Assembly (NCBI GenBank): GCA_004298385.1 | Contig: SCTX01000030.1 | Location: forward strand, 12,069 to 76,068 | Source: Betaproteobacteria bacterium | GTDB lineage: Bacteria; Pseudomonadota; Gammaproteobacteria; Burkholderiales; SG8-39 | Reading direction: 5' to 3' | Length of the DNA stretch: 64,000 nt | Shown: piece after piece, positions 1 through 64,000 of the stretch | Layout of the letters: each line of letters opens with the position of its first letter | Numbering within the stretch: position 1 is the stretch's first letter | Program-made: the position numbers and the translations under genes | The notes under the pieces: generated by a model | Told to the model about the DNA's origin: nothing | Databases searched by the model: none | What the model saw: only the letters and a program-made list of their open reading frames with translations

Positions 1-202
1 GGCCCAGTTGCAACAGCATTTCGGCGACAAGTTGTACGCGACCATCATCCCGCGCAACGTGCGCCTGGCCGAGGCGCCGAGCTACGGCGCGCCCGCGGTG
101 AGCCTGGACAAGGTGTGTAAAGGCTCGCAGGCTTATATGGCGCTGGCGGACGAACTGCTGTCGCGCTCGGCCATCGCGCTCGCCCTAGAGAAGCAAGCAT
201 AA
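1..202 (+). CDS. parA: ParA/Soj-family partitioning ATPase, C-terminal fragment (5' end lies outside the window)
   Basis: The frame is open from the window edge to TAA at 200-202. The tail IIPRNVRLAEAPSYGAPAVSLD...AYMALADELL matches the conserved ParA/Soj C-terminus. The parB ATG follows immediately. Confidence 0.8.
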   Translation, partial: AQLQQHFGDKLYATIIPRNVRLAEAPSYGAPAVSLDKVCKGSQAYMALADELLSRSAIALALEKQA

Positions 203-1042
203 ATGAAAGGACTCGGACGCGGGCTGGACGCGTTGTTGGCCAAGGACGAAGAGGCCGGCGGCGACGAAACCTTGAAAACGGTGAAGCTCGAACAGCTTCA
301 GCCGGGCAAATACCAGCCGCGCACGCGCATGGACCAGGCTTCTTTGGAAGAGCTGGCGCGCTCGCTCAAGGCCCAGGGCGTAATGCAGCCTATTCTGGCG
401 CGCACCCTGGGTAAGGGGCGCTACGAGATCATCGCCGGCGAGCGGCGCTGGCGCGCGGCGAAAATAGCCGGCCTGCGCGAAATACCGGTCCTGATCCGCG
501 AGGTGCCGGATTCGGCGGCGCTGGCGATGGCCTTGATCGAAAACATCCAGCGCGAGAATCTGAATCCGCTGGAACAAGCCACCGGCATCCAGCGCCTGAT
601 CAACGAATTCAAAATGACGCACCAGGAGGCGGCCGAGGCCGTGGGTCGCTCGCGCGCGGCGACCAGCAATCTGCTGCGCCTGCTGAACCTGCCGCAATCG
701 GTGCAGGCGCTGCTCTACGACGGCAGAATCGACATGGGCCATGCGCGCGCCCTGCTCGCGCTGGAGGGCCGGCGCCAGGAGGACGTGGCAAAGCGGGTGG
801 CCGAGCGCGGGCTGTCGGTACGCGAAACCGAGAAGCTGGTGCAGGACATTCTCAACCCGAAGCAGAAGAAGCCGGGCAAAGTCAAAACCAGCCGCGACAT
901 CCTGCGCTTCGAGGAAGAGCTGTCGGAAAAATTCGGCACCAAAGTCGAAATCAAACCAGGCAAAAAGGGTGCGGGCAAGCTGGTGATCAGCTATGCCAGT
1001 CACGAGCATCTCGACGATTTGTTGTCGAAATTCAAGGGATGA
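203..1042 (+). CDS. parB: ParB/Spo0J chromosome partitioning protein
   Basis: 279 aa. Contains the ParB box IIAGERRWRAAKIAGLREIPVLIRE and an HTH region HQEAAEAVGRSRAATSNLLRLL. The ATG abuts the parA stop. Confidence 0.9.
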   Translation: MKGLGRGLDALLAKDEEAGGDETLKTVKLEQLQPGKYQPRTRMDQASLEELARSLKAQGVMQPILARTLGKGRYEIIAGERRWRAAKIAGLREIPVLIREVPDSAALAMALIENIQRENLNPLEQATGIQRLINEFKMTHQEAAEAVGRSRAATSNLLRLLNLPQSVQALLYDGRIDMGHARALLALEGRRQEDVAKRVAERGLSVRETEKLVQDILNPKQKKPGKVKTSRDILRFEEELSEKFGTKVEIKPGKKGAGKLVISYASHEHLDDLLSKFKG

Positions 1043-1178
1043 AACGCGTGAACGCGCGTTCGATTTAGCCCCGTGCTCAAGGCTGGCGCATGTGTCGAGC
1101 GCCCGCGATGGAGACCTTCGGGCGTAGCGATCGGGAATGTGCTTGCACGGCGGCAACAGGTTTTTGGCAGCTCGGTAA

Positions 1179-1925
1179 TCACTTGTTGCGGGTGAGCGGC
1201 ACGAAGCGCACCGGCAGGCTGCGCTGGGTCGAGATCGAGCCGTCGGCCTGCTTCACCATGACATGCAGAAATTGTACGTCGCTCTCGCGGCCGACTGGAA
1301 TGACCATGCGTCCGCCGGGCTTCAATTGCGCGACCAGCGCCGGCGGAACCTGTGGCGCGGCGGCGGTAACGATGATGGCATCGAAGGGCGAGCGTTCCAG
1401 CCAGCCATTGTAGCCGTCGCCTATTCTGGTCTCGATATTCTTGTAGCCCAGTTGCCGCAGCAATGCCGCCGAATCTTTTCCCACCGGCTCGATGATTTCG
1501 ATCGAATACACCCGATCCACCAGTTCGGCCAGCACTGCTGCCTGATAGCCGGAGCCGGTGCCGATTTCCAGCACCGCATCTCCGGGTTTGAGGTCGAGCA
1601 GATCCGTCATGAGAGCGACGATGTAGGGCTGGGAGATGGTCTGGCCGTGTCCGATGGGCAGGGGACGGTTGGCATAGGCCATGGAGCCGTATAGCGCCGG
1701 GACGAAGCGGTGCCGCGGCACTTTGGCCATAGCCGCCATCACGCGCGCGCCGAACACCGGGCGGCCGGTTTCCGCGCCGGTATCCCTCGCCATGGCGGCG
1801 ATCTCCTGCAGCAGGGCCGCGCGCTCGCGCGCGTACGGATCCTGTGCCTGGGCGCCGCCGCCGGCAAGCGCGGCGATTAGTCCCAGCGTGCGCAGGACCG
1901 GACGCCGTTTTATTTCAGAAGTCAT
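1179..1925 (-). CDS. pcm: Protein-L-isoaspartate O-methyltransferase-like protein with a signal-peptide-like N-terminus
   Basis: 248 aa. Contains GHGQTISQPYIVALMTDLL and the SAM motif VLEIGTGSGYQAAVLAEL. The N-terminus is RRPVLRTLGLIAALAGGGAQAQD. Confidence 0.8.
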   Translation of the reverse strand: MTSEIKRRPVLRTLGLIAALAGGGAQAQDPYARERAALLQEIAAMARDTGAETGRPVFGARVMAAMAKVPRHRFVPALYGSMAYANRPLPIGHGQTISQPYIVALMTDLLDLKPGDAVLEIGTGSGYQAAVLAELVDRVYSIEIIEPVGKDSAALLRQLGYKNIETRIGDGYNGWLERSPFDAIIVTAAAPQVPPALVAQLKPGGRMVIPVGRESDVQFLHVMVKQADGSISTQRSLPVRFVPLTRNK

Positions 1926-2221
1926 AACTTTTTCAGTCTAGTTCGCCAGTCCGCATTTGTCATCTTGCTCGCAGGCGGCGTCCTGCGTCCAGACGGCGAA
2001 GCATCTCGAATAAAGCGCGGCCTTGCGCGAGGGCCGCCCCTGGCGTGGCGATTTACCATAGGCGCCGCGCCCTTGCTCGGACCATGCCTGAGTACCTTTA
2101 ACTCGGGCGGCTCATATTGATGTGGATCAAGGCATTGCGCCCATAAATGCTGAATTCAGAATTGACCGTGCTTGGCCAAAGCCGCTATAATTTCGCCGTT
2201 TTGCAGCGAGGATAGCGGCGA

Positions 2222-2590
2222 GTGTGGCGAAAGTTCTGCCCGGTGATCGGGTTGCAAGTAGTGGCCACGATAATCGCCGCGTCGATCGCCGCCTGGATTG
2301 AGGGCGTTCACGGCGCGATTTCGGCGGCTTCGGGCGGTCTGATCAGCATTATCGCCGGGCTGGTGTTTGTGCTGCTGGCTGCAACAAGCGTAGAAAGCAA
2401 GGGGAGGTCCGCAGGGGAGGTACTCTTCGCCGCCCTCAAAGCTGAGGCGGCCAAACTTTTCCTCGCAATAATGCTGCTTTGGCTCGTGCTGGCGACCTAT
2501 CAGGAAGTGGTCGTGGTCGGGCTGCTGGGATCGTTTGTTGTATCGATCTTGATTTTCAGCCTGGCGTTATTTGCCGGCGACAAAACTTAG
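2222..2590 (+). CDS. atpI: ATP synthase protein I-like small membrane protein
   Basis: 122 aa, GTG start, very hydrophobic with about four predicted helices. It sits directly upstream of atpB. Assignment rests on position and hydrophobicity only. Confidence 0.55.
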   Translation: MWRKFCPVIGLQVVATIIAASIAAWIEGVHGAISAASGGLISIIAGLVFVLLAATSVESKGRSAGEVLFAALKAEAAKLFLAIMLLWLVLATYQEVVVVGLLGSFVVSILIFSLALFAGDKT

Positions 2591-2669
2591 AGGCCGTTTC
2601 AGAATTGCCGAAACGGCCCCTGGCTTAGGGGAGCATGAGGGGATTTATCCCCTCATTTTGTAATAAGCC
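2591..2669 (+). repeat. Double-hairpin intergenic element, copy 1 (right after the atpI stop)
   Basis: Hairpin 1 is GGCCGTTTC-AGAATTGC-CGAAACGGCC. Hairpin 2 is CATGAGGGGA-TTTAT-CCCCTCAT followed by TTTG. A near-identical element lies at 31739-31825. Confidence 0.8.
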
Positions 2670-2709
2670 GTAACGGGCGTTTGGACTTGGACAAATCGGG
2701 CTAGACACA

Positions 2710-3845
<1,136 letters not shown>

Positions 3846-3918
3846 TTGATCTCCCTGCCATTGATTTTGGCGGAGACATTTTGTCCGCTTCCGGATTGTC
3901 CGGACTAGGGAAGAGAAC

Positions 3919-4389
3919 ATGAACATCAATTTAACACTGATCGCCCAGGCGATTTCATTCGCGGTTTTCATTCTGTTTACGGTCAGGTTCGTCTGGCCGC
4001 CGCTGATGAAAGCCATCGAGGAACGCCAGAAGCAAATCGCCGACGGCCTGGCAGCCGGCGAGCAGGGCAAACAGCAACTGGAGGCCTCCGGCAAGCTCGC
4101 CACCGAGGAACTCGGCAAGGCGCGCGCGCGCGCCGCCGAGATCATCGCCCACGCCGAAAAGCGCGGGCTGCAGATGATAGAGGAAGCCAAGAGTTCGGCC
4201 AAGGCCGAGGGCGAGCGCATGATCGCAGGCGCCAAGTCCGAGATTCAGCAGGAAGTCTCGAGCGCCAAGGAGACCCTGCGCGAACAGGTGGCGGCCTTGG
4301 TGGTCAGCGGCGCCGAGAAAATTCTGCAGCGCGAAATCAACGCCCAGGCCCATGCCGAGCTGCTCAACCAACTGAAGCGGGAGCTGTAG
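3919..4389 (+). CDS. atpF: F0 ATP synthase subunit b
   Basis: 156 aa. One N-terminal transmembrane helix followed by a long charged Ala/Glu/Lys helix. Operon position fits. Confidence 0.85.
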
Positions 4390-4396
4390 CCCATCT

Positions 4397-4936
4397 ATGG
4401 CCGAGGTCGTTACTCTCGCGCGGCCCTACGCCGAAGCGGTATTCCGCCTCGCCGACGCGGGCGGCACGCTCCCCGCCTGGTCAGGCACACTGCGCGCCCT
4501 GGCGCAGGCGGCCGCGCACCCCGACATGCAGGAATGCATGTCCAAATACGACCTGACGCACGCGCAACTGCGGGGGCTGTTCCTGTCGCTAGCAGCGGGC
4601 GAGATATCGGCCGAGGTGAGGAATTTCGTTCACGTCCTGATCGAAAACGACCGGCTGGCGGCGCTGCCCGAGATCTACGCCTTGTTCGAGGATCTCAAGA
4701 ACGAGCGCGAAGGCGTGGTCGACGCACAGATCAGCACCGCGTTCGAGCTGGATGCGGCGCAGCTTGCGAGCCTGGTCGCCGATCTGGAAAAACGCTTCAA
4801 ACGTAAAATCAATCCGCAGGTAAGCATCGACCGAGATCTCATCGGCGGCGTGCGCGTGGCGGTCGGCGACGAAGTCATCGACGGCTCGGTGCGCGGCAAG
4901 CTCGATGCGATGGCCGCGGGACTGCTCGCGAGCTGA
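4397..4936 (+). CDS. atpH: F1 ATP synthase subunit delta
   Basis: 179 aa with an OSCP-like C-terminus [22 protein letters not shown]. Operon position fits. Confidence 0.85.
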
Positions 4937-4973
4937 GCGCAGCGCGAAAAATACTCAAGGTTCAGGAGAAAGC

Positions 4974-6518
<1,545 letters not shown>

Positions 6519-6581
6519 CCGAATCTCCCCCCCTCCCCGCTTGCGGGGAGAGGGCTGGGGTGAGGGAAAAAGGCACAGGCA

Positions 6582-7445
6582 ATGGCAGGTTCAAGGGAAA
6601 TCAAAAACAAGATCAAGAGCGTGCAAAACACGCGCAAGATCACCAAGGCGATGGAGATGGTCGCGGCTTCCAAAATGCGCAAGGCGCAGGAGCGCACGCG
6701 CTCGGCCCGTCCTTATGCGGAGAAGATCCGCAACGTGGCGGCGCACCTTTCGCACGCCAACCCCGAGTACCGCCACCCCTATCTGGTGACGCGCGACACC
6801 TCCAAGAAAGTCGGCATCATCGTCGTCACCGCGGACAAGGGACTGTGCGGTGGCTTGAACACCAACGTGCTGCGCATGGCGCTCGCGAAAATGCGCGAGT
6901 GGGAGTCGCAGGGCGAGAGTTTCGAAGTCTGTTGCATCGGCAACAAGGGCCTGGGCTTCATGCAGCGCCTCGGCGCCAAGCTGGTGTCGCAGGTGGTGGG
7001 TTTAGGCGACAGGCCGCATATGGAGCGGTTGATCGGCGCGCTCAAGATCATGCTCGACGGCTATACCGAGGACCGCTTCGACCGGCTGGAGATTTTTTAC
7101 ACCAAATTCATCAACACCATGAAGCAGGAACCGGTGATGGAGCAGCTCCTGCCACTCTCGGGGGAGAGACTCGGCGCGCCGGAAGGCTCCTGGGATTACA
7201 TCTACGAGCCCGACGCCAAATCGGTGCTCGACCAGACCCTCACCCGCTACGTCGAAGCGCTGATCTACCAGGCGGTGACCGAGAACATGGCCTCCGAGCA
7301 AAGCGCGCGCATGGTGGCGATGAAGGCGGCAAGCGACAACGCCGGCAGCGTCATCGACGAGTTGACTCTGATCTACAACAAGTCGCGCCAGGCGGGCATT
7401 ACCAAAGAGCTGTCCGAGATCGTGGCCGGCGCGGCGGCGGTATAG
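6582..7445 (+). CDS. atpG: F1 ATP synthase subunit gamma
   Basis: 287 aa. Starts [36 protein letters not shown] and ends [15 protein letters not shown]. Confidence 0.95.
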
Positions 7446-7484
7446 GTTTAGTTTTACCCGAATTAGGGTTTTGCTTTTATTCAA

Positions 7485-7535
7485 GATCCCCGATTTGGTA
7501 CGGATGGGTTCATCATCCGTACCAAATCGGGGATC
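7485..7535. repeat. GTACGGATG-core hairpin repeat (REP-like), copy 1
   Basis: Perfect 22-bp stem GATCCCCGATTTGGTACGGATG / CATCCGTACCAAATCGGGGATC with a 7-nt loop. Confidence 0.85.
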
Positions 7536-7599
7536 CAAGCGGTCGCCGGGCCAAGGAAACGGTTCCAAGTATGGCAGTGGTTGGGAGAAGGTTGTCATG

Positions 7600-7650
7600 A
7601 ATCGTGTTTCTTGTACGGATGATGACCCCATCCGCACAAGAAACACGATT
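7600..7650. repeat. GTACGGATG-core hairpin repeat, copy 2
   Basis: AATCGTGTTTCTTGTACGGATG...CATCCGCACAAGAAACACGATT. One mismatch in a 22-bp stem. Confidence 0.8.
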
Positions 7651-7717
7651 TTGAGTAATAACATTTTAAGACGTAGGGCGGCATTCCGATGTCGCCGTTA
7701 CAGTGAACCGGATTTGA

Positions 7718-9118
<1,401 letters not shown>

Positions 9119-9123
9119 AAAGG

Positions 9124-9147
9124 CGACCCCCGGCGCGCCGGGGGTCG
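9124..9147 (+). other. GC-rich stem-loop between atpD and atpC (10-bp arms CGACCCCCGG / CCGGGGGTCG)
   Basis: Read directly from the sequence. It starts 6 nt after the atpD stop and has no T-tract, so it is not a classical terminator. Confidence 0.5.
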
Positions 9148-9169
9148 GGGGAAAAAGGTTCTAAGCCAT

Positions 9170-9592
9170 ATGGCACATACGATTCATGTTGACGTGGTGA
9201 GCGCCGAGGAATCCATCTACTCCGGCGAAGCGGAGTTCGTGGTGCTGCCCGGCGAGGAAGGCGAACTGGGCATCTACCCCAAGCACACCCCACTGATCAC
9301 CCGCATCAAGCCGGGCACGGTGCGCATCAAGCCCGCGGACGGCGGCGCGGAAGAGTTGATTTTCGTCGCCGGCGGCATCCTCGAAGTGCAGCCCAACCTG
9401 ATTACCGTGCTCGCCGATACCGCCATCCGCGGTCATGACCTGGACGAAGCGAAGGCGCTCGAAGCGCACAAGCTCGCGCAGGAAAACCTCTCCAACCGCA
9501 CCGGCAAGATGGAATACGCCGAGGCGCTGGCCGAACTTGCCCAGGCCGCGGCCCAGATCGCCGCCATCCGCAAGCTGCGCCAGCGCAAATAG
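9170..9592 (+). CDS. atpC: F1 ATP synthase subunit epsilon
   Basis: 140 aa. Starts [37 protein letters not shown], which is typical of epsilon. Confidence 0.9.
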
Positions 9593-9608
9593 CGCGTACT
9601 GCGCGAAA

Positions 9609-9638
9609 GAAAAAAAGCGGCCCCGGCCGCCTTTTTTC
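9609..9638 (+). terminator. Rho-independent terminator of the atp operon
   Basis: AAAAAAA-GCGGC-CCCG-GCCGC-CTTTTTT lies 17 nt after the atpC stop. The flanking A-run and T-run give it a bidirectional look. Confidence 0.8.
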
Positions 9639-9824
9639 TGGCCAGTCCGCGGCCGGAAAACCAGTATCCACGGGCTTCTCCACGCAGTCGTCCCCTGCGG
9701 GCGGCATCCCTGGCCGTTCGGCCCACTGCCCTCGCCCCTGCTCCTGCTGTATCCTTACGCAAACGAAAACACGTGGTCCGGCAATCCGATGCCGGCTCGC
9801 CGGACCGGAAAAGAGGAACCCGCC

Positions 9825-10226
9825 ATGGACAACACCCAGCTCGCTGAACTCCTCATGGGCATCGCCAAGGCCCAGGCCGCCATCATCGATGCCATTGAGC
9901 GCGCCCAACCCGGCTTTAAGAACAACCACGCCGTGCCCATTCTCACCACCGCCGCTAACGTGCGCGCCGCCGTGCCGCGCATCCAGGACTTGCCTGCGCG
10001 CATCCTGCTGCGCATGCAGGGTCGCGCCGCGTTCGACGTCGCGCAGATCCAGCAGGACCTGGAGGCGGCGTTCGCTTCGCATGGTGTTGCGCCCGGCGCG
10101 TCCGCGGAACCCGGAGCGAATCTTTCGCCGGCGGCGATGCGGGCGGCGGCGAGAGTGCCGGGGGCGGCGCCGGCTCCTGCTCCTGCAGCGCCTGGGGCAG
10201 ACTTGAATTTCGGCGCGAAACCTTGA
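9825..10226 (+). CDS. Hypothetical protein with a helical N-terminus and an Ala/Pro-rich tail
   Basis: ATG at 9825 is preceded by AAGAGGA. 133 aa, MDNTQLAELLMGIAKAQAAIIDAIERAQ...AAPAPAPAAPGADLNFGAKP. I recognise no family. A weak hairpin follows at 10236-10253. Confidence 0.45.
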   Translation: MDNTQLAELLMGIAKAQAAIIDAIERAQPGFKNNHAVPILTTAANVRAAVPRIQDLPARILLRMQGRAAFDVAQIQQDLEAAFASHGVAPGASAEPGANLSPAAMRAAARVPGAAPAPAPAAPGADLNFGAKP

Positions 10227-10319
10227 TGTGGCACCCTCCCGCGTCTGCGGGAGTTGTAGTGACTGCGAGAAAGGCCTTCTATGGCTCTGCCAAGAAATGT
10301 TCGGCAATAAGCGGCTGGC

Positions 10320-13300
10320 ATGAACAATCAGTTCTTCGAAAAGCCGATACTCAATTCGCCCTACGCCTATCCAATTCGTCATTGGGAGCTGGATGAGGTT
10401 GGGCAGCCGACCCAGAAGATCGTCGAAACGCGCCGCCGCGCAGAATTCATCACGCCGATCCCCAAGCCGAAGAAGCGCAAGGGAGCGGCGCAGCAGGACT
10501 CGCTGCTGTTCGACGAGGGCGCTGGCTTAACTACATCGAAACAGCGTTACGATCACACGGCCATTATCAATTCCGTGCGCCAGCAAGTGGATGCGTGGCG
10601 CAAGCTGCCCAACACCAATGACTGGCGCGTCACGCCCGAGACCGCGCGGCTGCTGCAGCATTGGCGCCAGCACAAATTCGGCGGCATCCGGCCGTTCTTC
10701 TGCCAGATCGAAGCTGTCGAAACCGCGATCTGGCTGACCGAGGTTGCACCCCAGGCGGGTAAGGTGGGCGAAAGTTTCATCGCTCACCTGGCCGATTCTA
10801 ACAACGAGGCCAATCCGGAGTTGATGCGCCTCGCGCTCAAGCTGGCCACCGGCGCCGGCAAGACCACCGTCATGGCCATGCTGATCGCCTGGCAAACCAT
10901 CAACGCGGTGCGCCGCCCGCAGAGCAAGCGTTTCACGCGCGGCTTTCTCGTGGTCGCGCCGGGCCTCACCATCAAGGACCGTTTGCGGGTGCTGCAACCC
11001 AACGATCCGGACAGCTATTACGCCAGCCGCGAACTCGTGCCGAATGACCTGCTCATCGAAGTACACAAGGCCAAGATCGTCATCACCAACTTTCACGCGT
11101 TCAAGCTGCGCGAGCGTATCGAGCTGTCCAAGGGCGGCCGCTCCTTGCTGCAGGGCCGGGGCGAAGAATTGAACACGCTCGAAACCGAAGGCCAGATGCT
11201 GCAGCGGGTGATGCCCGACCTGATGGGTATGAAGAACATCCTGGTGCTGAACGACGAAGCGCACCATTGTTATCGCGCGAAGCCCGGAGCGGGAGAAGAA
11301 GACCTGAAGGGCGACGAGAGAAAGGAAGCGGAGAAAAACAAAGAGGCGGCGCGACTGTGGATCAACGGCCTCGAGGCGGTGAAGCGCAAACTCGGCGTCG
11401 CTCGCGTGATCGATTTGTCCGCCACGCCGTTCTTCCTCAGCGGCTCGGGTTATGCGGAAGGGACGCTGTTCCCCTGGACCATGAGCGATTTCTCGCTGAT
11501 GGACGCGATCGAGTGCGGCATCGTGAAACTGCCGCGCGTCCCGGTGGCCGACAACATCCCGGGCAATGAAATGCCTATGTTCCGGAACCTATGGGAACAC
11601 ATACGAGCCAAGATGCCCAAGAAAGGGCGTGGCAAAGCGGGAGTACTCGACCCGCGCGATCTCCCACCGCAGTTACAGACGGCGTTAGATGCGCTATACG
11701 GACACTATGCAAAGACCTTTGCGCTCTGGGTCGAGAAGAAGGTCTCGGTACCCCCCTGCTTTATCGTGGTCTGCAACAACACTTCCACTTCGAAGCTGGT
11801 CTACGATTACATTTCCGGCTTCCAGCAAGAGAGCGAGGACGGCACCAGTCAACTGGTGTTTGGTCGGCTGCCGTTGTTCCAGAACCATGATGAACACGGC
11901 AATCCGCTGTCCCGGCCAAGAACTCTCCTAATTGATAGCGAGCAATTGGAGTCGGGCGAAGGCCTTGATGAGAGTTTCCGCGCCATGGCCTCCGACGAGA
12001 TCGACCGCTTCCGCCGTGAGATTCTCGCACGTGGCGGCAAGCTGGCTGGTGAACTCCAGCAGGGCAAGGAGATCGATGACGTCACCCTGCTGCGCGAGGT
12101 AATGAATACAGTAGGCAAGCGCGAGCAGCTCGGTGCTGACATCCGTTGCGTCGTGTCCGTGTCCATGCTGACCGAAGGTTGGGATGCCAACACCGTGACG
12201 CATGTGCTCGGCGTGCGTGCATTCGGCACCCAGCTCTTGTGCGAGCAAGTGATTGGCCGCGCACTGCGCCGTCAGTCCTACGAACTCAACGAAGACGGCC
12301 TGTTCAATGTCGAGTATGCCGACGTACTGGGCATTCCCTTCGACTTCACCGCCAAGCCGGTGGTTGCTCCGCCGCAGCCGCCGCGCGAAACCATCACGGT
12401 CAAAGCCGTGCGTCCCGATCGCGATGCGCTCGAAATTCGCTTTCCCCGCGTGGAGGGCTATCGCGTCGAGCTGCCGGAGGAGCGGCTTACCGCACAGTTC
12501 GACAAGGACTCGGTGCTCGATTTAACACCCGAACTCGTGGGTGCGACGCGGACCCGGAACTCGGGGATCATCGGCGAGGCAGTCGATCTAAATTTGGTGC
12601 ATACCGGCGACATTCGTCCCTCCCAGGTCGTATACGAGCTTACTTCCCACCTGTTGCTTACCAAGTGGCGGGATGCCGACGGCGCGCCGCAACTGCATTT
12701 GTTCGGCCAGTTGAAGCGCATTGTCAAACAATGGCTGGACGAGAAGCGGCTGGATTGCCGTGGCGGAACCTATCCGGCGCAACTCAAGTACAAGATGCTC
12801 GCCGACATGGCGTGCGAGCGCATTATGGCGGGCATCATGCGCACATCCGTCGGAAAACGCCCGATCAAGGCCGTGCTCGATCCCTATAACCCGGTCGGGT
12901 CCACCGCCCATGTGCGTTTCAACACGTCGCGCAGCGACCGCTGGGAGACGAACGGCCCGCCGCCCAAATGCCACATCAACTGGGTGCTGCTCGACAGCGA
13001 CTGGGAAGGCGAATTCTGCCGCGTGGCGGAATCGCATCCGCGCGTGCGCGCCTACGTGAAGAACCACAACCTCGGCCTCGAAGTGCCCTACCGCTACGGC
13101 TCGGAGACGCGCAAGTACCTGCCCGACTTCATCGTGCGCGTGGACGACGGCCACGGCGAAGAAGATCTCTTGAACCTGATCGTGGAGATCAAGGGCTACC
13201 GGCGCGAGGACGCCAAGGAGAAGAAGTCCACCATGGACGCCTACTGGGTGCCGGGCGTGAACAACCTCGGCACGCACGGGCGCTGGGCCTTCGCCGAGTT

Positions 13301-13403
13301 CACCGAGGTGTATCAGATCGAATCGGACTTCGAGGCCAAGGTGAAAAGCGAGTTCGACAAGATGATCGAGCGCGTCGGGCAGGGCGCGGGATCGGTGGCG
13401 TAA
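10320..13403 (+). CDS. res: Type III restriction enzyme Res subunit (SF2 helicase plus C-terminal PD-(D/E)xK-like nuclease)
   Basis: 1027 aa. Helicase motif I is LATGAGKTTVMA, motif II is LNDEAHHCY, then DLSATPF, TEGWDANTV and QVIGRALRR. The C-terminal YLPDFIVRV...LIVEIKGYR looks like a nuclease core. Confidence 0.9.
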   Translation: MNNQFFEKPILNSPYAYPIRHWELDEVGQPTQKIVETRRRAEFITPIPKPKKRKGAAQQDSLLFDEGAGLTTSKQRYDHTAIINSVRQQVDAWRKLPNTNDWRVTPETARLLQHWRQHKFGGIRPFFCQIEAVETAIWLTEVAPQAGKVGESFIAHLADSNNEANPELMRLALKLATGAGKTTVMAMLIAWQTINAVRRPQSKRFTRGFLVVAPGLTIKDRLRVLQPNDPDSYYASRELVPNDLLIEVHKAKIVITNFHAFKLRERIELSKGGRSLLQGRGEELNTLETEGQMLQRVMPDLMGMKNILVLNDEAHHCYRAKPGAGEEDLKGDERKEAEKNKEAARLWINGLEAVKRKLGVARVIDLSATPFFLSGSGYAEGTLFPWTMSDFSLMDAIECGIVKLPRVPVADNIPGNEMPMFRNLWEHIRAKMPKKGRGKAGVLDPRDLPPQLQTALDALYGHYAKTFALWVEKKVSVPPCFIVVCNNTSTSKLVYDYISGFQQESEDGTSQLVFGRLPLFQNHDEHGNPLSRPRTLLIDSEQLESGEGLDESFRAMASDEIDRFRREILARGGKLAGELQQGKEIDDVTLLREVMNTVGKREQLGADIRCVVSVSMLTEGWDANTVTHVLGVRAFGTQLLCEQVIGRALRRQSYELNEDGLFNVEYADVLGIPFDFTAKPVVAPPQPPRETITVKAVRPDRDALEIRFPRVEGYRVELPEERLTAQFDKDSVLDLTPELVGATRTRNSGIIGEAVDLNLVHTGDIRPSQVVYELTSHLLLTKWRDADGAPQLHLFGQLKRIVKQWLDEKRLDCRGGTYPAQLKYKMLADMACERIMAGIMRTSVGKRPIKAVLDPYNPVGSTAHVRFNTSRSDRWETNGPPPKCHINWVLLDSDWEGEFCRVAESHPRVRAYVKNHNLGLEVPYRYGSETRKYLPDFIVRVDDGHGEEDLLNLIVEIKGYRREDAKEKKSTMDAYWVPGVNNLGTHGRWAFAEFTEVYQIESDFEAKVKSEFDKMIERVGQGAGSVA

Positions 13404-13404
13404 T

Positions 13405-13617
13405 GAGCGGGCGCAATACGGCGAGGAGATTCTGCCGACACCGTCGGCAGAATTGGTGCCGGTCTATGGCAAGGGTTTCAGCGCCCGTAGTCTGGCGCGC
13501 ATTGAACAATTTGCCAAGGCATTTCCAGAAGCAGAGATTGTTGCCACACTGTCGCAACAATTGGGCTGGAGCCAAGACACGAAAGGGCTCACAAACGGCT
13601 CAATGGGCTCACGGTAA
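13405..13617 (+). pseudogene. Internal fragment of a DUF1016/YhcG-type (PDDEXK nuclease family) gene
   Basis: The frame reads ERAQYGEEILPTPSAELVPVYGKGFSARSLARIEQFAKAFPEAEIVATLSQQLGWSQ..*. This matches the N-terminal region of DUF1016 proteins as I remember it (..YG..GFS..NL..MRQF...fp...iv..Ls.qLsWsH). There is no start codon and no nuclease domain. Confidence 0.6.
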
Positions 13618-13629
13618 TAAAGGAGGCAA

Positions 13630-13840
13630 TGAAGACTTGAGATGCCAATTTGGCATTTCAAGTTCGCTGCACCTCGTTCCCGCTGGTGCAATTATGCGAT
13701 CACGACCCGTGACCGCATCGACCGGGGAGCACTTCAACTGGTCACAAACTGTGACAAGTGCACGGGTAGACGAACCTTCAAGGTCACAATTTGTGATCTT
13801 GAAGGTTCGCAGTGGATGGAGGCAATTTTTCTACACCTTT
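13630..13840 (+). pseudogene. Degenerate ORF6N-type gene remnant (three tandem xSQxVTS-like motifs)
   Basis: One frame reads LRCQFGISS...NWSQTVTS...SRSQFVILKVRSGW. This resembles the SQ(I/F)VT(S/L) segment found after ORF6N domains, including the intact gene at 14303. There is no start codon and no N-terminal domain. Confidence 0.4.
13771..13809. repeat. 39-nt inverted repeat with a GGTCACAA-T-TTGTGA(T/C)C core
   Basis: CGAACCTTCAAGGTCACAATTTGTGATCTTGAAGGTTCG, one mismatch. A shorter GTCACAAACTGTGAC lies at 13741-13755. Confidence 0.85.
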
Positions 13841-13970
13841 AGTGCGGCGGCTCAAGACCGCAAAGGGGCAATAAAGGGGCGAAAGGGGCAATCGCAGCAG
13901 CTACCACGAACCCGCCAGACCGGGGACGGAATGGGGACAAATAGGGGACAAAAGGGACATGGCTAACACG

Positions 13971-14011
13971 GTGATTCTTTAAGGTCACAATTTGTGACCT
14001 TAAAGAATCAC
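13971..14011. repeat. Perfect 41-nt palindrome with the same GGTCACAATTTGTGACC core
   Basis: GTGATTCTTTAAGGTCACAA-T-TTGTGACCTTAAAGAATCAC. Confidence 0.9.
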
Positions 14012-14053
14012 ATTGTGTGGCCGAAGCTTTTCTCCGCTTTCACTGCGGAGTAA
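13979..14053 (+). pseudogene. ORF6N-type gene remnant
   Basis: Reads LRSQFVTLKNHIVWPKLFSAFTAE*. It aligns with RSQIVTLKRGENIKYLPYAFTEQ of the intact ORF6N gene (14303-14878), about half of positions identical by hand. Confidence 0.55.
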
Positions 14054-14095
14054 TCTGGTCGATCAAGCAGCAGATATACGCAAACAGGGGACATC

Positions 14096-14296
14096 ATGGC
14101 GAGCACCTTACTTCTGGAAAAGATGTCGGTGGAAGAAAAGCTTCAGGCAATGGAATCGCTTTGGGACGACTTGTGCAGCAAGGCGGGTGGCATGGCGTCT
14201 CCGGCCTGGCACGAAGACGTCCTGGCCGAAAGGGAGGCGATGCAAAAGCGCGGTGAAGATCGATTCGAAGACTGGGAAGCTGCAAAGAAGGACTGA
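14096..14296 (+). CDS. Small antitoxin-like protein ('putative addiction module component' type)
   Basis: 66 aa, MSVEEKLQAMESLWDDL...SPAWHEDVLAEREAMQKRGEDRFEDWEAAKKD. This fits my recollection of the Unstab_antitox/TIGR02574-like pattern (L..ER..L...LW.SL......W..E...R.....G......W.E.K). No toxin gene follows it. Confidence 0.5.
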   Translation: MASTLLLEKMSVEEKLQAMESLWDDLCSKAGGMASPAWHEDVLAEREAMQKRGEDRFEDWEAAKKD

Positions 14297-14302
14297 ACGA
14301 CA

Positions 14303-14878
14303 ATGCCATCGATCACCCCAAGAAGCACACCCAAACCTGAGAATCTCGCGTCGCTGATTTACCTGCTGCGCGGAGAAAGAGTGCTCCTGAGCGAGCACCT
14401 TGCCGAGCTTTATGCCGTTCCTGTCAAAGTCCTCAATCAAGCAGTCAAGCGCAACATAGATCGATTCCCTGATGACTTCATGTTCCAGCTTACTCTGGAT
14501 GAAGCGGAGGCCATCCTCCGTTCAAGGTCACAAATTGTGACCTTGAAGCGGGGCGAGAACATCAAGTACCTTCCTTACGCCTTCACCGAGCAGGGTGTCG
14601 CCATGCTCTCCAGCGTGCTGCGCTCGCCGCGCGCGGTGGAGGTTAATATCGCGATCATGCGCACTTTCGTGCAGTTGCGGCGCCTGATGGATTCAAATCG
14701 CAATCTCGCGCGCCGGATCGAGGCGCTGGAGAAACGCTACGACGAACAATTCGCCACCGTCTTCGATGCCATCAAACGGCTGATCGCGGAAGACGAAAGC
14801 CGCAAGGCCAAGCCGAAACGCGGCATCGGCTTTCTTGCTGAACCCCGAACCAAGTACCGCGTCCAGACCCGATCCTGA
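14303..14878 (+). CDS. ORF6N-domain (KilA-N-related) DNA-binding protein
   Basis: 191 aa. IYLLRGERVLLSEHLAELYAVPVKVLNQAVKRNIDRFPDDFMFQLT...RSQIVTLKRGENIKYLPYAFTEQGVAMLSSVLRSPRAVEVNIAIMRTF is the typical ORF6N architecture. Confidence 0.75.
   Translation: MPSITPRSTPKPENLASLIYLLRGERVLLSEHLAELYAVPVKVLNQAVKRNIDRFPDDFMFQLTLDEAEAILRSRSQIVTLKRGENIKYLPYAFTEQGVAMLSSVLRSPRAVEVNIAIMRTFVQLRRLMDSNRNLARRIEALEKRYDEQFATVFDAIKRLIAEDESRKAKPKRGIGFLAEPRTKYRVQTRS
14521..14547. repeat. 27-nt perfect palindrome inside the ORF6N coding sequence
   Basis: TTCAAGGTCACAA-A-TTGTGACCTTGAA, which encodes SRSQIVTLK. Confidence 0.9.
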
Positions 14879-14890
14879 CGCACCGACACC

Positions 14891-17704
14891 ATGGCTAAGA
14901 AATCGAATAACCCAAAGACCGTAGAAGCCCTGAAGCACGACGAGGCGACGCGCAAGAACATCCCCACGGCCGAATACCAGTCCGTGCTGCAAAAGGCGGA
15001 GCAGAACCCCGTTCGCGTGGCTTACGAAAGACGCAATCGCGATCTGGACCCGCAACTCGTCTGGCGCGGCAAGGACGAACAGGACTGGAGCGACCTCGTC
15101 GTCCATGCCCCGCCGCTCTACATCCAGGAAAAGGTCCACCCCAAGGCGCTGATCGACGATCTGCTGCGCGAGACGAAGGAGCGCGAGCATGAGGCGGGTC
15201 AGACTACCGCCGACTTGTTTGCCGACTTCAACGGCATACCCAAGGGCGTGGACAAGACCGAGTTCTACCAGCACGACCAGAACTGGTCGAACCGCATGAT
15301 CCTAGGGGATTCGCTGCAGGTGATGGCTAGCCTTGCGGAGCGCGAAGGGCTGCGGGGTAAAGTGCAGTGCATCTTCCTTGATCCGCCCTACGGTATCAAA
15401 TTCAACAGCAACTTTCAGTGGTCCACTACAGATAGAGCTGGGACCACCACAGATTCGTCGGAGAAGATCAGCAGGGAACCGGAGCAGGTGAAAGCCTTCC
15501 GCGACACTTGGCGCGATGGCATCCACAGTTACCTCACCTACCTGCGTGACCGCTTCTCCGTTGCTCGTGATCTTCTCACGGAATCCGGTTCCATCTTCGT
15601 TCAAATCGGTGATGAGAACGTGCATCGAGTTCGAGTGGTGATGGATGAGATTTTTGGCGATGACAATTTTGTGGCTCTGATTCCATTCCGGAAGAAGACC
15701 ATGCCCTTTGGTTCGAGATATATTGAGCAGATGGCAGATTTCATACTTTGGTATGCAAAGGCGAAGACCGATTCGCGAGGCAATGCGAATGCAAAATACC
15801 GAAAGCAATTCCTACTGCGTTCGGTTGAAGGTGAGTTTCACCATTGCTGGTATGAAGACACCGAAGGTGTTCGAACCAGAATGTCGAGACGCCAACTCTA
15901 CAATCATGCATTGCTCCCGCCAAAATCCCGTGTGTATCGACTAAAGTCGCTTGAGCCTTCAGGACGAATGGACTCTGGGATGTTTAGTTTTGAGTTTCGC
16001 GGTCGACCCTACCCACATCCGAAGAACGGATTCGGAACGACCGAGGAAGGGTTAAGACAGATAGAGAAGACCAACCGTTTAGAGCCCGAAGGGAATCGTC
16101 TTTGTTACGTTCTGTACGCCGATGAGGGCGAGTCGTCCCAGATGACAGCACCTTGGTCTGACACAGTAGGGGCTGATGACAAGCAGTATGTCGTGCAGAC
16201 CAATACCGAGGTTGTAAAACGCTGCATTTTGATGACGACTGACCCTGGCGACCTAATCCTTGACCCGACGTGCGGCTCCGGCACCTCCGCTTTCGTCGCG
16301 GAACAATGGGGCCGGCGCTGGATCACCATTGACACTTCGCGTGTGGCGCTCGCGCTGGCTCGCGCCCGCATCATGGGTGCCCGCTACCCGTATTACCTGC
16401 TCGCCGATTCGCGCGATGGCCAGATCAAGGAAGCCGAAATCACGCGAACCGCATTCTCCTCGCAGCCGGCGCGAGGCGATATCCGTCACGGCTTTGTCTA
16501 CGAGCGCGTGCCACATATCACGCTCAAATCCATCGCCAACAACGCCGAGATCGACGTGATTTGGGATCAGTGGCAGGCAAAGCTAGAGCCTTTGCGTAAC
16601 AAACTCAACGTAGCACTGAAGAAAACTTGGCGGGATTGGGAAATCCCGCGTGACGCGGAGGCCAAGTGGTCCGAGTCTGCCACGAGGCTACACGCCGAAT
16701 GGTGGCAGGCGCGTATTGAGCGGCAGAACGAGATCGATGCGTCCATCGCCGCCAAGGCGGAATTTGAATACCTCTACGACAAGCCGTACGACGACAAGAA
16801 AAAGGTCCGCGTGGCCGGGCCGTTCACCGTCGAAAGCTTGTCGCCTCATCGCGTGCTCGGCGTGGACGAGAACGACGAGCTGATCGACACCGCTGCTCAA
16901 TCAGGTGCCGACTATGCCGCCAAGCAGACCTTCCCTCAGATGATCCTGGAAAACCTCAAGGTCGCCGGCGTGCAACAGGCACACAAGGACGACCGCATCA
17001 GCTTTATTGCACTCAATCCCTGGCCCGGCGAGCTGATCTGCGCGGAAGGCCGCTACGTCGAAAGCAACGCTGAAACCGGCACCGAAAAGCGAGCTGCCAT
17101 TTTCATCGGCCCGGAGTTTGGCACCGTCACCCGTCCTGATCTGGTGTCCGCCGCGCGTGAAGCGGGTGATGCTGACTTCGACGTGCTCATCGCCTGCGCC
17201 TTCAACTACGAGGCCCATGCCACCGAGTTCAGCAAGCTCGGCCGCATCCCCGTGCTCAAGGCGCGCATGAACGCCGACCTGCACATGTCGGACGACCTAA
17301 AGAGCACGAACAAGGCCAACCTGTTCGTAATCTTCGGCGAACCCGACATCACCATCCTTCCGGAGAAAGACGGCAAGCTGCGCATCAAGGTCAACGGCGT
17401 GGACGTCTTCCACCCGCAAACCGGCGAAGTCCGCAGCGACGGACCCGAAGGCATCGCCTGCTGGTTCATCGACACCGACTACAACGAAGAAAGTTTCTTC
17501 GTCCGCCACGCCTACTTCCTCGGCGCCAACGACCCCTACACTGCGCTCAAGACCACCCTGAAGGCCGAGATTAACGAGGAAGCGTGGGCTACGCTGAATA
17601 GCGACACCTCACGCGCATTCGACAAGCCGAAGTCGGGGCGCATCGCTGTGAAGGTCATCAATCACCTCGGAGATGAGGTAATGAAGGTGTTTCGGGTAGG
17701 TTGA
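14891..17704 (+). CDS. mod: Type III DNA methyltransferase Mod subunit (beta-class N6-adenine/N4-cytosine MTase)
   Basis: 937 aa. Motif IV FLDPPYGIKF lies N-terminal to motif I DPTCGSGTSAFVAEQWGRRWITID, which is the beta-class order. The long region between them is consistent with a target recognition domain. Confidence 0.9.
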   Translation: MAKKSNNPKTVEALKHDEATRKNIPTAEYQSVLQKAEQNPVRVAYERRNRDLDPQLVWRGKDEQDWSDLVVHAPPLYIQEKVHPKALIDDLLRETKEREHEAGQTTADLFADFNGIPKGVDKTEFYQHDQNWSNRMILGDSLQVMASLAEREGLRGKVQCIFLDPPYGIKFNSNFQWSTTDRAGTTTDSSEKISREPEQVKAFRDTWRDGIHSYLTYLRDRFSVARDLLTESGSIFVQIGDENVHRVRVVMDEIFGDDNFVALIPFRKKTMPFGSRYIEQMADFILWYAKAKTDSRGNANAKYRKQFLLRSVEGEFHHCWYEDTEGVRTRMSRRQLYNHALLPPKSRVYRLKSLEPSGRMDSGMFSFEFRGRPYPHPKNGFGTTEEGLRQIEKTNRLEPEGNRLCYVLYADEGESSQMTAPWSDTVGADDKQYVVQTNTEVVKRCILMTTDPGDLILDPTCGSGTSAFVAEQWGRRWITIDTSRVALALARARIMGARYPYYLLADSRDGQIKEAEITRTAFSSQPARGDIRHGFVYERVPHITLKSIANNAEIDVIWDQWQAKLEPLRNKLNVALKKTWRDWEIPRDAEAKWSESATRLHAEWWQARIERQNEIDASIAAKAEFEYLYDKPYDDKKKVRVAGPFTVESLSPHRVLGVDENDELIDTAAQSGADYAAKQTFPQMILENLKVAGVQQAHKDDRISFIALNPWPGELICAEGRYVESNAETGTEKRAAIFIGPEFGTVTRPDLVSAAREAGDADFDVLIACAFNYEAHATEFSKLGRIPVLKARMNADLHMSDDLKSTNKANLFVIFGEPDITILPEKDGKLRIKVNGVDVFHPQTGEVRSDGPEGIACWFIDTDYNEESFFVRHAYFLGANDPYTALKTTLKAEINEEAWATLNSDTSRAFDKPKSGRIAVKVINHLGDEVMKVFRVG

Positions 17705-17762
17705 GGCGGGGAATGAACATGAAACTAATTGCGGCGAGTAACATCGGAAAGGTAGTTGACTT

Positions 17763-18317
17763 ATGACCGATGCAGATATGCGCAAGCTTCCACTGGAGTC
17801 GCTGCACGAGCGGCACACTGGTCTCACACCCTTATTGGCCGGCGCATTCTTTGAGGCTGCTTCGGTTTGCTTAAACCGACATCACAATTCACCCGTGGAG
17901 ATGGAGATTGCGCGCAATGGCGGCACGAGTACCAGGCTGGCCGAGTTTCAAAAGCCGGACGCCCGTATTCTGAACGCTTGGGCCAACGACATCGATACGA
18001 CCGAGAATGGCGCGTACTGTGTGAGCTTGGGGGCAATGGAAGTCGAGGAACAACTGGTCGCGGTCAAGCGTGCCGAGACACTTTCCGGGGCGGATTGGTA
18101 CGTTGCTCCGATTGGGACTACCCCTGATGATTTGGAGCGCTGCCTCCGGCTGGAGGTCTCGGGTCTCGATACTGGGGGTCGTTCGGCCGTGGAGGCGCGC
18201 TTGCGGCAGAAGGTTGACCAAACAAGGAGAGGTGCAAGTAACCTGCCCGCCATCGCATCAGTCGTGGGATTCAAGGAAAGATCGATCGCGATTCAAAGAG
18301 TGGGTGACGACGAATGA
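17763..18317 (+). CDS. Hypothetical protein, 184 aa (unknown family)
   Basis: ATG lies 58 nt after the mod stop. The stop overlaps the next start (ATGA at 18314-18317). I recognise no motif with confidence. Confidence 0.6.
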   Translation: MTDADMRKLPLESLHERHTGLTPLLAGAFFEAASVCLNRHHNSPVEMEIARNGGTSTRLAEFQKPDARILNAWANDIDTTENGAYCVSLGAMEVEEQLVAVKRAETLSGADWYVAPIGTTPDDLERCLRLEVSGLDTGGRSAVEARLRQKVDQTRRGASNLPAIASVVGFKERSIAIQRVGDDE

Positions 18318-19423
18318 CTTGGGCCGAACTCCATGCCGAAAGCGAGCAGCTGGCAATCGAAGCCCAGTTGGCCTTACTGGCCAGAAACGCTAGACAAGCA
18401 GTCGATCTGTACAGGCGTGCGGCGGAAGCCGAGCGTCGAGCGCTTGATCAGCTTGACGGCTCGAAAGTAAGAACCAGGGGCATCACGGCCGTTAGTACCG
18501 TGGCTCTTTGGTTCAAGGCTCGTGAGTACGCCCTAGCTGAGCAGCTTGCGCACGCAATGCTCGCCGATCCATACATCCCGGACTTTGCGCGTGAGGATCT
18601 GAGAAATCTTGTCCAAGCAATCTGGACAGAGAGTTCCATGCAGAAAGCGGGCGTCGAGTTCGTTCCAGGCCAGGTCATGGTCTCAGTAAAAGGTGGTGAG
18701 GTCGTTACTGGCGGGGCGCCTCTTGATTTGATCGTCGATAAGGTCCAGACGATTCAAAAAATGTTTTACAGGACGATCGAATTCGTGAACGGCGTTTCAC
18801 TTCGCAGGGCCGGGCCGCCGCCAAAAGAACTACAAGACGCTTGCCGACCTTGGCTGTTTCAATCGGCCCCCGGTAGCTATCAGTTCTCGGTTGCAATCCA
18901 AAAGCCCGCGCAATCCGATTTTTTCAAAAAAGATATTCAACCAGAGAGAATCGCGCAGCATTTTCTCGAAATCGTTAGTGCCTCATCAGGTGATAATGCT
19001 GCGACACTTGAAAAATTGGTGCCGGACGAAAAATACCGCAGCACGTTTTTGAAGCTTGCACGTAATCTCGCCCCTACCGGGAAGACTTTTGAGCGCATTG
19101 AATTCCGCGCGTCTGGCGAAACACGACCTGTCGCCCTCGGTGTCGAATCTAGGGTTAGCATTAATCAGCAGCTACGCAAGAAATCCGACGTTCCAACAAC
19201 AGTGGATGAAGTACCTGAAGAACTACACGGAACTTTGCGGGCTTTGCATCTGGACAAGGACTGGCTGGAGGTCGTTGTAGGCGACGTGTCCATGCATGTT
19301 GTTGGACTTCAGGACGCGGTTGACGACGTGATTGGTCCAATGGTGAATCGGACGGTGGTTGTCCGGGCCATTCGTAGCTCGCAGAACAAGCTCACGTTTT
19401 TGGACATTGAGCTTGCTGACTGA
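18314..19423 (+). CDS. Hypothetical protein, 369 aa (unknown family; helical Ala/Arg/Glu-rich N-terminus)
   Basis: Translationally coupled to the preceding ORF. A long clean ORF in a region that is visibly less GC-rich. I recognise no family. Confidence 0.65.
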   Translation: MTWAELHAESEQLAIEAQLALLARNARQAVDLYRRAAEAERRALDQLDGSKVRTRGITAVSTVALWFKAREYALAEQLAHAMLADPYIPDFAREDLRNLVQAIWTESSMQKAGVEFVPGQVMVSVKGGEVVTGGAPLDLIVDKVQTIQKMFYRTIEFVNGVSLRRAGPPPKELQDACRPWLFQSAPGSYQFSVAIQKPAQSDFFKKDIQPERIAQHFLEIVSASSGDNAATLEKLVPDEKYRSTFLKLARNLAPTGKTFERIEFRASGETRPVALGVESRVSINQQLRKKSDVPTTVDEVPEELHGTLRALHLDKDWLEVVVGDVSMHVVGLQDAVDDVIGPMVNRTVVVRAIRSSQNKLTFLDIELAD

Positions 19424-19446
19424 AGTGGGACGTCTACTCAGAACCG

Positions 19447-19547
19447 GCGACACATCCTGCGCCTTCGACAAACCGAAGTCCGGGCGCATCGCTGTGAAAG
19501 TGATCAACCACCTGGGGGACGAGATGATGAAAGTCTTCAAGGTGTAG
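19447..19547 (+). pseudogene. Relic of the 3' end of a second, diverged Type III mod gene
   Basis: Reads DTSCAFDKPKSGRIAVKVINHLGDEMMKVFKV*, against DTSRAFDKPKSGRIAVKVINHLGDEVMKVFRVG* at the end of the intact mod (17601-17704). 29 of 32 aa are identical, with about 20 nt differences, mostly at third codon positions. Confidence 0.8.
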
Positions 19548-19564
19548 CGTAGTATTGGGCCTAC

Positions 19565-20323
19565 ATGAGCGACCGTCTCCTTAATCTTAAGTCTCCTCCA
19601 ATTGTCGAGGCAGTTCTCGATATTGATTGCGACATGCCGCCTATGCTGGCACTGGACAAGTTGGAAGCATCCGCCCGAGATGCGTTCCGCGATCATTACC
19701 CGAAATTTCGAACACAATTTCTTCAGGCTCTGCACGTCGAGGCAGCAGCGGATCGTGCGCCGAACGTGACGACCAGACAAGGGATTCAGGCGCTCCAGTT
19801 TTTGCAAGAAGACGAGAAGCAGCTTGTGCAATTGCGGACACAAGGCTTTTCTTTTAATCGATTGGCCCCATATAAGAGCTTGGACGATTACTTGCCGGAA
19901 ATAGAACGGACGTGGCGGTTATTTGTCGACCTTGCTGCGCCGGTTCAAATACGCGTTATCCGATTACGGTATATCAATCGCATTCCGCTCCCGATGACTG
20001 CAGGACGGGTCGATTTGGACGATTACCTGAAACTCGGTCCGCGACTTCCGGATGAAGATAAACTGACATTTGAGGGATTTCTCACTAAACATTCGGCGGT
20101 GGAATCGGATACTGACAATCGAGTAAACATTATTCTTTCAGCGCAGCCACCAGAAAATGATAAGCTTCCTGTAATTCTTGACATTGAAACCTATAAATCG
20201 GGTAATGCGGAGCCGCATAATTGGGCAGAAAGCCTCTCGAAAATCCAATCTTTGCGACGCTTGAAGAACCTTGTTTTTGAGAATTCTCTTACAGACCAAT
20301 GTTTGAAGCTGTTTCAGCACTAA
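19565..20323 (+). CDS. Hypothetical protein, TIGR04255-like (uncharacterised family)
   Basis: 252 aa. The N-terminus LKSPPIVEAVLDIDCDMPP...FRDHYPKF fits my memory of the TIGR04255 signature (..aPL.EVv.eirF......l......f......yP.). This needs an HMM check. Confidence 0.6.
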   Translation: MSDRLLNLKSPPIVEAVLDIDCDMPPMLALDKLEASARDAFRDHYPKFRTQFLQALHVEAAADRAPNVTTRQGIQALQFLQEDEKQLVQLRTQGFSFNRLAPYKSLDDYLPEIERTWRLFVDLAAPVQIRVIRLRYINRIPLPMTAGRVDLDDYLKLGPRLPDEDKLTFEGFLTKHSAVESDTDNRVNIILSAQPPENDKLPVILDIETYKSGNAEPHNWAESLSKIQSLRRLKNLVFENSLTDQCLKLFQH

Positions 20324-20841
20324 GAGTCCATCTGGGGTTCGCGTCCCTTTATTCGCTTGCGCGCCCCGGAAGCGCCATTTCGGCTGAAGCGCAAGCGGTC
20401 CAAAGAGCCGCCACAAGTGTGGTGGACTCCGTAGAGCGCTCGCAAGCCTTGTTCGGTGATAAAGCGACCGCAATCTCTCAGTTATGGGCTCTCGCGAACG
20501 AATGTGGAGAGCCCGGTTGGGATGGCGATGCCGCATTACCGCTGGATCATATGGCTGTTTTCAAGGCTGTTGCCTTCATACGGGCCTTGCCAGATGGAGT
20601 ACCGCTACCGGAGTTTGCCCCCGGGCCTGACGGTTCACTATCTCTTGATTGGATTTCGTCTCGAAATCGTCTTTTTTCATTGAGCGTCGGCTCTGGCGAT
20701 CGCTTGCCGTATGCGTGGTTGGACGGGACCGACAAGGGCCACGCCGTGGCTCGCTTTGATGGAGAGAGCGTTCCGCAAAGAATCCTGGAAGGGATAACGT
20801 CAATCTTAAAAGTTGGAAGTGCTCTCGTCCGGTCTCACTGA
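20299..20841 (+). CDS. Hypothetical protein, 180 aa
   Basis: The ATG overlaps the previous gene by 25 nt. Contains EPGWDGDAALPLDHMAVFKAVAFIRALPDGVPLPEFAPGPDGSLSLDW. Family unknown and the start codon is uncertain. Confidence 0.55.
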   Translation: MFEAVSALRVHLGFASLYSLARPGSAISAEAQAVQRAATSVVDSVERSQALFGDKATAISQLWALANECGEPGWDGDAALPLDHMAVFKAVAFIRALPDGVPLPEFAPGPDGSLSLDWISSRNRLFSLSVGSGDRLPYAWLDGTDKGHAVARFDGESVPQRILEGITSILKVGSALVRSH

Positions 20842-21226
20842 AATTGTTGAAGATGAGGAAAGTCTCGCCAGATTCCTCACTTCCTCCAGTCAATTCAACG
20901 CAAGCGGCGCGAAGCCGTCTGTTTTTTTACCGAATCCTAAAGATAGAGCGAAATCCGTGTTCCGTCACGGGAGTCAACCGAGGGACTCTCTCTGGCGAAT
21001 CGCGGAAGAACATATGGCTGGAGTCCGGACGCTTTATGGGGCGGCGATTGTCAAGGCAAAACATGTTCGATCCGCGCTGCTGGACGTGGTCGCTCAGGAA
21101 CCACCCCCACGGCATGCCAACATTGTCGGGTGGCCTTGGTCCGAAACTGATCCGGAGATGAGGAAAGCCGAACACATAGAGCGTGCTCTCGTTATCGTTC
21201 AGTGGGCCGAGGTGGTTCGGCGGTAA
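20813..21226 (+). CDS. Hypothetical protein, 137 aa
   Basis: TTG start at 20813 (or GTG at 20819) overlaps the previous gene by about 29 nt. Contains SVFRHGSQPRDSLW...PPPRHANIVGWPW. Family unknown. Confidence 0.5.
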   Translation: MEVLSSGLTEIVEDEESLARFLTSSSQFNASGAKPSVFLPNPKDRAKSVFRHGSQPRDSLWRIAEEHMAGVRTLYGAAIVKAKHVRSALLDVVAQEPPPRHANIVGWPWSETDPEMRKAEHIERALVIVQWAEVVRR

Positions 21227-21267
21227 CCACGGGATCGTCTACCGCGTCGCACACCTCCCGACAAACG

Positions 21268-23343
21268 ATGGATTTCCGCATCGCCGACACCTTCACCGAC
21301 AGCCTCGCGCGCCTGACCGGCGACGAACAGAAGGCCGCCAAGACCACCGCTTTCGATCTGCAGCTCAATCCGGTGAACCCCGGGATGCAGCTCCACAAGA
21401 TCGAGAAATCCAAGGACAAGAATTTCTGGTCGGTGCGCGTCGGCGCCGACATCCGCCTGATCGTGCACAAATCGCCGGGCAGCTTGCTGCTTTGCTACGT
21501 GGATCATCACGACAAGGCTTACGACTGGGCCAGGCGGCGGAGGCTGGAAGCGCATCCGAAGACGGGGGCGGCACAGTTTGTGGAGATCCGCGAGACGGTG
21601 CAGGAAATTCTGGTGCCGGCTTATGTCGAGGAGGCGAAGCCTGCGCCATATTTGGAGCCGTTGTTCGCGAAAGTTTCGGATGACGAGTTGCTCGGCTACG
21701 GCGTGCCCGCGGAGTGGCTGGCGGACGTGCGTGCCGCCACGGAAGGGACCCTGCTGACGCTGGCCGACCATTTGCCCGGCGAAGCGGCCGAGGCGCTGTT
21801 GGAACTGGCGACCGGCGGCAAACCGCGCGCGCCGCAGCCGGTCGCGCAGAAGGTGAACCCGTTCGATCATCCGGACGCGCAGCGCCGGTTCCGCGTGATG
21901 AGCAATGTGGAGGAGCTGGAGCGCGCGCTCGAGTTCCCGTGGGACAAATGGACGGTGTTTCTGCACCCGGAGCAGCGGCAATGGGTCGAGCGGGACTACG
22001 CCGGGCCGGCGCGGGTGTCGGGTTCCGCGGGCACGGGCAAGACCATCGTGGCGCTGCATCGTGCTGTGTACCTTGCGCGCAGCGATCCCGACAGCCGGGT
22101 GCTGCTGACGACGTTCTCCGAAACGCTGGCGAACGCGCTGCGCACGCGCTTGAGACGCTTGCTCGGCAACCAACCACGACTCGCCGAGCGGCTAGAGGTG
22201 CATGCCATGAATGCGATCGGCGAGCGTTTGTACGAGCAGCATTTTGGGAAGCCGCAGATCGCCACGCGCGAACTCATCCGCCGCTATATCGCGGCAGCGG
22301 TGGCAGAGCATGAAGGCCAGAAATTCAGCCCCGCTTTCCTGTTGTCGGAGTGGGAAGAGTTGGTCGATGCCTGGCATCTGGAGAACTGGGAGTCGTATCG
22401 GGACGTGAAGCGCCTGGGCAGGAAGACCCGCTTGCCCGAGGCCAGGCGCGCGACGCTTTGGGCGATGTTCGACGCGGTGCGTAAGCGCGTGGATGCCGAG
22501 GGGTTGGTCACCCGCGCGGGACTGTTCAATCGCCTGGCGGGCCAATTGCGTGAGCGCAAGCATCCGCCTTTCGACTATGTCGTGGTGGACGAGTCGCAAG
22601 ACGTGAGCGTGGCGCAACTGCGATTTCTGGCTGCGCTCGGAGCGGAGCGGCCAAATGGCCTCTTCTTTGCCGGCGATCTCGGACAGCGGATTTTCCAGCA
22701 GCCGTTTTCATGGAAATCCCTCGGCGTGGACATACGCGGCCGCGCGCGCACGCTGCATATCAACTACCGCACCTCGCATCAGATCCGGACGCAGGCGGAC
22801 CGGCTGCTCGCCCCCGAAGTGGCGGACGTGGACGGCAATGTCGAGGAACGCCGCGGCACGGTCTCGGTATTCAACGGACCGCCTCCTGTGGTTCAAGTCT
22901 TCGACAGCCAGGAAGAGGAAATCGAAGCGGCCGGTGCGTGGTTGGCTGAGAGGAGAAAGGAAGGCGTGATGTCTCACGAGATCGGCGTATTCGTGCGCTC
23001 GGAGGCGCAGCTGGAACGCGCCCGCGCAGCGCTCGCCCGAGCCGGACTGCCGTTCAAGGTGCTCGACGACGGCGTGGAGATAACCTACGGTCGGGTGTCT
23101 ATCAGTAGCATGCATCTGGCCAAGGGCCTGGAGTTCCGCGCGGTGGCGGTGATGGCCTGCGACGACGAAGTCATTCCGTTGCAGGCGCGCATCGAGACCG
23201 CGGCCGAGGATTCCGATCTGGAAGAGGTGTACAACACCGAACGCCACCTGCTGTACGTCGCCTGCACGCGGGCACGGGATCACCTGCTTGTCACAAGCGT
23301 AGAACCCGCGTCGGAATTTCTGGACGATCTTCAATCGAGATAA
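21268..23343 (+). CDS. UvrD/Rep-like SF1 helicase with an N-terminal RelE/ParE-like domain
   Basis: 691 aa from ATG 21268. Walker A is SGSAGTGKTIVALHRA and motif II is VVVDESQDVS, followed by INYRTSHQI, SMHLAKGLEFRAV and LLYVACTRARDHLLV. The first ~90 aa (FWSVRVGADIRLIVHKSPGSLLLCYVDHHDKAY) resemble the RelE/ParE toxin fold pattern. Confidence 0.85.
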   Translation: MDFRIADTFTDSLARLTGDEQKAAKTTAFDLQLNPVNPGMQLHKIEKSKDKNFWSVRVGADIRLIVHKSPGSLLLCYVDHHDKAYDWARRRRLEAHPKTGAAQFVEIRETVQEILVPAYVEEAKPAPYLEPLFAKVSDDELLGYGVPAEWLADVRAATEGTLLTLADHLPGEAAEALLELATGGKPRAPQPVAQKVNPFDHPDAQRRFRVMSNVEELERALEFPWDKWTVFLHPEQRQWVERDYAGPARVSGSAGTGKTIVALHRAVYLARSDPDSRVLLTTFSETLANALRTRLRRLLGNQPRLAERLEVHAMNAIGERLYEQHFGKPQIATRELIRRYIAAAVAEHEGQKFSPAFLLSEWEELVDAWHLENWESYRDVKRLGRKTRLPEARRATLWAMFDAVRKRVDAEGLVTRAGLFNRLAGQLRERKHPPFDYVVVDESQDVSVAQLRFLAALGAERPNGLFFAGDLGQRIFQQPFSWKSLGVDIRGRARTLHINYRTSHQIRTQADRLLAPEVADVDGNVEERRGTVSVFNGPPPVVQVFDSQEEEIEAAGAWLAERRKEGVMSHEIGVFVRSEAQLERARAALARAGLPFKVLDDGVEITYGRVSISSMHLAKGLEFRAVAVMACDDEVIPLQARIETAAEDSDLEEVYNTERHLLYVACTRARDHLLVTSVEPASEFLDDLQSR

Positions 23344-23413
23344 TAGAAGAACTTGTCATTCTACGGCGGTCTAAAATGGGAACGCGACATCCGCCCACCA
23401 ACCCAAGGTACAA

Positions 23414-23830
23414 ATGGCCACTACGGACTTCGACCCCAACGACACACCCGCCCCGCTCCCCCGCGATGGACTGATCACACTCACGCACGTGATCTACGGC
23501 TTGCACGCGTTCAGCGCCCTCACCGGCCTGCTGAGCTCGGCGCTGATCGTCACGGCCTTCCTCTCCGGCTGGCCGTCGATCATCGCGGTGATCCTCAACT
23601 ACGTGAAGCGCTCGGATGTGCGCGGCACCTGGCTCGATTCGCACTTCGGCTGGCAAATCCGCACGTTTTGGTTCGCGCTCTTGTTCTTCGTGGCGGGCGG
23701 AATTGCGTTCGTAACGGTGCTGGGAATTCCGATCGCGATAGTTGTCTGGATTTGCACCGGCATCTGGGTGCTCTACCGCATCGTGCGCGGCTGGATGGGG
23801 CTCGCTGAGAAGAAGGCGATGCCGCTGTAG
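23414..23830 (+). CDS. Small integral membrane protein (DUF4870/COG3671-like)
   Basis: 138 aa with about four transmembrane helices. Contains ILNYVKRSDVRGTWLDSHFGWQIRTFWF. Confidence 0.6.
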   Translation: MATTDFDPNDTPAPLPRDGLITLTHVIYGLHAFSALTGLLSSALIVTAFLSGWPSIIAVILNYVKRSDVRGTWLDSHFGWQIRTFWFALLFFVAGGIAFVTVLGIPIAIVVWICTGIWVLYRIVRGWMGLAEKKAMPL

Positions 23831-24041
23831 TTGGAGGATTGCCGAGGCTCTCCTCGATACGCGGGCACAGGCCAGTCCTCTCGGGCAAGCGCAAAGTGCC
23901 GCCGCAGCCGACATGCCTGCGGCTGGGACCGATTGCAATTACACCGACACCGGCGACCGCCGAGAGAATAACAATCAAAGCCGTGCTATAGTCATTTCGC
24001 TTGTTTTTTTGAAACGACAACCCGCGGAAGGAGGCTCACCC

Positions 24042-25238
24042 ATGAAACTCGGAATTCTCGGAATTACGTTGTTAGTAGCCGCGCTCGGCGCAACGTCGAC
24101 GCTGGCCCAGTCCAAAGCACCCGGCGTGACCGACACCGAGGTGACCATCGGCATAACGACGCCGCTATCGGGGCCTGCAGCCGCTTGGGGGACGACGGCG
24201 CTGGCAGCGGAGGCGTGGTCCAAGCACGTCAACGAGCAGGGTGGGGTGCATGGCCGCAAGATCAAGGTCGTGATGAAGGACGACGGCTATAATCCGGGCC
24301 GCGCCCTGGCCAACGTTAACGAAATGAAAGACTCGGTGTTCGCGCTCGTGGGTCTGCTCGGAACGGCGGTGCTCAACGCGAACAAGGACACTATCGCCGA
24401 CGCCAAGCTGCCCACCATCTGGCCCTACGGCAATCCGGAGGTGTTTGCCAAGCAGCCCAAGGAAAAGAACCGCACCGTTTTCATGGTGTATCCGGACTAC
24501 ACCGACGAGGGCGATTTCCTGGTGCAACAGGCCGCGAAGCTCACCGGAGCCAAAAAGGTGGCGGTCTTCTACCAGAACGACGACTACGGCAAGGGCGGGC
24601 TCGACGGCGTCAAGCGGGGCGTAGCCAAGCTGGCCGGATCGATGGCGCTGGCGGGGGAGGTAGCTTACGAGGTCGCGGACCGCGAACTGAGCACGCATGC
24701 GCTGAAGATCAAGGAGTCCGGCGCCGACAGCATCATTATCTACGCCACCGTAACCCACTGCGCCGGGCTGATCAAGGAAATGGCCAAGGTGGGCTACCGG
24801 CCGAAAATCTTCGCCTCGTTCCCTCTCGGTGACCGGCACACGATGTTCCGCCTGCTGGGCGAGCTCTGGGAAGGAGCCTATTACAACGTGACCGGGGCGG
24901 TCCCGGGCGAGCCAGAGGGGGACCGGATCATCGACATCCTGCTCAAGCAAGAGCCGAAACTGAAGGGACGGGAGAGCTTCGCCCTGACGGGCGCCGCGGC
25001 AATGATGGCCGCGGTCGAGGGCCTAAAACGCGCCGGGAAGAACCTGACCCGCGAGGGGTTCATCGAGGCCATGGAGAGTATCAGGGGCTGGTCGCCAGAG
25101 AAGCTAACGGCGCCGGTCACCTGGGGCCCGAACCGTCACCACGGAGGAAACCCGATTCGCATGATGCAGGCGATGAAGGCCGCCGACACCTCCTTTAAGA
25201 CGGTCACCGACTATCAGCCCTTCCCAGCCCACTTCTGA
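24042..25238 (+). CDS. ABC transporter periplasmic substrate-binding protein (Leu/Ile/Val-binding protein family)
   Basis: ATG at 24042 follows GGAAGGAGG. Signal peptide MKLGILGITLLVAALGATSTLAQ. Contains GITTPLSGPAAAWG...DDGYNPGRA. Confidence 0.85.
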   Translation: MKLGILGITLLVAALGATSTLAQSKAPGVTDTEVTIGITTPLSGPAAAWGTTALAAEAWSKHVNEQGGVHGRKIKVVMKDDGYNPGRALANVNEMKDSVFALVGLLGTAVLNANKDTIADAKLPTIWPYGNPEVFAKQPKEKNRTVFMVYPDYTDEGDFLVQQAAKLTGAKKVAVFYQNDDYGKGGLDGVKRGVAKLAGSMALAGEVAYEVADRELSTHALKIKESGADSIIIYATVTHCAGLIKEMAKVGYRPKIFASFPLGDRHTMFRLLGELWEGAYYNVTGAVPGEPEGDRIIDILLKQEPKLKGRESFALTGAAAMMAAVEGLKRAGKNLTREGFIEAMESIRGWSPEKLTAPVTWGPNRHHGGNPIRMMQAMKAADTSFKTVTDYQPFPAHF

Positions 25239-25345
25239 GCGGGGAGCGGATCACTGGCGAGCGCGCTCGTGGGAACCGCTTTTCCGGGCTCGCGCATTCG
25301 CTTGCAGGGAGCCCGAACTCCCATCCTCGAGTTGTGGTTCTGAAG

Positions 25346-26098
25346 ATGGGGGGTCTGCTCGAGGTCAAGGCGCTCGCTCTCCATTTCGGCGGCATCACGG
25401 CGCTCCAGGACGTGGGGCTGGCGATCGCCGAGGGGGAAACCCTTGCCGTCATCGGACCCAACGGATCGGGGAAGACCTCGCTGTTCAATTGCATCACCGG
25501 CATTTACCGGCCGAGCTCGGGCAGCATCTCGTTTCTGGAAGAGAGCCTGGTGGGCCGCTCCCCAGATGCCATCACTCAGCTCGGCGTCGCACGGACGTTC
25601 CAGAACCTGCGCCTGTTCCACAATATGAGCGTGCTCGACAACCTCATGGTGGGACGGCATCTGCACTTTCGCAAGAACTTCGTCCACGCAGCGCTGCGGC
25701 TGCGGGCGGAAGAAATCCGCCACCGGCGGCGCTGCGAGGAAATCATCGAGTTTCTCAATCTCGAGCCGGTGCGCAAGAGCAGGGCGGCCGACTGTCCCTA
25801 TGGCGTGCAAAAGCGCGTCGAGCTGGGACGCGCGCTCGCTACCGAGCCTAAGCTCCTGCTGTTGGACGAGCCCGTGTCCGGGCTGACGCAGGAGGAAAAG
25901 GAAGAGTTCAGCTATTGGATCCACGAGATTCGCGGGCGCTTCCGCATCACCATCCTGCTGGTGGAACACGACCTGCGGGTGGCCTCGCGGCTCGCGGACC
26001 GGATGGTGGCGCTCGACCACGGCGTGAAGATCGCTGAAGGAACCCCTGCGGAAGTGCAGCGCCACCCAGAAGTCATCAAGGCATATCTGGGCGAATGA
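25346..26098 (+). CDS. Branched-chain-type ABC transporter ATP-binding protein (LivG-like)
   Basis: Walker A GPNGSGKTS, LLLDEP, and VEHDLRVASRLADRMVALDHG. The start could instead be GTG at 25334. Confidence 0.9.
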   Translation: MGGLLEVKALALHFGGITALQDVGLAIAEGETLAVIGPNGSGKTSLFNCITGIYRPSSGSISFLEESLVGRSPDAITQLGVARTFQNLRLFHNMSVLDNLMVGRHLHFRKNFVHAALRLRAEEIRHRRRCEEIIEFLNLEPVRKSRAADCPYGVQKRVELGRALATEPKLLLLDEPVSGLTQEEKEEFSYWIHEIRGRFRITILLVEHDLRVASRLADRMVALDHGVKIAEGTPAEVQRHPEVIKAYLGE

Positions 26099-26871
26099 GC
26101 GCGCTGCTGCAAGTCTCCAGCATCGAGACGCTCTACTTCGACCGGATCTACGCCCTGTTCGGCGTGTCCCTGGAAGTGGAGGAAGGGGGGATCTTCACCG
26201 TCCTCGGCCCCAACGGCGCGGGCAAAACGACGCTGCTCAAGACTGTAGCCGGGCTGTTAAAGGATCAACCGAAGAAAGGCGAGATCCATTTCGCCGGCCA
26301 GCGCATCGACGGCTGGCAGCCCGAGGCGATTGCCCGCCTGGGCGTCGTCTACGTGCCTGAGGACCGGGGGCTGTTTAGGGAGTTGACCGTCGAGGAAAAC
26401 CTGGAGCTGGGGCTGTGGGGACGGCATGACGCGGGCATCGCCAAGGACCTGGCGTTCGTCTACGAAATGTTCCCGATTCTCCGTGAGAGGGCGCGCCAGC
26501 AGGCGGAGACGCTGTCCGGCGGCGAGCAGCAGATGCTGGCGCTGGGCCGGGCGATGCTGCGCCGGCCGCGCCTGTTGATGCTCGATGAGCCATCGCTTGG
26601 GCTCGCGCCGCGGATCGCCAAGAGCGTATATGAGGCGCTGACGGCCATCAGCAAGACCGGGACCACCATATTGCTGGTGGAGCAGAACGCGCGTTTGGCC
26701 CTGGGCGTGGCCCAGCGCGGCGCCATCTTCGAGGCGGGCCGCGTCGTACTCGAGGGGAATGCGCGCGAGCTCGGCGACAATGCGGACGTGCGCGAGGTCT
26801 ACCTCGGGGTCGGGACGACCGAAGAGCCGGCCAAGGAGTGGCGGCTTTACCGCAAGAAGAGGAGATGGTGA
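26095..26871 (+). CDS. Branched-chain-type ABC transporter ATP-binding protein (LivF-like)
   Basis: Walker A GPNGAGKTT, signature LSGGEQQMLALGRA, Walker B LLMLDEPSLGLAP. Confidence 0.9.
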   Translation: MSALLQVSSIETLYFDRIYALFGVSLEVEEGGIFTVLGPNGAGKTTLLKTVAGLLKDQPKKGEIHFAGQRIDGWQPEAIARLGVVYVPEDRGLFRELTVEENLELGLWGRHDAGIAKDLAFVYEMFPILRERARQQAETLSGGEQQMLALGRAMLRRPRLLMLDEPSLGLAPRIAKSVYEALTAISKTGTTILLVEQNARLALGVAQRGAIFEAGRVVLEGNARELGDNADVREVYLGVGTTEEPAKEWRLYRKKRRW

Positions 26872-28679
26872 TGAGCGCGGACCAGGCGGCGACCCTGCCG
26901 GCGCTGTTCGCCGAGCGCGTGGCCGAGCGCGGCGACAGGCTCGCGCTGCGCTACAAGGCGTATGGCATCTGGCACCGCGTGAGCTGGCGCCAGTACGGCT
27001 ACGAGGTCGACCGGGTGGCGGCAGCCCTCCTCGCCTTCGGCCTCAAGTCCCAGGAGAACGTGGCGGTGCTGGGTGAAAACCGGCCGGAGTGGCTGTACTG
27101 CCATCTCGGTATACAGGCGGTGCGCGGCGTGACCTGCGGCATCTATCCCACCTCCGCCGCCGAGCAAATCCAGTATCTGCTCAATCACTCGGAAGCGCGG
27201 CTGATTTTCCTCGAAAACGAGGAGCAGCTCGACAAGGTGCTCTCGGTCCTGGGCGATACCCGGATCGAGCGGGTCGTGGTGTGGGACGCGAAGGGACTGT
27301 GGGGGTTCGCCGACGAGCGGGTGCTGTTCTTCGACGACTTCCTCAAGCAGGGAGCGGCCTTCACAGAGGCGCGTCCAGGGGCGGTCAAACAGCGGCGCGA
27401 GAGCGTGGAGCCGCAGGACACGGCGATGATTATCTACACCTCCGGCACTACCGGACCGCCCAAGGGCGCCATGCTCTCCCACGCCTCCATCCTGTGGACG
27501 ACGCAGGCGCTGATGGCGGTGAATTCAGCAACGGCGGAGGACGAGGTGGTCTCCTACCTGCCCTTCGCCCACATCTACGAAAATCTGATCTCCGTGTTTC
27601 AGGCGATCCGCGTCGGTTATGTGGTTAACTTCGTCGAAAGCCTCGACACCCTGTTCGACAACCTGCGCGAGGTCTCGCCGACCTACTTCGCCAGCGTCCC
27701 GCGTATTTGGGAGAAGCTGGCTTCGACCGTGGAGCTGCGCATGGCCGATTCCACCTGGGCGAAGCGCAGCCTCTACCGCGCCGCCGTCGACGTAGGGCGC
27801 CGTTACGCACGGGTGAAGTTCTCCCCCGCGGGGCCCTCGCCGGGCCTCCGGTTCCTGTACCGCCTGGCCTGCTGGACCGTGCTCGACCCGCTCAAGCGGC
27901 GCTTGGGCTTCGACCGCACCCGCATCGCCGTGTGCGGCGCGGCGCCGGCCTCACCGGAGTTGTTCGAGTACTACCACGCGCTCGGCGTGCCTCTGATCGA
28001 GGGCTACGGACAGACCGAGTCCACAGGGGTGATCTCGATCAACCGAGCAGCGCGGCCGCGCGCGGCCACGGTCGGCCAGCCGGTGCCCGGGGTCGAGGTG
28101 GCCCTGGCCGACGACGGCGAAATCCTGACACGCGGCCCGCACGTATTCAAGGGGTATTTCAAGGAGCCGGAACTGAGCGCCGAGACCATCGACCGCGACG
28201 GCTGGCTGCATACCGGAGACGTTGGCGCGTGGGACGAAGGCTATCTCAAAATCATGGACCGGAAAAAAGATATCATCATCACCGCCGGCGGCAAGAACAT
28301 CACGCCAGCCTACATCGAGAACAAGCTCAAGTTCAGCCCCTACATCCAGGACGCGGTGGTCGTCGGCGATGGCAGGAAGTACCTGGTCGCGCTGATCCTC
28401 ATTGACGAGGACAATGTGACCAAGTTCGCGCAGGACCACCGGGTACCGTTCACGACGTTCCAAGACTTGACGCAGAACGCTGAGATCGTTCGCCTGATCG
28501 AGGCCGAGGTGGCGAAAGTGAACAGGACGCTGTCGCAGGTAGAAGGTGTCAAGAAGGTGGCGCTGCTGCCGCGCCGGTTCTACGAGGAGGAAGGAGACGT
28601 GACGCCGACGAAGAAAGTGAAACGCCGCGCGCTCGAGACGCGCTACTTCGATCTGATCAAGACGCTCTACAGCGCATAA
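26865..28679 (+). CDS. AMP-dependent (long-chain) acyl-CoA synthetase
   Basis: AMP-binding motif IIYTSGTTGPPKGAML, then GYGQTES and GWLHTGDVG. The start overlaps the livF-like stop. Confidence 0.85.
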   Translation: MVMSADQAATLPALFAERVAERGDRLALRYKAYGIWHRVSWRQYGYEVDRVAAALLAFGLKSQENVAVLGENRPEWLYCHLGIQAVRGVTCGIYPTSAAEQIQYLLNHSEARLIFLENEEQLDKVLSVLGDTRIERVVVWDAKGLWGFADERVLFFDDFLKQGAAFTEARPGAVKQRRESVEPQDTAMIIYTSGTTGPPKGAMLSHASILWTTQALMAVNSATAEDEVVSYLPFAHIYENLISVFQAIRVGYVVNFVESLDTLFDNLREVSPTYFASVPRIWEKLASTVELRMADSTWAKRSLYRAAVDVGRRYARVKFSPAGPSPGLRFLYRLACWTVLDPLKRRLGFDRTRIAVCGAAPASPELFEYYHALGVPLIEGYGQTESTGVISINRAARPRAATVGQPVPGVEVALADDGEILTRGPHVFKGYFKEPELSAETIDRDGWLHTGDVGAWDEGYLKIMDRKKDIIITAGGKNITPAYIENKLKFSPYIQDAVVVGDGRKYLVALILIDEDNVTKFAQDHRVPFTTFQDLTQNAEIVRLIEAEVAKVNRTLSQVEGVKKVALLPRRFYEEEGDVTPTKKVKRRALETRYFDLIKTLYSA

Positions 28680-29659
28680 TGGACCTGGTCGAATCCTACG
28701 CGCAGGATCTCGGCTTTGCCCGCAAGCGCATCACGCGCGCGCTGCTCGCGCTGCTGCTGATGGCGTTGCTGGCATTCCCGTGGGTGGCGCCGGACTACAT
28801 GGTGTTCATCGCCACGTTGGTGGCGCTGTTCTCCATCGGCGTCATCGGGCAGAACCTGCTCATCGGCTACACCGGCCAGATCTCCTTCGGCCAGGCGGGC
28901 TTCCTCGCCATCGGCGCCTTCAGCTTCGGCCACTTGAGCATCTGGGGCGCCCCGTTCCTCCTGGCGCTTGCGGGCGCCGGCCTCATGGCCGCGCTGGCCG
29001 GGGTGATCGTCGGCTTTCCCTCGCTGCGCTTGAAGGGGCCGTATCTGTCGATTGCGACGCTGGGCTTCGGCGTGGCCGTGTACCAGATTTTCGTCAACTC
29101 CGAGGTACTCTCCGGAGGGCGCTCGGGACTGGCCATCGCCAAGTTGAAGCCGATGTTCGGGCTGTCGAGCGTGCGTTACGAGTACTTCGTGTACATGCTC
29201 CTCCTCGCCGGCTTCACCTGGGTCAGCTACAACATCGTCTCCTCCTTCGTCGGCCGGGCCTTCGTCGCCATCCGCGACTCGGACATCGCCGCGGAAGTGA
29301 ACGGCGTGAACCTGACGCGCTACAAGCTGCTGGCGTTTGCGCTGTCCTCCTTCTATACGGGAGTCCACGGAGCGCTGTATGCACAAGTGCTGGGGCACAT
29401 CGAGCCGCAGATTTTCAACATCCTCGAGTCCATCACGCTGTTCGCAGCCGTGATTGTCGGCGGGGTGGCATCAATCGAGGGCTCGATCCTCGGCGCGGCC
29501 TTCGTCATCCTGGTACCCAAAGTCTTCGCCGATTTCCGCGAGATGGTCCCGGTGGTCTATGGGCTCGGCATCATCATCGTCCTGATGTTTCAGCCGCTCG
29601 GGCTATATGGCTTGTGGCTGAAGACGCGGCTGTATTTCCAACTCTGGCCCTTCCGCTGA
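28679..29659 (+). CDS. Branched-chain-type ABC transporter permease (LivM-like)
   Basis: 326 aa polytopic membrane protein with LLIGYTGQISFGQAGFLAIGAF. The ATG overlaps the preceding TAA. Confidence 0.85.
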   Translation: MDLVESYAQDLGFARKRITRALLALLLMALLAFPWVAPDYMVFIATLVALFSIGVIGQNLLIGYTGQISFGQAGFLAIGAFSFGHLSIWGAPFLLALAGAGLMAALAGVIVGFPSLRLKGPYLSIATLGFGVAVYQIFVNSEVLSGGRSGLAIAKLKPMFGLSSVRYEYFVYMLLLAGFTWVSYNIVSSFVGRAFVAIRDSDIAAEVNGVNLTRYKLLAFALSSFYTGVHGALYAQVLGHIEPQIFNILESITLFAAVIVGGVASIEGSILGAAFVILVPKVFADFREMVPVVYGLGIIIVLMFQPLGLYGLWLKTRLYFQLWPFR

Positions 29660-29669
29660 GTGGCTGATC

Positions 29670-30551
29670 ATGGAAAAACTGCTCCAGTATTCGTTCACCG
29701 GCCTCTCCGCAGGCGCCCTCTATGCCCTCGTCGCGCTTGGCATCGTCCTGATCTACCGCTCGACCCGGGTGCTCAATTTCGCTCACGGGGACGTGGCCAT
29801 GCTGTCCACGTTCGCCGCCTTCGCCTTGCTCTCGAACGGTTACGGCTTTCCGCTCGCGCTCGCAGGCAGCCTTGTGGTGGGGGCGGCGCTGGGAATTAGC
29901 TTCTACTTATCGGTGCTCGCGCGCGCACAGCGGGAAGGGGCGAACCTGCTCGGCATGGTCGCCCTGACGCTGGGACTGGCGCTGATCCTCCAGGGTGTGG
30001 CCGTCTATATCTGGGGCGCAGAGCCGGTGTCGCTGCCGTTCCCGATCTCCAGCACCAAGACCTACCGCGTGGGCGTCGTCGTCGTGAGCCAACTGGCGCT
30101 GGCAACCATGGCCGCCGGGATCGTCGGGAGCCTGCTGCTCTACCTGCTGGTGCAAAAGACCCGATTCGGTTTGGCGATGCGGGCGACGTCCGAGAATCTC
30201 ATGGCCGCGCAGACGCTCGGCATCCCGACCCGGCTGGTGCTCTCGGTGTCTTGGGGCGTGGCCTCGGCGCTGGGAGTCGTGGCCGGCATCTTCCTCGCGC
30301 CCGCGCTGCTCCTCGACCCCTTCTTCATGCTCGATCCGTTCCTCAAGGGGTTTGCCGCGGCGGTGCTGGGCGGGCTCAACAGCTTGCCCGGAGCGGTGGT
30401 GGGCGCCCTCATCCTGGGCGTGGCCGAGAGCCTCACCGGCGGATACCTCACCATCCAGTATAAGAATACGCTGGCGTTCATCATCATCATCGTGGTGCTG
30501 CTCGTCCGCCCCGAGGGTCTCCTGGGCAAGGAATTCAAGGAACGCGTGTAG
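29670..30551 (+). CDS. Branched-chain-type ABC transporter permease (LivH-like)
   Basis: 293 aa with GLSAGALYALVALGIVLIYRSTRVLNFAHGD. Confidence 0.85.
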   Translation: MEKLLQYSFTGLSAGALYALVALGIVLIYRSTRVLNFAHGDVAMLSTFAAFALLSNGYGFPLALAGSLVVGAALGISFYLSVLARAQREGANLLGMVALTLGLALILQGVAVYIWGAEPVSLPFPISSTKTYRVGVVVVSQLALATMAAGIVGSLLLYLLVQKTRFGLAMRATSENLMAAQTLGIPTRLVLSVSWGVASALGVVAGIFLAPALLLDPFFMLDPFLKGFAAAVLGGLNSLPGAVVGALILGVAESLTGGYLTIQYKNTLAFIIIIVVLLVRPEGLLGKEFKERV

Positions 30552-30757
30552 CCGTCGTCAGCTTGGATGGATGTGGTGAGCTGGATTAAAGCGCTCAAGA
30601 GCGTGCGGATTCGCTCACGCCGACGCCAAACATGTAGACCTACTATCCGGTACCCGACATCGTCTGACTAGCACCGCGATATGCCCCTGAGCCGCGGGGA
30701 CGAGGGCATGGCCGTTGCGAAGTTTCTGAGATCGTCGCAGATTGCATAGTAGTCAAT

Positions 30758-30815
30758 CAATAACCCCGTTCGAAATCCAGGCCGTTTGCTGTTAAGGAGG
30801 AGCGTGGCATAAACA
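30758..30815 (+). promoter_or_regulatory. Conserved 58-nt leader motif, copy A (upstream of the SDR-led operon)
   Basis: CAATAACCCCGTTCGAAATCCAGGCCGTTTGCTGTTAAGGAGGAGCGTGGCATAAACA matches 37667-37724 at 47 of 58 positions by hand alignment. Confidence 0.5.
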
Positions 30816-30857
30816 GGAGTACAATATGCACACTTTGGGAGCCAACACAAGTCCATT

Positions 30858-30887
30858 ACTCATACATCGGCGCGCCGATGTATGAGT
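30858..30887. promoter_or_regulatory. Perfect 30-bp palindrome ACTCATACATCGGCG|CGCCGATGTATGAGT
   Basis: Read directly. It lies 93 nt upstream of the 30980 start codon. It could be an operator or an RNA hairpin. Confidence 0.5.
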
Positions 30888-30979
30888 GCCCTGCGGATTG
30901 TTTTTCTCATCGCTATCGCTTGACAGTGCGCTCGCCCGATTTAACCGACCATCAATTTGAATAAGCAAAGGAGGCTTGT

Positions 30980-31738
30980 ATGTTTAACGGTAAGGTATTG
31001 GAAGGAAAAGTGGCCATCGTCACCGGATCCGGGCGCGGTATCGGCGAGGCAGTGGCGAGAGCCTACGCTGCCCAAGGCGCCAAGGTGGTGGTGGCGGACA
31101 TGAATCGGGAAAACGCCGAAATGGTGGCCGCGGATATCCGCAAGCAAGGCGGCCAGGCCATGGCTGTCGCGTGCAACGTGGCCGAGCGTGCTCAGGTGGA
31201 CCAGATGGCGGCGGAGGTCAAGGCCAAATTCGGCCCGGTGGACGTTTTGGTGAACAATGCGGGCATCACCCGCACCGCCATGCTCCATAAGATGACCCCG
31301 CAACAATGGAACGAGGTTATCGGAGTGCACCTGACCGGAAGCTTCAACATGCTGCAAGCCGTGGTGCAGGACATGATCAACCGCCGCCAAGGCTGGATCA
31401 TCAACGTGGTTTCCACCGCCGGTATCGTAGGCACCATCGGCCAGATCAACTACGGCGCCGCCAAAGGCGGCCTGTTGGGTTTCACTAAATCCGCTGCCAA
31501 GGAATTGGCCCGCTACAACATTGTGGTGAATGCCATTGCTCCCGGCGCCGCCACCCCCATGACCGAAACCATTCGCACCGATCCCCGCTTCAAGGACACC
31601 TACCTGGCGCGGGTGCCACTGGGCCGCTGGGCGGAGCCCGCCGAGCTGGCGCCGGTATTCGTGTTCCTGGCCTCACCGGGCGCGAGCTACGTCACCGGAC
31701 AAATCCTGGGCGCCGACGGCGGCCTGTCCATCCACTAA
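30980..31738 (+). CDS. Short-chain dehydrogenase/reductase (3-oxoacyl/3-hydroxyacyl reductase type)
   Basis: 252 aa with VTGSGRGIGEA, NNAG and YGAAKGG. RBS AAAGGAGG. Confidence 0.9.
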   Translation: MFNGKVLEGKVAIVTGSGRGIGEAVARAYAAQGAKVVVADMNRENAEMVAADIRKQGGQAMAVACNVAERAQVDQMAAEVKAKFGPVDVLVNNAGITRTAMLHKMTPQQWNEVIGVHLTGSFNMLQAVVQDMINRRQGWIINVVSTAGIVGTIGQINYGAAKGGLLGFTKSAAKELARYNIVVNAIAPGAATPMTETIRTDPRFKDTYLARVPLGRWAEPAELAPVFVFLASPGASYVTGQILGADGGLSIH

Positions 31739-31825
31739 GAGGCCGTTTCAGAATTACCGAAACGGCTCTTGACTTACTTGACTTAGTGGAGCATGAGGGG
31801 AGGTACCCCCTCATTTTGTAATGAG
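31739..31825 (+). repeat. Double-hairpin intergenic element, copy 2 (right after the SDR gene stop)
   Basis: Contains GGCCGTTTCAGAATTACCGAAACGGC...GCATGAGGGGAGGTACCCCCTCATTTTGTAATGAG. Same two hairpins and same orientation as copy 1. Confidence 0.8.
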
Positions 31826-31944
31826 TTCAAACAGAAGCAGCTTTGCCGCCCACGCCGGACATCCGCAGGCTCGCGCCCCAAGATGTCCGTTGCGCCTCGA
31901 CGGCCGGCGCTTGAAATTGACCCATCCACCAAAGAGAGAAAATC

Positions 31945-32805
31945 ATGGCGATTAACTACGAAAAACTGATGGCGTGGAAATTCCCGGAGGTCGAGCAAAC
32001 CTACAGCAAGCGAGACACCATGCTTTACGCCTTGGGGCTGGGCTTCGGCGCCGACCCGATGGACGAGAGCCAGCTCCAATATGTCTATGAGGAAAACCTC
32101 AAAGCCTTACCGACCATGGCGGTGGTGCTGGGTTCCCCAGGCTCCTGGATGCGCAATCCGGAATCCGGCATCAATTATCTGAAAGTGGTCCATGGCGAGC
32201 AGTGGCTCACCGCCCATAAGCCGCTGCCCCAGGAAGCCGCCGTGGTGGGCCATACCCGCATCACCAGCGTCATCGACAAGGGCGAAGGCAAGGGCGCGGT
32301 GGTGTATACCGAGCGCAAGCTCTATAACAAAGCCAACGGTGACCATCTTTCCACTATCGTGTCATCTACCTTTGCCCGGGGCGACGGCGGCTACGGCGGT
32401 CCTTCCGGCCTCGCCCCGCCGCTGCACACCCTGCCCGAGGGCTCCCCGGAAAAAACCTGCGACCTCGCCACCCTGCCCCGGCAGGCCCTCATCTACAGGC
32501 TGAGCGGCGACTATAATCCGCTCCACGGCGATCCCAAGGTGGCCAAGGCCGCCGGTTTCCCCATGCCGATCCTGCATGGCTTGTGCACTTACGGCACCGC
32601 CGCCCACGCGATCATCAAGACCTGCTGCGGCTATGACGCCAGCCGGCTAAGCGGCTTGCAAGTCCGCTTTTCCTCCCCGGTCTACCCGGGGGAGACAATC
32701 CGCACCGAAATGTGGCAGAAAGGCGGAGTCGTCTCGTTCCGATCCAAGGTGGTGGAAAGGAATGTGGTGGTGCTCAGCAACGGGCGGGCGGACATCCGGG
32801 AATAG
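31945..32805 (+). CDS. MaoC-like double hot-dog (R)-hydratase/dehydratase
   Basis: 286 aa with the hydratase-2 motif YRLSGDYNPLHGDPKVAKAAGFPMPILHGL. Confidence 0.8.
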   Translation: MAINYEKLMAWKFPEVEQTYSKRDTMLYALGLGFGADPMDESQLQYVYEENLKALPTMAVVLGSPGSWMRNPESGINYLKVVHGEQWLTAHKPLPQEAAVVGHTRITSVIDKGEGKGAVVYTERKLYNKANGDHLSTIVSSTFARGDGGYGGPSGLAPPLHTLPEGSPEKTCDLATLPRQALIYRLSGDYNPLHGDPKVAKAAGFPMPILHGLCTYGTAAHAIIKTCCGYDASRLSGLQVRFSSPVYPGETIRTEMWQKGGVVSFRSKVVERNVVVLSNGRADIRE

Positions 32806-32848
32806 AACCGCTGCCGGCCGAATCATTTATTACTTCGAGAGGTAGACC

Positions 32849-33961
32849 ATGAGTCAGCAAGAAGACCCGAACCGGATGCTGCGGGATGCAGTGACCGCAT
32901 TCGCCGCCCGCGACACCAGCATCACCCGGGTACGCCAGTTACGGGACACCGCGCCCGGCTTCGACAAGGCCGTGTGGAAAACCATCGCCGAATTGGGCTG
33001 GACCGGCATCATGATCCCCGAAGAATACGGCGGCATGGGGCTGGGTCTGGGCGAAATGGCGGCAGTGTTGGAGGAATTCGCCAAGACGCTTTCGCCTGAG
33101 CCTTTGAATCCGTCCTCGGTACTGGCCGCAGGGGCCCTGCTCCACGGCAATAACGAGGCCCTCAAGAAAAAACTACTGCCCGGCATCGCCTCCGGGGAAA
33201 TTCTCCCCGCCTTGGCGTGGCAGGAAACGGAAGGGGGCATCGATCCGCTGGCCATCGCCACTCGCGCCGAGGGCGGTGCCTTGAACGGCGGCAAGCGATT
33301 CGTCTTCCCGGCCGATGCCGACGGCTATCTGGTCTCGGCCCGAAGCGGCAACGGCCCCGCGGTGTACTGGGTGGACAAGGGAAGCGCCGGCCTCACGGTG
33401 GAATACGAACCGCGCGCCGACGGCACCCGCTGCGGCCGCATCAGCCTGAAGAACGTCAAGGTTATCGATGCGCAATTGGCCGCCTCCGGAAAAACCGCCG
33501 GCGCTGCTTTGCAGCGGGCGGTGGACGAAGCCACCATCATGGCCGGGGCCGAACTGCTGGGGGTGATGAGCCGCGCCCTGGAGATCACCCTGGAGTACAT
33601 GCGCATCCGGGTGCAGTTCGGCAAGCCAATCGGCAGCTTCCAGGCCCTGCAGCACCGGGCGGTGGATTTGTTCATCCAGAAGGAGCTGTCCTTCTCGGTG
33701 CTGCGGGATGCCTTGCTGCAAACGGCCGCCGATGCCTCCGGCCTCGGCCTTTGGGCGAGCCGGGTTAAATCCCGCTGCTCGGAAGCCGGCATGCGCATCG
33801 GCCGCGAATCGATCCAGATTCATGGCGGCATCGGCTTTGCCGACGAATGCGATATCGGTCTGTATCTGAAGCGCGCCATGGTGCTGTCGGCTTGGCTCGG
33901 CAACGGCGCGGTGCATCGCCGCCGTTACGCCGCCCTGGCGCCGGCGGAAGCCGCCGCATAG
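32849..33961 (+). CDS. Acyl-CoA dehydrogenase family protein
   Basis: 370 aa with GWTGIMIPEEYGGMGLG and a C-terminal QIHGGIGFADECDIGLYLKRA. Confidence 0.85.
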   Translation: MSQQEDPNRMLRDAVTAFAARDTSITRVRQLRDTAPGFDKAVWKTIAELGWTGIMIPEEYGGMGLGLGEMAAVLEEFAKTLSPEPLNPSSVLAAGALLHGNNEALKKKLLPGIASGEILPALAWQETEGGIDPLAIATRAEGGALNGGKRFVFPADADGYLVSARSGNGPAVYWVDKGSAGLTVEYEPRADGTRCGRISLKNVKVIDAQLAASGKTAGAALQRAVDEATIMAGAELLGVMSRALEITLEYMRIRVQFGKPIGSFQALQHRAVDLFIQKELSFSVLRDALLQTAADASGLGLWASRVKSRCSEAGMRIGRESIQIHGGIGFADECDIGLYLKRAMVLSAWLGNGAVHRRRYAALAPAEAAA

Positions 33962-33987
33962 TTCACGTCCTTTTTTCAGGAGTCATC

Positions 33988-35142
33988 ATGCAAGCTCAAG
34001 ATTGGGACAAAATGGACGACGAGGCCTTCCGCCTCGAGGTCCGCGGCTTTTTTCGCAAGGAATACCCGGAGCACTTGCGCTTTCCGGCCTACCACTTGCG
34101 CTGGGCCGACACCAAGGATTGGTACAAGAAGCTTGTCGACAAGGGCTGGGCCGCGCCGGGCTGGCCCAAGGAATGGGGCGGCATGGGCCTGTCTCCAGGC
34201 AAGTTGCTCATTTTCATCGAAGAGCAGGAACGCCATGGGGTGGCGCGCACGCCAGACATGGGCATTATTTTATTGGGTCCGCTGCTCATCAAGTTCGCCA
34301 CCGAGGAGCAGAAAAAGCAATTCCTTCCCCCCAGCCTGCGGGGCGAGTACATCTGGTGCCAAGGCTATTCCGAGCCTAACGCCGGCTCCGACTTGGCCAG
34401 CCTCAAGGTCGAGGCGGTGCTGGACCGCGACGAATACGTGATCAACGGCTCCAAGACCTGGACCAGCTACGCCATGGATGCCACCCACATGTTTATCCTG
34501 GCGCGCACCGACAAAAAGGCCAAGAAGCAGGAAGGCATCAGTTTTCTGCTGGTGGACATGAAAACCCCCGGTATCACTGTACGGCCCATCCGCAACTTGC
34601 TGGGGGTCGAGGTATTCGCCGAGGTGTTTCTGGATAACGTCCGCACCCCGGCCAAATGGCTGGTGGGCAAGCCCAACCAGGGTTGGACCATGGCCAAGGC
34701 GCTGCTGGGCTTCGAGCGCATTTCCATCGGCAGTCCCAAGCTGGCCCAAACCGGGCTCAAGCGGCTGGACGCCATCGTGCGAAGCCAGGGTCTCACCCAG
34801 GATCCCGCCTTCATGGATCGCTACACGCAACTGCGCCTGGACGTGGCCGACCTGGCTTCCACCTACAGCCGGTTCGCCGACCTGCTGAAACGGGGCGAGA
34901 CCTTGGGACCCGATGTGTCCATTCTGAAAATCGTCGCCACTGAAACCTTCCAGCGACTCACCGAGCTCACCCTGGAAGCTGCCGGCGATGCCGGAGCCAT
35001 CGGCGGCAAGGCGGCGTTCCGCAAGGACTCCGTGGATATCCTGTCCCCATTTTACAACGCCCGGCCAGCCACCATTTACGGCGGCAGCAACGAGATACAG
35101 CGTAACATCCTCGCTAAAAACGTGCTGGATTTGCCGAGTTGA
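33988..35142 (+). CDS. Acyl-CoA dehydrogenase family protein
   Basis: ATG at 33988 follows AGGAG. Contains GWAAPGWPKEWGG, CQGYSEPNAGSDLASL and IYGGSNEIQRNILA. Confidence 0.85.
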   Translation: MQAQDWDKMDDEAFRLEVRGFFRKEYPEHLRFPAYHLRWADTKDWYKKLVDKGWAAPGWPKEWGGMGLSPGKLLIFIEEQERHGVARTPDMGIILLGPLLIKFATEEQKKQFLPPSLRGEYIWCQGYSEPNAGSDLASLKVEAVLDRDEYVINGSKTWTSYAMDATHMFILARTDKKAKKQEGISFLLVDMKTPGITVRPIRNLLGVEVFAEVFLDNVRTPAKWLVGKPNQGWTMAKALLGFERISIGSPKLAQTGLKRLDAIVRSQGLTQDPAFMDRYTQLRLDVADLASTYSRFADLLKRGETLGPDVSILKIVATETFQRLTELTLEAAGDAGAIGGKAAFRKDSVDILSPFYNARPATIYGGSNEIQRNILAKNVLDLPS

Positions 35143-35378
35143 CTGGAATGCCTGGACGCCCCCGTAACCCAGGCGGTTCGTATCGGGATAGGGGGCAGTC
35201 AGTTTACCTGACCGCGCCCCTCCCGCACCACCGGGCATGCGAGTTCGCACTTGGCGGTTGCAGAAGTTGAAGTCGCCCGAAGTCGTCAGGTTCGGGTCGC
35301 GTAGACCATGCTTCATTGCGCCTCGTTTCAAACTCGGCAAAGTGCCCGATTTGCTTAGATCCTGCTGAGGTAATGCCG

Positions 35379-36545
35379 ATGAACTTTGAGTTTTCTCCGG
35401 AGCAACAGGCTATCCGGGAGGCCATTCTGAAAATCTGTGCCCAATTCGATGACGATTATTGGTTGAAGAGGGATCGAGAAGGCGGCTTTCCGGTGGAATT
35501 GCACCAGGCGCTGGCCAAGGACGGCTGGCTGGGCATCGCCATGCCCCAGGAATACGGCGGTTCAGGATTGGGGATCACCGAAGGAGCGATTCTTGCCCAA
35601 GCCGTGACCGAAAGCGGCGCCGGCCTGAGCGGGGGTTCGGCTATTTCTATCAATGTTTTCACTCCGAACGTGGTGGTCAAGTTCGGCACCGAGGAGCAAA
35701 GACGCCGATTTCTGCCGCCGCTCATCGAGGGGAAAGTCAAAGCCGCGTTCGCCGTGACCGAGCCCAACACCGGCCTTGATACCCTGAAGCTCAAGACCCG
35801 CGCCGTGCGGGAAGGGGATCGATACATTCTGAACGGCCGTAAAGTCTGGATCACCACCGCCCAGGTGTCGGAAAAGATGCTGATCCTGGCTCGCACTACT
35901 CCCCTGGACCAGGTAAAGCATCCCACCGACGGGCTGTCGCTGTTTTATACCGACATCGACCGGCGCCATATCACGGTGCGGGAGATCGAAAAGATGGGCC
36001 GCAAGGCGGTGGATTCCAACGAGTTATTCATCGACGACCTGCCGGTTCCGATCGAAGATCGCATCGGCGAGGAAGGCAAGGGCTTCCATTGCATCCTCCA
36101 CGGCATGAATCCGGAGCGCATCCTAATTGCGGCCGGATTGGTGGGGATCGGCCGGGTGGCGCTTAAGCGCGCCGTCCAATATGCCAAGGAGCGGGTGGTC
36201 TTCGATCGCCCCATCGGCATGAATCAGGGGGTGCAGCATCCGCTGGCCGAGAATTGGATGGAACTGGAGGCCGCCAATTTGATGGCCTTCAAGGCTGCCA
36301 GCCTGTACGACCGGGGAGAACCTTGCGGGGCCGAGGCCAACGCCGCCAAATACCTGGCCTCCATGGCCGCGATGAAGGCTTGCGAAACCGCGGTGCTGAC
36401 TCACGGCGGCTTCGGCTACGCCAAGGAATATCATGTGGAACGCTATCTGCGGGAAGTTCTGATCCACTGGATCGCGCCCATCAGCCCGCAACTGATCAAG
36501 TGTTTTATCGCCGAGAAGGTGCTGGGACTGCCAAAATCTTATTGA
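35379..36545 (+). CDS. Acyl-CoA dehydrogenase family protein
   Basis: Starts MNFEFSPEQQAIRE. Contains GWLGIAMPQEYGGSGLG, FAVTEPNTGLD and HGGFGYAKEYHVERYLRE. Confidence 0.85.
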   Translation: MNFEFSPEQQAIREAILKICAQFDDDYWLKRDREGGFPVELHQALAKDGWLGIAMPQEYGGSGLGITEGAILAQAVTESGAGLSGGSAISINVFTPNVVVKFGTEEQRRRFLPPLIEGKVKAAFAVTEPNTGLDTLKLKTRAVREGDRYILNGRKVWITTAQVSEKMLILARTTPLDQVKHPTDGLSLFYTDIDRRHITVREIEKMGRKAVDSNELFIDDLPVPIEDRIGEEGKGFHCILHGMNPERILIAAGLVGIGRVALKRAVQYAKERVVFDRPIGMNQGVQHPLAENWMELEAANLMAFKAASLYDRGEPCGAEANAAKYLASMAAMKACETAVLTHGGFGYAKEYHVERYLREVLIHWIAPISPQLIKCFIAEKVLGLPKSY

Positions 36546-36712
36546 AGTGAACATTTGCTGTAAAGCCGGAGCCTGAATGAATGTAAGTAGCGGATTCGCG
36601 CGTTGGGAGCCAAATCAGTTTCATCGCGCGCGCATCGGCTTGTCAATGTCGGGGCGCTTGGCGCATTGATCTTCGTATCGTTTCGTTTTCACCACCCCAA
36701 CAGGAGGACTTC

Positions 36713-37507
36713 TTGAACTACAAGACCATCAAGCTGAAGGTGGACGGCGACGGCGTCGCTTATCTTACCCTGGCCCGCCCCCAGGTTCATAACGCCATGA
36801 GCATCGAGCTGGTGCGGGAGCTGCGCGCCGCGCTGCGGGCCATTGCCGACAACGCCCGGGCGCGGGCGGTGGTGGTGACGGGAGAAGGTCAGAGTTTCTG
36901 TGCCGGCGGAGACTTGAATTGGATGAAAAGCATCATGAGCCAAAGCCGTGCCCAGCGCACGGCGGAATCCAGCGAATTGGCCGACTTCCTCTATGAATTC
37001 GACCATTTGCCCAAGGCGGTAATCGGCCGCATCAACGGCCCGGCAACCGGGGGCGGCTTCGGTCTGACCTGCGCCTGCGATATCGCCATCGGCTCCACGA
37101 CGGCCCGTTTCGCCCTGACCGAAGCCAAGCTGGGGCTGCTGCCCGCCAACATCGCGCCCTACGTGGTGCGGCGCCTGGGGCTGGCCCGTTCCCGGCGGCT
37201 GGGACTGGGAGCCAAATTCGTCGATGCCGTGGAAGCGGAACGCCTCGGCCTGCTGGACCGGGTGGAGGCCCCCGAAAACCTGGACCGGGCGGTGGAGGAA
37301 GAGCTGGGCTGGATTCTCGGCTGTCCGCCGAGTTCGGTGGCCGCTACCAAGCGGCTGTTCCACTACGTGGCGAGCCGGGAACCGCGGGATTGCATGATCT
37401 ATACCGCCGACCGGCTGGCCGACGCCTGGGAAACCGACGAAGCCAAGGAGGGCATCGCCGCATTTCTGGAAAAACGCGCCCCGGCGTGGAAAGTAAAGCG
37501 AGGCTAA
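36713..37507 (+). CDS. Enoyl-CoA hydratase/isomerase (crotonase) family protein
   Basis: TTG start follows AGGAGG. Contains RPQVHNAMS, VVVTGEGQSFCAGGDL and GPATGGGFGLTCACD. Confidence 0.85.
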   Translation: MNYKTIKLKVDGDGVAYLTLARPQVHNAMSIELVRELRAALRAIADNARARAVVVTGEGQSFCAGGDLNWMKSIMSQSRAQRTAESSELADFLYEFDHLPKAVIGRINGPATGGGFGLTCACDIAIGSTTARFALTEAKLGLLPANIAPYVVRRLGLARSRRLGLGAKFVDAVEAERLGLLDRVEAPENLDRAVEEELGWILGCPPSSVAATKRLFHYVASREPRDCMIYTADRLADAWETDEAKEGIAAFLEKRAPAWKVKRG

Positions 37508-37562
37508 ACTAATTCGCTGCCCCAGATTTTTTTGCGGAGAACCGCCCTTGCATTTTGCCGAT

Positions 37563-37658
37563 ATGACCGAAGCCTACAAATTATTCCGCGCCCGGAACCG
37601 CCGTTTTGTCGAGGAGGAAATCGCCCTCCCACGACAAAGCCCGGGAAGAAAGCGGTAA
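37563..37658 (+). pseudogene. Truncated N-terminal remnant of an acyl-CoA dehydrogenase paralogue
   Basis: 31 codons, MTEAYKLFRARNRRFVEEEIALPRQSPGRKR*. This resembles ACAD N-termini (..FR..vRrFveeEIaP..). It then drifts out of frame and stops. Confidence 0.4.
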
Positions 37659-37666
37659 GGTTTAGC

Positions 37667-37724
37667 CAATAATCCCGTTCGAATTCCCGGCTAATTGCTG
37701 TAATGGAGGAGCTTGGAATAAACT
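37667..37724 (+). promoter_or_regulatory. Conserved 58-nt leader motif, copy B (upstream of the HMGL-like gene)
   Basis: CAATAATCCCGTTCGAATTCCCGGCTAATTGCTGTAATGGAGGAGCTTGGAATAAACT. It ends 18 nt before ATG 37742. Confidence 0.5.
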
Positions 37725-37741
37725 ATTTAAGGAGGATTGCC

Positions 37742-38698
37742 ATGAGCTCACTACCCAAATTCGTCGAATTCCACGAGGAAGGTCCCCGCGAAGGCTTTCA
37801 GATCGAAAAGCAGATTTATCCCTTGGAACAACGGGTCAAGCTCATCGAGATGCTGGCGGAGAGCGGTCTTAAGCAAGTCCAGGTGGGATCCTTCGTGAAT
37901 CCCCGGGCCGTGCCCCAGATGGCCGATACCGAGCAACTGTTCGCCGCGATCAAGAAACGCCCCGGCGTGCGCTACACCGCACTGTGGCTCAACCAGAAAG
38001 GTTTCGAAAAAGCGCTCGCCACCCCCGGCGTGGATTTGGACGGCAAAATCATGTTCTACACCACCGATGTCTTCAGCATCCGCAACAACAATTGTAGTGT
38101 CGCCGAGAACCAACAGCGGCAAGCCGAATGGATGAAGCTCTACGCCCAGCATAATATCCCGGTCGAGACGGTCTACGTCATGACGGCTTTCGGCTGCAAT
38201 TACCAGGGAGTAGTCCCCTTATCGGCGGTGCTGGATCAATTCAAGTTCGCCCTGGATCTGTGCCGCGGCGGCAAGCTGCCCCAACTCTATCTGGCGGACA
38301 CCATGGGCTGGGCCAATCCCGAGTCCATCAAGGAACGCATTGCGGCGGTCCGGGAATTAGCTCCCGCCGCCCGGATCGGCCTGCACTTGCATGATACCCG
38401 CGGCCTGGGGCCGGCCAACTTCTACGCCGCGCTGGAAGCGGGAGTGGATTTGTTCGACAGCTCGGTTGCCGGGTTGGGCGGTTGTCCCTTCGCCAGCCAC
38501 GCCGCCCACACCGCCGCGGGCAATATCTGCACCGAGGACATGGTGCTGATGTGCCAGGAAATGGGCGTGGCAACGGGCATCGATCTGGACAAGTTGATCT
38601 CCGCCTCGCAATTTGCGGAGCAGCTTATCGGCCGGACCCTTAACGGCAAGGTCATGCACGGCGGCAACCTGGAAAAATACCGCAAGAAGGCTGCGTGA
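37742..38698 (+). CDS. HMG-CoA lyase-like (DRE-TIM aldolase) protein
   Basis: 318 aa with EEGPREGFQ, a metal-site-like segment LHLHDTRGLGPANFYAALEAG, and GLGGCPFA. Confidence 0.85.
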   Translation: MSSLPKFVEFHEEGPREGFQIEKQIYPLEQRVKLIEMLAESGLKQVQVGSFVNPRAVPQMADTEQLFAAIKKRPGVRYTALWLNQKGFEKALATPGVDLDGKIMFYTTDVFSIRNNNCSVAENQQRQAEWMKLYAQHNIPVETVYVMTAFGCNYQGVVPLSAVLDQFKFALDLCRGGKLPQLYLADTMGWANPESIKERIAAVRELAPAARIGLHLHDTRGLGPANFYAALEAGVDLFDSSVAGLGGCPFASHAAHTAAGNICTEDMVLMCQEMGVATGIDLDKLISASQFAEQLIGRTLNGKVMHGGNLEKYRKKAA

Positions 38699-38742
38699 TC
38701 CTCCCCGCCCCTTTGCATCACGGATGCAGGGGGGCGCCGCCG

Positions 38743-39531
38743 TCACTCGCCGCGAAACACCGGTTTGCGCTTTTCCAGAAATGCCCGGGAGCCTTCCTGG
38801 GCATCTTTGCTGCTCCACACCTGGGTCTGCAATTCCCGCAAGGCGCGAATCTCCTCCGCGCCGGGGCCTTGGCCGGCCATCAAGACATCGACAATGCGCT
38901 TGGCGCCCGCCACCGACAAAGGGGCCGCTTCGATGAGCTGCCGGGCGTAGGCCAGCGTTTCTTCCCGCAACCGGGCGCGGGGCACCACGCGATGCACTAA
39001 TCCCATGGCCAGGGCCTCCGCCGCGGTAATGGTGCGTCCGGTCATGAACAGATCCTTGGCGTTGGCCGGGCCCACGAGCTGGATGAAACGCCGGGTGCCT
39101 TCCCAGGTATAGAGAATCCCCAGCCGGGCGGGAGGGATCGCCAGCCGGGCCTCTTCGGCGGCGAAACGGAAATCGCAATTGGTCAACAAATCGCACGCCG
39201 CGCCCATGGTTACCCCGTTGATCATGGCGACGAGCGGCTTGCCGATCTGCCGCAGCTTGCCGTAAGCCTCCTCGATGAGTCCCGTTTCCTCCCCCGGCGT
39301 ACCCCCACCGGCGCTTTTCAGCTCGGAGATGTCGAAGCCGGCGCAAAACGACGTGTCGCCGGAGCCGGTGATGACAATCACCCGGGTTTGTGGATTCCGG
39401 TCTTCGGCAAGCGCCGCGTCGCGTAATTCCCGAAGCATGGTGGGTGACATAGCGTTGCGCTTGTCCGGCCGATGCAGCAGTAGTATGGCGATGCCGTCTT
39501 CCCGCTGGACTTGCAGATATTGGTATGTCAT
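38743..39531 (-). CDS. Enoyl-CoA hydratase/isomerase family protein
   Basis: Starts MTYQYLQVQREDGIAILLLHRPDKRNAMS. Contains ITGSGDTSFCAGFDI and GVTMGAACDL. Confidence 0.85.
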   Translation of the reverse strand: MTYQYLQVQREDGIAILLLHRPDKRNAMSPTMLRELRDAALAEDRNPQTRVIVITGSGDTSFCAGFDISELKSAGGGTPGEETGLIEEAYGKLRQIGKPLVAMINGVTMGAACDLLTNCDFRFAAEEARLAIPPARLGILYTWEGTRRFIQLVGPANAKDLFMTGRTITAAEALAMGLVHRVVPRARLREETLAYARQLIEAAPLSVAGAKRIVDVLMAGQGPGAEEIRALRELQTQVWSSKDAQEGSRAFLEKRKPVFRGE

Positions 39532-39830
39532 GGAACAGGCTCCTGGAAACGTCGTGGGTTGGAATCTGGCTATTTTCCGGTAAATCCTTCCCGAGGGAAA
39601 CCGGAATATATTCAACGGTGGTAAATTTTTTCTGCCGGTAACTTCAGCCCGCGGCGCAGGCGTAACCAGCTTCCCGGCACAGTGTTCGGCTGCGGCAATT
39701 CAACCCGAAACCGTCGCCGGCGGCGGCTGAGGAAAATAGACTGGGGAAAATGGCTTGAAACAGCCTCTGGATTGGGCGAGTATAAGAGGACGTGTCCCCT
39801 CATGTTGTAACCGGATCCAAGGAGAAATCG

Positions 39831-40226
39831 ATGTTCGAACCCGTTTCCATCCCATTCGGCGCCAAGATGCTGTTCAACACCCTCAGGGTCAAACCGGGCG
39901 TCAATTTTGATGACGTCGAACAGGCGCTGGGTGAACTGTGCAATGTCGTTAAGAATACCTACGGCGGCGACAAAGGAGGCTTCATCTGCGGGCAGGTGTT
40001 CAAGTTTTCCGGTTTCGTTTCGGACGAGGGGTCTCTGAACGAATCCAGGACCGCCGACGAACACATCGTTATCGTGACTTATTGGCGGTCTTTCGAGGAG
40101 CATGAGAAATCACATGCCGACAAGACGTTCCTCGCCAAGTTTTCCGTCTTGGGTGAAATGTGCTCCGACAGCAAGGAACTTGGCTACGACATGTTGTGGC
40201 AAGGGGAACCGGAGCCCGAAACTTGA
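39831..40226 (+). CDS. Hypothetical protein (131 aa)
   Basis: ATG follows AAGGAGAAATCG. IVIVTYWRSFEEHEKSHADKTF faintly recalls ABM/Dabb-fold proteins. No firm assignment. Confidence 0.45.
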   Translation: MFEPVSIPFGAKMLFNTLRVKPGVNFDDVEQALGELCNVVKNTYGGDKGGFICGQVFKFSGFVSDEGSLNESRTADEHIVIVTYWRSFEEHEKSHADKTFLAKFSVLGEMCSDSKELGYDMLWQGEPEPET

Positions 40227-40271
40227 GACGGGCGAGTGGGGGCGCCGGCTGTGGCAACCCACCGGTAGCTG

Positions 40272-40814
40272 TCACGCCGGCTTCAAGCTTTGCGCATAGG
40301 TGTTAGCGAAGCGCTCTACGGCGTCCCAGTCGGTGTACTCGTAGTCTTGCGACGTGTCGGTATTGCCGCCACCCAAGCCGACGAACACGATCATTACCCT
40401 GCGCTTGATCGGGCCGTACCGGCTGTACTTGAGCGCTCCGGCGAAACTGCCCGTCAATTGCGGCTGCCAGCCGGTCTGGCGCAGGAACTTGTCCAGATAA
40501 CGCTGTGCCGCGGCGGGTTTCGGCCGCGGCCCGCCGGCGCTCAAGCTCACCGAGAAAAAGGCGCAGGGCCGGGCGGCAAGAGCGTCGCGATGCCGGCGTA
40601 TCAGCGTGCGCAGGTAAGCCGGATGGCGTCCATAGTGAATCGAAGCGCCGACCATCACGGCGTCATACACCGCCGGGTCCAATCGCGCCGGATCGGTGTC
40701 GGCCGGCAGCATGTCCACGCTGTGTGCCTTTTCCCGCAGCGTGTGCGCAATGCGTTCGGCGATGAGCGCAGTCTGGCCTTCGGTGCTGGCGTAGAGCAGC
40801 AGGATGCGGGGCAT
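40272..40814 (-). CDS. hemG: Flavodoxin-like, menaquinone-dependent protoporphyrinogen oxidase
   Basis: 180 aa, MPRILLLYASTEGQT...VMVGASIHYGRHP...FFSVSL...GALKYSRYGPIKRRVM...GGNTDTSQDYEYTDWDAVERFA. It is collinear with E. coli HemG as I remember it. Confidence 0.8.
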   Translation of the reverse strand: MPRILLLYASTEGQTALIAERIAHTLREKAHSVDMLPADTDPARLDPAVYDAVMVGASIHYGRHPAYLRTLIRRHRDALAARPCAFFSVSLSAGGPRPKPAAAQRYLDKFLRQTGWQPQLTGSFAGALKYSRYGPIKRRVMIVFVGLGGGNTDTSQDYEYTDWDAVERFANTYAQSLKPA

Positions 40815-40995
40815 GGGAGGCGGGTTATCGGCTACTGCGTTGGATGAAATTGCTGCCGCTGCTCGAACGAAGCAGGCGAAATGATGCGCGAGCGAGGCAG
40901 TGAAGTCAATTGTGAATCCGTCGCTATACACCTGCGGCGATTCGGATCGTCCCTCCGGCGTTGTCGCGAAGTTGCGACGTTGCGCAATTCAAATC

Positions 40996-42141
40996 TCACC
41001 AACCCAGTTGCCGCGCGGCCAGATCCTTCATGATCTCCTCGGCGCCGCCGCCTATCATCATCACCTTCACCTCGCGGTAAATGCGCTCCGGCCGCGTGCC
41101 GCGCATGAACCCGGCGCCGCCGAGGATCTGCACCGCCTGGTCGGCGCAGAACTGCATGGTCTGGGTGGCGTAGTTCTTCAGCATCGCCAGTTGCGCCACC
41201 GGACGCTCGCCTTGCTGCATGCGCCAGGCCAGGTCCTCGAGCAGGGCGCGTGCCGTCTCGATGCGCATCTGCATGTCGACGAGCTTGTGCCGGATCACCT
41301 GGCGCTCGATCAAGGGCTCGCCGAAGGTGCGCCGCTCGCGCGCCCAGGCAAGCGCGTCTTCGAGACACACCCGTGCGAAGCCGCAGGCGATGGCCGACAT
41401 GGTCAGGCGCTCCATGTTGAAATTGAACATGATCGCCTTGAAGCCCTGGCCTTCCGCGCCGATGAGATTGGCCGCCGGCACGCGCACGTCGTCGAAGTAC
41501 AGCGCCGCGGTGTCCGACGTCCACCAGCCCATTTTCTTCAGCGGCGAGCGCGTGAACCCCGGACGGTCGCGCTCGATTAACAGCAGCGACACGCCGGCCG
41601 CGCCGCGGCTGCCGGTGCGCACGGCCACGGTGTAGTAATCGGCGCGCATGCCCGAGGTGATGAACATCTTTGAGCCGTTGACCACGTATTCGCCGCCTTC
41701 GAGGCGCGCGCTGGTGAGCAGGCCGGCCACGTCCGAGCCGCCGGAGGGCTCGGTGATCGCCAGCGCGCTGATTTTCTTCCCCGCGAGGATTTCGGGCAGC
41801 ACGCGGCGCTTCAGCGCCTCGCTGCCGAAATGCAGGATCGGCGGCGCGCCGATGCCGTGCGACAGAAGGCTCGCGACCAAGCCGCCACTGCCCGCGCGGG
41901 TAAGTTCCTCCAGCGCGACCAGGTGGTAGAACACATCGGCGGGCGTGCCGCCGTACTCTTCCGGAAAACCGATGCCGAGCAAGCCGACGCCGGCGGCCTT
42001 GCGGTAGAGTTCGCGCGGGAACTCTCCCGCTTCCTCCCACGCCTCCACCTGCGGCATGATTTCCTCGCGCACGAAATGGGCAAGCGCATCGCGAAATTGG
42101 CGGTGAGCCTCGGTGTAATAGCGGCGGTCGGTCAGGGTCAA
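40996..42141 (-). CDS. Acyl-CoA dehydrogenase (isovaleryl-CoA dehydrogenase-like; candidate liuA)
   Basis: TTG start at 42141 follows GAGGA, giving (M)TLTDRRYYTEAHRQFRDALAHFVREEIMP. Contains GIGFPEEYGG, LAITEPSGGSD and a C-terminal GGGAEEIMKDLAARQLGW. Substrate is inferred from the neighbouring liu genes only. Confidence 0.75.
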   Translation of the reverse strand: MTLTDRRYYTEAHRQFRDALAHFVREEIMPQVEAWEEAGEFPRELYRKAAGVGLLGIGFPEEYGGTPADVFYHLVALEELTRAGSGGLVASLLSHGIGAPPILHFGSEALKRRVLPEILAGKKISALAITEPSGGSDVAGLLTSARLEGGEYVVNGSKMFITSGMRADYYTVAVRTGSRGAAGVSLLLIERDRPGFTRSPLKKMGWWTSDTAALYFDDVRVPAANLIGAEGQGFKAIMFNFNMERLTMSAIACGFARVCLEDALAWARERRTFGEPLIERQVIRHKLVDMQMRIETARALLEDLAWRMQQGERPVAQLAMLKNYATQTMQFCADQAVQILGGAGFMRGTRPERIYREVKVMMIGGGAEEIMKDLAARQLGW

Positions 42142-42299
42142 GGCGACATCCTCGGAGCGCGGCTCAAGCGTCCTCGTCCAGCACCTTCGGTGATTGTGCC
42201 GGCAGCAAAGCGTTGAAGCGCTCGTTCGCGCCATTGGCGCAACGGCATCCTTGCGGCTAAAATCGAAGCCTGCGTATTGTTGGGGCAAGAAAGCATATC

Positions 42300-43037
42300 A
42301 TGAGGGAACCTCTTTCTGTCGATTTGGATCAGCCGCCTGGCCCTCTATGTTCGGCGCAGACCTATTTCTTCGATAGCGACGCGCCGACGCTGGCCGCTTT
42401 CGCCAGAGCCACGGCGGGAGACGCGGCAACCCCGAGGGAGAAAGCGGTGCGCCTTTACTACGCGGTGCGGGATCGCATCCGCTACGATCCGGCGTTTTGC
42501 AATCTGAGCCAGGAACAATTCCGGGCCAGCGCGGTGTTGGCGGAGGGGCGCGGGTACTGCATTCCCAAGGCGTTGCTGCTGGCCACCCTGGCCCGTGCCC
42601 AGGGCATTCCGGCTGCTCTCGGATTGGCCGATGTCCGCAATCATCTATCGACTCCCGAGATGTTGGAGGGGATGGATACCGACCGTTTCTTCCACGGCTA
42701 CACGGTGATGCATCTGCAGGGGAAATGGCTGAAGGTTTCCCCGGCGTTCAATCTTTCCATGTGCGAGCGCTTTCGGGTACTGCCGCTGGAGTGGGATGGC
42801 AGGCAGGATGCCTTGCTGCACCCTTACGATGCCTTGGATCGCCGGCACATGGAATACCTTGCCGATCATGGGGTAATCTGGGATCTCCCCTACGAACGGG
42901 TGATAGCCACCTTGTGGGCGCGTTTCCCCGGCTACATGGCGCGGCTGGCCCAAGGGGAAGGCGGCCGCTTCCAACCAAGCCGGGCAGCGCCTGCCACGGC
43001 TGATCCGGCGCCGTTTTTTCCGCCGGGAGGATCGTGA
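42300..43037 (+). CDS. Transglutaminase-like cysteine peptidase-fold protein
   Basis: 245 aa with the core GRGYCIPKALLLATLARAQGIPA and a later His (HGYTVMHL). Confidence 0.7.
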   Translation: MREPLSVDLDQPPGPLCSAQTYFFDSDAPTLAAFARATAGDAATPREKAVRLYYAVRDRIRYDPAFCNLSQEQFRASAVLAEGRGYCIPKALLLATLARAQGIPAALGLADVRNHLSTPEMLEGMDTDRFFHGYTVMHLQGKWLKVSPAFNLSMCERFRVLPLEWDGRQDALLHPYDALDRRHMEYLADHGVIWDLPYERVIATLWARFPGYMARLAQGEGGRFQPSRAAPATADPAPFFPPGGS

Positions 43038-43242
43038 TGAATCTCGCACAACTGCTGGTCAAGGTGGCCTGCGCTCACGGCGAGCCGCCGGCGCTATGCC
43101 TCTTACGTCATCACCGAGCGGCATAGCCAGTTCCCGGTAGTGTCCGGTTTCGCCGCCGTCGGGCACCTGGTGGTTGCTATAATGCCTTTTCGAGCGCGTT
43201 CCCGCGTTAACCGCGCCGATCACATTTCTCCTGCCGCCTGCC

Positions 43243-44850
43243 ATGAGCACACTGAAAACCAACCTCAACGCGCGCTCCGCTGAATTCCGGGCCTATGCCG
43301 GGGCGATGTCGGCGCTGGTCGCCGACCTGCGCGCCAAGATCGATCAGGTGGCCCTGGGCGGCGGCGAGGCCGCGCGCGCCAAGCATGTCGCCCGCGGCAA
43401 GCTCTTGCCGCGCGAGCGCGTGCGCACCCTGCTCGACGCGGGCTCGCCGTTTCTCGAACTGTCGCAGCTTGCGGCCTTGAACATGTACGACAACGAGGCG
43501 CCCTGCGCCGGCATCATCACCGGCATCGGCCGCGTCCTGGGCCAGGAATGCATGGTGGTGGTGAACGACGCCACGGTGAAGGGCGGCACCTACTTCCCGA
43601 TGACGGTGAAAAAGCATTTGCGCGCGCAGGAAATCGCGGCGCAGAACAACCTGCCCTGCGTTTACCTGGTGGATTCGGGCGGCGCCAACCTGCCCACTTG
43701 GGAAGAAGTGTTCCCGGACCGCGAGCATTTCGGCCGCATTTTCTATAACCAGGCCAACATGTCGTCAGCCGGAATACCCCAGATCGCGGTGGTGATGGGC
43801 TCGTGCACCGCCGGCGGCGCCTATGTGCCGGCGATGTCCGACGAGACGATCATCGTCAAAGGGCAGGGCACGATTTTTCTGGGCGGACCGCCGCTGGTGA
43901 AGGCCGCCACCGGCGAGATCGTCACGCCCGAGGAGCTGGGCGGCGCCGACGTGCACACGCGCCAGTCGGGGGTCGCCGATCATTACGCGGTGAACGATGC
44001 GCACGCCCTGTCGATTGCCCGGACCATCGTCGGCAACCTGAACCGGGTGAAGCGGGTGAGCACGGTGCTACGCGAGCCGCGCGAGCCGCTGTATCCGGCC
44101 GAGGAATTGCACGGCGTGATTCCCTCCGACACGCGCAAACCCTATGACGTGCGCGAGGTGATCGCGCGCTTTGTCGACGCGAGCGAACTGGACGAGTTCA
44201 AGCAGAATTACGGCACCACACTGGTCGCCGGTTTCGCCCACATCTACGGCTATCCCATCGGCATCATCGCCAACAACGGCATCCTCTATTCCGAATCGGC
44301 GCTCAAGGCCGCGCATTTCATCGAACTGTGCACGCAGCGCGGAGTACCGCTCTTGTTCCTGCAGAACATCACCGGCTTCATGGTAGGCAAGAAATACGAA
44401 ACCAGCGGCATCGCCCGCGACGGCGCCAAGATGGTCACCGCCGTGTCCTGCGCGCGCGTGCCCAAGTTCACTGTCATCATCGGCGGCAGCTACGGCGCCG
44501 GCAACTACGGCATGTGTGGCCGCGCCTACTCGCCCAGGTTCCTGTGGATGTGGCCGAACGCGCGCGTGTCGGTCATGGGCGGGCCGCAGGCGGCTTCCGT
44601 GCTCGCCACGGTCAAGCGCGACGGCATCGAGGCCAAGGGCGGAAGCTGGAGCAAGGAAGAGGAAGAGGCGTTCAAGCAGCCCATCCTCGCGCAGTACGAC
44701 AGCAATGGCCACCCTTACTACGCCAGCGCGCGGCTGTGGGACGACGGCGTGATCGCGCCCGAAGATACCCGCAGGGTGCTCGGCCTGGCGCTTTCGGCCG
44801 CGCTCAACGCGCCGATCGAACCGACGCGATTCGGCGTGTTCAGGATGTAA
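43243..44850 (+). CDS. liuB: Methylcrotonyl-CoA carboxylase carboxyltransferase (beta) subunit
   Basis: 535 aa carboxyltransferase with [15 protein letters not shown] and [16 protein letters not shown]. Sits next to the biotin carboxylase subunit and HMG-CoA lyase. Confidence 0.85.
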
Positions 44851-44909
44851 CGGCAGTATCCATTTACACCGCCGGCAAACGCCTTGCCGGCCGAACCAAG
44901 GACGAACCG

Positions 44910-45752
44910 ATGAAATACAAGACTCTGGAAATCGCCGTTCAACACGGTGTCGGCGTGATCTGGATGAATCGCCCGGATGTGCGCAACGCGTTCAACGAAA
45001 TCATGATCGCCGAGCTGACGCAGGCGTTCAAGGCCGCGGACGCGGACAAGAGCCTGCGCGCCGTGGTGCTGGCGGGGCACGGGCCGGCTTTCTGCGCCGG
45101 CGCAGATCTCAACTGGATGAAAAAAATGTCCGGCTACAGCTTGAGGGAGAACCATGCCGATGCGATGGGGCTGGCCGCGATGCTGAACACCATTTACATG
45201 ATGAAGAAACCGACCGTCGCGCGCGTGCACGGTCCGGCCTTTGCCGGGGGCATGGGCCTGGTCACCGCCTGCGACATCGCGGTGGCGGCGCAGGAGGCCG
45301 AGTTCTGCCTGTCCGAAGTCAAGCTGGGACTGATCGCTGCGACCATCGGCCCCTACGTGGTCGCCGCCATGGGCGAGCGCCACGCGCGGCGCTACTTCCT
45401 TAGCGCCGAACGCTTTACCGCCGCCGAGGCGTACCGCATCGGCCTAGTCCACGACATCGTCCCCACGGCGGAACTCGACGCCGGCGTCAACGCCTTGCTC
45501 GGTCACCTGCTTCTCGCGAGCCCGGCCGCGATTGCCGCGAGCAAGGATCTGATCCGCAGGGTGGCGCGCGGCGCGGTCGATCAGGACATGATCGCCGACA
45601 CCGCCGCGCGCATCGCCGCGGCGCGCGCCTCCGCCGACGGCAAGGAGGGCATCCGCTCCTTCCTGGAAAAACGCAAGCCGTCGTGGGTTGAAATCAAGAC
45701 GCAACCCGCAAAGGACGCCAAGGCAAAAATGGCCAAAGCGAGCAAGCGTTGA
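44910..45752 (+). CDS. liuC: Enoyl-CoA hydratase family protein (methylglutaconyl-CoA hydratase candidate)
   Basis: Starts MKYKTLEIAVQHGVGVIWMNRPDVRNAFN. Contains GHGPAFCAGADLNWM and GPAFAGGMGLVTACD. Lies between the two carboxylase subunits. Confidence 0.8.
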   Translation: MKYKTLEIAVQHGVGVIWMNRPDVRNAFNEIMIAELTQAFKAADADKSLRAVVLAGHGPAFCAGADLNWMKKMSGYSLRENHADAMGLAAMLNTIYMMKKPTVARVHGPAFAGGMGLVTACDIAVAAQEAEFCLSEVKLGLIAATIGPYVVAAMGERHARRYFLSAERFTAAEAYRIGLVHDIVPTAELDAGVNALLGHLLLASPAAIAASKDLIRRVARGAVDQDMIADTAARIAAARASADGKEGIRSFLEKRKPSWVEIKTQPAKDAKAKMAKASKR

Positions 45753-45928
45753 AGCGAGAGTTTCTTTATATGGGGCGACTTGAATTGCGCCCGCGTTCTT
45801 GCGAAGTGGCGATATTGCGCGGACGAAAGACCGTCCGCGCGGATCGCCGATTGCGCGCGGACGAGAAGCCGTCCCCACGCAATCGACGATCTTGTATACC
45901 CCCCCACACGGCGTTCGGGGTTAACCAT

Positions 45929-45995
45929 AACCGTGTTTTGGGTACGGATGGTTTCTATCCGTACCAAAAACACGGTTGGCGCGCGCAGCGCGCAA
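45929..45995. repeat. GTACGGATG-core hairpin repeat, copy 3, with a TTGGCGCGCGCAGCGCGCAA tail
   Basis: AACCGTGTTTTGGGTACGGATG-GTTTCT-ATCCGTACCAAAAACACGGTT followed by a GC-rich mini-palindrome. It lies just upstream of liuD. Confidence 0.8.
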
Positions 45996-46023
45996 TTCCG
46001 CTCATGGCCCTCGTGGCGAAAAG

Positions 46024-48042
<2,019 letters not shown>

Positions 48043-48055
48043 CTTTGAGCTCTTT

Positions 48056-48964
48056 ATGACGCTTCCGAAAAAAGTACGCATCGTCGAAGTCGGCCCGCGC
48101 GACGGCCTGCAGAACGAAGCCGGGGTGGTGGCTACCGCAGTCAAGATCGAGTTGATACACCTCCTCACCGACGCCGGCCTGACGGCGATCGAGGCTACCG
48201 CCTTCGTCTCGCCCAAGTGGGTTCCGCAAATGGCGGACAACGCCGAAGTCATGGCAGGCATCCGCAGGAAACCCGGGGTTGCCTATCCGGTGCTGGTGCC
48301 GAACATGAATGGCTTCGACGCGGCGCTGGCGGCGGGCGTGGGGGAAATCGCCGTGTTCGGCGCGGCATCCGAAGCTTTCAGCCGGAAGAACATCAACTGT
48401 TCCATCGCCGAGAGCCTGGCGCGCTTCGAGCCGGTGGCGCAGGCGGCGAAGCAGCACGGCCTTTCCGTGCGCGGCTACGTCTCTTGCGTCGCTGGCTGTC
48501 CCTATCAGGGCGTGGTCGAGCCCGCGGCGGTGGCCGAAGTCGCGGCCGAACTCTACCGCATGGGCTGTTACGAAATTTCCCTGGGCGACACCATCGGCGT
48601 CGGCACCCCGGGCAAGATCCAGGCGATGCTTTCCGCGGTGGCGAAAGCGGTGCCGATGGAAAAACTCGCGGTGCATTTCCACGACACCTATGGCCAGGCA
48701 TTGGCCAATCTGTATGCCGCGATGGAACTCGGCGTGGCCACCATGGACAGCTCGGTCGCAGGCCTCGGCGGCTGTCCCTATGCCAAGGGCGCCTCGGGCA
48801 ATGTCGCCACCGAAGACGTGGTGTATCTGCTGAATGGTCTGGGGATACAAACTGGTGTCGACATCGACCTCGTGTTCGAAGCCGGACGTTTCATCTGCGG
48901 GCAACTCCAGCGTACGCCGGCGTCCAAGGTCGCGCGGGCTATGGCCGCAAAGAAAGCGGCATGA
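48056..48964 (+). CDS. liuE: Hydroxymethylglutaryl-CoA lyase
   Basis: 302 aa with [32 protein letters not shown] and [20 protein letters not shown]. Confidence 0.9.
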
Positions 48965-49158
48965 GTCACGTTGCTCCGATCAAGCAAGATGCGGAAGTCG
49001 CCTCTCCCTGCGTCGATGTATGCCGCATGGATGCGGCGAGCGGTTACTGCGAAGGCTGCCGTCGCAGCCTGGAGGAAATCGCCTGCTGGTCGATATATAC
49101 CCCGGCTGAAAAACGCGCCGTGCTTGCGCTGCTCTCTGCGCGAAATAAACTCCTTTGA
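48961..49158 (+). CDS. DUF1289-type small Cys-rich protein
   Basis: 65 aa with [29 protein letters not shown]. The ATG overlaps the liuE stop (ATGA). Confidence 0.7.
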
Positions 49159-50063
49159 ACCTGCCGCCGCAAATCCAGGTACTGGAACGCGGCTGGATGT
49201 CCAGCAACAACATACTGATCGACGACGGCGACGCTTGCGCGCTGATCGACAGCGGTTATCACGCGCACGCCACCCAAACACTGCTGTTGCTGCAGCATGT
49301 CCTCGACGGCAAACCCCTCGTCCGACTGATCAACACGCATTGTCACTCCGACCACATGGGCGGCAACGCCGCACTGCAGCGCGCCTACGGCTGCCGCATC
49401 AGCATACCCGTGGGCGAAGCGCCGGCCATCGCCGCCTGGGACGATGCCGCCCTGATGCTCGGCTATACCGGCCAGAGCGCGGAGCGCTTCAGCTACGACG
49501 ACACCCTATCCGCAGGCGACAGACTGCTGCTTGGCGGCCTGGAATGGGAGGCGCTGGCGGCGCCGGGCCACGACATGCATGCGCTCATATTCTACTCGCG
49601 CGCGGCGCGCATCCTGATCTCGGGGGATGCGTTGTGGGAGAATGGCTTTGGGCTAATTTTCCCCGAGCTGTTCGGCCAGGCGGGCGGCTACGCCGCCACG
49701 CGCGTGACGCTGGAAGCGATCTCGCGCTTGGACATAGCCACGGTCATCCCCGGCCATGGCGCGCCTTTTGGCAACGTCGAACGCGCGCTCGAGACTTCGT
49801 TCCAGCGGCTGGACGCCTACGAACGCGATCCGGCCAAGCTCGCCCGGCACGCGCTCAAGGTGATGCTGAGTTTTTCGCTCATGATCCAGGGCAGGATGAC
49901 ATTGGCCGGGTTGCCGCAGTTTCTCGCCACGAGACCAATCTACGGTGACATCAACCGGCGTTTCCTGCATTTGTCCGAGGCCGAGCTGGGCGAGTACCTG
50001 GTGCGGGACCTCGAGCGCGCCGGCGCGCTGAAGCTCGAAGACGGCTGGCTGCTCGCTGCGTAG
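49155..50063 (+). CDS. Metallo-beta-lactamase fold hydrolase
   Basis: HxHxDH motif in INTHCHSDHMGGN. Start is TTG 49155, or ATG 49194. Confidence 0.8.
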   Translation: MNLPPQIQVLERGWMSSNNILIDDGDACALIDSGYHAHATQTLLLLQHVLDGKPLVRLINTHCHSDHMGGNAALQRAYGCRISIPVGEAPAIAAWDDAALMLGYTGQSAERFSYDDTLSAGDRLLLGGLEWEALAAPGHDMHALIFYSRAARILISGDALWENGFGLIFPELFGQAGGYAATRVTLEAISRLDIATVIPGHGAPFGNVERALETSFQRLDAYERDPAKLARHALKVMLSFSLMIQGRMTLAGLPQFLATRPIYGDINRRFLHLSEAELGEYLVRDLERAGALKLEDGWLLAA

Positions 50064-50200
50064 CCGATACCGACTCGCCCTGCACGCCTACTACCTTGGC
50101 GAAGGAGCTCCTCGCATGTACGGGCTCGATCCCTGCGCTTTTCACGCCTGAGCCCGGTGAGGAGACGCAATGCCGCAATGATTGACGTCCTTTAAAACGC

Positions 50201-51082
50201 TCAACTGTTCTTACGCTCGGCGCGCCAGCGCCGGCCGGCGCCGGTGGTGCCTTCCATCGTGTCGCCGAACACCCTGCCGAAGAAGTGGAGAGGTTCGGAC
50301 TGACGCCGGGTCTCGTCGATCACGGCAAAGCGTATCTCCGCGCCGCGTAGATGGGCGCTTTGCAGTAGAGTGCGCCCGCGCTCACGCCTGGCGACGCCGG
50401 AAATCTCCTGGAAGCGCTGGGCAAACTCGATCTCCATTGATTCTTGGGTCGCTCCCTTCAGTTGTACTTTCCATGCGCCGGCCACTTTCGCCGGCACGAT
50501 CCAGAGATAGACGGTGCTCGCCTGTATCGGCATCACCGGCTTCGTCAATCCTTCCAACACCGCCTTGGCGTCGGGCCGCCATTCCCCCATGTCCCAGTCG
50601 TGCGAGACCACGCGGGTGCCGGGTTTGAGTTGCGCCAGCAGGCGCGGCCGCAACTGCAGGTTCACCGCGGGCAGCAGATACATGGTGAGCACCGTGGCCT
50701 CGCGCAGGTCGGTGTCGAACAGGTCGCGTGCGAAAAAGCGCGCCCGCTCGGCGACGCCGGCTCTGCGCGCCGCTGCGTTGCTGGTTTCGACCAAGCCGGT
50801 GTCGAGATCGATGCCGAAGCCGCGCGCGCCGCGTTCTTGCGCGGCGGTAATGACAATGCGTCCGTCACCCGAACCGAGGTCAATCAGAAAGTCATCCGGC
50901 CCGACCTCGGCCAAGTCGAGCATTTTATCGACTACCGCCTGCGGCGTCTGAATGTAGGGGACTTCGTCCCCCTGAGTGGGAGATCGAAGGTCGGGACCAC
51001 CGGTAGAGGCGGAGGACTGGGCATGCGCGGCCGCGACCGGCACGGCGAACAGCGCGAAAGCAAGCAGACAACGCCGCCGCAT
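50201..51082 (-). CDS. Class I SAM-dependent methyltransferase with a signal peptide
   Basis: Start MRRRCLLAFALFAVPVAAAHAQ. SAM motif I is FLIDLGSGDGRIVITAA. Confidence 0.7.
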   Translation of the reverse strand: MRRRCLLAFALFAVPVAAAHAQSSASTGGPDLRSPTQGDEVPYIQTPQAVVDKMLDLAEVGPDDFLIDLGSGDGRIVITAAQERGARGFGIDLDTGLVETSNAAARRAGVAERARFFARDLFDTDLREATVLTMYLLPAVNLQLRPRLLAQLKPGTRVVSHDWDMGEWRPDAKAVLEGLTKPVMPIQASTVYLWIVPAKVAGAWKVQLKGATQESMEIEFAQRFQEISGVARRERGRTLLQSAHLRGAEIRFAVIDETRRQSEPLHFFGRVFGDTMEGTTGAGRRWRAERKNS

Positions 51083-51087
51083 GCCCG

Positions 51088-51255
51088 CTATGCGCCTTTC
51101 CTGCCGCGCGGAATGGGCTTGCCGCTGTCGCGCCACTGCACCGCTTTATGGAAGCCCTGCTTCTCCGCGTAGCCCTTGAACCACAGGCCCTCGGGAGAGT
51201 GGCGGCTGATGCCGTCGAAAATGGTGGCGAACATCTGCGTCGTCGCCAGCCCCAT
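51088..51255 (-). CDS. Possible small protein (55 aa), unassigned
   Basis: MGLATTQMFATIFDGISRHSPEGLWFKGYAEKQGFHKAVQWRDSGKPIPRGRKGA. Its composition looks coding, but I recognise no family. Confidence 0.3.
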   Translation of the reverse strand: MGLATTQMFATIFDGISRHSPEGLWFKGYAEKQGFHKAVQWRDSGKPIPRGRKGA

Positions 51256-51483
51256 GTTCTCGCAAGATTGGATCCTCCTCCAACGTGTTGCGCTTCGTCC
51301 GGAAGCGTTCTCGTTCTTATGGTAGCGCAAAAGCTTTCGTTGACATAATCCCGAGGGCAATAGGTTCAATTCTGCGAATCGCGGTATCCATCCGGGGGTG
51401 CGGATCGTGTCACCCCGACGCCGGTGGCAAACAACTTGCGCCGCACCGCGGGCGCCGCCGAATTCGCGTATCCTCCCGCCTGC

Positions 51484-52158
51484 ATGGCTACCCTCTATCT
51501 GGTCCGTCACGGCCAGGCCTCCTTCGCCGCCGAGAACTACGATCGGCTGAGCGAGCTCGGCCGGCGGCAGTCGGTCTGGCTCGGCGAATATTTCGCCGAG
51601 CGCGGCATCGTATTCTCGCGCGCGGTCTGCGGCACGTTGGAGCGCCAGCGCCAGACGGCGCGCGCGATCCTCGAAACGATGGGTTCGGCGCTGACGGCCG
51701 CGGAACATCCCGACTGGAACGAGTATTCGGGCGAAGCGCTGTACCAGGCCTACCTCGGCGACGAATGGTCACAGGCTCGCGCCAAAGGCGACGTGCGCTC
51801 GGTTTACCGCACCATCAAGGCGGCGCTGGCGGCATGGTCGGAGGATAAGCTGCAAGGGCCGCTGCCCGAAACCTGGCGCGCTTTCGGCGAACGCATTGCC
51901 GCGGCCATGCAAAGCGCCTGCGCCGATCTGCCCGATGATGCCAATGTGCTTGCCGCGACTTCAGGCGGGGCCATCGGGCGCGGGATCGCCGACCTGCTGC
52001 AGGCGCCCGCGCGGACCGCGATAGAGTTCAGCCTGCAGTTTCGCAATTCCGGATTCTGCGAGATTTTCTTCAACCCGCGCTCGATGCGCCTGGTGAGTTT
52101 CAATTGCGTGCCGCACTTGGAGCGCGGCGACCGGCGCGAGGCGATCACCTACTCATAG
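51484..52158 (+). CDS. Histidine phosphatase (phosphoglycerate mutase) family protein
   Basis: Starts MATLYLVRHGQASF (RHG motif). 224 aa. Confidence 0.8.
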   Translation: MATLYLVRHGQASFAAENYDRLSELGRRQSVWLGEYFAERGIVFSRAVCGTLERQRQTARAILETMGSALTAAEHPDWNEYSGEALYQAYLGDEWSQARAKGDVRSVYRTIKAALAAWSEDKLQGPLPETWRAFGERIAAAMQSACADLPDDANVLAATSGGAIGRGIADLLQAPARTAIEFSLQFRNSGFCEIFFNPRSMRLVSFNCVPHLERGDRREAITYS

Positions 52159-52222
52159 AGCGCATTTCAAGATTAACTCTAGGGGCTGTTAACCGGCGAA
52201 ACATTCTGTTAACTTGAACAAG

Positions 52223-52285
52223 CCTCGTTTTTGTATGGATGGTGAATATCCGTACAAAAACGAGGTTGGCGCGCGTAGCGCGCAA
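52223..52285. repeat. GTACGGATG-family hairpin repeat, copy 4, with a TTGGCGCGCGTAGCGCGCAA tail
   Basis: CCTCGTTTTTGTATGGATG-GTGAAT-ATCCGTACAAAAACGAGG (one G-T wobble) with the same tail as copy 3. Confidence 0.8.
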
Positions 52286-52418
52286 GTGTTGCCAAAACCC
52301 ATACGGACGAAAAACCCGTCCCTGCGGATCGTTGCTTGCGCACCGATGATAACGCTATCCGCACGCAAGCGATGAACTTTGAAGAACCCGTTTTCCTCAT
52401 TTTGAAATAGGTTCTCAA

Positions 52419-53393
52419 TCAATGCAGCCTCGGCTTCTTGAGAAAATCGCCGCGATCGGCCGAGCGCACGCTGAGGCGCAAGACGTCTCCCCGGCGCGCC
52501 AGCATCAAGGGAACCTCGACGCCCGGCGCGCCCAGGCGCCAGACCTTGCGCAAAAAGTCGGCGAGGCTGAGCGTGCGCTCGCCCGCGACCCCCAGCACCA
52601 GATCGCCCGCCTGCACCCCGGCACGTTCGGCCGGGCTGCCCGGGGCTAGGCCGCCCACGATTAGGCGCCCCTCAGCCTGCTGCGTGTACATGCCCAACCA
52701 CGGATGCGGCGCGCTCGCCGCGCGCCCATGCGCGAGCAAGTCCACGAGGATGGGTTCGAGCAGATCGATGGGCACGAACATGTTGCCCTGCTCCGAGTCC
52801 TCGCCCACGGCCTCCTGCAGCAGCAGCGAGCCGATGCCGACGAGCCGCCCGCGCGCATCCAGCAGCGCCGCGCCGCCCCACTGCGGATGCGCCGGCACGG
52901 TAAACAAAGCGTCCTCGATCAGGTATTCCCAATAGCCGGCGAACTCGCGCTTGGCGATCACCTTGGCCTTGAGCGCATGCTCGAGTCCGCCGTGGCCGAT
53001 GACGAACACCTCGTCACCGGCGGCCACCGCGGTGGCGGAGCCGCGTTCGAGCAACGGCGCGCGCAAATTGCCCAGCGGCTGCACCAGTCCGAAGCCGGTG
53101 GCCTGGTCGTAAGCGAGCGCATGGCCGGCAACGACCACGCCGGCATTGGTCGTGAGCCAAATGTTCTCGGCCTCGGTGATCAGGTAGCCGATGGTAAGCA
53201 CGAGTCCGTCCTCGCGGATCACCACGCCGTAGCCGACGCGTTCGGTGCCGAGTATGCCGCCGGTAAACGCATCCTCGGGTATTTCGGCGCGCAGCAGCAC
53301 GACCGCGTCCAGCGCCTGCGCCAGATCGAAGCCGACCTCCTCCTCGCGCGGCTGCAGGGATTCGTCAAAAGCCCAGGGTTTCGTATCCGACAT
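52419..53393 (-). CDS. S1C (DegP/HtrA)-like protein with a C-terminal PDZ domain; the catalytic triad appears degenerate
   Basis: 324 aa with a trypsin-fold pattern (GYGVVIREDGLVLTIGYLI...) and a PDZ domain (GGLAPGSPAERAGVQAGDLVLGVAG). See the finding on the replaced His/Asp/Ser positions. Confidence 0.65.
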   Translation of the reverse strand: MSDTKPWAFDESLQPREEEVGFDLAQALDAVVLLRAEIPEDAFTGGILGTERVGYGVVIREDGLVLTIGYLITEAENIWLTTNAGVVVAGHALAYDQATGFGLVQPLGNLRAPLLERGSATAVAAGDEVFVIGHGGLEHALKAKVIAKREFAGYWEYLIEDALFTVPAHPQWGGAALLDARGRLVGIGSLLLQEAVGEDSEQGNMFVPIDLLEPILVDLLAHGRAASAPHPWLGMYTQQAEGRLIVGGLAPGSPAERAGVQAGDLVLGVAGERTLSLADFLRKVWRLGAPGVEVPLMLARRGDVLRLSVRSADRGDFLKKPRLH

Positions 53394-53476
53394 ATGGAAG
53401 CGATTTTGCCACGTTGCCGGCTTTTCGGCCGGGGTCGTCGTAGCCGCCCGCCCGACGCTGAATACGATTGCCTCGT

Positions 53477-53785
53477 CTACGCCGGCGAAAGAATGTGGAT
53501 CACCCGGCTCGCAATCATCTCCTTCGTCTTCGCGCTATACGCCGCCATGTGCGGTGTGGCCCCATGCGCCTTCAACGCGTCCATGCTTGCCCATTTCTCC
53601 AGCACCAGTAAGGTATCCGGGCCGTACTTCGTTTGAAACTTGGGACCGTCCTCTAAATCGACGGCGGCGCCGTACTCGATGCAGCCCGGCTCGACTTTGA
53701 CCGCTGGGACATTGGCCCGGAACGCCTGCAAAATGGAGTCGCGCATGCCGGGCTTGGCTGTGATAACGGCGACGATGTGGATCAT
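53477..53785 (-). CDS. Antibiotic-biosynthesis-monooxygenase (ABM) domain protein
   Basis: 102 aa, MIHIVAVITAKPGMRDSILQAF...PGCIEYG...VLEKWASMDALKAHGATPHM. The rest of the 454-aa ORF upstream is a high-GC artefact. Confidence 0.7.
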   Translation of the reverse strand: MIHIVAVITAKPGMRDSILQAFRANVPAVKVEPGCIEYGAAVDLEDGPKFQTKYGPDTLLVLEKWASMDALKAHGATPHMAAYSAKTKEMIASRVIHILSPA

Positions 53786-53862
53786 GATTGTTGCTCCTCG
53801 AGTGAATTGCCTGGTGGGCGGGCACGCATTGTAACCAAAGGGCCGGCTCCCGACTCGGCCGG

Positions 53863-55314
53863 CTAGTCCGGATGCTTGAGCGCGAACACTTCCGCGGAAG
53901 GAACGCGCGGTATCACGATTTTCAGAAAATGGGTGGCGTTGCGGTGCAGCCAGCGATCGGCCTCGTCCTGCGAGTGCACCACGAACTCGCCTTTGCCGCC
54001 GGAGGCGGCGGCGAAGTATTTCACCTTGTCCCCTGGCGCGGTAGCGCTGACGCTCAGGCGCAGTTCCTTCGGCTGGCCGGCGGGAATCCGTTCGTAGAAC
54101 AGGTCGAACATGCGTTGCCGGTCGATGTAAATCGTGCGGATGGAGGCATCCTGGCCATTCTTGTGCACGTGCTTGATCACCTTGTCGTGAAACATCCCGG
54201 TGAGATCGGTGTTCTGCTCGTAATTGGGCGCCAGAAATTCGATCATATAGTCGGTGACGGGTTTGCCGTACTCGTCGACCACGCGCACGTTGATCTGCAG
54301 GTGCATGTGGCGGTCTTCGTCGTTGGGGTCCGAATCCTGGACGGCGTCCGAATTTTCCATCCATTTCCGCTGCAGGTCCTGGTATTGCGCATAGTTGGGG
54401 CATCCCAGCGCGTCCCCAAGGCATTTGCGGAACAGCGCCTGCTGGTCGTCGCTCTCGCCGTCGCCGCGGATGGTGGGATCGGTGATGCTCGCGTGGTCCC
54501 GGTGCGCCATCACCGCCAGGGGAAACGCCATGGCTTCGTCGTACCTGCGCTTCCACTGGACGAGCGCACCCTGCACCAAGGCGACGCTGCCCCGCTCCAT
54601 CATGCGCATGACTGTCGGTACGTCGTCCCGGGTGAAATCCAGCGTGGCGCCATAGGCGTTCAGGTTGGCGGCGGCGACGCGCACGGTGCCGTCGGAGCCG
54701 TTCTCGTTTACCATCTGCCGCAATCCGTGCTGGTAGGGCATCGAGCCGACGATAACGAAGGGCCAGACCAGATCCACGCCGTAGATAGTCGCGATGTCGC
54801 CTTCGCCCGGCGCGAACAGATCGCGCGACGCGAGGTCCCACTGAAACGGCGAGCCCAGCGCAAGGCCGTCCAGCATCAGCTTGCCGGTGTGGAAACCGTG
54901 ATCCCAGCCTTTGACCACGCGGCCAAGGATGGTCTGGCCCACATCGGCCAGTCTGGAGCCGAAATTGGCGGGCGCGATCATCACCAAGCGCTGCACCGGC
55001 ATTTGCCCGGGCTTCGCGCCCGCGTAATAGGCCGAGAGCCAGGTGCGCGCCACCAGGCCACCCGTCGAATGCACGATCAGGTCGAACGGCAGGCTGAGCT
55101 CGTTGCCTTTCGTCTTTGCGTCGACCGCCGCCTGCATCGCCTTGGCCGCATCCTCGATGGACACGCCGTCGTCCATCGATACGTAGTCGGCGAGAAACAG
55201 GTCGAGAACCCGGAAGCCCTGAGCCTTGAGAAAATCCGCGAGCGGCTGGAACGAGCCCGAGTCGTCGGACCAGCCGTGAACAATGACCACTTGATTCCGT
55301 GTGCGATCTTGCAT
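53863..55314 (-). CDS. Alpha/beta-hydrolase (lipase/esterase-like) protein with a long unknown C-terminal region
   Basis: 483 aa with VVIVHGWSDDSGSF and the nucleophile-elbow-like IVHSTGGLVAR. Confidence 0.7.
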   Translation of the reverse strand: MQDRTRNQVVIVHGWSDDSGSFQPLADFLKAQGFRVLDLFLADYVSMDDGVSIEDAAKAMQAAVDAKTKGNELSLPFDLIVHSTGGLVARTWLSAYYAGAKPGQMPVQRLVMIAPANFGSRLADVGQTILGRVVKGWDHGFHTGKLMLDGLALGSPFQWDLASRDLFAPGEGDIATIYGVDLVWPFVIVGSMPYQHGLRQMVNENGSDGTVRVAAANLNAYGATLDFTRDDVPTVMRMMERGSVALVQGALVQWKRRYDEAMAFPLAVMAHRDHASITDPTIRGDGESDDQQALFRKCLGDALGCPNYAQYQDLQRKWMENSDAVQDSDPNDEDRHMHLQINVRVVDEYGKPVTDYMIEFLAPNYEQNTDLTGMFHDKVIKHVHKNGQDASIRTIYIDRQRMFDLFYERIPAGQPKELRLSVSATAPGDKVKYFAAASGGKGEFVVHSQDEADRWLHRNATHFLKIVIPRVPSAEVFALKHPD

Positions 55315-55459
55315 GAGGGCACTCCCTATTCGCAGGCCTTATGGTAATGCAGAACAGAAAAAGGCGTGGAACCCAGGGTAGGCCGCAAGACTGCTCGCGC
55401 TAATCTAAATGGGCGAGAGGTGGGTATTCTTTTGTGATCACGCAGTATACAATATGCCG

Positions 55460-56167
55460 ATGATTAACATTTCTGCTCTAAGATCCCTCCCTGTTCGCTC
55501 GGTCCTGGTGGATGACATTCGCGACTGGCTGCGGGATTCCATCGTCAACTTGGACATTAAGCCGGGGGAGCAGCTCAACGAATTACTGCTGGCCGAGAAA
55601 CTGGGGGTCAGCCGTTCTCCACTGCGGGAAGCCTTCCGGCTGCTGGAAGCCGAAGGTTTCATAGTCCGGCAGTCGGGCAAGGGGGTCTATGTGCGGGAAG
55701 TGACCGCCAACGATATGTTGGAACTATTCCCGGTGCGGGCCGCCCTGGAGGGGTTGGCGGCGGATCTGGCGGCCAGCCGGCTCACCGACAAGGAACTGCT
55801 GGTACTGGGCAAGATCACCGAGAAAATGGCCCAGGCCGCCGAGCAGCGGGACGTCAAAAGCTACCAGCGGCTCAATTACGAATTCCACAAAGCCATCGTG
55901 CGGGGCGCCCACAACCACCGCCTGGAAGAGATCATCAACAATCTTGGGCAGCAGGCCATGTGGTTTTTCTTCGCCACCTTGCTGTTCAAGAAATCCATGG
56001 ACTACACCATGGACAGTCACCGCGAGATCTACCTGGCGCTGAAAGCCCGGGACGGAAAATTGGCGGCCCAGCGCATCAGCGAGCACATCGTCGAAGGCGG
56101 CAAAGAGGTTCTCGGCTTGTTCCCCTTGTCGGACAAGGCAACCCGAAAAACCCCCCTTATTTTTTGA
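55460..56167 (+). CDS. GntR-family (FadR/FCD-type) transcriptional regulator
   Basis: HTH region LLLAEKLGVSRSPLREAFRLLEAEGFIVRQSGKGVYV followed by a helical FCD-like C-terminal domain. The start could be 55454. Confidence 0.85.
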   Translation: MINISALRSLPVRSVLVDDIRDWLRDSIVNLDIKPGEQLNELLLAEKLGVSRSPLREAFRLLEAEGFIVRQSGKGVYVREVTANDMLELFPVRAALEGLAADLAASRLTDKELLVLGKITEKMAQAAEQRDVKSYQRLNYEFHKAIVRGAHNHRLEEIINNLGQQAMWFFFATLLFKKSMDYTMDSHREIYLALKARDGKLAAQRISEHIVEGGKEVLGLFPLSDKATRKTPLIF

Positions 56168-56254
56168 TTTATTCCGTATCCGATATTCAGCATGCAGCCC
56201 GGTTTCGGCTAACTGCAACCTAGCCATTACGAACAGAGAAACTCCTAACTGAAG

Positions 56255-57418
56255 ATGATGTTGTCGGGACTAACGGTGGTGGAAGCGGGCGAATTCGTCG
56301 CCGCTCCCTATTGCGGCAGGCTGCTGGCGGACTTGGGAGCGCGGGTCATCAAGCTGGAGCCTCCCGGCGGGGATCTAGCCCGGCGCTACGGGCCGTTTCC
56401 CGGCGGGGTGCCGGATCCGGAAAAAAGCGGCCTGTTCGCCTTTCTCAACACAGGTAAGGAGTCGGTGGTAGCCGACTTTGCCGACCCTGCGGGGCGCGAG
56501 CAGGCCCGGGCGTTGGCGGCGCGGGCCGACGTCTGGATCACCGGCTACCCCTGCCGCCAACTCACCGAGCAGGGGCTAGACTGGGATATCCTGGGCCGCG
56601 CCCACCCCCGGCTGGTGTACTGTGCCCTGAGCACCTTCGGCTGGAGCGGACCTTACCGGGACCGGCAAGGAGGCGGGTTCCATGCCTCGGCACTGGCCGG
56701 GGTAACGTGGGCTATCGGCAATCCGGGACGGCCGCCGCTGCAATTACCCCTGACCCAGGCCGATTTCCAGGGCGGGGCGAACGCCGCCTGCGCCATCCTC
56801 GTTGCCCTGTACGCGAGACGCCGCAGCGGCGCAGGCCAGTTCATCGATGTGGCCTTGGCCGAGGTGCTGGCGAATTACGCCGGGATCGGCTCTACCTTAT
56901 ATCTCTACTATGGCCTGCAGTGGCGCCGCGATGGACAACGGGCCTCGGGATCCATGGGCCCCTATCCGCTGGGCATCTTTCCCTGCAAGGATGGCTTGGT
57001 GGTGCTGATTGCCCGCACCCTCCGGGACTGGGATCGATTTCTCAAAGCCATGGGCTCCCCCCCTTGGGCGGACAACTCCCGCTACCGTGATCAGGTGGCC
57101 ATGGGCCGGGATTATCCCGACGAGGTGGATGCGTTGGTCAAGGATCTGCTGAAGGATCACAGCCAGGAGGATCTGTTCCGCATTGCAAGGGAATACGGCT
57201 TTCCCCTGGCACCGCTGCGCACTATTCGGGATTCCCTGGAGGACCCTCAATTCGCCCACCGGGGCTTTTTCGAAACCGTCGAATTGCCGGGCATCGGGCC
57301 GGTGAAGCTGCCTCGACTGCCGTTTCAGTTTTCCTCGGTAAAGCCCAGGCCCCTCGCCGCGCCCCCACGGTTGGGCCAACACACCGAAGCGGCGCTTCGG
57401 GAACTGCGCGCAGGTTAA
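56255..57418 (+). CDS. Family III (CaiB/BaiF) CoA-transferase
   Basis: 387 aa with LSGLTVVEAGEFVAAPYCGRLLADLGARVIKLEPPGGD. Confidence 0.85.
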   Translation: MMLSGLTVVEAGEFVAAPYCGRLLADLGARVIKLEPPGGDLARRYGPFPGGVPDPEKSGLFAFLNTGKESVVADFADPAGREQARALAARADVWITGYPCRQLTEQGLDWDILGRAHPRLVYCALSTFGWSGPYRDRQGGGFHASALAGVTWAIGNPGRPPLQLPLTQADFQGGANAACAILVALYARRRSGAGQFIDVALAEVLANYAGIGSTLYLYYGLQWRRDGQRASGSMGPYPLGIFPCKDGLVVLIARTLRDWDRFLKAMGSPPWADNSRYRDQVAMGRDYPDEVDALVKDLLKDHSQEDLFRIAREYGFPLAPLRTIRDSLEDPQFAHRGFFETVELPGIGPVKLPRLPFQFSSVKPRPLAAPPRLGQHTEAALRELRAG

Positions 57419-57423
57419 GGCCC

Positions 57424-58656
57424 ATGTTGCCTTTGCAAGGATTGCGGGTGCTGGATTTGGGATGGGTCTGGGCAGGTCCCATGGCTGTTTGTTATCTCGC
57501 CGACCTGGGAGCGGAAGTCATCAAGCTGGAGCACACCGAGCGGCTGGACAATTCGCGGCTGCGGGGTGCTCCCATTATTAACGGCAAAAAATTCTCCATC
57601 CCCGGCAAATCCATCGAGCTGGGGCCTTTTTACCACAACTCCAACCGTCACAAACTCTCCGCCCGGCTCAATCTCAAGCATCCCAAGGGCGCCGAGCTAT
57701 TCCGGGCTCTGACGGCGAAAAGCGACGTGGTGCTGGAGAATTTCACTCCCGGTACCATGGAAGATCTGGGATTGGATTACCCCGCCCTTGCCCGCCTCAA
57801 GCCGGACCTGGTGATGATCTCTCTGTCCACCGCCGGTCAGACTGGGCCCATTGCCGACCTTCGGGGTTATGCCCCAGTGATTTCAGCCTACTCCGGCATG
57901 GAAGCCTTAGTGGGGTACGAAGGGGAACCTCCCACCGGGATGCTGAACTTCGGCCTCAACGACTCCAGTTCGGGCGTGCATGCCTTGTTCGCCATGATGG
58001 CGGCCCTTCTCTACCGCGAGGAAACCGGCCAGGGCCAGTACATCGATATGTCCCAAATGGAAGTAGGCGCGGCGCCTCTAGCCGAAGCGATGCTGGAATA
58101 CCAGTTCAATGGCACGGTCATGCAGAGCATCGGCAACCGCCATCGGCTATACTGCCCCCATGGTGCCTTTCCCTGCGCCGGGGAGGATCGCTGGATCGCG
58201 GTAAGCGTGGAACACGACGATCACTGGCAGGCCTTGCGCACTGCCTTGGGCGACCCGGAATGGACGCGGGACGACTCCTGCCGCACCGCCGCCGGCCGGC
58301 TCGCCTCCCGATCCAGGCTGGAGACGGAACTGACCCGTTGGACCGCCACCCAATCCCGGGAAGCGGCGGTCGAGCAACTCGTTGCCGCCGGTGTGCCGGC
58401 GACCCCGGTGTTGTCGATGGAAGAGCAATTCGTCGATCCCCATTTCGCCGCCCGGCAGACTCGGCAGCAAACCGTTCATCCCCTGCTGGGGGAGGAAATG
58501 CTGTACCGCCTGCCCTGGCAAATGTCCGCTACTTCCATCTCCATTCGGGGCTCCGCCCCGCAGCTCGGCGAGCACGACGATTACGTTTACGGAGATATTC
58601 TCGGCCTGGACATTGAGACCATCCGCGACTTGCAGCAGCAAAAAATCATTTACTGA
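57424..58656 (+). CDS. Family III (CaiB/BaiF) CoA-transferase
   Basis: 410 aa with LQGLRVLDLGWVWAGPMAVCYLADLGAEVIKLE. Confidence 0.85.
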   Translation: MLPLQGLRVLDLGWVWAGPMAVCYLADLGAEVIKLEHTERLDNSRLRGAPIINGKKFSIPGKSIELGPFYHNSNRHKLSARLNLKHPKGAELFRALTAKSDVVLENFTPGTMEDLGLDYPALARLKPDLVMISLSTAGQTGPIADLRGYAPVISAYSGMEALVGYEGEPPTGMLNFGLNDSSSGVHALFAMMAALLYREETGQGQYIDMSQMEVGAAPLAEAMLEYQFNGTVMQSIGNRHRLYCPHGAFPCAGEDRWIAVSVEHDDHWQALRTALGDPEWTRDDSCRTAAGRLASRSRLETELTRWTATQSREAAVEQLVAAGVPATPVLSMEEQFVDPHFAARQTRQQTVHPLLGEEMLYRLPWQMSATSISIRGSAPQLGEHDDYVYGDILGLDIETIRDLQQQKIIY

Positions 58657-58680
58657 TTACCCACCGAAAGGAACCATACC

Positions 58681-59805
58681 GTGTCCAGCAACAAGAGATT
58701 TCCCCTCATTACCGATCAAGCCCTCGCCGAATTGCGTCAGCGCGTCGGCAAGAAACTGGAAAAGCAAATCATCTGGATCAGCGAGTGCAACGAGGAAGCC
58801 ATCCGCCACTATGCCCACGGCATCGGTGACGACAACCCCCTATGGTGCGACCCCGAATACGCGAAGACGACCCGCTATGGCTCTCTGCTGGCCCCGCCGT
58901 CCATTCTCCACGCCATGACCCCCATGAATGCCTTCCAAGGGCTGCCGGGAATCCATGCCATGTACGCCGGCGGCGATTGGACATGGCATTCACCCATGCG
59001 CGTCGGCGACAAAATCCGCACCGAGACTGCTCTCAAGGATCTCATTGAACACAAAACCCGGTTCTCCGGCCGCTCGATCCAGCAAGTGGTGCATTTTGAC
59101 CTCTACAACCAGCGCAACGAAAAAGTGGCGGAATGCGACCAATGGGCCTTCCGCACCGAGAGGGACACGGCCCGGGAAAAAGGGGTTAAGTACAAGAACC
59201 TGAAAGCCCAAAAAGTCTATAGCGACGAGGAAATCCAGCGGATCGCCGACGCCTATGCCAACGAATACGTGCGTGGCCGGGATACGCTCTACTGGGAAGA
59301 CGCAAAGGTCGGCGACGCTTTGCCCCCCATCCTCAAGGGCCCCATGACCATCACCGGCTTTATCGCTTTTGTTCAGGGCTGGGGGGGCATCTTCGTCCGC
59401 GCTCACAAGCTGGCTTTCAAGCTGTTTCGCAGCGCCCCCGGCTCGGCCATTCCCAATTCCCGCAACATCCCCGACGTTCCGGAGCGGGTCCACTGGGAAA
59501 ACGAGTTCGCCACCCGGGTGGGAGCGCCGGCGCCTTACGACTACGGCCCCGAGCGCATTTCCTGGATGAGCCACATCATGACCAACTGGATCGGCGACGA
59601 TGGCTGGCTCTACCGGCTCAACGCCCGCATCCGCCGCCACAACCCGGAAGGAGATTTGCTCACCATCAGCGGCAAAGTCATTGCCAAGGGAGAGGAAGCC
59701 GGCAAAGCCACGGTCACCTGCGAGCTGCGAGCGGAAAACCAAGATGGCGAGCTGTCCTGCGAAGGCACCGCGGTAGCTATCCTCCCCCGCAAGAAATCCG
59801 CCTAG
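58681..59805 (+). CDS. Fused double hot-dog (FAS1-like N-terminal plus MaoC-like) acyl dehydratase
   Basis: GTG start, 374 aa. Contains HYAHGIGDDNPLWCDPEYA and a C-terminal hot-dog pattern. The assignment is moderate. Confidence 0.65.
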   Translation: MSSNKRFPLITDQALAELRQRVGKKLEKQIIWISECNEEAIRHYAHGIGDDNPLWCDPEYAKTTRYGSLLAPPSILHAMTPMNAFQGLPGIHAMYAGGDWTWHSPMRVGDKIRTETALKDLIEHKTRFSGRSIQQVVHFDLYNQRNEKVAECDQWAFRTERDTAREKGVKYKNLKAQKVYSDEEIQRIADAYANEYVRGRDTLYWEDAKVGDALPPILKGPMTITGFIAFVQGWGGIFVRAHKLAFKLFRSAPGSAIPNSRNIPDVPERVHWENEFATRVGAPAPYDYGPERISWMSHIMTNWIGDDGWLYRLNARIRRHNPEGDLLTISGKVIAKGEEAGKATVTCELRAENQDGELSCEGTAVAILPRKKSA

Positions 59806-59828
59806 TACTCATTCATTTCGGAGCTATC

Positions 59829-59928
59829 ATGAAGCAGTCGCAAGAAATCCGTCGGACACTTTCCCACCATCAACGACGACGCCCTTGAAGACCTGCGCCG
59901 CAGCATCGGCGTGAAGAAGGAGGAATAG
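59829..59928 (+). pseudogene. Frameshifted remnant of a second dehydratase N-terminus
   Basis: ATG at 59829. After a +1 shift the frame reads FPTINDDALEDLRRSIGVKKEE*, which parallels FPLITDQALAELRQRVGKKLEK of the 58681 gene. Confidence 0.4.
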
Positions 59929-59969
59929 AGGTTCCCCATCGATGTTCCTTGACCAAGGAGGAAGCACCA

Positions 59970-60938
59970 ATGAAGAGCTTAGCCATCATCGTTTCATCTA
60001 TGCTGCTGGTGGGGGTCGCGTCAACCCTGCCGGTGAACGCCCAGACCTATCCCAACAAACCGGTTCGCATGGTGGTGCCCTATCCGGCCGGCCAGGCCAC
60101 CGACATCATGGCCCGAGCCATCGCTGAGCGCTTGTCACAACGTCTCGGGCACCCGGTGGTGATAGACAACCGGCCGGGCGCTGGCGGCAACATTGGCACC
60201 GACGCGGTGGCGAAAGCGGCCCCCGACGGCTATACGCTGCTGATGGGAACCAACGCCACCCATGCCATGAACGCCAGTTTGTATAGCAACATCCCCTTCG
60301 ACCATATCAAGGATTTTTCCCCGGTCATCCTGGTGGGCACCCTGCCGCTGATCCTGGTGGCCCATCCTTCGATTCCCGCCAACTCCGTCAAGGAGGTCAT
60401 AGAGCTTGCCAAAGCCAAGCCCGGCGCCCTCAATTTCGGTATCGGCAGCACCAGCTCGCGGGTATCGGCCGAATTGTTCAAGCGCATGACGAACATCGAC
60501 ATCGTCCCGATACTCTACAAGGGCGCTACGGCGATGTTCACCGATCTCATCGGCGGCCAGATCCAGTTCGGCTTTGAAACCGTGGCCACGGCGCTGCCAC
60601 AGGTCAAAGCCGGCAAGGTCAAATCCGTAGCCGTCACCAGCGCCAAGCGAACCGATCTGGCCCCCGCTGTTCCCACCTTCGCCGAGTCGGGTCTGGCGGG
60701 CTACGACGTGGTGGGGTGGAACGCGTTGTTTGCCCCCCAGGGCACCCCTCCCGAAATCGTCGCCAAGCTCAACGCCGAAATCGGCAAGATCCTGCAAACC
60801 CCGGAGATAATGCAACGCATGGCTTCCATCGGTTTTGACCCGGCGGGGGGCACTGCCGAGCAGTTGGCCGCCTATGTGCGCTCGGAAACCGACAAGTGGG
60901 GGCAGACCATCAAAGCCGCCGGGATTCGGGTGGATTAG
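59970..60938 (+). CDS. Bug-family (TctC-like) tripartite tricarboxylate transporter substrate-binding protein
   Basis: Has a signal peptide followed by YPNKPVRMVVPYPAGQATDIMARAIAERLSQRLGHPVVIDNRPGAGGNIG. Confidence 0.85.
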   Translation: MKSLAIIVSSMLLVGVASTLPVNAQTYPNKPVRMVVPYPAGQATDIMARAIAERLSQRLGHPVVIDNRPGAGGNIGTDAVAKAAPDGYTLLMGTNATHAMNASLYSNIPFDHIKDFSPVILVGTLPLILVAHPSIPANSVKEVIELAKAKPGALNFGIGSTSSRVSAELFKRMTNIDIVPILYKGATAMFTDLIGGQIQFGFETVATALPQVKAGKVKSVAVTSAKRTDLAPAVPTFAESGLAGYDVVGWNALFAPQGTPPEIVAKLNAEIGKILQTPEIMQRMASIGFDPAGGTAEQLAAYVRSETDKWGQTIKAAGIRVD

Positions 60939-61108
60939 GACGCGGGGGGACGACGATGCAAGCCGCGGAATGGGTCGGGCATTTGGCGGGGGTTAAGGTT
61001 CTCGATTTGTTTGTATTTGCAAAGGGAACTCCGAATAGCTACATCCCATTTGTCACCCAGGGTGCCGCTTTCATTCGGCGAAGCGGCGCCGCCGAAAAAG
61101 GAAACTCG

Positions 61109-62149
61109 ATGAAAAAGGATCGTTTGAAACCCTGGCTGCCAGCGCTCGCATGCGTGTTCCTGGCATTCGGTAGCGGGGCCGCCCTCGGCCAGGAGAAAAA
61201 AATCGTGCTGCGGGTGGCGGATGCCTTTCCGCTCGGCCACTATATCGCCGAACACGCGGCGAAGTTCTGGATGGAAACCGTCAAGCGGAGCAGCAACGGC
61301 GCGGTGGATTTCGAGTACTACCCGGCCGAGCAGCTCGGCAAGGCCAAGGATCTGCTGGCGCTGACGGTCTCGGGAGTCGCCGATGTCGGCTACGTGGCGC
61401 CATCCAATGTCTCGGACAAGATGCCGCTTTCCGCGGTCGCGGAGCTTCCTGGCGGCTTTCCGACCTCCTGCGCCGGAACCCTCGCCTACTGGAAGATCGC
61501 CAAGGACGGGATCCTGGCCCAGAAGGAGCTGGAGCCCAACGGGGTCCGGCTGCTGTTTACTTTGGCCCTGGCGCCTTACCAGATTTTTGCCCGCCAGAAA
61601 TTCGATTCCCTGAAGAGCATCGAAGGATTGAAAATTCGCACCACCGGGGGCGCCATGGACACCACGGTGCGCAAGCTCAAGGCGGTGTCGGTGAAGATGC
61701 CCGGTCCTGAAATCAACGAAGCCCTGTCCCGAGGAACCATCGACGCGGGAGTGTTTCCTTACGCCAGCGTGCTGTCCTGGAAGTGGGACGCCCATGCCAA
61801 ATTCACCACTGTGGGAGAGAATTTTGGCAGCTTCATCGCGAGTTACGTGATCAGCGAAACGCGTTGGAAAAAACTGCCCGAGAACGTGCAGAAAATCATG
61901 CTGGAAGCCGGGGAAGCCGCCACCCGCAACGCCTGCGCCCAAGTCGACAAGAGCATCGACACCGATATCGAAAAATTGCAACAGCGGGGCGTCACGCCGG
62001 TGAAATTCTCTAGCGCTGACAAAAAAGAGATAGAGTCCCTCCTGGCCACGGTGTCCACGGAATGGGCCGAGGCTCTGGACAAGCGCGGCAAACCCGGCAG
62101 CGAGGCGCTCAAGGCGTTCCGCGCCGCCCTGGCCCAAGGGGGTCGATGA
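61109..62149 (+). CDS. TRAP transporter DctP-type substrate-binding protein
   Basis: Signal peptide MKKDRLKPWLPALACVFLAFGSGAALG. Contains LRVADAFPLGHYIAEH...YYPAEQLGKAKD. Confidence 0.8.
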   Translation: MKKDRLKPWLPALACVFLAFGSGAALGQEKKIVLRVADAFPLGHYIAEHAAKFWMETVKRSSNGAVDFEYYPAEQLGKAKDLLALTVSGVADVGYVAPSNVSDKMPLSAVAELPGGFPTSCAGTLAYWKIAKDGILAQKELEPNGVRLLFTLALAPYQIFARQKFDSLKSIEGLKIRTTGGAMDTTVRKLKAVSVKMPGPEINEALSRGTIDAGVFPYASVLSWKWDAHAKFTTVGENFGSFIASYVISETRWKKLPENVQKIMLEAGEAATRNACAQVDKSIDTDIEKLQQRGVTPVKFSSADKKEIESLLATVSTEWAEALDKRGKPGSEALKAFRAALAQGGR

Positions 62150-63327
62150 GAATGGCCGATGCTTCCTGGGGTCCCCTCGCCGGTCTACGCGTGCTGGATT
62201 TCTCGGTACTGTTGCCGGGCCCCGCGGCGACGGTGATGCTGGCGGACTTGGGGGCGGACGTGGTGAAAGTGGAGCCGCTTGCCGGCGACCCGTTCCGCAT
62301 CATGACCCGGCCGGACACCATGTTTCGCAACACCAACCGCAATAAGCGCAGCATCGCCATCAACCTCAAGCATCCCGCAAGCCGGCAGGTGGTGGAGCGC
62401 TTGGCCGAGCGCTCCGACGTGGCGGTGGAAGCCTTCCGGCCCGGGGTCGCCGCACGGCTGGGTATCGACTCCGAATATCTTAGAAAGATCAATCCCGGAC
62501 TCGTCTATTGCTCTCTGTCCGGCTACGGCCAGGATGGTCCCTGGCGCAATATGCCGGGGCACGACGGCAACTACCTGGCGGCGGCGGGAGCCCTCGCCTT
62601 CTCCGGGCACTGGCTGGAAAAGCCGATGCGCTCGGGACTACCGGTGGCCGATCTGGCGGGAGGATCGCTGGCCGTGATCGCGATTCTCGCCGCGCTGCGG
62701 GAGCGCGAGGGCACCGGCAAAGGAGCGTACCTGGACATGAGCCTGTTCGAATCGGCCCTGTTCTACACTTCGCTGCGGCACGGCATGGCGGCCGACCGGC
62801 CGAACCGCGACCATCTGTTTCCGTTCAACGACCTGTTCGAGACGGCGGACGGCCAGCGCATCGCTTTTGCTCCCGTCGAGGAGCATTTCTGGAAAGAGTT
62901 CCAGCGGGCGATCGGCGATTTCGCCCCGGCGCTGCTGCATGCGGATTATGCAACGCCGGACGGGAGACGGCGGCGCGGCGACGAGCTGGCCCAAATTCTG
63001 CACGCGCTATTCCGCACCAAGACCGCCGCCGACTGGATGGCGTTGTTCGAGCGGCACGATCTGCCGGCGCAGTTGTGCCTCACCCCGGCCCAAGCCGCGG
63101 CCGGCTCCCAGGCAACGGCCCGGGAAATGGTGTTGCAAATGGACGGGGAACCCATGGTGCCTTTTCCGGTGCGCGCCGACGGGCGGCGGGGCGGGGTGCT
63201 GAAACGCGGGGCCCCCCGCGTAGGCCAAGACACGCTGGCGATTCTGGAAGAACTGGGATTTGAAAAACAGCAACGCGCAGCGCTGGTCGAGCAGGCTGTG
63301 GTCGGTATCCCCGCTGACGCCGCTTAG
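62146..63327 (+). CDS. Family III (CaiB/BaiF) CoA-transferase
   Basis: Contains LAGLRVLDFSVLLPGPAATVMLADLGADVVKVEPLAGD. The start overlaps the preceding stop. Confidence 0.85.
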   Translation: MRMADASWGPLAGLRVLDFSVLLPGPAATVMLADLGADVVKVEPLAGDPFRIMTRPDTMFRNTNRNKRSIAINLKHPASRQVVERLAERSDVAVEAFRPGVAARLGIDSEYLRKINPGLVYCSLSGYGQDGPWRNMPGHDGNYLAAAGALAFSGHWLEKPMRSGLPVADLAGGSLAVIAILAALREREGTGKGAYLDMSLFESALFYTSLRHGMAADRPNRDHLFPFNDLFETADGQRIAFAPVEEHFWKEFQRAIGDFAPALLHADYATPDGRRRRGDELAQILHALFRTKTAADWMALFERHDLPAQLCLTPAQAAAGSQATAREMVLQMDGEPMVPFPVRADGRRGGVLKRGAPRVGQDTLAILEELGFEKQQRAALVEQAVVGIPADAA

Positions 63328-63477
63328 GGAACCTCCTTGCACAGAGGGACCCAGGCAAGGCGAAGACCATCGGATTAGTCCTGCCGGGAGGAAAGTCCGG
63401 CAGGATTGATGCGTCCGGCGCGCCCAAAAAACTCGCTGCGGTTTTCAAAGCTACGACAATCCGCTTAAAAGGAAATT

Positions 63478-64000
63478 ATGGAAAATTCAGGATGGGCCGG
63501 ACCCCTGGCCGACATCAAAGTATTGGACCTGACCCGGGTGCTGGCTGGGCCCTACGCCACCATGCTGCTGGGGGACCTGGGGGCCGAGGTCATGAAAATC
63601 GAGCCACCGGGCAAAGGCGACGACATCCGCATCATGGCGCCGTTTATCAAAGGCGAGAGCCATTATTTCATCGCACTCAACCGTAACAAGAAAAGCCTGG
63701 TGCTCGACCTCAAGAAGCCCGAAGGAGTACAAGCGGTAATGGATCTCGCGCGCACGGCCGACGTGCTGGTGGAAAACTACCGGCCCGGCGTCATGGATTC
63801 CCTGGGACTGGGCTACGAAAAGCTGGCGCAGATCAATCCACGGCTCGTTTATTGCTCCATCAGCGGCTTCGGCGCTCATGGGCCGCTGCGGGACAAGCCC
63901 TCCTTCGACATCGTTACCCAAGCCTTGAGCGGCGTCATGAGCGTGAACGGCTCCCCGGACACCCCGCCGGAAAAGCTAGGCGTTCCGCTAGGGGATATGG
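63478..64000 (+). CDS. Family III CoA-transferase, N-terminal part (runs off the window)
   Basis: The ATG at 63478 opens a frame reading MENSGWAGPLADIKVLDLTRVLAGPYATMLLGDLGAEVMKIEPPGKGDD. No stop occurs before the window end. Confidence 0.8.
   Translation, partial: MENSGWAGPLADIKVLDLTRVLAGPYATMLLGDLGAEVMKIEPPGKGDDIRIMAPFIKGESHYFIALNRNKKSLVLDLKKPEGVQAVMDLARTADVLVENYRPGVMDSLGLGYEKLAQINPRLVYCSISGFGAHGPLRDKPSFDIVTQALSGVMSVNGSPDTPPEKLGVPLGDM

Follow-up and report, generated by a model that had tools for sequence, protein, structure and literature searches.

A displaced mod 3' end between two cassettes of a Type III-like res-mod-helicase operon as a probable scar of operon fusion

In a Type III-like restriction-modification operon of a betaproteobacterium, a short piece of DNA that reads like the end of the operon's own methyltransferase gene, mod, lies between two sets of accessory genes, and this raises the question how a gene end came to stand there without its body. 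With a probability of about 0.78, this relic is a scar left where two operon copies with different cargo were joined by non-homologous fusion. The features on which the argument is built are listed here, with positions counted in the window, that is the whole stretch of DNA analysed (64,000 nucleotides).

10320-13403, + strand: res, first gene of the trio, a BPTD_3080-family restriction endonuclease gene with SF2 helicase and endonuclease domain
13366-14878, + strand: slot 1 (res to mod) with cargo and debris, comprising the next three items
13366-13617, + strand: truncated DUF1016_N fragment (Pfam)
14096-14296, + strand: Unstab_antitox gene, 66 aa (Pfam)
14303-14878, + strand: ORF6N/PDC-S05 gene (Pfam ORF6N, E 8.8e-31; PADLOC PDC-S05, E 1.8e-52)
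14891-17704, + strand: mod (allele A), intact, 937 aa, a Type III-like N6-adenine DNA methyltransferase gene
17705-17762, + strand: native 5' spacer of c184-c369, 58 nt
17763-19423, + strand: cassette 1, with c184 (17763-18317) and c369 (18314-19423)
19424-19443, + strand: first 20 nt of the native downstream spacer of c369
19441-19446, no strand: non-homologous junction between the left parent and mod allele B at about codon -34, with a microhomology of at most 3-5 nt (..GAA..)
19447-19547, + strand: relic of mod allele B, a pseudogene fragment with the last 33 codons and the stop; second copy of the repeat
19565-21226, + strand: cassette 2, with a TIGR04255-family gene (19565-20323), p180 (20299-20841) and p137 (20813-21226)
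21268-23343, + strand: UvrD-like helicase gene (Pfam UvrD-helicase and UvrD_C), third gene of the trio

The host operon, res-mod-UvrD-like helicase, is a conserved operon with two cargo slots, one from res to mod and the other from mod to the helicase gene. Res matches the BPTD_3080-family equivalog NF046055 of NCBIfam with 1370 bits (cut-off 800) and has Pfam matches to ResIII (E 1e-8) and RE_endonuc, the latter with 21.5 bits slightly below the cut-off of 23.4. Mod matches the PADLOC MTase_III model PDLC03632 with 1370 bits over model positions 73-983 and Pfam N6_N4_Mtase with E 3.1e-32, and its last 33 codons (17601-17704), which are the first copy of the repeat, agree with the consensus of 81 alleles. 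The helicase gene starts at the ATG at 21268 (MDFRIADTFTD) and not at the GTG at 21202, as its homologues begin at that ATG. Like in Type III restriction-modification, there is thus a Mod with an N6/N4 methyltransferase domain and a Res with SF2 helicase/ATPase and endonuclease domains, but the order is not the canonical mod then res: res precedes mod, and a conserved UvrD-like helicase gene follows. Of 80 related genome loci, 57 have this helicase gene downstream of mod and 79 have res. Because of this order and the third conserved gene the operon is named Type III-like, and judged by its sequence it would not be counted as a canonical Type III member.

A preliminary description of this DNA had pointed out that the end of mod recurs downstream with 29 of 32 identical amino acids and about 20 nucleotide differences in 96, mostly at third positions, and an exact recount agrees: codon by codon, 17603-17698 and 19449-19544 share 29/32 residues, and 20/96 nt differ, distributed as 3/1/16 over codon positions 1/2/3. 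The Nei-Gojobori estimates are pS 0.74, which is saturated, and pN 0.054, and the dN/dS ratio between the tails, a calculation that had been proposed there, is about 0.015 (omega). The copy is therefore neither a fresh nor a target-site duplication, as had been concluded, and the spacings given there are also correct, with 58 nt from the mod stop to c184 (17705-17762) and 17 nt from the relic to the TIGR04255 gene (19548-19564). In the 64-kb window, copies of the mod C-terminus occur only at 17601-17698 and 19447-19544; a back-translated tail pattern matched 2 places in the window and gave 0 matches over 100 shuffles, and a direct-repeat search of 14000-24000 returned a single family (17601-17691 vs 19447-19537, 82% identical). 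A generic repeat unrelated to mod can be dismissed, as the second copy scores 72 bits against a tail HMM of 81 alleles (best decoy 11 bits) and aligns with the last 33 positions of PDLC03632, the Type III MTase model, at E 1.2e-10. The homology boundary lies at 19446/19447, and the codons upstream of it are unlike EEAWATLNS, which is near-invariant in real mod genes. Within mod, the tail takes rank 112 of 923 windows in conservation; it is conserved, yet other parts are more so.

The two cassettes that flank the relic are both found elsewhere in the same slot. c184-c369 is a recurrent cassette of the mod-to-helicase slot, which it occupies in L081, L084, L087, L089, L102, L104, L106, L107 and L165. 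The 58-nt spacing from the mod stop to the c184 start is identical in L087, and the sequence of this spacer is partly conserved in L088. Both genes are intact in the window and have no family in Pfam, NCBIfam or PADLOC, and c369 has more than 1900 homologues; among the best 120, 105 are exactly 369 aa long and the others 362-371 aa. As a widespread unannotated two-gene unit, c184-c369 is a reasonable candidate defence system. In cassette 2, the TIGR04255 gene has an NCBIfam match with E 1.5e-32, and in L169, L170 and L171 the set TIGR04255-p180-p137 has an intact mod immediately before it and the helicase gene immediately after it. In slot 1, the DUF1016_N fragment and the Unstab_antitox gene have Pfam E-values of 4.5e-14 and 2.4e-12. 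The metagenome contig L169 has ORF6N directly after res, and by this comparison 13370-14302 of the window is additional sequence.

It is also L169 that identifies the relic. The mod of this contig is intact, the TIGR04255 cassette known from the window begins 18 nt behind it, with the helicase gene coming next, and L169 7023-10921 aligns with window 19447-23348 at 90.3% identity over 3.9 kb, with a start exactly at the left edge of the relic. The mod tail of L169 is identical to the relic at 87/98 positions, the window's own tail only at 78/98, and so the allele type has been found of which, according to the preliminary description, a tail shaped by purifying selection remained after the loss of the body. 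The relic is the native 5' flank of cassette 2 and the dead 3' end of a second mod gene, placed at the seam between two cassettes; by itself it is merely a pseudogene fragment. L088, an independent metagenome contig, has the same relic with the same left edge. After the fusion, the relic lost coding constraint: it carries the changes R to C and V to M, where 81/81 functional tails examined have R and V, and the arginine that is invariant in these tails is C in the window relic and H in the L088 relic, the frame of which has no start codon. pN between the window and L088 relics is 0.073, compared with 0.012 for c369.

The other side of the seam is equally legible. After the c369 stop there are 20 nt of c369-to-uvrD spacer sequence, which align with the spacers of L089, L081 and L150, and then the sequence switches to the mod tail, whereas in other loci the c369 downstream spacer runs on to the start of the helicase gene; the blastn block of L089 9471-11129 correspondingly covers window 17784-19442. 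At the novel joint, ...CTACTCAGAA from the spacer meets ...GCGACAC from mod B, and the microhomology of at most 3-5 nt is shared with the parental types L089/L150 and L169 (mod upstream of 7023). The left half of the slot thus ends in c184-c369 and 20 nt of its own downstream spacer, and the right half (relic, TIGR04255, p180, p137 and helicase gene) is collinear with an L169-type operon.

The halves also differ in their distance from L169. At synonymous sites, the left block is 2-3 times more diverged from it (dS for res 0.61, ORF6N 0.64, mod 0.78-0.90) than the right block (TIGR04255 0.28, p180 0.28, helicase 0.36). With the non-homologous 5' edge and this difference between the blocks, stacking looks like the fusion of two loaded operons, and loci of both parental types exist, with mod, 18 nt, TIGR04255-p180-p137 and helicase gene in L169, L170 and L171, and with mod, c184-c369 and helicase gene in L102, L104, L106 and L107. 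These are the two arrangements that the preliminary description had proposed to look for in related genomes, and the second, with mod followed directly by the two-gene cassette, was found in L087, L102, L104 and L165. Two differently loaded operon copies would have been joined at 19441-19446 through at most 5 nt of microhomology, and the junction would have removed helicase gene A, res B and all of mod B except 33 codons, giving a single operon in which the two cassettes are stacked. The route may have been a deletion in a tandem pair of operons, and tandem copies with deletions do exist, as is evident from L059, where helicase codon 160 is fused to codon 967 of the res gene in another copy further downstream. 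Alternatively, DNA from outside with homology at just one of its two sides may have been integrated by homology-facilitated illegitimate recombination, in which a foreign segment lies beside a homologous anchor and its far end joins at a few-base microhomology. Such events were reportedly described by de Vries and Wackernagel in 2002 for naturally transformable bacteria. The joint in the window resembles them in its few-base microhomology at 19441-19446 and in the homologous res and mod to the left. It differs from them in that a duplicated gene end was left, where the classic cases show a loss of recipient DNA, and a deletion within a tandem pair gives the same product. As the host system is also present on a conjugative plasmid, there is a route for the arrival of a second operon copy.

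Some points weigh against the fusion. No sampled locus has the left block of the window at high identity, the nearest being still L169 with 84-85% nt, and the notion of two parents therefore rests on the 2-3-fold dS gap, for which differing rates of the genes or a later replacement in L169 may be partly responsible. Also, random breakpoints do not account for the uniformly short scars (no more than 34 codons of mod and, apart from about 160 in L059, no more than 70 of the helicase gene), so that selection against long untranslated stretches or later trimming must be assumed.

Such scars are not confined to the window. Relics of mod tails or helicase heads were found at cassette boundaries in L087, L088, L164, L165, L081, L084, L089, L065 and L090, and they occur in 6 of the 13 slots of at least 3 kb and in none of the 47 shorter ones (p = 3e-5). 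At seams with both scars, the helicase head precedes the mod tail, and in L090 helicase residues 1-70 are fused in frame to the last 13 residues of mod. Relics in other loci have about 10 to 33 codons, and c184-c369 has junctions there with helicase-head relics of 13, 15, 22 and 41 codons and with mod tails of about 10-12 codons. L097, however, has a stacked slot with no recognisable scar. In the genome sample, the mod-to-helicase slot (5 nt to 6 kb) is loaded in 37/50 cases and the res-to-mod slot (12 nt to 2.6 kb) in 43/77. The slots usually hold co-oriented, mostly defence-type genes, and the accessory cassettes are probably anti-phage: 89 of the 91 ORFs of the mod-to-helicase slot are co-oriented, the cargo families include HamA, SIR2_2, DUF87/HerA, GmrSD_N and AAA_15/AAA_21, and among the models matched by the cargo are HEC-01A, AriA, PtuA and GajA, to which the ABC/AAA_15-21 ATPases correspond, and AbiLi, with ORF6N as PDC-S05. 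The window's own two cassettes are without defence annotation.

The arrangement of full tail, cassette and 5'-truncated tail is also exactly what a Campbell-type insertion predicts, in which a small circle with c184-c369 and a 33-codon mod tail entered the tail of a resident L169-like mod by one homologous crossover and thereby duplicated it; for stacking, this corresponds to the anchor idea of the preliminary description. Tail copies flank the cassette both in the window and in L088, where the left one is a decayed 12-codon tail, and the mismatches of the relic to L169, 11 in the first 72 nt and 1 in the last 30, could indicate a mosaic; by our estimate this contrast is not significant, and it is explained by a neutrally decaying relic. 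With such an insertion, however, one would expect resident-type sequence in res, ORF6N and the body of mod, while at synonymous sites these are 2-3 times more diverged from L169 than the right block, the tail copies are just 80% identical with no exact run longer than 17 nt, and the same cassette has different junctions elsewhere, which indicates several independent non-homologous events; an origin by such a crossover is thus unlikely. A direct repeat of a gene 3' end around an insert is at the same time the classical signature of a site-specific integrative element, which would have brought a replacement tail to the mod 3' end and left attL and attR as the repeat. Like in islands at the 3' ends of tRNA or tmRNA genes, the target gene is intact and a displaced copy of its end lies beyond the insert. 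Here, however, the genes of 10320-23343 have no recombinase, transposase or integrase domain (Pfam, NCBIfam), the insert consists only of c184 and c369, both without family, an identical core beyond the 17 nt and a fixed junction are missing, and the displaced copy, like all that lies downstream of it, comes from another allele lineage. As the junctions also vary by locus, with the flank often being a helicase-gene head instead of a mod tail, and the window has no tRNA genes, an integrative element is hardly conceivable.

A maintained function of the relic, either as a small protein (ORF 19359-19547) or as a cis element for expression of the TIGR04255 cassette, appears very unlikely. The relic with its 17-nt spacer is where any ribosome-binding or coupling signal of this cassette would be, and the changes between window and L088 are somewhat enriched in synonymous ones (6 synonymous to 4 non-synonymous in 24 codons), but the relic has no promoter-like, terminator-like or Rfam match, its length varies elsewhere, and the pN between relics exceeds that of c369. 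An intact, conserved small gene at 19359-19547, which would have spoken against the idea of a relic, does not exist either, since the 62-aa ORF is startless in the closest relative and residues invariant in functional tails are replaced. A recent intragenomic duplication or an assembly artefact, for which there is nothing but the bare direct repeat, is refuted by the divergence pattern and by the recurrence of the relic in an independent metagenome contig: synonymous sites are saturated, and the distance between the relic and the window's own tail is of the size seen between random mod alleles of different phyla (median 23/96 nt).

With the fusion as the preferred explanation, the role of homologous recombination has to be divided. 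The preliminary description had regarded the mod 3' end as a homologous-recombination anchor, which is not supported for the making of the relic and the stacking, as the 5' edge is non-homologous, but fits later swaps. L088 is 93% identical to the window over the block 17672-19537 and 92% over the helicase gene, whereas the cassettes on both sides differ, and the mismatch density in its relic rises from 9/72 to 11/30, which may point to a crossover inside the relic (p = 0.012 in a single uncorrected test). Similarly, L169 and L170 have the cassette in common (pS 0.2-0.3), but not mod (pS 0.6-1.0) and, beyond about codon 30, not the helicase gene (pS 0.7-1.0). Homologous crossovers near conserved gene ends appear to explain these later swaps, and the crossovers may have taken place at the relic and at two conserved gene ends, the 3' end of mod and the 5' end of the helicase gene. 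The two tail copies should also, as direct repeats, permit a clean loss of c184-c369.

[quoted passage not shown] The cargo described here is likewise nested on the same strand in a multi-gene defence operon and includes many known defence families, but the host, a Type III-like res-mod-UvrD-helicase trio, is outside these four: the PADLOC matches (the best 25 of 50 families for mod, the best 25 of 43 for the helicase) contain no Hma, BREX, DISARM or Type I model, those listed being Type III MTase/REase, Type II and orphan MTase, mads and GajB/UvrD-type models. The origin of embedding is not addressed by Payne et al., and recombination and remnants are not mentioned, whereas here the host-gene termini at the seams are a direct footprint of the embedding process. 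Defence hotspots of phages and satellites also have variable cargo between conserved flanks and rapid modular swaps, and small unrecognisable intergenic remnants, similar to the seams here, are read there as recombination traces. However, those hotspots sit in mobile elements between unrelated core genes and not inside a defence operon, and the remnants here are identifiable pieces of the flanking genes, from which parents and junction can be reconstructed. Integron arrays are similar in their ordered, co-oriented stack of promoterless-looking cassettes in one transcription unit with a repeated element at the seams. They differ in having an integrase, for which no recombinase domain was found in the ORFs of 10320-23343, and apparently also in their attC sites, the boundaries here holding mod or helicase fragments of variable length or nothing; the junctions are individual accidents, whereas a single site-specific reaction makes those of integrons. 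Defence systems are also known among integron cassettes.

It is tempting to regard the res-mod-helicase operon as a phylum-spanning, integrase-free platform, with the conserved mod 3' end, the 5' end of the helicase gene and the relics of both as portable attachment sequences and functional landing pads at which cassettes excise, circulate and re-insert by short-homology recombination, possibly helped by the operon's own nuclease and helicase, but this is speculative and rather improbable. The embedding of genes in defence operons now serves the discovery of immune systems, and how the genes arrive is an open point there as well as for phage and satellite hotspots. The seams described here are legible in this respect, as the pieces of flanking genes at the boundaries make both parents and the junction nameable. 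They lead to a testable model, according to which stacking would be the non-homologous fusion of loaded operons and swapping would result from homologous crossovers near conserved ends, and to a practical rule: a short orphan match to the terminus of a host gene marks a cassette boundary and thereby delimits modules such as c184-c369.

The preliminary description held that the end of mod recurs at 19447-19547, and this was confirmed: a second copy of the 33 C-terminal codons of mod (14891-17704, 937 aa) is present there. A repeat search returned a single direct-repeat family, consisting of 17601-17691 and 19447-19537 at 82% identity, and the back-translated tail pattern matched at these two sites alone in 64 kb and not once in 100 shuffles. 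The alignment counts reported earlier were reproduced (29/32 identical residues and 20 nt differences over 32 codons, in register), as were the spacers of 58 nt and 17 nt after the two tails; the differences split 3/1/16 over codon positions 1/2/3, and the dN/dS-type comparison that had been proposed gave pS 0.74 and pN 0.054 (Nei-Gojobori). The C-terminal 33 positions of PADLOC's Type III methyltransferase model are hit by the second copy (E 1.2e-10), which also scores 72 bits with a tail HMM of 81 alleles, the best decoy reaching 11 bits. Its divergence from the first copy rules out a fresh duplication, and the 20/96 differences are a typical distance between alleles, the median for random pairs from different phyla being 23/96. 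An assembly artefact is ruled out by the same feature in L088, an independent metagenome contig.

The second copy is an ordinary decaying pseudogene fragment, here called the relic. It has C where 81/81 functional tails have R, and M where 81/81 have V. In L088, the closest relative, the relic has an identical left edge, an H at the R position and a frame without start codon; pN between the two relics is 0.073, as compared with 0.012 for the adjacent c369. The missing start codon excludes that the relic is a small gene, and promoter, terminator and Rfam scans gave no match at it. An att-site element is rejected for lack of a recombinase: the genes covered, those of 203-10382 and 10320-25238, gave no match to a recombinase domain. 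The window also has no tRNA gene.

The intact mod is the middle gene of an operon of res, mod and a UvrD-like helicase gene, the two gaps of which are slots for further genes.

Features of the operon and its res→mod slot (window positions)
10320-13403: res, upstream of mod, BPTD_3080-family restriction endonuclease (NCBIfam, 1370 bits)
13366-13617: truncated DUF1016_N fragment, debris in the res→mod slot
about 13640-14053: two short pieces with ORF6N-like motifs, read by eye and without family match, in the res→mod slot
14096-14296: Unstab_antitox gene (66 aa) in the res→mod slot, ahead of an intact ORF6N gene
from ATG 21268: UvrD-like helicase gene, downstream of mod, helicase family match

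The longest ORF of the helicase gene begins at GTG 21202, but the homologues all begin at ATG 21268 (MDFRIADTFTD), and the first 22 codons are probably not translated. In a scan with one genome per species, 80 loci from many phyla were found with mod at 63-72% identity, res preceding mod in 79 and the helicase gene following it in 57. The res→mod gap ranges from 12 nt to 2.6 kb and the mod→helicase gap from 5 nt to 6 kb, and in the genome sample 43/77 and 37/50 of these gaps, respectively, are loaded. ORFs in the mod→helicase gap are co-oriented with the operon in 89/91 cases, and many of them belong to defence families in Pfam (HamA, SIR2 plus HerA, GmrSD, AAA_15/21 ATPases) or match PADLOC defence models (HEC-01A, AriA, PtuA, GajA). 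A cargo-free back-to-back trio is found on a conjugative plasmid of Pseudomonas avellanae (NZ_CP091148.1 18967-27027), with IS elements on either side; its helicase is labelled "3'-5' exonuclease" in RefSeq. The surroundings in the window are chromosomal: parB and the operon for the F-type ATP synthase lie upstream (1-9118), a branched-chain-type periplasmic binding protein downstream (23742-25238). In the res→mod slots, no convincing res-tail or mod-head relics were detected above decoys, apart from one weak match (L039). For the middle of mod (15670-16180), none of the related loci gave a nucleotide match, whereas the sequences on both sides do align; this part is probably the target-recognition domain, and the alleles therefore likely methylate different sites. 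A 138-aa ORF just after the helicase gene (23414-23830) is conserved (72% aa) at the same position in the L081 family only, and a NERD gene occupies this position in L168 and L169; the system may vary at a third position, 3' of the helicase gene.

Two sets of genes fill the mod→helicase slot in the window, c184-c369 (17763-19423) and TIGR04255-p180-p137 (19565-21226), and both are recurrent cassettes of this slot. As the preliminary description had anticipated, loci exist in which mod is followed by the one or the other: c184-c369 is the sole occupant in L102, L104, L106 and L107, and in L169, L170 and L171, TIGR04255-p180-p137 directly follows an intact mod (after 18 nt) and directly precedes the helicase gene. 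Further cassettes accompany c184-c369 in L081, L084, L087, L089, L164 and L165. The pair is very widespread but unannotated, no family being assigned in Pfam, NCBIfam or PADLOC, and is a candidate for a defence system. More than 1900 homologues of c369 were found, almost all of the best 120 listed having 369 aa; 16/23 relatives with at least 60% identity lie inside res-mod-helicase operons, whereas 28/30 below 60% lie outside. The AlphaFold2 model of c369 (mean pLDDT 72) has an N-terminal TPR-like helical repeat, and comparison with the PDB gave no sequence match and no fold match below E 0.04. In the second cassette, p180 and p137 are without family; p137 (20813-21226) overlaps the end of p180 and is 80-92% conserved in L168-L172. 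L011 carries a decayed version of this cassette. It also has the sole inverted scar seen, a helicase-head fragment of 39 codons on the minus strand (6951-7067) between p180 and a 5'-truncated helicase gene.

The origin of the relic becomes apparent from the metagenome contig L169, in which an intact mod is followed by the TIGR04255 cassette and ORF6N lies directly 3' of res. Positions 7023-10921 of L169 align with 19447-23348 of the window at 90.3% over 3.9 kb, and the alignment begins exactly at the left edge of the relic, upstream of which L169 has its intact mod. The relic is identical to the L169 tail at 87/98 positions, as compared with 78/98 for the tail of the window's own mod, and its last 23 nt are identical to L169.

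dS between the window and L169
res, left block: 0.61
ORF6N, left block: 0.64
mod, conserved parts, left block: 0.78-0.90
TIGR04255, right block: 0.28
p180, right block: 0.28
helicase, right block: 0.36

With 0.28-0.36 in the right block versus 0.61-0.90 in the left block, relatedness thus changes at the relic. Judged by these comparisons, the relic derives from an L169-type mod allele, and the operon is chimeric. Immediately 3' of the c369 stop codon, 20 nt (19424-19443) correspond to the spacer that separates c369 from the helicase gene in L089, L081 and L150; thereafter the sequence switches to about codon -34 of mod. No more than 3-5 nt are common to the parental types at this point, which argues for a non-homologous junction left of the relic. 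On the simplest reading, a "res, mod, c184-c369, helicase" copy would have been joined to a "res, mod, TIGR04255 cassette, helicase" copy, whereby the helicase gene of the left copy, res of the right copy and all of its mod except 33 codons would have been lost. This could have occurred by a deletion within a tandem operon pair or by integration of an incoming molecule homologous at one end only; both routes give the same product. Deletions in tandem copies are documented by L059 (12669-14415), where res codons 967-1012 directly abut helicase codons 1-160 and are succeeded by a new mod start; the system is thus present there in tandem, its second copy having lost part of its sequence.

It had been proposed earlier that the conserved mod end serves as an anchor for homologous recombination. 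This does not hold for the relic junction, which is non-homologous by the above comparison, but homologous crossovers near conserved gene ends plausibly fit later swaps, given the shared and unshared blocks in several loci. L088 and the window are 93% identical over 17672-19537 and 92% identical in the helicase gene (from its ATG), but in L088 a different gene precedes c184 and an AAA_16 ATPase gene replaces the TIGR04255 cassette; along the two relics, mismatch density increases from 9/72 to 11/30 (p = 0.012, uncorrected). Similarly, the cassette is common to L169 and L170 (pS 0.2-0.3), but mod (pS 0.6-1.0, declining to about 0.5 over its last 90 codons) and the helicase gene beyond about codon 30 (pS 0.7-1.0) are not, and L081 and L089 have one helicase-head junction in common with different cassettes upstream. 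For a crossover at the helicase start of L088, the first 120 nt of the gene are uninformative because they vary in all pairs compared, and the downstream flanks of L088 and L164 have only 56 nt of weak similarity. The mod tail is conserved but is not the most conserved part of mod and thus no exceptional homology island (rank 112 of 923 windows, mean pairwise nucleotide identity 0.81); the peak lies about 245 nt upstream.

Comparable scars occur at cassette seams in other loci.

Host-gene remnants at seams of compared loci
L087: mod-tail relic (VMKVFKV*) after c369, before an AAA_15 gene
L164: two decayed mod tails
L088: decayed 12-codon mod tail left of c184
L081, L089: helicase-head relics, 13-14 codons
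L084: helicase-head relics, 22 and 15 codons
L165, 9479-9607: 41-codon helicase-head relic, called as a 42-aa gene by the source pipeline
L065: helicase head, then mod tail
L090: helicase head before mod tail, among others as an in-frame fusion joining helicase residues 1-70 to the last 13 mod residues

If two operons fuse, the helicase head is predicted to come before the mod tail, the order found in L065 and L090. Relics with scores above every decoy were found in 6/13 slots of at least 3 kb and in 0/47 shorter slots (p = 3e-5); in the stacked slot of L097 no scar was detectable. The scars are all short, which random breakpoints would not yield, and we infer selection against long untranslated stretches or later trimming. 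Stacking with scars may occur upstream of res too, as L054 has two res-head relics (53 and 21-23 codons) at 2237-3492 upstream of the intact res; the same locus has a 19-codon mod-tail relic (13178-13234) 440 nt past mod. Elsewhere, mod is split in L040 (12589-14450) and the helicase gene in L072 (15704-18600) and L075 (11580-12740), both halves being present in each case; these insertions of 1.2-2.9 kb could be IS elements, introns or cassettes.

The system lacks a recombinase, a fixed site and an identical core, and is therefore neither an integron nor an att-type island. The closest known descriptions are homology-facilitated illegitimate recombination, the swapping at P2/P4 hotspots, the mechanism of which is still discussed, and embedded defence genes. 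The last are known from Hma, BREX, DISARM and Type I R-M hosts (bioRxiv 10.1101/2024.01.29.577857); the architecture is the same here, but the host is Type III-like and lies outside the coverage of that paper. The literature searched contained no paper on BPTD_3080 or TIGR04255, and none on scars of host-gene termini at the seams of embedded cassettes. Helicase-head relics that are called as genes, as in L165, are expected to inflate the counts of small hypothetical proteins in metagenome catalogues, and the value of the relic is that it renders the history of an embedded cassette stack readable.

What the first reader, a model, noticed from the sequence alone, without database searches (positions are those of the whole stretch)
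17763..19423. Coupled two-gene cassette of unknown function right after Type III mod: best candidate for an undescribed RM-associated or defence module
- **What the sequence shows:** a 184-aa ORF and a 369-aa ORF share an ATGA stop/start overlap (18314-18317). They begin 58 nt after the mod stop, run in the same direction as res/mod, and sit in the most AT-rich part of the window.
- **Family assignment:** I cannot place either protein in any family I know.
- **The small protein:** it has a central block TENGAYCVSLGAMEVEEQLVAVKRAETLSGADWYV...LRLEVSG. Its acidic/hydrophobic alternation is vaguely like small nuclease or sensor domains, but I see no confident catalytic motif.
- **The large protein:** it has a roughly 100-aa Ala/Arg/Glu-rich helical N-terminus and an unrecognisable C-terminal part that looks beta-rich.
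- **Context:** the pair is bracketed by the intact mod 3' end and a relic of another mod 3' end, so it behaves as an exchangeable cargo unit inside a defence island.
Basis: partly seen in the sequence, partly recalled or inferred. Interest (0 to 1): 0.85.

Follow-up and report, generated by a model that had tools for sequence, protein, structure and literature searches.

The report
Uncharacterised two-gene defence cargo module
Two overlapping genes of unknown function (a small nuclease-like protein and a larger TPR-containing partner) move between very different bacteria as a fixed pair; here they sit in a slot of a restriction system that elsewhere holds known anti-phage genes, so they are a well-supported but untested candidate for a new phage-defence system.

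Summary
ORF A (17763-18317, 184 aa) and ORF B (18314-19423, 369 aa) overlap by ATGA, 58 nt after mod. Neither matches Pfam, NCBIfam, PADLOC, PHROGs or PDB sequences.

Both are real, strongly conserved genes. B's family has 1,918 clusters at 50% identity. In 52 genomes from at least 8 phyla A precedes B, with a 4-nt overlap in 42 of 48 loci.

- **A:** a confident model shows an alpha-beta-beta-beta-alpha-beta core with invariant E93, D111, E131-x-S133 and near-invariant K150. This is a PD-(D/E)xK-like layout, but fold matches are weak.
- **B:** an N-terminal TPR-like domain plus an unknown core with an invariant TGGAPLDL loop. It resembles phage LE1 and DUF6575 proteins, whose relatives pair with DUF4365 nucleases.
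- **Context:** res-mod and a UvrD-like helicase form a conserved frame with a cargo slot. The slot was empty in 15 of 66 loci. Elsewhere it held PARIS-, Gabija-, Septu-, Lamassu-, GmrSD-, Hachiman- and RT-type genes.
- **This window:** the slot holds two stacked cargos. The mod relic is the old left flank of the second cargo.
- **Elsewhere:** about a third of A-B copies follow R-M genes of four classes. Others stand alone.

Verdict: a likely new two-gene defence module, mechanism inferred and function untested.

The parts
17705..17762 (+). 58-nt spacer between the mod stop and the A start. It has a purine-rich Shine-Dalgarno-like GGAAAGG and no promoter or terminator consensus.
   Evidence: Co-transcription with res/mod in this window is inferred.
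17763..18317 (+). Gene A, 184 aa: a small protein with a predicted restriction-endonuclease-like (PD-(D/E)xK-like) core. Candidate active-site residues are E93, D111, E131-x-S133 and K150/Q153. There is also an invariant N-terminal R17-H18.
   Evidence: AlphaFold pLDDT 90, pTM 0.88, topology H76-96/E98-103/E112-116/E128-135/H140-155/E163-169. Invariance across 52 sequences down to 41% identity. The top Foldseek PDB hits are all PD-(D/E)xK folds, but E is 0.1 or worse.
18314..18317 (+). ATGA overlap of the A stop and the B start (translational coupling).
   Evidence: The same 4-nt overlap is present in 42 of 48 evaluable loci, and the others have -14, -1 or +1 nt.
18314..19423 (+). Gene B, 369 aa: N-terminal TPR-like helical repeat (residues 1-112, nt 18314-18649) plus an alpha/beta core of unknown function (residues about 115-369).
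   Evidence: Model pLDDT 77. KLC2 TPR match with probability 0.99. Weak recurring Pfam TPR hits in 11 of 107 family members. Core resembles Leptospira phage LE1 Q6NE06 (E = 7e-8) and a DUF6575 protein (E = 3e-7). hhalign to the LE1-0037 family gives E = 0.0025 over 192 columns.
18707..18730 (+). Codons for B residues T132-G-G-A-P-L-D-L139. This 8-residue stretch is invariant in 48 loci at 39-80% identity and lies in a low-confidence loop; in the wider 107-member set (30-58% identity) only G133, A135 and P136 stay nearly invariant (90% or more). It is a candidate functional site.
19443..19547 (+). Relic of a mod 3' end (a diverged allele). It is the left flank of the next cargo, not part of A-B, and marks the boundary between two stacked cargos.
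19565..21226 (+). Second cargo in the same slot: TIGR04255-family gene (252 aa) plus 180-aa and 137-aa genes.
   Evidence: The same trio lies between mod and the helicase without A-B in L073, L114 and L119, partly in L090, and as fragments in L066, L120 and L100.
10320..13403 (+). res (ResIII helicase plus RE_endonuc), first gene of the host framework.
14891..17704 (+). mod (N6_N4 methyltransferase), left border of the cargo slot.
21268..23343 (+). UvrD-like helicase (true start MDFRIADTF...), the conserved third gene and right border of the cargo slot.

Best explanation
**What it is.** A-B is a self-contained two-gene conflict (anti-phage) module that moves horizontally. In this window it is carried as one of two stacked cargos in the slot between mod and a UvrD-like helicase of a Type III-like restriction system.

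**Proposed mechanism.**
- The overlapping ORFs are translationally coupled, so A and B are made together and probably form a complex.
- A is the effector. It would be a small restriction-endonuclease-fold nuclease with a variant active site: E93, D111, E131-x-S133, with K150 supplied from the following helix.
- B is the sensor or regulator. Its TPR domain would bind a protein cue from the invader or from a disturbed host process. Its conserved core, with the invariant TGGAPLDL loop, would keep A silent until the cue arrives.
- Activation would release nuclease activity against phage or cellular nucleic acid, giving direct or abortive-infection-type protection.

**Shown:** gene reality, strict pairing and coupling, co-evolution, mobility between contexts, embedding among known defence genes, absence from described families, and the fold predictions.

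**Inferred:** complex formation, nuclease activity, which partner is the effector, the trigger, and the defence phenotype.

**My estimates:** a defence or conflict role about 0.7; A as nuclease effector about 0.5; B as sensor about 0.4.
For: **Real, conserved, coupled pair**
- Homologs reach 70-88% identity across Acidithiobacillus, Nitrosomonadales, Noviherbaspirillum and a Bacteroidetes MAG.
- 52 genome loci come from at least 8 phyla.
- A lies directly upstream of B almost everywhere, with a 4-nt overlap in 42 of 48 loci.
- Pairwise distances of A and B correlate at r = 0.87.
- B's family has 1,918 clusters at 50% identity, nearly all of the full-length members listed being about 365-390 aa.

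**Context**
- The pair lies immediately downstream of Type III operons, whichever gene is last: res-mod in L005, L007, L015, L019-21 and L034; mod-res in L009 and L018.
- It also follows MmeI-type enzymes (L024, L061), a Type ISP enzyme (L041) and a ResIII gene (L027).
- About 17 of 49 immediate upstream neighbours are R-M genes.
- In 66 metagenome loci with mod and helicase, the slot is empty in 15 and filled in 49. The cargo matches AriA, GajA, PtuA, Old, LmuB, AbiLi, HEC-01A, GmrSD, HamA, RT and SLFN/AlbA_2.

**Mobility as a unit**
- Copies of the close clade are also found on an integrative element and alone.
- Stand-alone copies end in terminator-like hairpins.
- GC is below the host background.

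**A**
- The model is confident and shows the PD-(D/E)xK core topology, with invariant acidic residues at the canonical positions.
- The best PDB fold hits are all of that superfamily, including the SPARDA DREN domain.

**B**
- It has a TPR-like N-terminus.
- Its core resembles proteins of about 375 aa. Their relatives are preceded, again with a 4-nt overlap, by DUF4365 proteins of 172-176 aa.
- DUF4365 is the proven DREN effector nuclease of SPARDA (PMC10810196, PMC12205087).
- Those sister pairs also lie beside R-M and Gabija-like genes and in temperate phage LE1.

**Precedents**
- PD-T4-10 shows that an overlapping small-plus-large pair without recognisable domains can be an abortive-infection defence (PMC9519451).
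Against: - No experiment has been done. The defence role rests on guilt by association.
- A's fold matches are statistically weak (best E = 0.1, TM about 0.3).
- The canonical lysine of (D/E)xK is an invariant serine in A.
- Profile comparisons of A with DUF4365 partners and with the Res nuclease domain are not significant.
- B carries many invariant polar residues and an invariant loop, so B rather than A could be the catalytic or toxic component. That is the arrangement in PD-T4-10, where the large protein is the toxin.
- B's model is only moderately confident (pLDDT 77, pTM 0.60). Its link to the LE1/DUF6575 group has an hhalign probability of only 12%.
- Many copies sit beside housekeeping genes such as FadB, MetH, CheB/R and P450.
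- B (the protein queried) has no match in 72,556 plasmids or 50,697 phage genomes.
- A-B fills the slot in only 1 of the 80 helicase loci examined.
Confidence: 0.45

Rival explanations
1. A toxin-antitoxin-like module with the roles reversed. B, the large protein, is the toxin or effector and the small protein A is its antitoxin. The pair stabilises the island and/or triggers abortive infection when A is lost or titrated, as in PD-T4-10.
For: - The architecture matches PD-T4-10: two overlapping ORFs, small first (at least 162 aa) and large second (at least 343 aa), 1,604 bp in total against 1,661 bp here, with no recognisable domains.
- In PD-T4-10, B is toxic, A neutralises it, and the defence is abortive (PMC9519451).
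- B has an invariant 8-residue loop and many invariant charged residues, which suggests its own active site.
- B is split or truncated in several loci, while no locus shows an intact B without A.
Against: - PADLOC's PD-T4-10 models hit none of 107 B-family or 52 A-family members at E up to 1.
- PD-T4-10B showed no TPR in HHpred, whereas B has one.
- A has the nuclease-like core with invariant acidic residues, which would be unusual for a simple antitoxin.
- The sister modules pair the large protein with a bona fide effector-type nuclease domain, DUF4365.
Confidence: 0.2
2. An accessory or guard of restriction-modification. A-B works with the upstream R-M enzyme. It might process restriction products, or act as a back-up that fires when phage anti-restriction proteins disable the R-M system, in the way PARIS senses Ocr.
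For: - About a third of copies lie immediately downstream of, and co-oriented with, R-M genes of four different classes: Type III in both gene orders, MmeI-type IIL, Type ISP, and N6_Mtase enzymes.
- There is no promoter or terminator between mod and A here.
- TPR domains are protein-binding modules that could recognise an inhibitor. Payne et al. review the concept of anti-defence proteins as triggers.
Against: - Many copies have no R-M gene nearby and sit next to FadB, MetH, CheB/R, P450, or on an integrative element.
- The R-M partners are unrelated to each other, so a specific physical partnership is unlikely.
- The same slot holds many autonomous systems.
- Adjacency is therefore explained by cargo embedding.
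Confidence: 0.12
3. A non-defence function, for example DNA repair or recombination, or regulation. The pair would simply hitch-hike in variable regions.
For: - Stand-alone copies occur beside housekeeping genes.
- B (the protein queried) has no match in the plasmid and phage collections.
- There is no direct functional evidence of any kind.
Against: - Distribution is sporadic across at least 8 phyla, with up to 88% identity between distant lineages.
- GC is lower than the host background.
- Pseudogenes are frequent.
- The pair is strongly enriched beside R-M genes and inside a slot dominated by defence genes.
Confidence: 0.08
4. A selfish mobile cassette. A would be a homing or transposition nuclease that inserts the pair at gene 3' ends, and the duplicated mod 3' end would be its footprint.
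For: - The insertion is precise between the mod stop and the helicase start.
- Flanking repeats of the mod 3' end occur in the window, L005 and L007.
- A has a nuclease-like fold.
Against: - The relic is only 82% identical to the resident mod end.
- It is collinear with the mod end plus three-gene cargo of L114, so it belongs to the neighbouring cargo.
- There is no flanking repeat in 45 or more other loci.
- There are no terminal inverted repeats or target duplications around stand-alone copies.
- No transposase or integrase domain was detected.
- Where the helicase abuts B there is no relic at all.
Confidence: 0.04

Closest known systems
PD-T4-10 (Vassallo et al. 2022, Nat Microbiol; PMC9519451)
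   Same: - It is a two-gene operon with overlapping ORFs, small protein first and large protein second, with nearly the same total length (1,604 against 1,661 bp).
- Neither protein has a recognisable domain.
- It is experimentally an abortive-infection, TA-like defence.
   Different: - No sequence relationship was detectable with PADLOC's PD-T4-10 models.
- No TPR was reported in PD-T4-10B.
- In PD-T4-10 the large protein is the toxin, whereas here the small protein looks like the nuclease.
- Its sequences could not be fetched for a direct profile or structure comparison.
DUF4365 (DREN-type PD-(D/E)xK nuclease) plus a protein of about 380 aa: Leptospira phage LE1 LE1-0038/LE1-0037 and relatives, themselves uncharacterised. 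DUF4365 is the effector nuclease of SPARDA short-Argonaute systems.
   Same: - The layout and sizes match: 172-176 aa followed by 373-395 aa, with a 4-nt overlap in L146 and L149.
- The large proteins resemble B structurally (Foldseek E = 7e-8) and, weakly, by profile (E = 0.0025 over 192 columns, with the GSYQF and GSFGF motifs aligned).
- The small proteins are nuclease-fold proteins.
- The neighbourhoods are defence-type: R-M genes, Gabija-like genes, a temperate phage.
   Different: - A lacks the DUF4365 signature (E...DYGxD...QxK) and shows no significant profile similarity to it.
- The LE1-type large proteins show no sign of B's TPR N-terminus: their N-terminal consensus is different and the shared region starts after it. 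This was not tested directly.
- In SPARDA the nuclease is fused to APAZ and controlled by an Argonaute, and neither is present here.
Genes embedded in multi-gene defence systems (Hma-embedded candidates and PDCs; Payne et al. 2021, PMC8565338; 2024, bioRxiv 10.1101/2024.01.29.577857)
   Same: - A-B is cargo nested between the genes of a helicase/methylase/ATPase-type system.
- The co-resident cargo classes are the same: Septu-type, HEC-01-like ABC ATPases and GmrSD-like genes.
   Different: - The host frame has an N6/N4 methyltransferase and a Type III Res, whereas Hma is defined with an m5C methyltransferase.
- A-B matches none of the HEC or PDC models in PADLOC-DB 2.0.0. The weak PDC-M63B and PDC-M32A hits of some B relatives are not mirrored by A.
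Effector plus TPR-partner operons such as BcTir/BcTpr (bioRxiv 10.1101/2023.05.26.542521)
   Same: It is a two-gene operon in which a TPR protein accompanies an effector. [quoted passage not shown]
   Different: - The effector there is a TIR NADase, not a nuclease-like protein.
- There is no homology to A or B.
- This is a resemblance of logic only.

Membership tests
PD-(D/E)xK (restriction-endonuclease-like) nuclease superfamily (protein A) | Core fold alpha-beta-beta-beta-alpha-beta | tested here: met
   The AlphaFold model (pLDDT 90) has H76-96, E98-103, E112-116, E128-135, H140-155 and E163-169.
PD-(D/E)xK (restriction-endonuclease-like) nuclease superfamily (protein A) | Catalytic motif: an acidic residue at the start of strand 2 and (D/E)xK in strand 3 | tested here: inconclusive
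   D111 and E131 are invariant at the expected positions. The lysine position is an invariant serine (S133). K150 (98%) and Q153 (100%) on the next helix could substitute.
PD-(D/E)xK (restriction-endonuclease-like) nuclease superfamily (protein A) | Significant structural or profile similarity to a known member | tested here: inconclusive
   The top Foldseek PDB hits are all members (EndA, MGME1, SPARDA DREN, Cas4, Hjc), but the best E is 0.098 and TM is about 0.3. No Pfam or PDB sequence hit.
DUF4365 / DREN nuclease (protein A) | Match to the DUF4365 profile or signature E...DxGxD...QxK | tested here: not met
   No Pfam hit. hhalign to three DUF4365 partners gives E = 0.06-0.6. The signature is absent from A.
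TPR repeat proteins (protein B, residues 1-112) | Helix-turn-helix repeat fold with similarity to TPR structures or profiles | tested here: met
   Foldseek match to the KLC2 TPR with probability 0.99 and rmsd 4.4 over 111 columns. Weak Pfam TPR_2, TPR_14 and TPR_7 hits in 9-11 of 107 relatives. The profile also touches designed TPR and KLC2 sequences in PDB at E = 0.1-2.
DUF6575 / phage LE1-0037-like proteins (protein B core) | Profile or structure similarity over the core domain | tested here: inconclusive
   Foldseek against BFVD gives E = 6.8e-8 (344 columns) and 2.7e-7 (271 columns), but on a model of pLDDT 77. hhalign gives E = 0.0025 with probability 12%. DUF6575 is not among the 25 most frequent Pfam hits of 107 relatives.
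PD-T4-10 defence system | Homology of both proteins to PD-T4-10A and PD-T4-10B | tested here: not met
   PADLOC models gave no hit for the window proteins at E up to 0.1, nor for 107 B and 52 A relatives at E up to 1. Only the architecture is shared.
PD-T4-10 defence system | Large protein toxic, small protein neutralising, abortive-infection phenotype | not testable with these tools
   This needs expression and phage assays.
Any system in PADLOC-DB 2.0.0 (known systems, HEC, PDC) | Both components hit the models of one system | tested here: not met
   The weak PDC-M63B and PDC-M32A hits for some B relatives have no partner hit for A.
Hma system (as host frame of the cargo slot) | Three genes: helicase, m5C methyltransferase, ATPase | tested here: not met
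Type III restriction-modification (host frame) | Res with a helicase domain plus endonuclease, and Mod as an N6/N4 methyltransferase, in one operon | tested here: met
   ResIII plus RE_endonuc in res, and N6_N4_Mtase in mod. The additional conserved UvrD-like helicase is not part of the classical definition.
Type II toxin-antitoxin systems | Small labile antitoxin with a DNA-binding domain, plus a toxin of a known family | tested here: not met
   Neither protein hits a toxin or antitoxin family, and no HTH or RHH domain was found. Toxicity was not testable.
Transposon or homing cassette | Terminal repeats or target-site duplication, and a transposase or integrase | tested here: not met

The most novel reading that the evidence does not exclude
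A-B and the DUF4365-plus-380-aa pairs (phage LE1 type) may belong to one large superfamily of two-component immune modules that has not been described. In it, a new regulatory or enzymatic core domain carrying the invariant TGGAPLDL loop, fused to interchangeable N-terminal sensor domains (TPR in B), would control small restriction-endonuclease-fold effectors. The core domain would then be a new kind of sensor or switch, or a new enzyme. Its frequent position directly behind R-M genes of four classes could reflect a guard function that detects phage anti-restriction activity.
Probability: 0.15. Interest if true: 0.8.

Novelty: new variant of a known kind. Interest (0 to 1): 0.55.

Why it matters
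- **A sizeable unnamed family.** If A-B is a defence system, it adds a widespread family. B alone has about 1,900 clusters at 50% identity in at least 8 phyla. It has no name, no Pfam or NCBIfam model, no solved structure and no PADLOC entry.
- **Possible new biochemistry.** The family could hold a new effector-control mechanism, built on the unknown B core with its invariant loop.
- **A discovery tool.** The Type III-like res-mod plus UvrD-like helicase frame has an internal cargo slot that was filled in 49 of 66 loci, mostly with recognisable defence genes. That makes it a practical hunting ground for further systems, in the spirit of the Hma, BREX and Type I embedding already described.
- **A model of island growth.** The relics show how cargos stack in such slots by recombination at conserved flanks.

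Tried and rejected
- **Curated family assignment.** Pfam, NCBIfam, PADLOC and PHROGs gave nothing for the window proteins. Relaxed scans of 107 B and 52 A relatives gave only weak TPR hits, plus unpaired PDC-M63B and PDC-M32A hits that I regard as TPR noise.
- **PDB by sequence.** Three profiles gave nothing beyond TPR-like noise.
- **A as a paralogue of the Res nuclease domain.** hhalign gave E = 0.58, so this was rejected.
- **A as DUF4365.** Not significant.
- **p180 related to B.** This would have explained the shared PDC-M32A hits, but it was rejected.
- **Transposon or homing model.** Rejected.
- **The relic as the cassette's own end.** Rejected in favour of its being the flank of the neighbouring cargo.
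- **The host frame as Hma.** Rejected on methylase type.
- **Plasmid and phage collections.** No B homolog.
- **RNA elements, tRNA and promoter/terminator scans around the pair.** Nothing found.
- **Which Vassallo system carries DUF6575.** Not recoverable from the held text or tables.
- **Literature by accession or by description.** Nothing found.
Full report
**1. The observation**

- ORF A (17763-18317, 184 aa) and ORF B (18314-19423, 369 aa) exist as described, on the + strand.
- They share an ATGA stop/start overlap.
- They begin 58 nt after the stop of mod (14891-17704).
- No sigma-70-like promoter or intrinsic terminator lies between mod and A. No tRNA or Rfam element is nearby.
- GC of the pair is 0.548 against 0.616 for the window. 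The minimum of about 0.50 spans B's 3' half and the next gene.
- Neither protein matches Pfam, PADLOC, NCBIfam or PHROGs, or any PDB sequence, even with profiles.
- RefSeq and UniProt call the orthologues 'hypothetical protein', and no paper cites their accessions.

**2. Are they real genes and a real pair?**

- A has 567 database homologs and B has 1,939. The top 120 hits are 67-88% identical for A and 75-88% for B, from very different lineages: Acidithiobacillus, Nitrosomonadales, Noviherbaspirillum, and Gammaproteobacteria and Bacteroidetes MAGs.
- An exhaustive profile search finds 1,918 clusters of B relatives at 50% identity (295 with E of 1e-30 or better). Nearly all of the full-length members listed are 365-390 aa. 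The one longer protein in the top 150 (680 aa) matches only the N-terminal 134 residues.
- A scan of one genome per species returned 52 loci. They come from Alpha-, Beta- and Gammaproteobacteria, Acidobacteriota, Nitrospinota, Desulfobacterota, Actinobacteria, Chloroflexota and Verrucomicrobiota.
- In these loci, and in five metagenome contexts, A lies directly upstream of B wherever the sequence is complete.
- The overlap is 4 nt in 42 of 48 loci and -14, -1 or +1 nt in the rest.
- Pairwise distances of A and B correlate at r = 0.87, so the pair is inherited as a unit.
- B is split or truncated in about seven loci, the kind of decay seen in accessory genes.
- B has no homolog in 72,556 plasmids or 50,697 phage genomes. 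Two IMG/VR contigs carry a copy, one of them partial.

**3. What the proteins look like**

*Protein A*
- The model is confident (pLDDT 90, pTM 0.88).
- It has an N-terminal helix plus hairpin, then an alpha-beta-beta-beta-alpha-beta core.
- Across 52 sequences down to 41% identity, these residues are invariant: E93 on the first core helix, D111 at the start of strand 2, E131 and S133 in strand 3, and Q153. K150 on the next helix is 98% conserved. R17, H18, R103 and E125 are also invariant.
- This is the layout of a PD-(D/E)xK nuclease, with the lysine replaced by serine and possibly supplied from the helix.
- Foldseek against PDB gives no significant hit. The best matches (E = 0.1-1) are nearly all members of that superfamily: tRNA-splicing endonuclease, MGME1, the SPARDA DREN domain, Cas4 and Hjc.
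- A is not related by profile to the Res nuclease domain.

*Protein B*
- The model is of moderate confidence (pLDDT 77).
- Residues 1-112 form a TPR-like repeat, with a KLC2 match at probability 0.99. Weak Pfam TPR hits recur in relatives.
- The rest is a mixed alpha/beta region with no PDB match.
- That region holds an 8-residue stretch, T132-GGAPLDL-139, that is invariant in the 48 loci (39-80% identity), plus other invariant polar residues: R153, E156, R164, S188-YQF, Y241-R242, R280, D337-D338, N345 and D364. In the wider 107-member set, at 30-58% identity, only part of the loop stays nearly invariant.

**4. A structural lead for B**

- Against predicted viral structures, B matches a 381-aa protein of Leptospira phage LE1 (E = 6.8e-8 over 344 columns). 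It also matches a 370-aa 'DUF6575 domain-containing protein' (E = 2.7e-7).
- In LE1 this gene (LE1-0037) is preceded on the same strand by a 176-aa gene, LE1-0038.
- A profile of LE1-0037 relatives aligns collinearly with B residues 115-318. The pairwise E is 0.0025 but the probability is only 12%. The GSYQF and GSFGF motifs are matched.
- In two relatives the upstream partner (172-174 aa, 4-nt overlap) is a Pfam DUF4365 protein. The neighbourhoods are an N6_Mtase/Eco57I plus Methylase_S system and a Gabija-like OLD-TOPRIM plus UvrD pair.
- DUF4365 is the DREN effector nuclease of SPARDA (PMC10810196, PMC12205087).
- A does not carry the DUF4365 signature and shows no significant profile similarity to it.
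- The parallel is therefore one of architecture and predicted fold. Homology has not been demonstrated.
- DUF6575 is listed by Vassallo et al. among the domains of their validated systems, but I could not recover which one.
- The same paper's PD-T4-10 is the closest described analogue in layout. It has two overlapping ORFs, small then large, 1,604 bp in all, with no domains. It gives abortive infection; the large protein is toxic and the small one neutralises it.
- PADLOC's PD-T4-10 models hit none of the A or B relatives.

**5. Genomic context**

- In A. ferrivorans the pair follows res, an antitoxin-like gene, mod and an RT-nitrilase pair.
- In three metagenome or MAG contexts it directly follows Type III res-mod or mod-res.
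- In a Nitrosomonadales genome it sits on an integrative element near BREX-like genes.
- Among 49 non-redundant loci, the immediate upstream neighbour is an R-M gene in about 17. These are 9 N6_N4 methylases, 3 ResIII, 2 MmeI-type and 3 N6_Mtase/Type ISP genes.
- The other upstream neighbours are mobile-element genes (integrase, TrfA, ArdC) or housekeeping genes (FadB, MetH, CheB/R, P450).
- Downstream, a UvrD-like helicase recurs in 5 of 52 loci.

**6. The slot**

- In L020 the helicase start overlaps B's stop by one base (TGATG). In L021 and L034 it follows within a few bases, and in L019 the helicase ORF also begins at B's end.
- L001/L012, L005, L007 and L015 keep degenerate remnants of the helicase 5' end at that position. 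In L005 and L007 the remnant is fused to a mod 3' relic.
- I fetched 80 metagenome loci with close relatives of the window's helicase. Of these, 66 also have the same mod upstream.
- In 15 of the 66 mod abuts the helicase, which is an empty slot. In 49 there is 0.6-8 kb of almost entirely co-oriented cargo. Only one locus (L077) has A-B there.
- The 98 cargo proteins hit AriA, GajA, PtuA, Old, LmuB, AbiLi, HEC-01A, mad3, GmrSD, HamA, reverse transcriptase, Peptidase_S8, HipA-like and SLFN/AlbA_2.
- So res-mod-helicase is a conserved frame whose internal slot collects defence genes, as described for Hma, BREX, DISARM and Type I systems (bioRxiv 10.1101/2024.01.29.577857).
- The frame is not Hma in the strict sense. 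Hma has an m5C methyltransferase, whereas mod here is an N6/N4 enzyme (PMC8565338).

**7. The relic**

- The window's segment from relic (19443-19547) through TIGR04255, p180 and p137 to the helicase is collinear with L114's mod 3' end, the same three genes and the helicase. The 33 terminal mod residues are 91% identical.
- The trio also fills the slot without A-B in L073 and L119 and partly in L090, and fragments of it occur in L066, L120 and L100.
- The window's slot therefore contains two stacked cargos, and the relic is the old left flank of the second.
- No flanking repeat exists in most A-B loci. Stand-alone copies have no terminal inverted repeats or target duplications, and several end in a hairpin.
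- On a B similarity tree, all frame-associated copies fall in one clade (64% identity or more). That clade also contains copies on an integrative element, behind mod-res systems, and alone.
- The pair therefore relocates as a unit.

**8. Interpretation**

- The best-supported reading is an autonomous two-gene conflict module, with a nuclease-fold effector (A) and a TPR-bearing sensor or regulator (B).
- I give a defence or conflict role about 0.7. The specific division of labour is less certain, and the overall confidence in the model is 0.45.
- The main rival keeps the defence role but reverses the roles, with B as toxin and A as antitoxin, as in PD-T4-10 (0.2).
- An R-M accessory or guard role (0.12) fits the frequent adjacency but not the many stand-alone copies.
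- A non-defence role (0.08) and a selfish mobile cassette (0.04) fit poorly.

**9. Novelty and limits**

- The pair is not a member of any family I could test, and it has no described homolog.
- In kind it resembles known two-gene nuclease-plus-partner or TA-like defences, so I rate it a new variant of a known kind.
- Everything functional is inferred.

Noticed in passing
window 10320-13403 (res), 14891-17704 (mod), 21268-23343 (helicase); loci L065-L144: The Type III-like res-mod pair is regularly followed by a conserved UvrD-like helicase with an N-terminal region of about 250 aa of unknown function. The gap between mod and the helicase is a cargo slot. It was empty in 15 of 66 loci and filled with diverse, mostly recognisable defence genes in 49. 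It behaves like Hma embedding, but the methylase is N6/N4, not m5C.
   Followed up: yes
window 19565-21226: A three-gene cargo (TIGR04255-family 252 aa, plus 180-aa and 137-aa proteins with no family) recurs as a unit in the same slot without A-B: in full in L073, L114 and L119, partly in L090, and as fragments in L066, L120 and L100. It is itself an uncharacterised candidate defence module.
   Followed up: partly
window 14096-14296 and 14303-14878: Between res and mod lie a 66-aa Unstab_antitox (addiction-module) gene and a 191-aa ORF6N-domain gene. This is a second embedding site. Other loci carry different genes there: DUF4062 plus HATPase_c_4 in L007, a 410-aa gene in L019 and a 1,272-aa gene in L034.
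   Followed up: partly
window 21268-22020 (helicase N-terminal region): The helicase's first 250 residues or so have no PDB sequence match. The only Pfam hit is a weak HigB-like toxin match (E = 0.018, residues 58-103 of the ORF as listed from 21202). The ORF list starts the gene at GTG 21202, but conservation puts the true start at 21268 (MDFRIADTF).
   Followed up: partly
L145 (Leptospira phage LE1, BX571876) 38735-40413, minus strand; L146 5480-7140; L149 5486-7146: A sister two-gene module pairs a DUF4365 (DREN-type nuclease) protein of 172-176 aa with a protein of about 380 aa; the two ORFs overlap by 4 nt in L146 and L149 and are separated by 2 nt in LE1. It occurs in a temperate phage and beside R-M and Gabija-like genes, and it appears to be undescribed as a system.
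   Followed up: partly
L001 6459-9186 (Acidithiobacillus ferrivorans LT841305): A reverse transcriptase (RVT_1) plus a CN_hydrolase-like gene sits between mod and A-B. A helicase 5' remnant follows B, which gives three layers of cargo history in one slot.
   Followed up: no
L039, L052, L059, L061, L062 (B split); L033, L045 (B truncated): B is frameshifted or truncated in about seven of 52 genome loci. Some cases may be MAG assembly errors. No locus shows an intact B without A.
   Followed up: no
window 20299-20841 (p180) and B-family members: Both p180 (E = 0.01) and 10 of 107 B relatives (best E = 0.003) weakly hit the PADLOC candidate PDC-M32A, yet p180 and B are unrelated by hhalign (E = 0.37). 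This is unexplained and probably noise.
   Followed up: partly
L064 (IMG/VR UViG_3300048574_000242) 9466-11131: The most divergent A-B copy (39% identity) lies on a contig classified as viral. Whether this is a prophage or a misclassified contig was not examined.
   Followed up: no
window 13404-14095: About 690 nt between the res stop and the antitoxin-like gene contain only short ORFs with no assignment. This stretch was not analysed.
   Followed up: no

Follow-up and report, generated by a model that had tools for sequence, protein, structure and literature searches.

Three overlapping genes behind a remnant of a methyltransferase gene

The window, i.e. the whole 64,000-nt stretch of DNA that was analysed, carries three small overlapping genes on its plus strand at 19565-21226. 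We refer to these 1.66 kb as the cassette and to the copy found here as the window copy. The first gene, ORF1 (19565..20323, +), starts with ATG and encodes a 252-aa protein of the TIGR04255 family. ORF2 (20299..20841, +; 180 aa, ATG start) overlaps ORF1 by 25 nt and is followed by ORF3 (20813..21226, +; 137 aa, TTG start), a putative effector; the products of both belong to unnamed families. An in-frame GTG at 20819 is as plausible a start for ORF3 as the TTG at 20813 and would give a protein of 135 aa. The original prediction had placed the three ORFs at these very positions, with overlaps of about 25 and about 29 nt, and both points hold: the overlaps measure 25 and 29 nt, the latter shrinking to 23 nt if ORF3 starts at the GTG. 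The motifs that it quoted for the three ORFs are likewise present in the translations.

Upstream of the cassette lies a restriction-modification (RM) system, consisting of Res (10320-13403; Pfam ResIII and RE_endonuc) and a Type III Mod methyltransferase (14891..17704, +; Pfam N6_N4_Mtase). A remnant of the 3' end of mod stands at 19447..19547 (+) and comprises the last ~33 codons plus the stop codon TAG (19545-19547). ORF1 begins 17 nt after this TAG, the distance that had been given for a mod relic. Positions 19447-19537 repeat 17601-17691, at the 3' end of the intact mod, in direct orientation over 91 nt with 82% identity; the translation of the remnant matches the Mod C-terminus, and the canonical mod-ORF1 junction is reproduced. 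Another two-gene insertion stands between mod and the cassette. On the downstream side, a UvrD/GajB-like helicase gene (21270..23343, +) probably starts at the ATG at 21270, the longest ORF running from a GTG at 21202. Its product is recognised by Pfam UvrD-helicase/UvrD_C and by the PADLOC GajB and NERD+UvrD models, and shows a weak HigB-like match over residues 58-103.

In each of the three ORFs, differences from homologues are split 0.28/0.20/0.60 over codon positions 1/2/3, which argues for purifying selection in the frames given above. Since conservation and codon-position patterns track the plus-strand frames, the minus-strand ORFs that run across the cassette (19223-19843, 20138-20536 and 20576-20893) were treated as spurious. 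No Rfam RNA was found in 13000-24000 of the window, and promoter- or terminator-like sites in 17600-21500 are not commoner than in shuffled sequence. ORF2 and ORF3 are real, conserved proteins.

A TIGR04255 protein and two proteins of unnamed families

In HMM searches with NCBIfam, Pfam and PADLOC models, only ORF1 fell into a family. Its assignment to TIGR04255, which had been based on an N-terminal signature, proved right over nearly the full length: it scores 113.4 bits against the NCBIfam model (cut-off 30; E 1.5e-32), with residues 8-250 of 252 aligned to model positions 2-251 of 252. Pfam, PADLOC and PHROG gave no match to ORF1. Its conserved residues include P12, E15, D19, R135, N138, D206 and K234. 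NCBIfam describes TIGR04255 as a 'sporadically distributed' family without an assigned function, of which ORF1 is a bona fide full-length member, and a search of the literature covered here (also as IPR026349 and CHP04255) found no mention of it. The association with ORF2 and ORF3 is confined to part of the family. The members on Crinalium, Thermus and Vibrio plasmids are followed by different genes, which were rejected as ORF2 or ORF3 homologues after giving no signal against either protein. In one such record, Vibrio plasmid CP063527, the TIGR04255 gene is followed by a 179-aa gene and then by a zeta toxin.

The original prediction could map neither ORF2 nor ORF3 to a function, and this is borne out, as no described family and no solved structure matches either protein. 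ORF2 has 637 homologues in a set of 5.8 billion proteins and falls into no family of Pfam, NCBIfam, PADLOC or PHROG. Its sole match in PADLOC-DB v2 is to PDC-M32A (E 0.01, 12.9 bits). We rejected the idea that the ORF2 domain belongs to PDC-M32A, given the weakness of this match and the lack of any PADLOC match for a 403-aa protein from locus L001 that carries the same domain. In the AF2 model of ORF2 (pLDDT 81), helices at the N-terminus are followed by a five-strand meander (105-152) and another helix (160-174). The model has no significant fold match in the PDB, the best being the T4 MotA DNA-binding domain (E 1.1, not significant). The C-terminal domain of ORF2, at about residues 70-175, is the constant companion of ORF3.

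ORF3 has 415 close homologues in the same protein set, and its wider family comprises 1915 representatives at 50% clustering, again with no family in Pfam, NCBIfam, PADLOC or PHROG. The AF2 model (pLDDT 90, pTM 0.86) is a compact alpha/beta protein without a significant match in the PDB or BFVD. For both proteins, then, structure prediction gave confident models to which nothing solved is similar. Six polar residues of ORF3, E16, R20, S48, R51, E96 and H101, show 88-97% conservation across a diverse set of 125 representatives. With this nearly invariant set on a confidently predicted fold, ORF3 looks like an enzyme.

The three genes are conserved as one unit

The reading of ORF1-3 as one coupled unit is well supported, as order, orientation and long overlaps are kept in essentially every testable locus. 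The gene order is the same across ~160 loci from at least 12 phyla. In the genome loci, ORF2 lies directly upstream of ORF3 in 79 of 82, the three exceptions being two contig edges and one deletion, and ORF1 lies upstream of ORF2 in 73 of 82. Metagenome loci anchored on ORF2 gave the same picture, with ORF3 following in 65 of the 66 testable loci and ORF1 upstream in 62 of 63. The overlap between ORF1 and ORF2 is present in 67/68 loci and mostly measures 22-31 nt; that between ORF2 and ORF3 is present in 66/75 and mostly measures 23-32 nt. An SD-like motif precedes the ORF2 start in only 12% of loci. Protein identities to the window copy correlate among ORF1-3 with r of 0.82-0.92, compared with 0.55 between the cassette proteins and the helicase and 0.40 with Mod. 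The linkage of ORF1, ORF2 and ORF3 is near-obligate, and the three proteins diverge together. Block conservation, with or without the downstream helicase, had been put forward as a check; the triplet is indeed kept as a unit, whereas the helicase is facultative.

Within the cassette, ORF2 and ORF3 form a core pair that can stand without TIGR04255. Six loci (L001, L037, L070, L074, L085 and L086) carry the ORF2 C-terminal domain and ORF3 but no TIGR04255 gene, and the first gene is swappable, its place being taken by other proteins in a few loci. The upstream proteins of L001 (282 and 403 aa), L086 (240 aa) and L085 (220 aa) were considered as remote TIGR04255 members and rejected, as hhalign gave no signal. 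As in type II toxin-antitoxin (TA) systems, ORF2 and ORF3 are two adjacent, co-oriented, co-translated and co-inherited small genes. In one locus (L080, protein P0391), ORF1 and ORF2 are fused in frame, the fusion matching TIGR04255 (E 1e-40) and carrying the ORF2 domain. Because this fusion is unique and its closest relative, 85% identical, is unfused, it is only weak evidence in the Rosetta stone sense. A programmed -1 frameshift joining ORF1 to ORF2, which lies in the -1 frame, was ruled out: canonical slippery heptamers are rare at the end of ORF1, with one in its last 15 codons in just 3/154 loci, and ORF2 retains a conserved ATG and N-terminus of its own.

Distribution and mobility

The cassette is horizontally mobile. 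It occurs in at least 12 phyla at 50-90% protein identity, its GC content is below that of its flanks in 59 of 62 loci, and it is seen as an isolated insertion among housekeeping genes. The clade of the L080 type sits among transporter and metabolic genes and also appears on three IMG/VR contigs; ORF3 of the window-type clade was not found in IMG/VR. Nor did a search of 72,556 plasmids and 50,697 phage genomes yield ORF3; such an absence is unusual for a classical addiction module. None of the 80 genomes kept from the matches (106 confirmed) comes from a cultured isolate, all hosts being uncultured MAGs.

Association with RM systems and a helicase

The original prediction set the cassette between an RM system and a helicase. 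This association is real but facultative. The gene immediately upstream is a Type III mod in 25/66 genome and 26/49 metagenome loci (38-53%), and the one immediately downstream of ORF3 is the helicase in 23/76 and 20/44 (30-45%), yet neither adjoins the cassette in 30 of the 42 genome loci having both flanks. The complete Res-Mod-ORF1-ORF2-ORF3-helicase block recurs in Nitrospirota, Acidobacteriota, Verrucomicrobiota, Spirochaetes and Proteobacteria (L004, L018, L021, L022, L035, L046, L053, L073 and others). As in the window, a mod 3' remnant lies directly upstream of ORF1 in two loci (L008 and L071), there without a full mod, and in L011 a full mod stands 1.6 kb further upstream. Type I hsdR/M/S genes adjoin the cassette in ~7 loci, one of which (L082) has the order HsdM-HsdS-x-cassette-HsdR. 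Other neighbours include ORF6N/PDC-S05, SocA_Panacea, GmrSD, RhuM, Fic, AAA_21, DUF4062 and transposases; the remainder are mostly housekeeping genes, with RM genes adjoining in ~40-50% of loci. The cassette thus has an affinity for RM loci. As for the helicase, its GC content in the window is 64%, against 52% for the cassette, and its identity to the L007 homologue is 78%, against 98% for ORF3. As both composition and history differ, we regard it as a frequent neighbour rather than a fixed part.

These surroundings raise the possibility that the cassette functions only in concert with the RM enzyme beside it, often also with the UvrD-like helicase, as a composite system. In its guard version, a latent effector would be held by the RM complex and freed when a phage inhibits restriction, as with PrrC/EcoprrI. 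Such a dependence would account for the position directly behind Type III mod with the same junction of ~17-30 nt in 38-53% of testable loci, for a block that recurs in five phylum-level groups, for the mod remnant that travels with the cassette, and for the arrangement in L082, where the position between HsdS and HsdR is presumably the slot of prrC. An RM-embedded effector also has its precedent in PrrC itself (PMC1484252, PMC3458546). We nevertheless consider an obligate partnership unlikely, as it sits poorly with the 30 of 42 loci that have neither partner and with the L080-type clade among transporter and metabolic genes. The cassette proteins, moreover, co-diverge far less with Mod and the helicase than with one another, and in the window itself mod is parted from the cassette by two inserted genes and the helicase has a different GC content and history.

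Proposed function of the cassette

The original suggestion of a toxin/antitoxin-like or sensor/effector arrangement is consistent with the sizes of the proteins, their coupling, the patchy horizontal spread, the low GC content and the RM and defence surroundings. We think it rather probable that the cassette is a conflict or defence/TA-type system, and see an even chance that it is an autonomous, mobile, operon-like tripartite module of a toxin-antitoxin-like or abortive-infection kind. In such a module, ORF3 with its six conserved polar residues would be the enzymatic effector or toxin, and ORF2, through the C-terminal domain that always stands beside ORF3, would bind it and neutralise or position it. 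ORF1, made first and coupled to ORF2, would be a swappable third partner, linking the pair to a trigger. This casting, with ORF3 as effector, ORF2 as neutraliser and TIGR04255 as the exchangeable partner, is tentative and less likely than not.

None of the three proteins matches a known toxin, antitoxin, nuclease or defence-protein model in Pfam, NCBIfam, PADLOC or PHROG, nor do the variant and fused forms of the cassette match PADLOC. ORF1 and ORF2 showed no HTH, RHH or AbrB DNA-binding domain, although an HTH/RHH regulator domain is usual in classical type II antitoxins. The housekeeping neighbours at many loci fit a TA cassette and give no positive support for defence. On Vibrio plasmid CP063527, the zeta toxin occupies the slot of ORF3, which would fit an exchange of modules involving a known toxin. 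L037 has a zeta-domain gene upstream of the ORF2'-ORF3 pair, at a gap of 270 nt; it may be a separate module, and it clouds the notion that position 3 always holds the toxin.

A specific version of the TA reading would make ORF3 a minimal NAD+-using toxin of the ADP-ribosyltransferase (ART) fold with a triad of R20, S48 and E96, and ORF2 its protein inhibitor. The only PDB matches of ORF3 with non-trivial TM and probability are indeed KptA/Tpt1 proteins, which have the ART fold (probability 0.41-0.60, TMq 0.38-0.45, rmsd 3.0-3.6 Å over ~95 columns), but their Foldseek E-values of 0.6-0.8 are not significant. The three residues, conserved at 92, 97 and 88%, lie on beta1, beta2 and the loop before beta5 of the model, i.e. 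in the expected ART order; however, the sequence around them departs from the canonical aromatic-R, S-T-S and E-x-E motifs, and the L091 homologue has another residue in place of E96. A weak match to Pertussis_S1 (E 0.079) came from one of 98 family members, while the other 97 give no ART, RES or DarT Pfam signal. Genes for enzymes that remove ADP-ribose adjoin the module in three independent loci: an ADP-ribosylglycohydrolase (ARH) directly upstream in L020, another after the helicase in L073 (25% identical to that of L020), and, in L001, an upstream gene with a Macro domain. With two ARH, the 149 neighbour proteins contain more than the background of ~0.1, a rough estimate from general gene frequencies. 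Such genes are missing from >95% of loci, and they were noticed post hoc among 121 neighbour families. On balance, an ART-type ORF3 is doubtful.

The most far-reaching form of the module, also rather doubtful although we give it slightly more weight than the ART version, would be a widespread three-protein immune or abortive-infection system of TIGR04255 and two new folds. Its minimal effector, ORF3, would be NAD+-dependent (ART-like) or otherwise novel, and the system would insert preferentially into RM operons of Types III and I, as a back-up defence triggered by the failure of restriction.

An ordinary cellular role in DNA repair or processing, regulation or stress response, exerted by a complex that happens to be mobile, would agree with the lack of homology to toxins and defence proteins, with the many housekeeping neighbours and with recurrent annotated neighbours that act on DNA (methyltransferase, restriction helicase and UvrD-like helicase), but is quite improbable for small, self-contained, tightly overlapping genes with a swappable first member that are scattered very patchily over at least 12 phyla at high identity, with consistently foreign GC content, on viral contigs and beside transposases, and in none of the 80 kept genomes from a cultured isolate.

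Comparison with known systems

The cassette appears not to have been described before. It resembles omega-epsilon-zeta/PezAT in that three small genes are packed tightly in one direction on mobile DNA and the presumed toxin comes last. It differs in that ORF3 has no P-loop or zeta-kinase domain (no Zeta_toxin or AAA_33 match) and in that ORF1 is a 252-aa TIGR04255 protein instead of a small RHH repressor; its proteins resemble neither epsilon nor zeta in sequence or structure, and the only zeta domains seen were those of the Vibrio plasmid and L037. With DarT-DarG it shares a small, possibly ART-like ORF3 and a Macro or ADP-ribosylglycohydrolase gene adjoining in three loci. Unlike DarT and the ART and RES toxins, ORF3 has no DUF4433, RES or ART Pfam match and its structural similarity to ARTs is below significance; DarG is a macrodomain antitoxin, whereas ORF2, the constant partner of ORF3, has no macrodomain. 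The likeness to Gabija and to NERD+UvrD helicases concerns only the downstream helicase (PADLOC GajB and NERD+UvrD); the locus has no GajA-like OLD nuclease, and the cassette proteins match no Gabija component.

In its setting, the cassette resembles extra genes found inside RM operons, as at the PrrC/EcoprrI Type I RM locus: it is embedded downstream of Type III res-mod in the window, between hsdS and hsdR in L082, and beside hsd genes elsewhere. Its linkage to RM, like that of RloC, is frequent and not obligate (PMC1484252, PMC3458546). PrrC, however, is a single polypeptide with ABC-ATPase and nuclease domains, whereas the cassette encodes three unrelated small proteins, the NTPase and PrrC domains are absent from ORF1-3, and most copies adjoin no RM system.

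ORF2 and ORF3 represent two new protein families that form a near-obligate pair with predicted structures unlike anything solved, and TIGR04255 gains a concrete genetic setting as the first gene of swappable three-gene cassettes. At only 1.66 kb, the cassette is cheap to synthesise and express. If it is a TA or anti-phage module, it would be a system known to date from uncultured environmental bacteria alone, and E. coli- and Bacillus-centred screens would have missed it because none of the kept genomes is a cultured isolate. It would also provide a fresh case of accessory genes embedded in RM operons, following the PrrC paradigm.

Three overlapping genes form one linked unit

The cassette occupies 19565–21226 on the plus strand and consists of ORF1 (19565–20323, 252 aa) and ORF2 (20299–20841, 180 aa), both with ATG starts, and ORF3 (20813–21226, 137 aa), which opens with TTG. 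These coordinates are exactly those of the original prediction, and the overlaps it put at about 25 and 29 nt measure 25 nt (ORF1/ORF2) and 29 nt (ORF2/ORF3). An in-frame GTG at 20819, which would shorten the second overlap to 23 nt, appears equally plausible as the ORF3 start, since homologues begin with M(A)EVLSSGL or MLPSGL and both starts fit. ORF1 does begin 17 nt past a relic of mod, the modification gene of the upstream Type III restriction–modification (RM) system: the relic is a 33-codon remnant of the mod 3′ end whose stop codon lies 17 nt before the ORF1 start, and its segment 19447–19537 is a direct repeat (82% identical) of the 3′ end of the intact gene at 17601–17691.

The original assignment of ORF1 to TIGR04255 proved right, with 113.4 bits against the NCBIfam model (curated cut-off 30, E = 1.5e-32) over nearly the full length. 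The family name carries no function; no paper mentioning it was found in the literature searched, and the family profile found nothing in the PDB. ORF2 and ORF3, said to map to no known function, indeed have no match in Pfam, NCBIfam, PADLOC or PHROGs and no sequence relative in the PDB, and no Rfam family matches the cassette region. Their homologues (637 for ORF2, 415 for ORF3) are without exception full length and labelled hypothetical. Among 1.84 billion representatives, profile searching yielded 1915 ORF3-family clusters at 50% identity, nearly all stand-alone proteins of ~135 aa. Between homologues 55–90% identical, codon positions 1, 2 and 3 take ~0.28, 0.20 and 0.60 of the nucleotide differences in each ORF, which is the signature of purifying selection in all three frames.

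In 185,579 species genomes an ORF3-anchored scan turned up 80 loci (L007–L086), all from MAGs and none from a cultured isolate; separate look-ups brought the set to 82 non-redundant loci. The scan hits span Beta-, Gamma-, Delta- and Alphaproteobacteria, Nitrospirota, Verrucomicrobiota, Planctomycetota, Acidobacteriota, Hydrogenedentota, Binatia, Chloroflexota, Spirochaetes, Armatimonadota and others. ORF2 stands directly upstream of ORF3 in 79 of the 82 loci, and ORF1 is found in 73; of the three loci without ORF2 in that place, two end at a contig edge and the third has an internal deletion. On ORF2-anchored metagenome contigs, 65/66 testable loci have ORF3 next and 62/63 have ORF1 ahead of ORF2. 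The overlaps are unusually long and conserved in their own right, that of ORF1/ORF2 being kept in 67/68 loci (modes 22, 25 and 28 nt) and that of ORF2/ORF3 in 66/75 (modes 29 and 23 nt). Just 12% of loci have an SD-like motif ahead of ORF2, which fits coupling of its translation to that of ORF1. The identities of the three proteins to the window copy are correlated (r 0.82–0.92, 126 loci). The predicted single unit is borne out and, as an observation, is real, robust, widespread and strictly linked. One MAG carries an in-frame ORF1–ORF2 fusion, which counts for little because it is unique. A programmed frameshift joining the ORFs is unsupported, with slippery heptamers in just 3/154 loci. The deletion derivative (L075, 9660–10210) joins ORF1 residues 1–126 to ORF3 residues 66–135 behind an otherwise intact Res–ORF6N–Mod.

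The cassette favours RM loci and is separable from them

Conservation as a block holds for the triplet; the UvrD-like helicase is a frequent but facultative neighbour, directly downstream in 23/76 genome and 20/44 metagenome loci. Type III mod is directly upstream in 25/66 and 26/49, respectively. The six-gene block Res–Mod–ORF1–ORF2–ORF3–helicase recurs across phyla; among 42 loci with both flanks, eight have mod and helicase, three mod only, one helicase only and 30 neither. In about seven loci the cassette sits beside or within a Type I RM operon, in one case (L082) in the order HsdM–HsdS–x–cassette–HsdR. One 239-aa ORF3-family representative (P0382) opens with ERDICTKFFTPAL, which we take to be an N-terminal motif of Type I HsdR, and continues as the C-terminal two-thirds of an ORF3 homologue; it probably arose by rearrangement where hsdR meets the cassette. 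The cassette's strong preference for a place immediately behind mod or amid hsd genes favours the main rival reading, that the cassette may be an RM accessory or guard by analogy with PrrC and EcoprrI (PMC1484252, PMC3458546); as an obligate mechanism, however, this is weakened by the RM-free majority of loci.

Co-divergence with the cassette is much weaker for the helicase (r 0.55) and Mod (r 0.40) than within the cassette. Against its closest relative, L007, the window cassette is 94–98% identical, whereas the helicase is only 78%; with ORF3 at 98%, this implies a recombination breakpoint between the ORF3 and helicase genes. The UvrD/GajB-like helicase ORF spans 21202–23343 at its longest, its likely true start being ATG 21270 (MDFRIADTF...), 43 nt past the ORF3 stop, and its N-terminal ~100 aa give a weak HigB/RelE-like match (E 0.018). 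In L004/L005 (10812–12053) the helicase of the Res–Mod–cassette–helicase block is followed directly by one gene with a SocA_Panacea domain and another of 241 aa, probably a further toxin–antitoxin pair.

Remnants of the mod 3′ end accompany the cassette even without an adjacent full mod (window 19447–19547; L008, L009, L011 and L071), and in L009 such fragments flank it on both sides. This pattern suggests exchange of the cassette through recombination at the mod 3′ end. The 91-nt direct repeat (17601–17691 and 19447–19537) also brackets two ORFs of 184 and 369 aa overlapping by 4 nt (17763–19423), with no family in any library. This pair has the look of another cassette that entered at the mod 3′ end and now separates mod from the three-gene unit; of the 369-aa protein only the C-terminus recurs, at contig edges of L007 and L139. 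Between res and mod lies an ORF6N-domain gene (14303–14878; PADLOC candidate PDC-S05, E 1.8e-52), an insertion shared with L012, L016, L046, L075 and L077. A 28-nt near-perfect palindrome, TTCAAGGTCACAAwTTGTGACCTTGAAG, occurs twice in the res/ORF6N intergenic region (13777–13804, 13978–14005) and once within the ORF6N gene (14521–14548); these copies look like operator sites.

Cassette GC falls below that of the flanks in 59/62 loci (mean gap 5.7 points) and is 52% in the window, against 64% for the helicase and 62% for the rest. In the more distant L080-type clade all three families are present (HMM E-values 1e-15 to 1e-28); there the cassette is an isolated insertion amid transporter or metabolic genes, and it also appears on three IMG/VR viral contigs. 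ORF3 was found in none of 72,556 plasmids or 50,697 phage genomes. The cassette is mobile and can be parted from the genes around it, and an ordinary cellular role is the least likely reading because of this distribution and composition.

Partners are exchanged around a constant core

What stays constant is the C-terminal domain of ORF2 together with ORF3; in L001, L037, L070, L074, L085 and L086 unrelated proteins replace ORF1 or the N-terminal part of ORF2. TIGR04255 genes in turn precede other partners. On a Crinalium plasmid these are a pair of unrelated small proteins, on a Thermus plasmid a single one, and on a Vibrio plasmid a 179-aa protein with a zeta toxin behind it. L037 carries a zeta-toxin-domain gene behind an HsdM-like gene and 270 nt ahead of an ORF2′–ORF3 pair. 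Such exchange of partners, one known toxin among them, is typical of conflict systems.

ADP-ribose-removing enzymes adjoin the module in three independent loci, always on its strand. The ADP-ribosylglycohydrolases (ARH) of L020 (7593–8645), 81 nt before ORF1, and of L073 (12507–13523), directly after the helicase, share just 25% identity; in L001 (5032–5589) a Macro-domain gene stands upstream of the variant module, one gene away. A Pfam census of 149 neighbour proteins, RM and helicase genes left out, gave TctC (11 members, presumably mirroring Betaproteobacterial gene content), DDE transposase (3) and ARH, Fic, AAA_21, DUF4062 and DUF4143 (2 each), the remainder being mostly housekeeping families. 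The ARH/Macro association exceeds our chance expectation; noticed post hoc and in <5% of loci, it is a lead and nothing more.

Predicted structures

The ORF3 model (pLDDT 90, pTM 0.86) is a compact alpha/beta fold of six strands and four helices with no significant Foldseek match in the PDB or BFVD. Its sole non-trivial matches, also non-significant, are to KptA/Tpt1, an ART-fold enzyme (probability 0.41–0.60, TMq up to 0.45, rmsd 3.0–3.6 Å, ~95 columns). Across 125 diverse family members E16, R20, S48, R51, E96 and H101 are 88–97% conserved; the model places R20 on beta1, S48 and R51 on beta2, H101 on beta5 and E96 just before it. This is compatible with an R-S-E-like arrangement, but its local motifs are non-canonical, and one divergent homologue carries another residue in place of E96. 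The ORF2 model (pLDDT 81) comprises N-terminal helices, a conserved GWDG loop, a helix, a five-strand meander and a C-terminal helix, and has no significant structural match.

Interpretation and comparison with known systems

On the best-supported reading, the three genes make up a unit of the conflict-system class that is autonomous, horizontally mobile and coupled in translation. As to function, we infer a tripartite toxin–antitoxin-like or abortive-infection module, in which ORF3 would be the effector, ORF2 its neutraliser or adaptor, and the TIGR04255 protein a swappable third partner. To our knowledge the cassette is undescribed so far. It is a solid candidate, cheap to test and one of many such, distinguished by how broadly it is distributed, by two apparently new folds, by its place within RM operons and by its restriction to uncultured lineages.

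The cassette shares the genetic architecture of TA systems, but it contains no recognised toxin or antitoxin family and no DNA-binding antitoxin domain, and no PADLOC system matches it. It lacks the domains that define zeta, PrrC and DarT and belongs to no named TA or defence family. On these grounds we class it as a TA-like or defence-island cassette with undescribed components.
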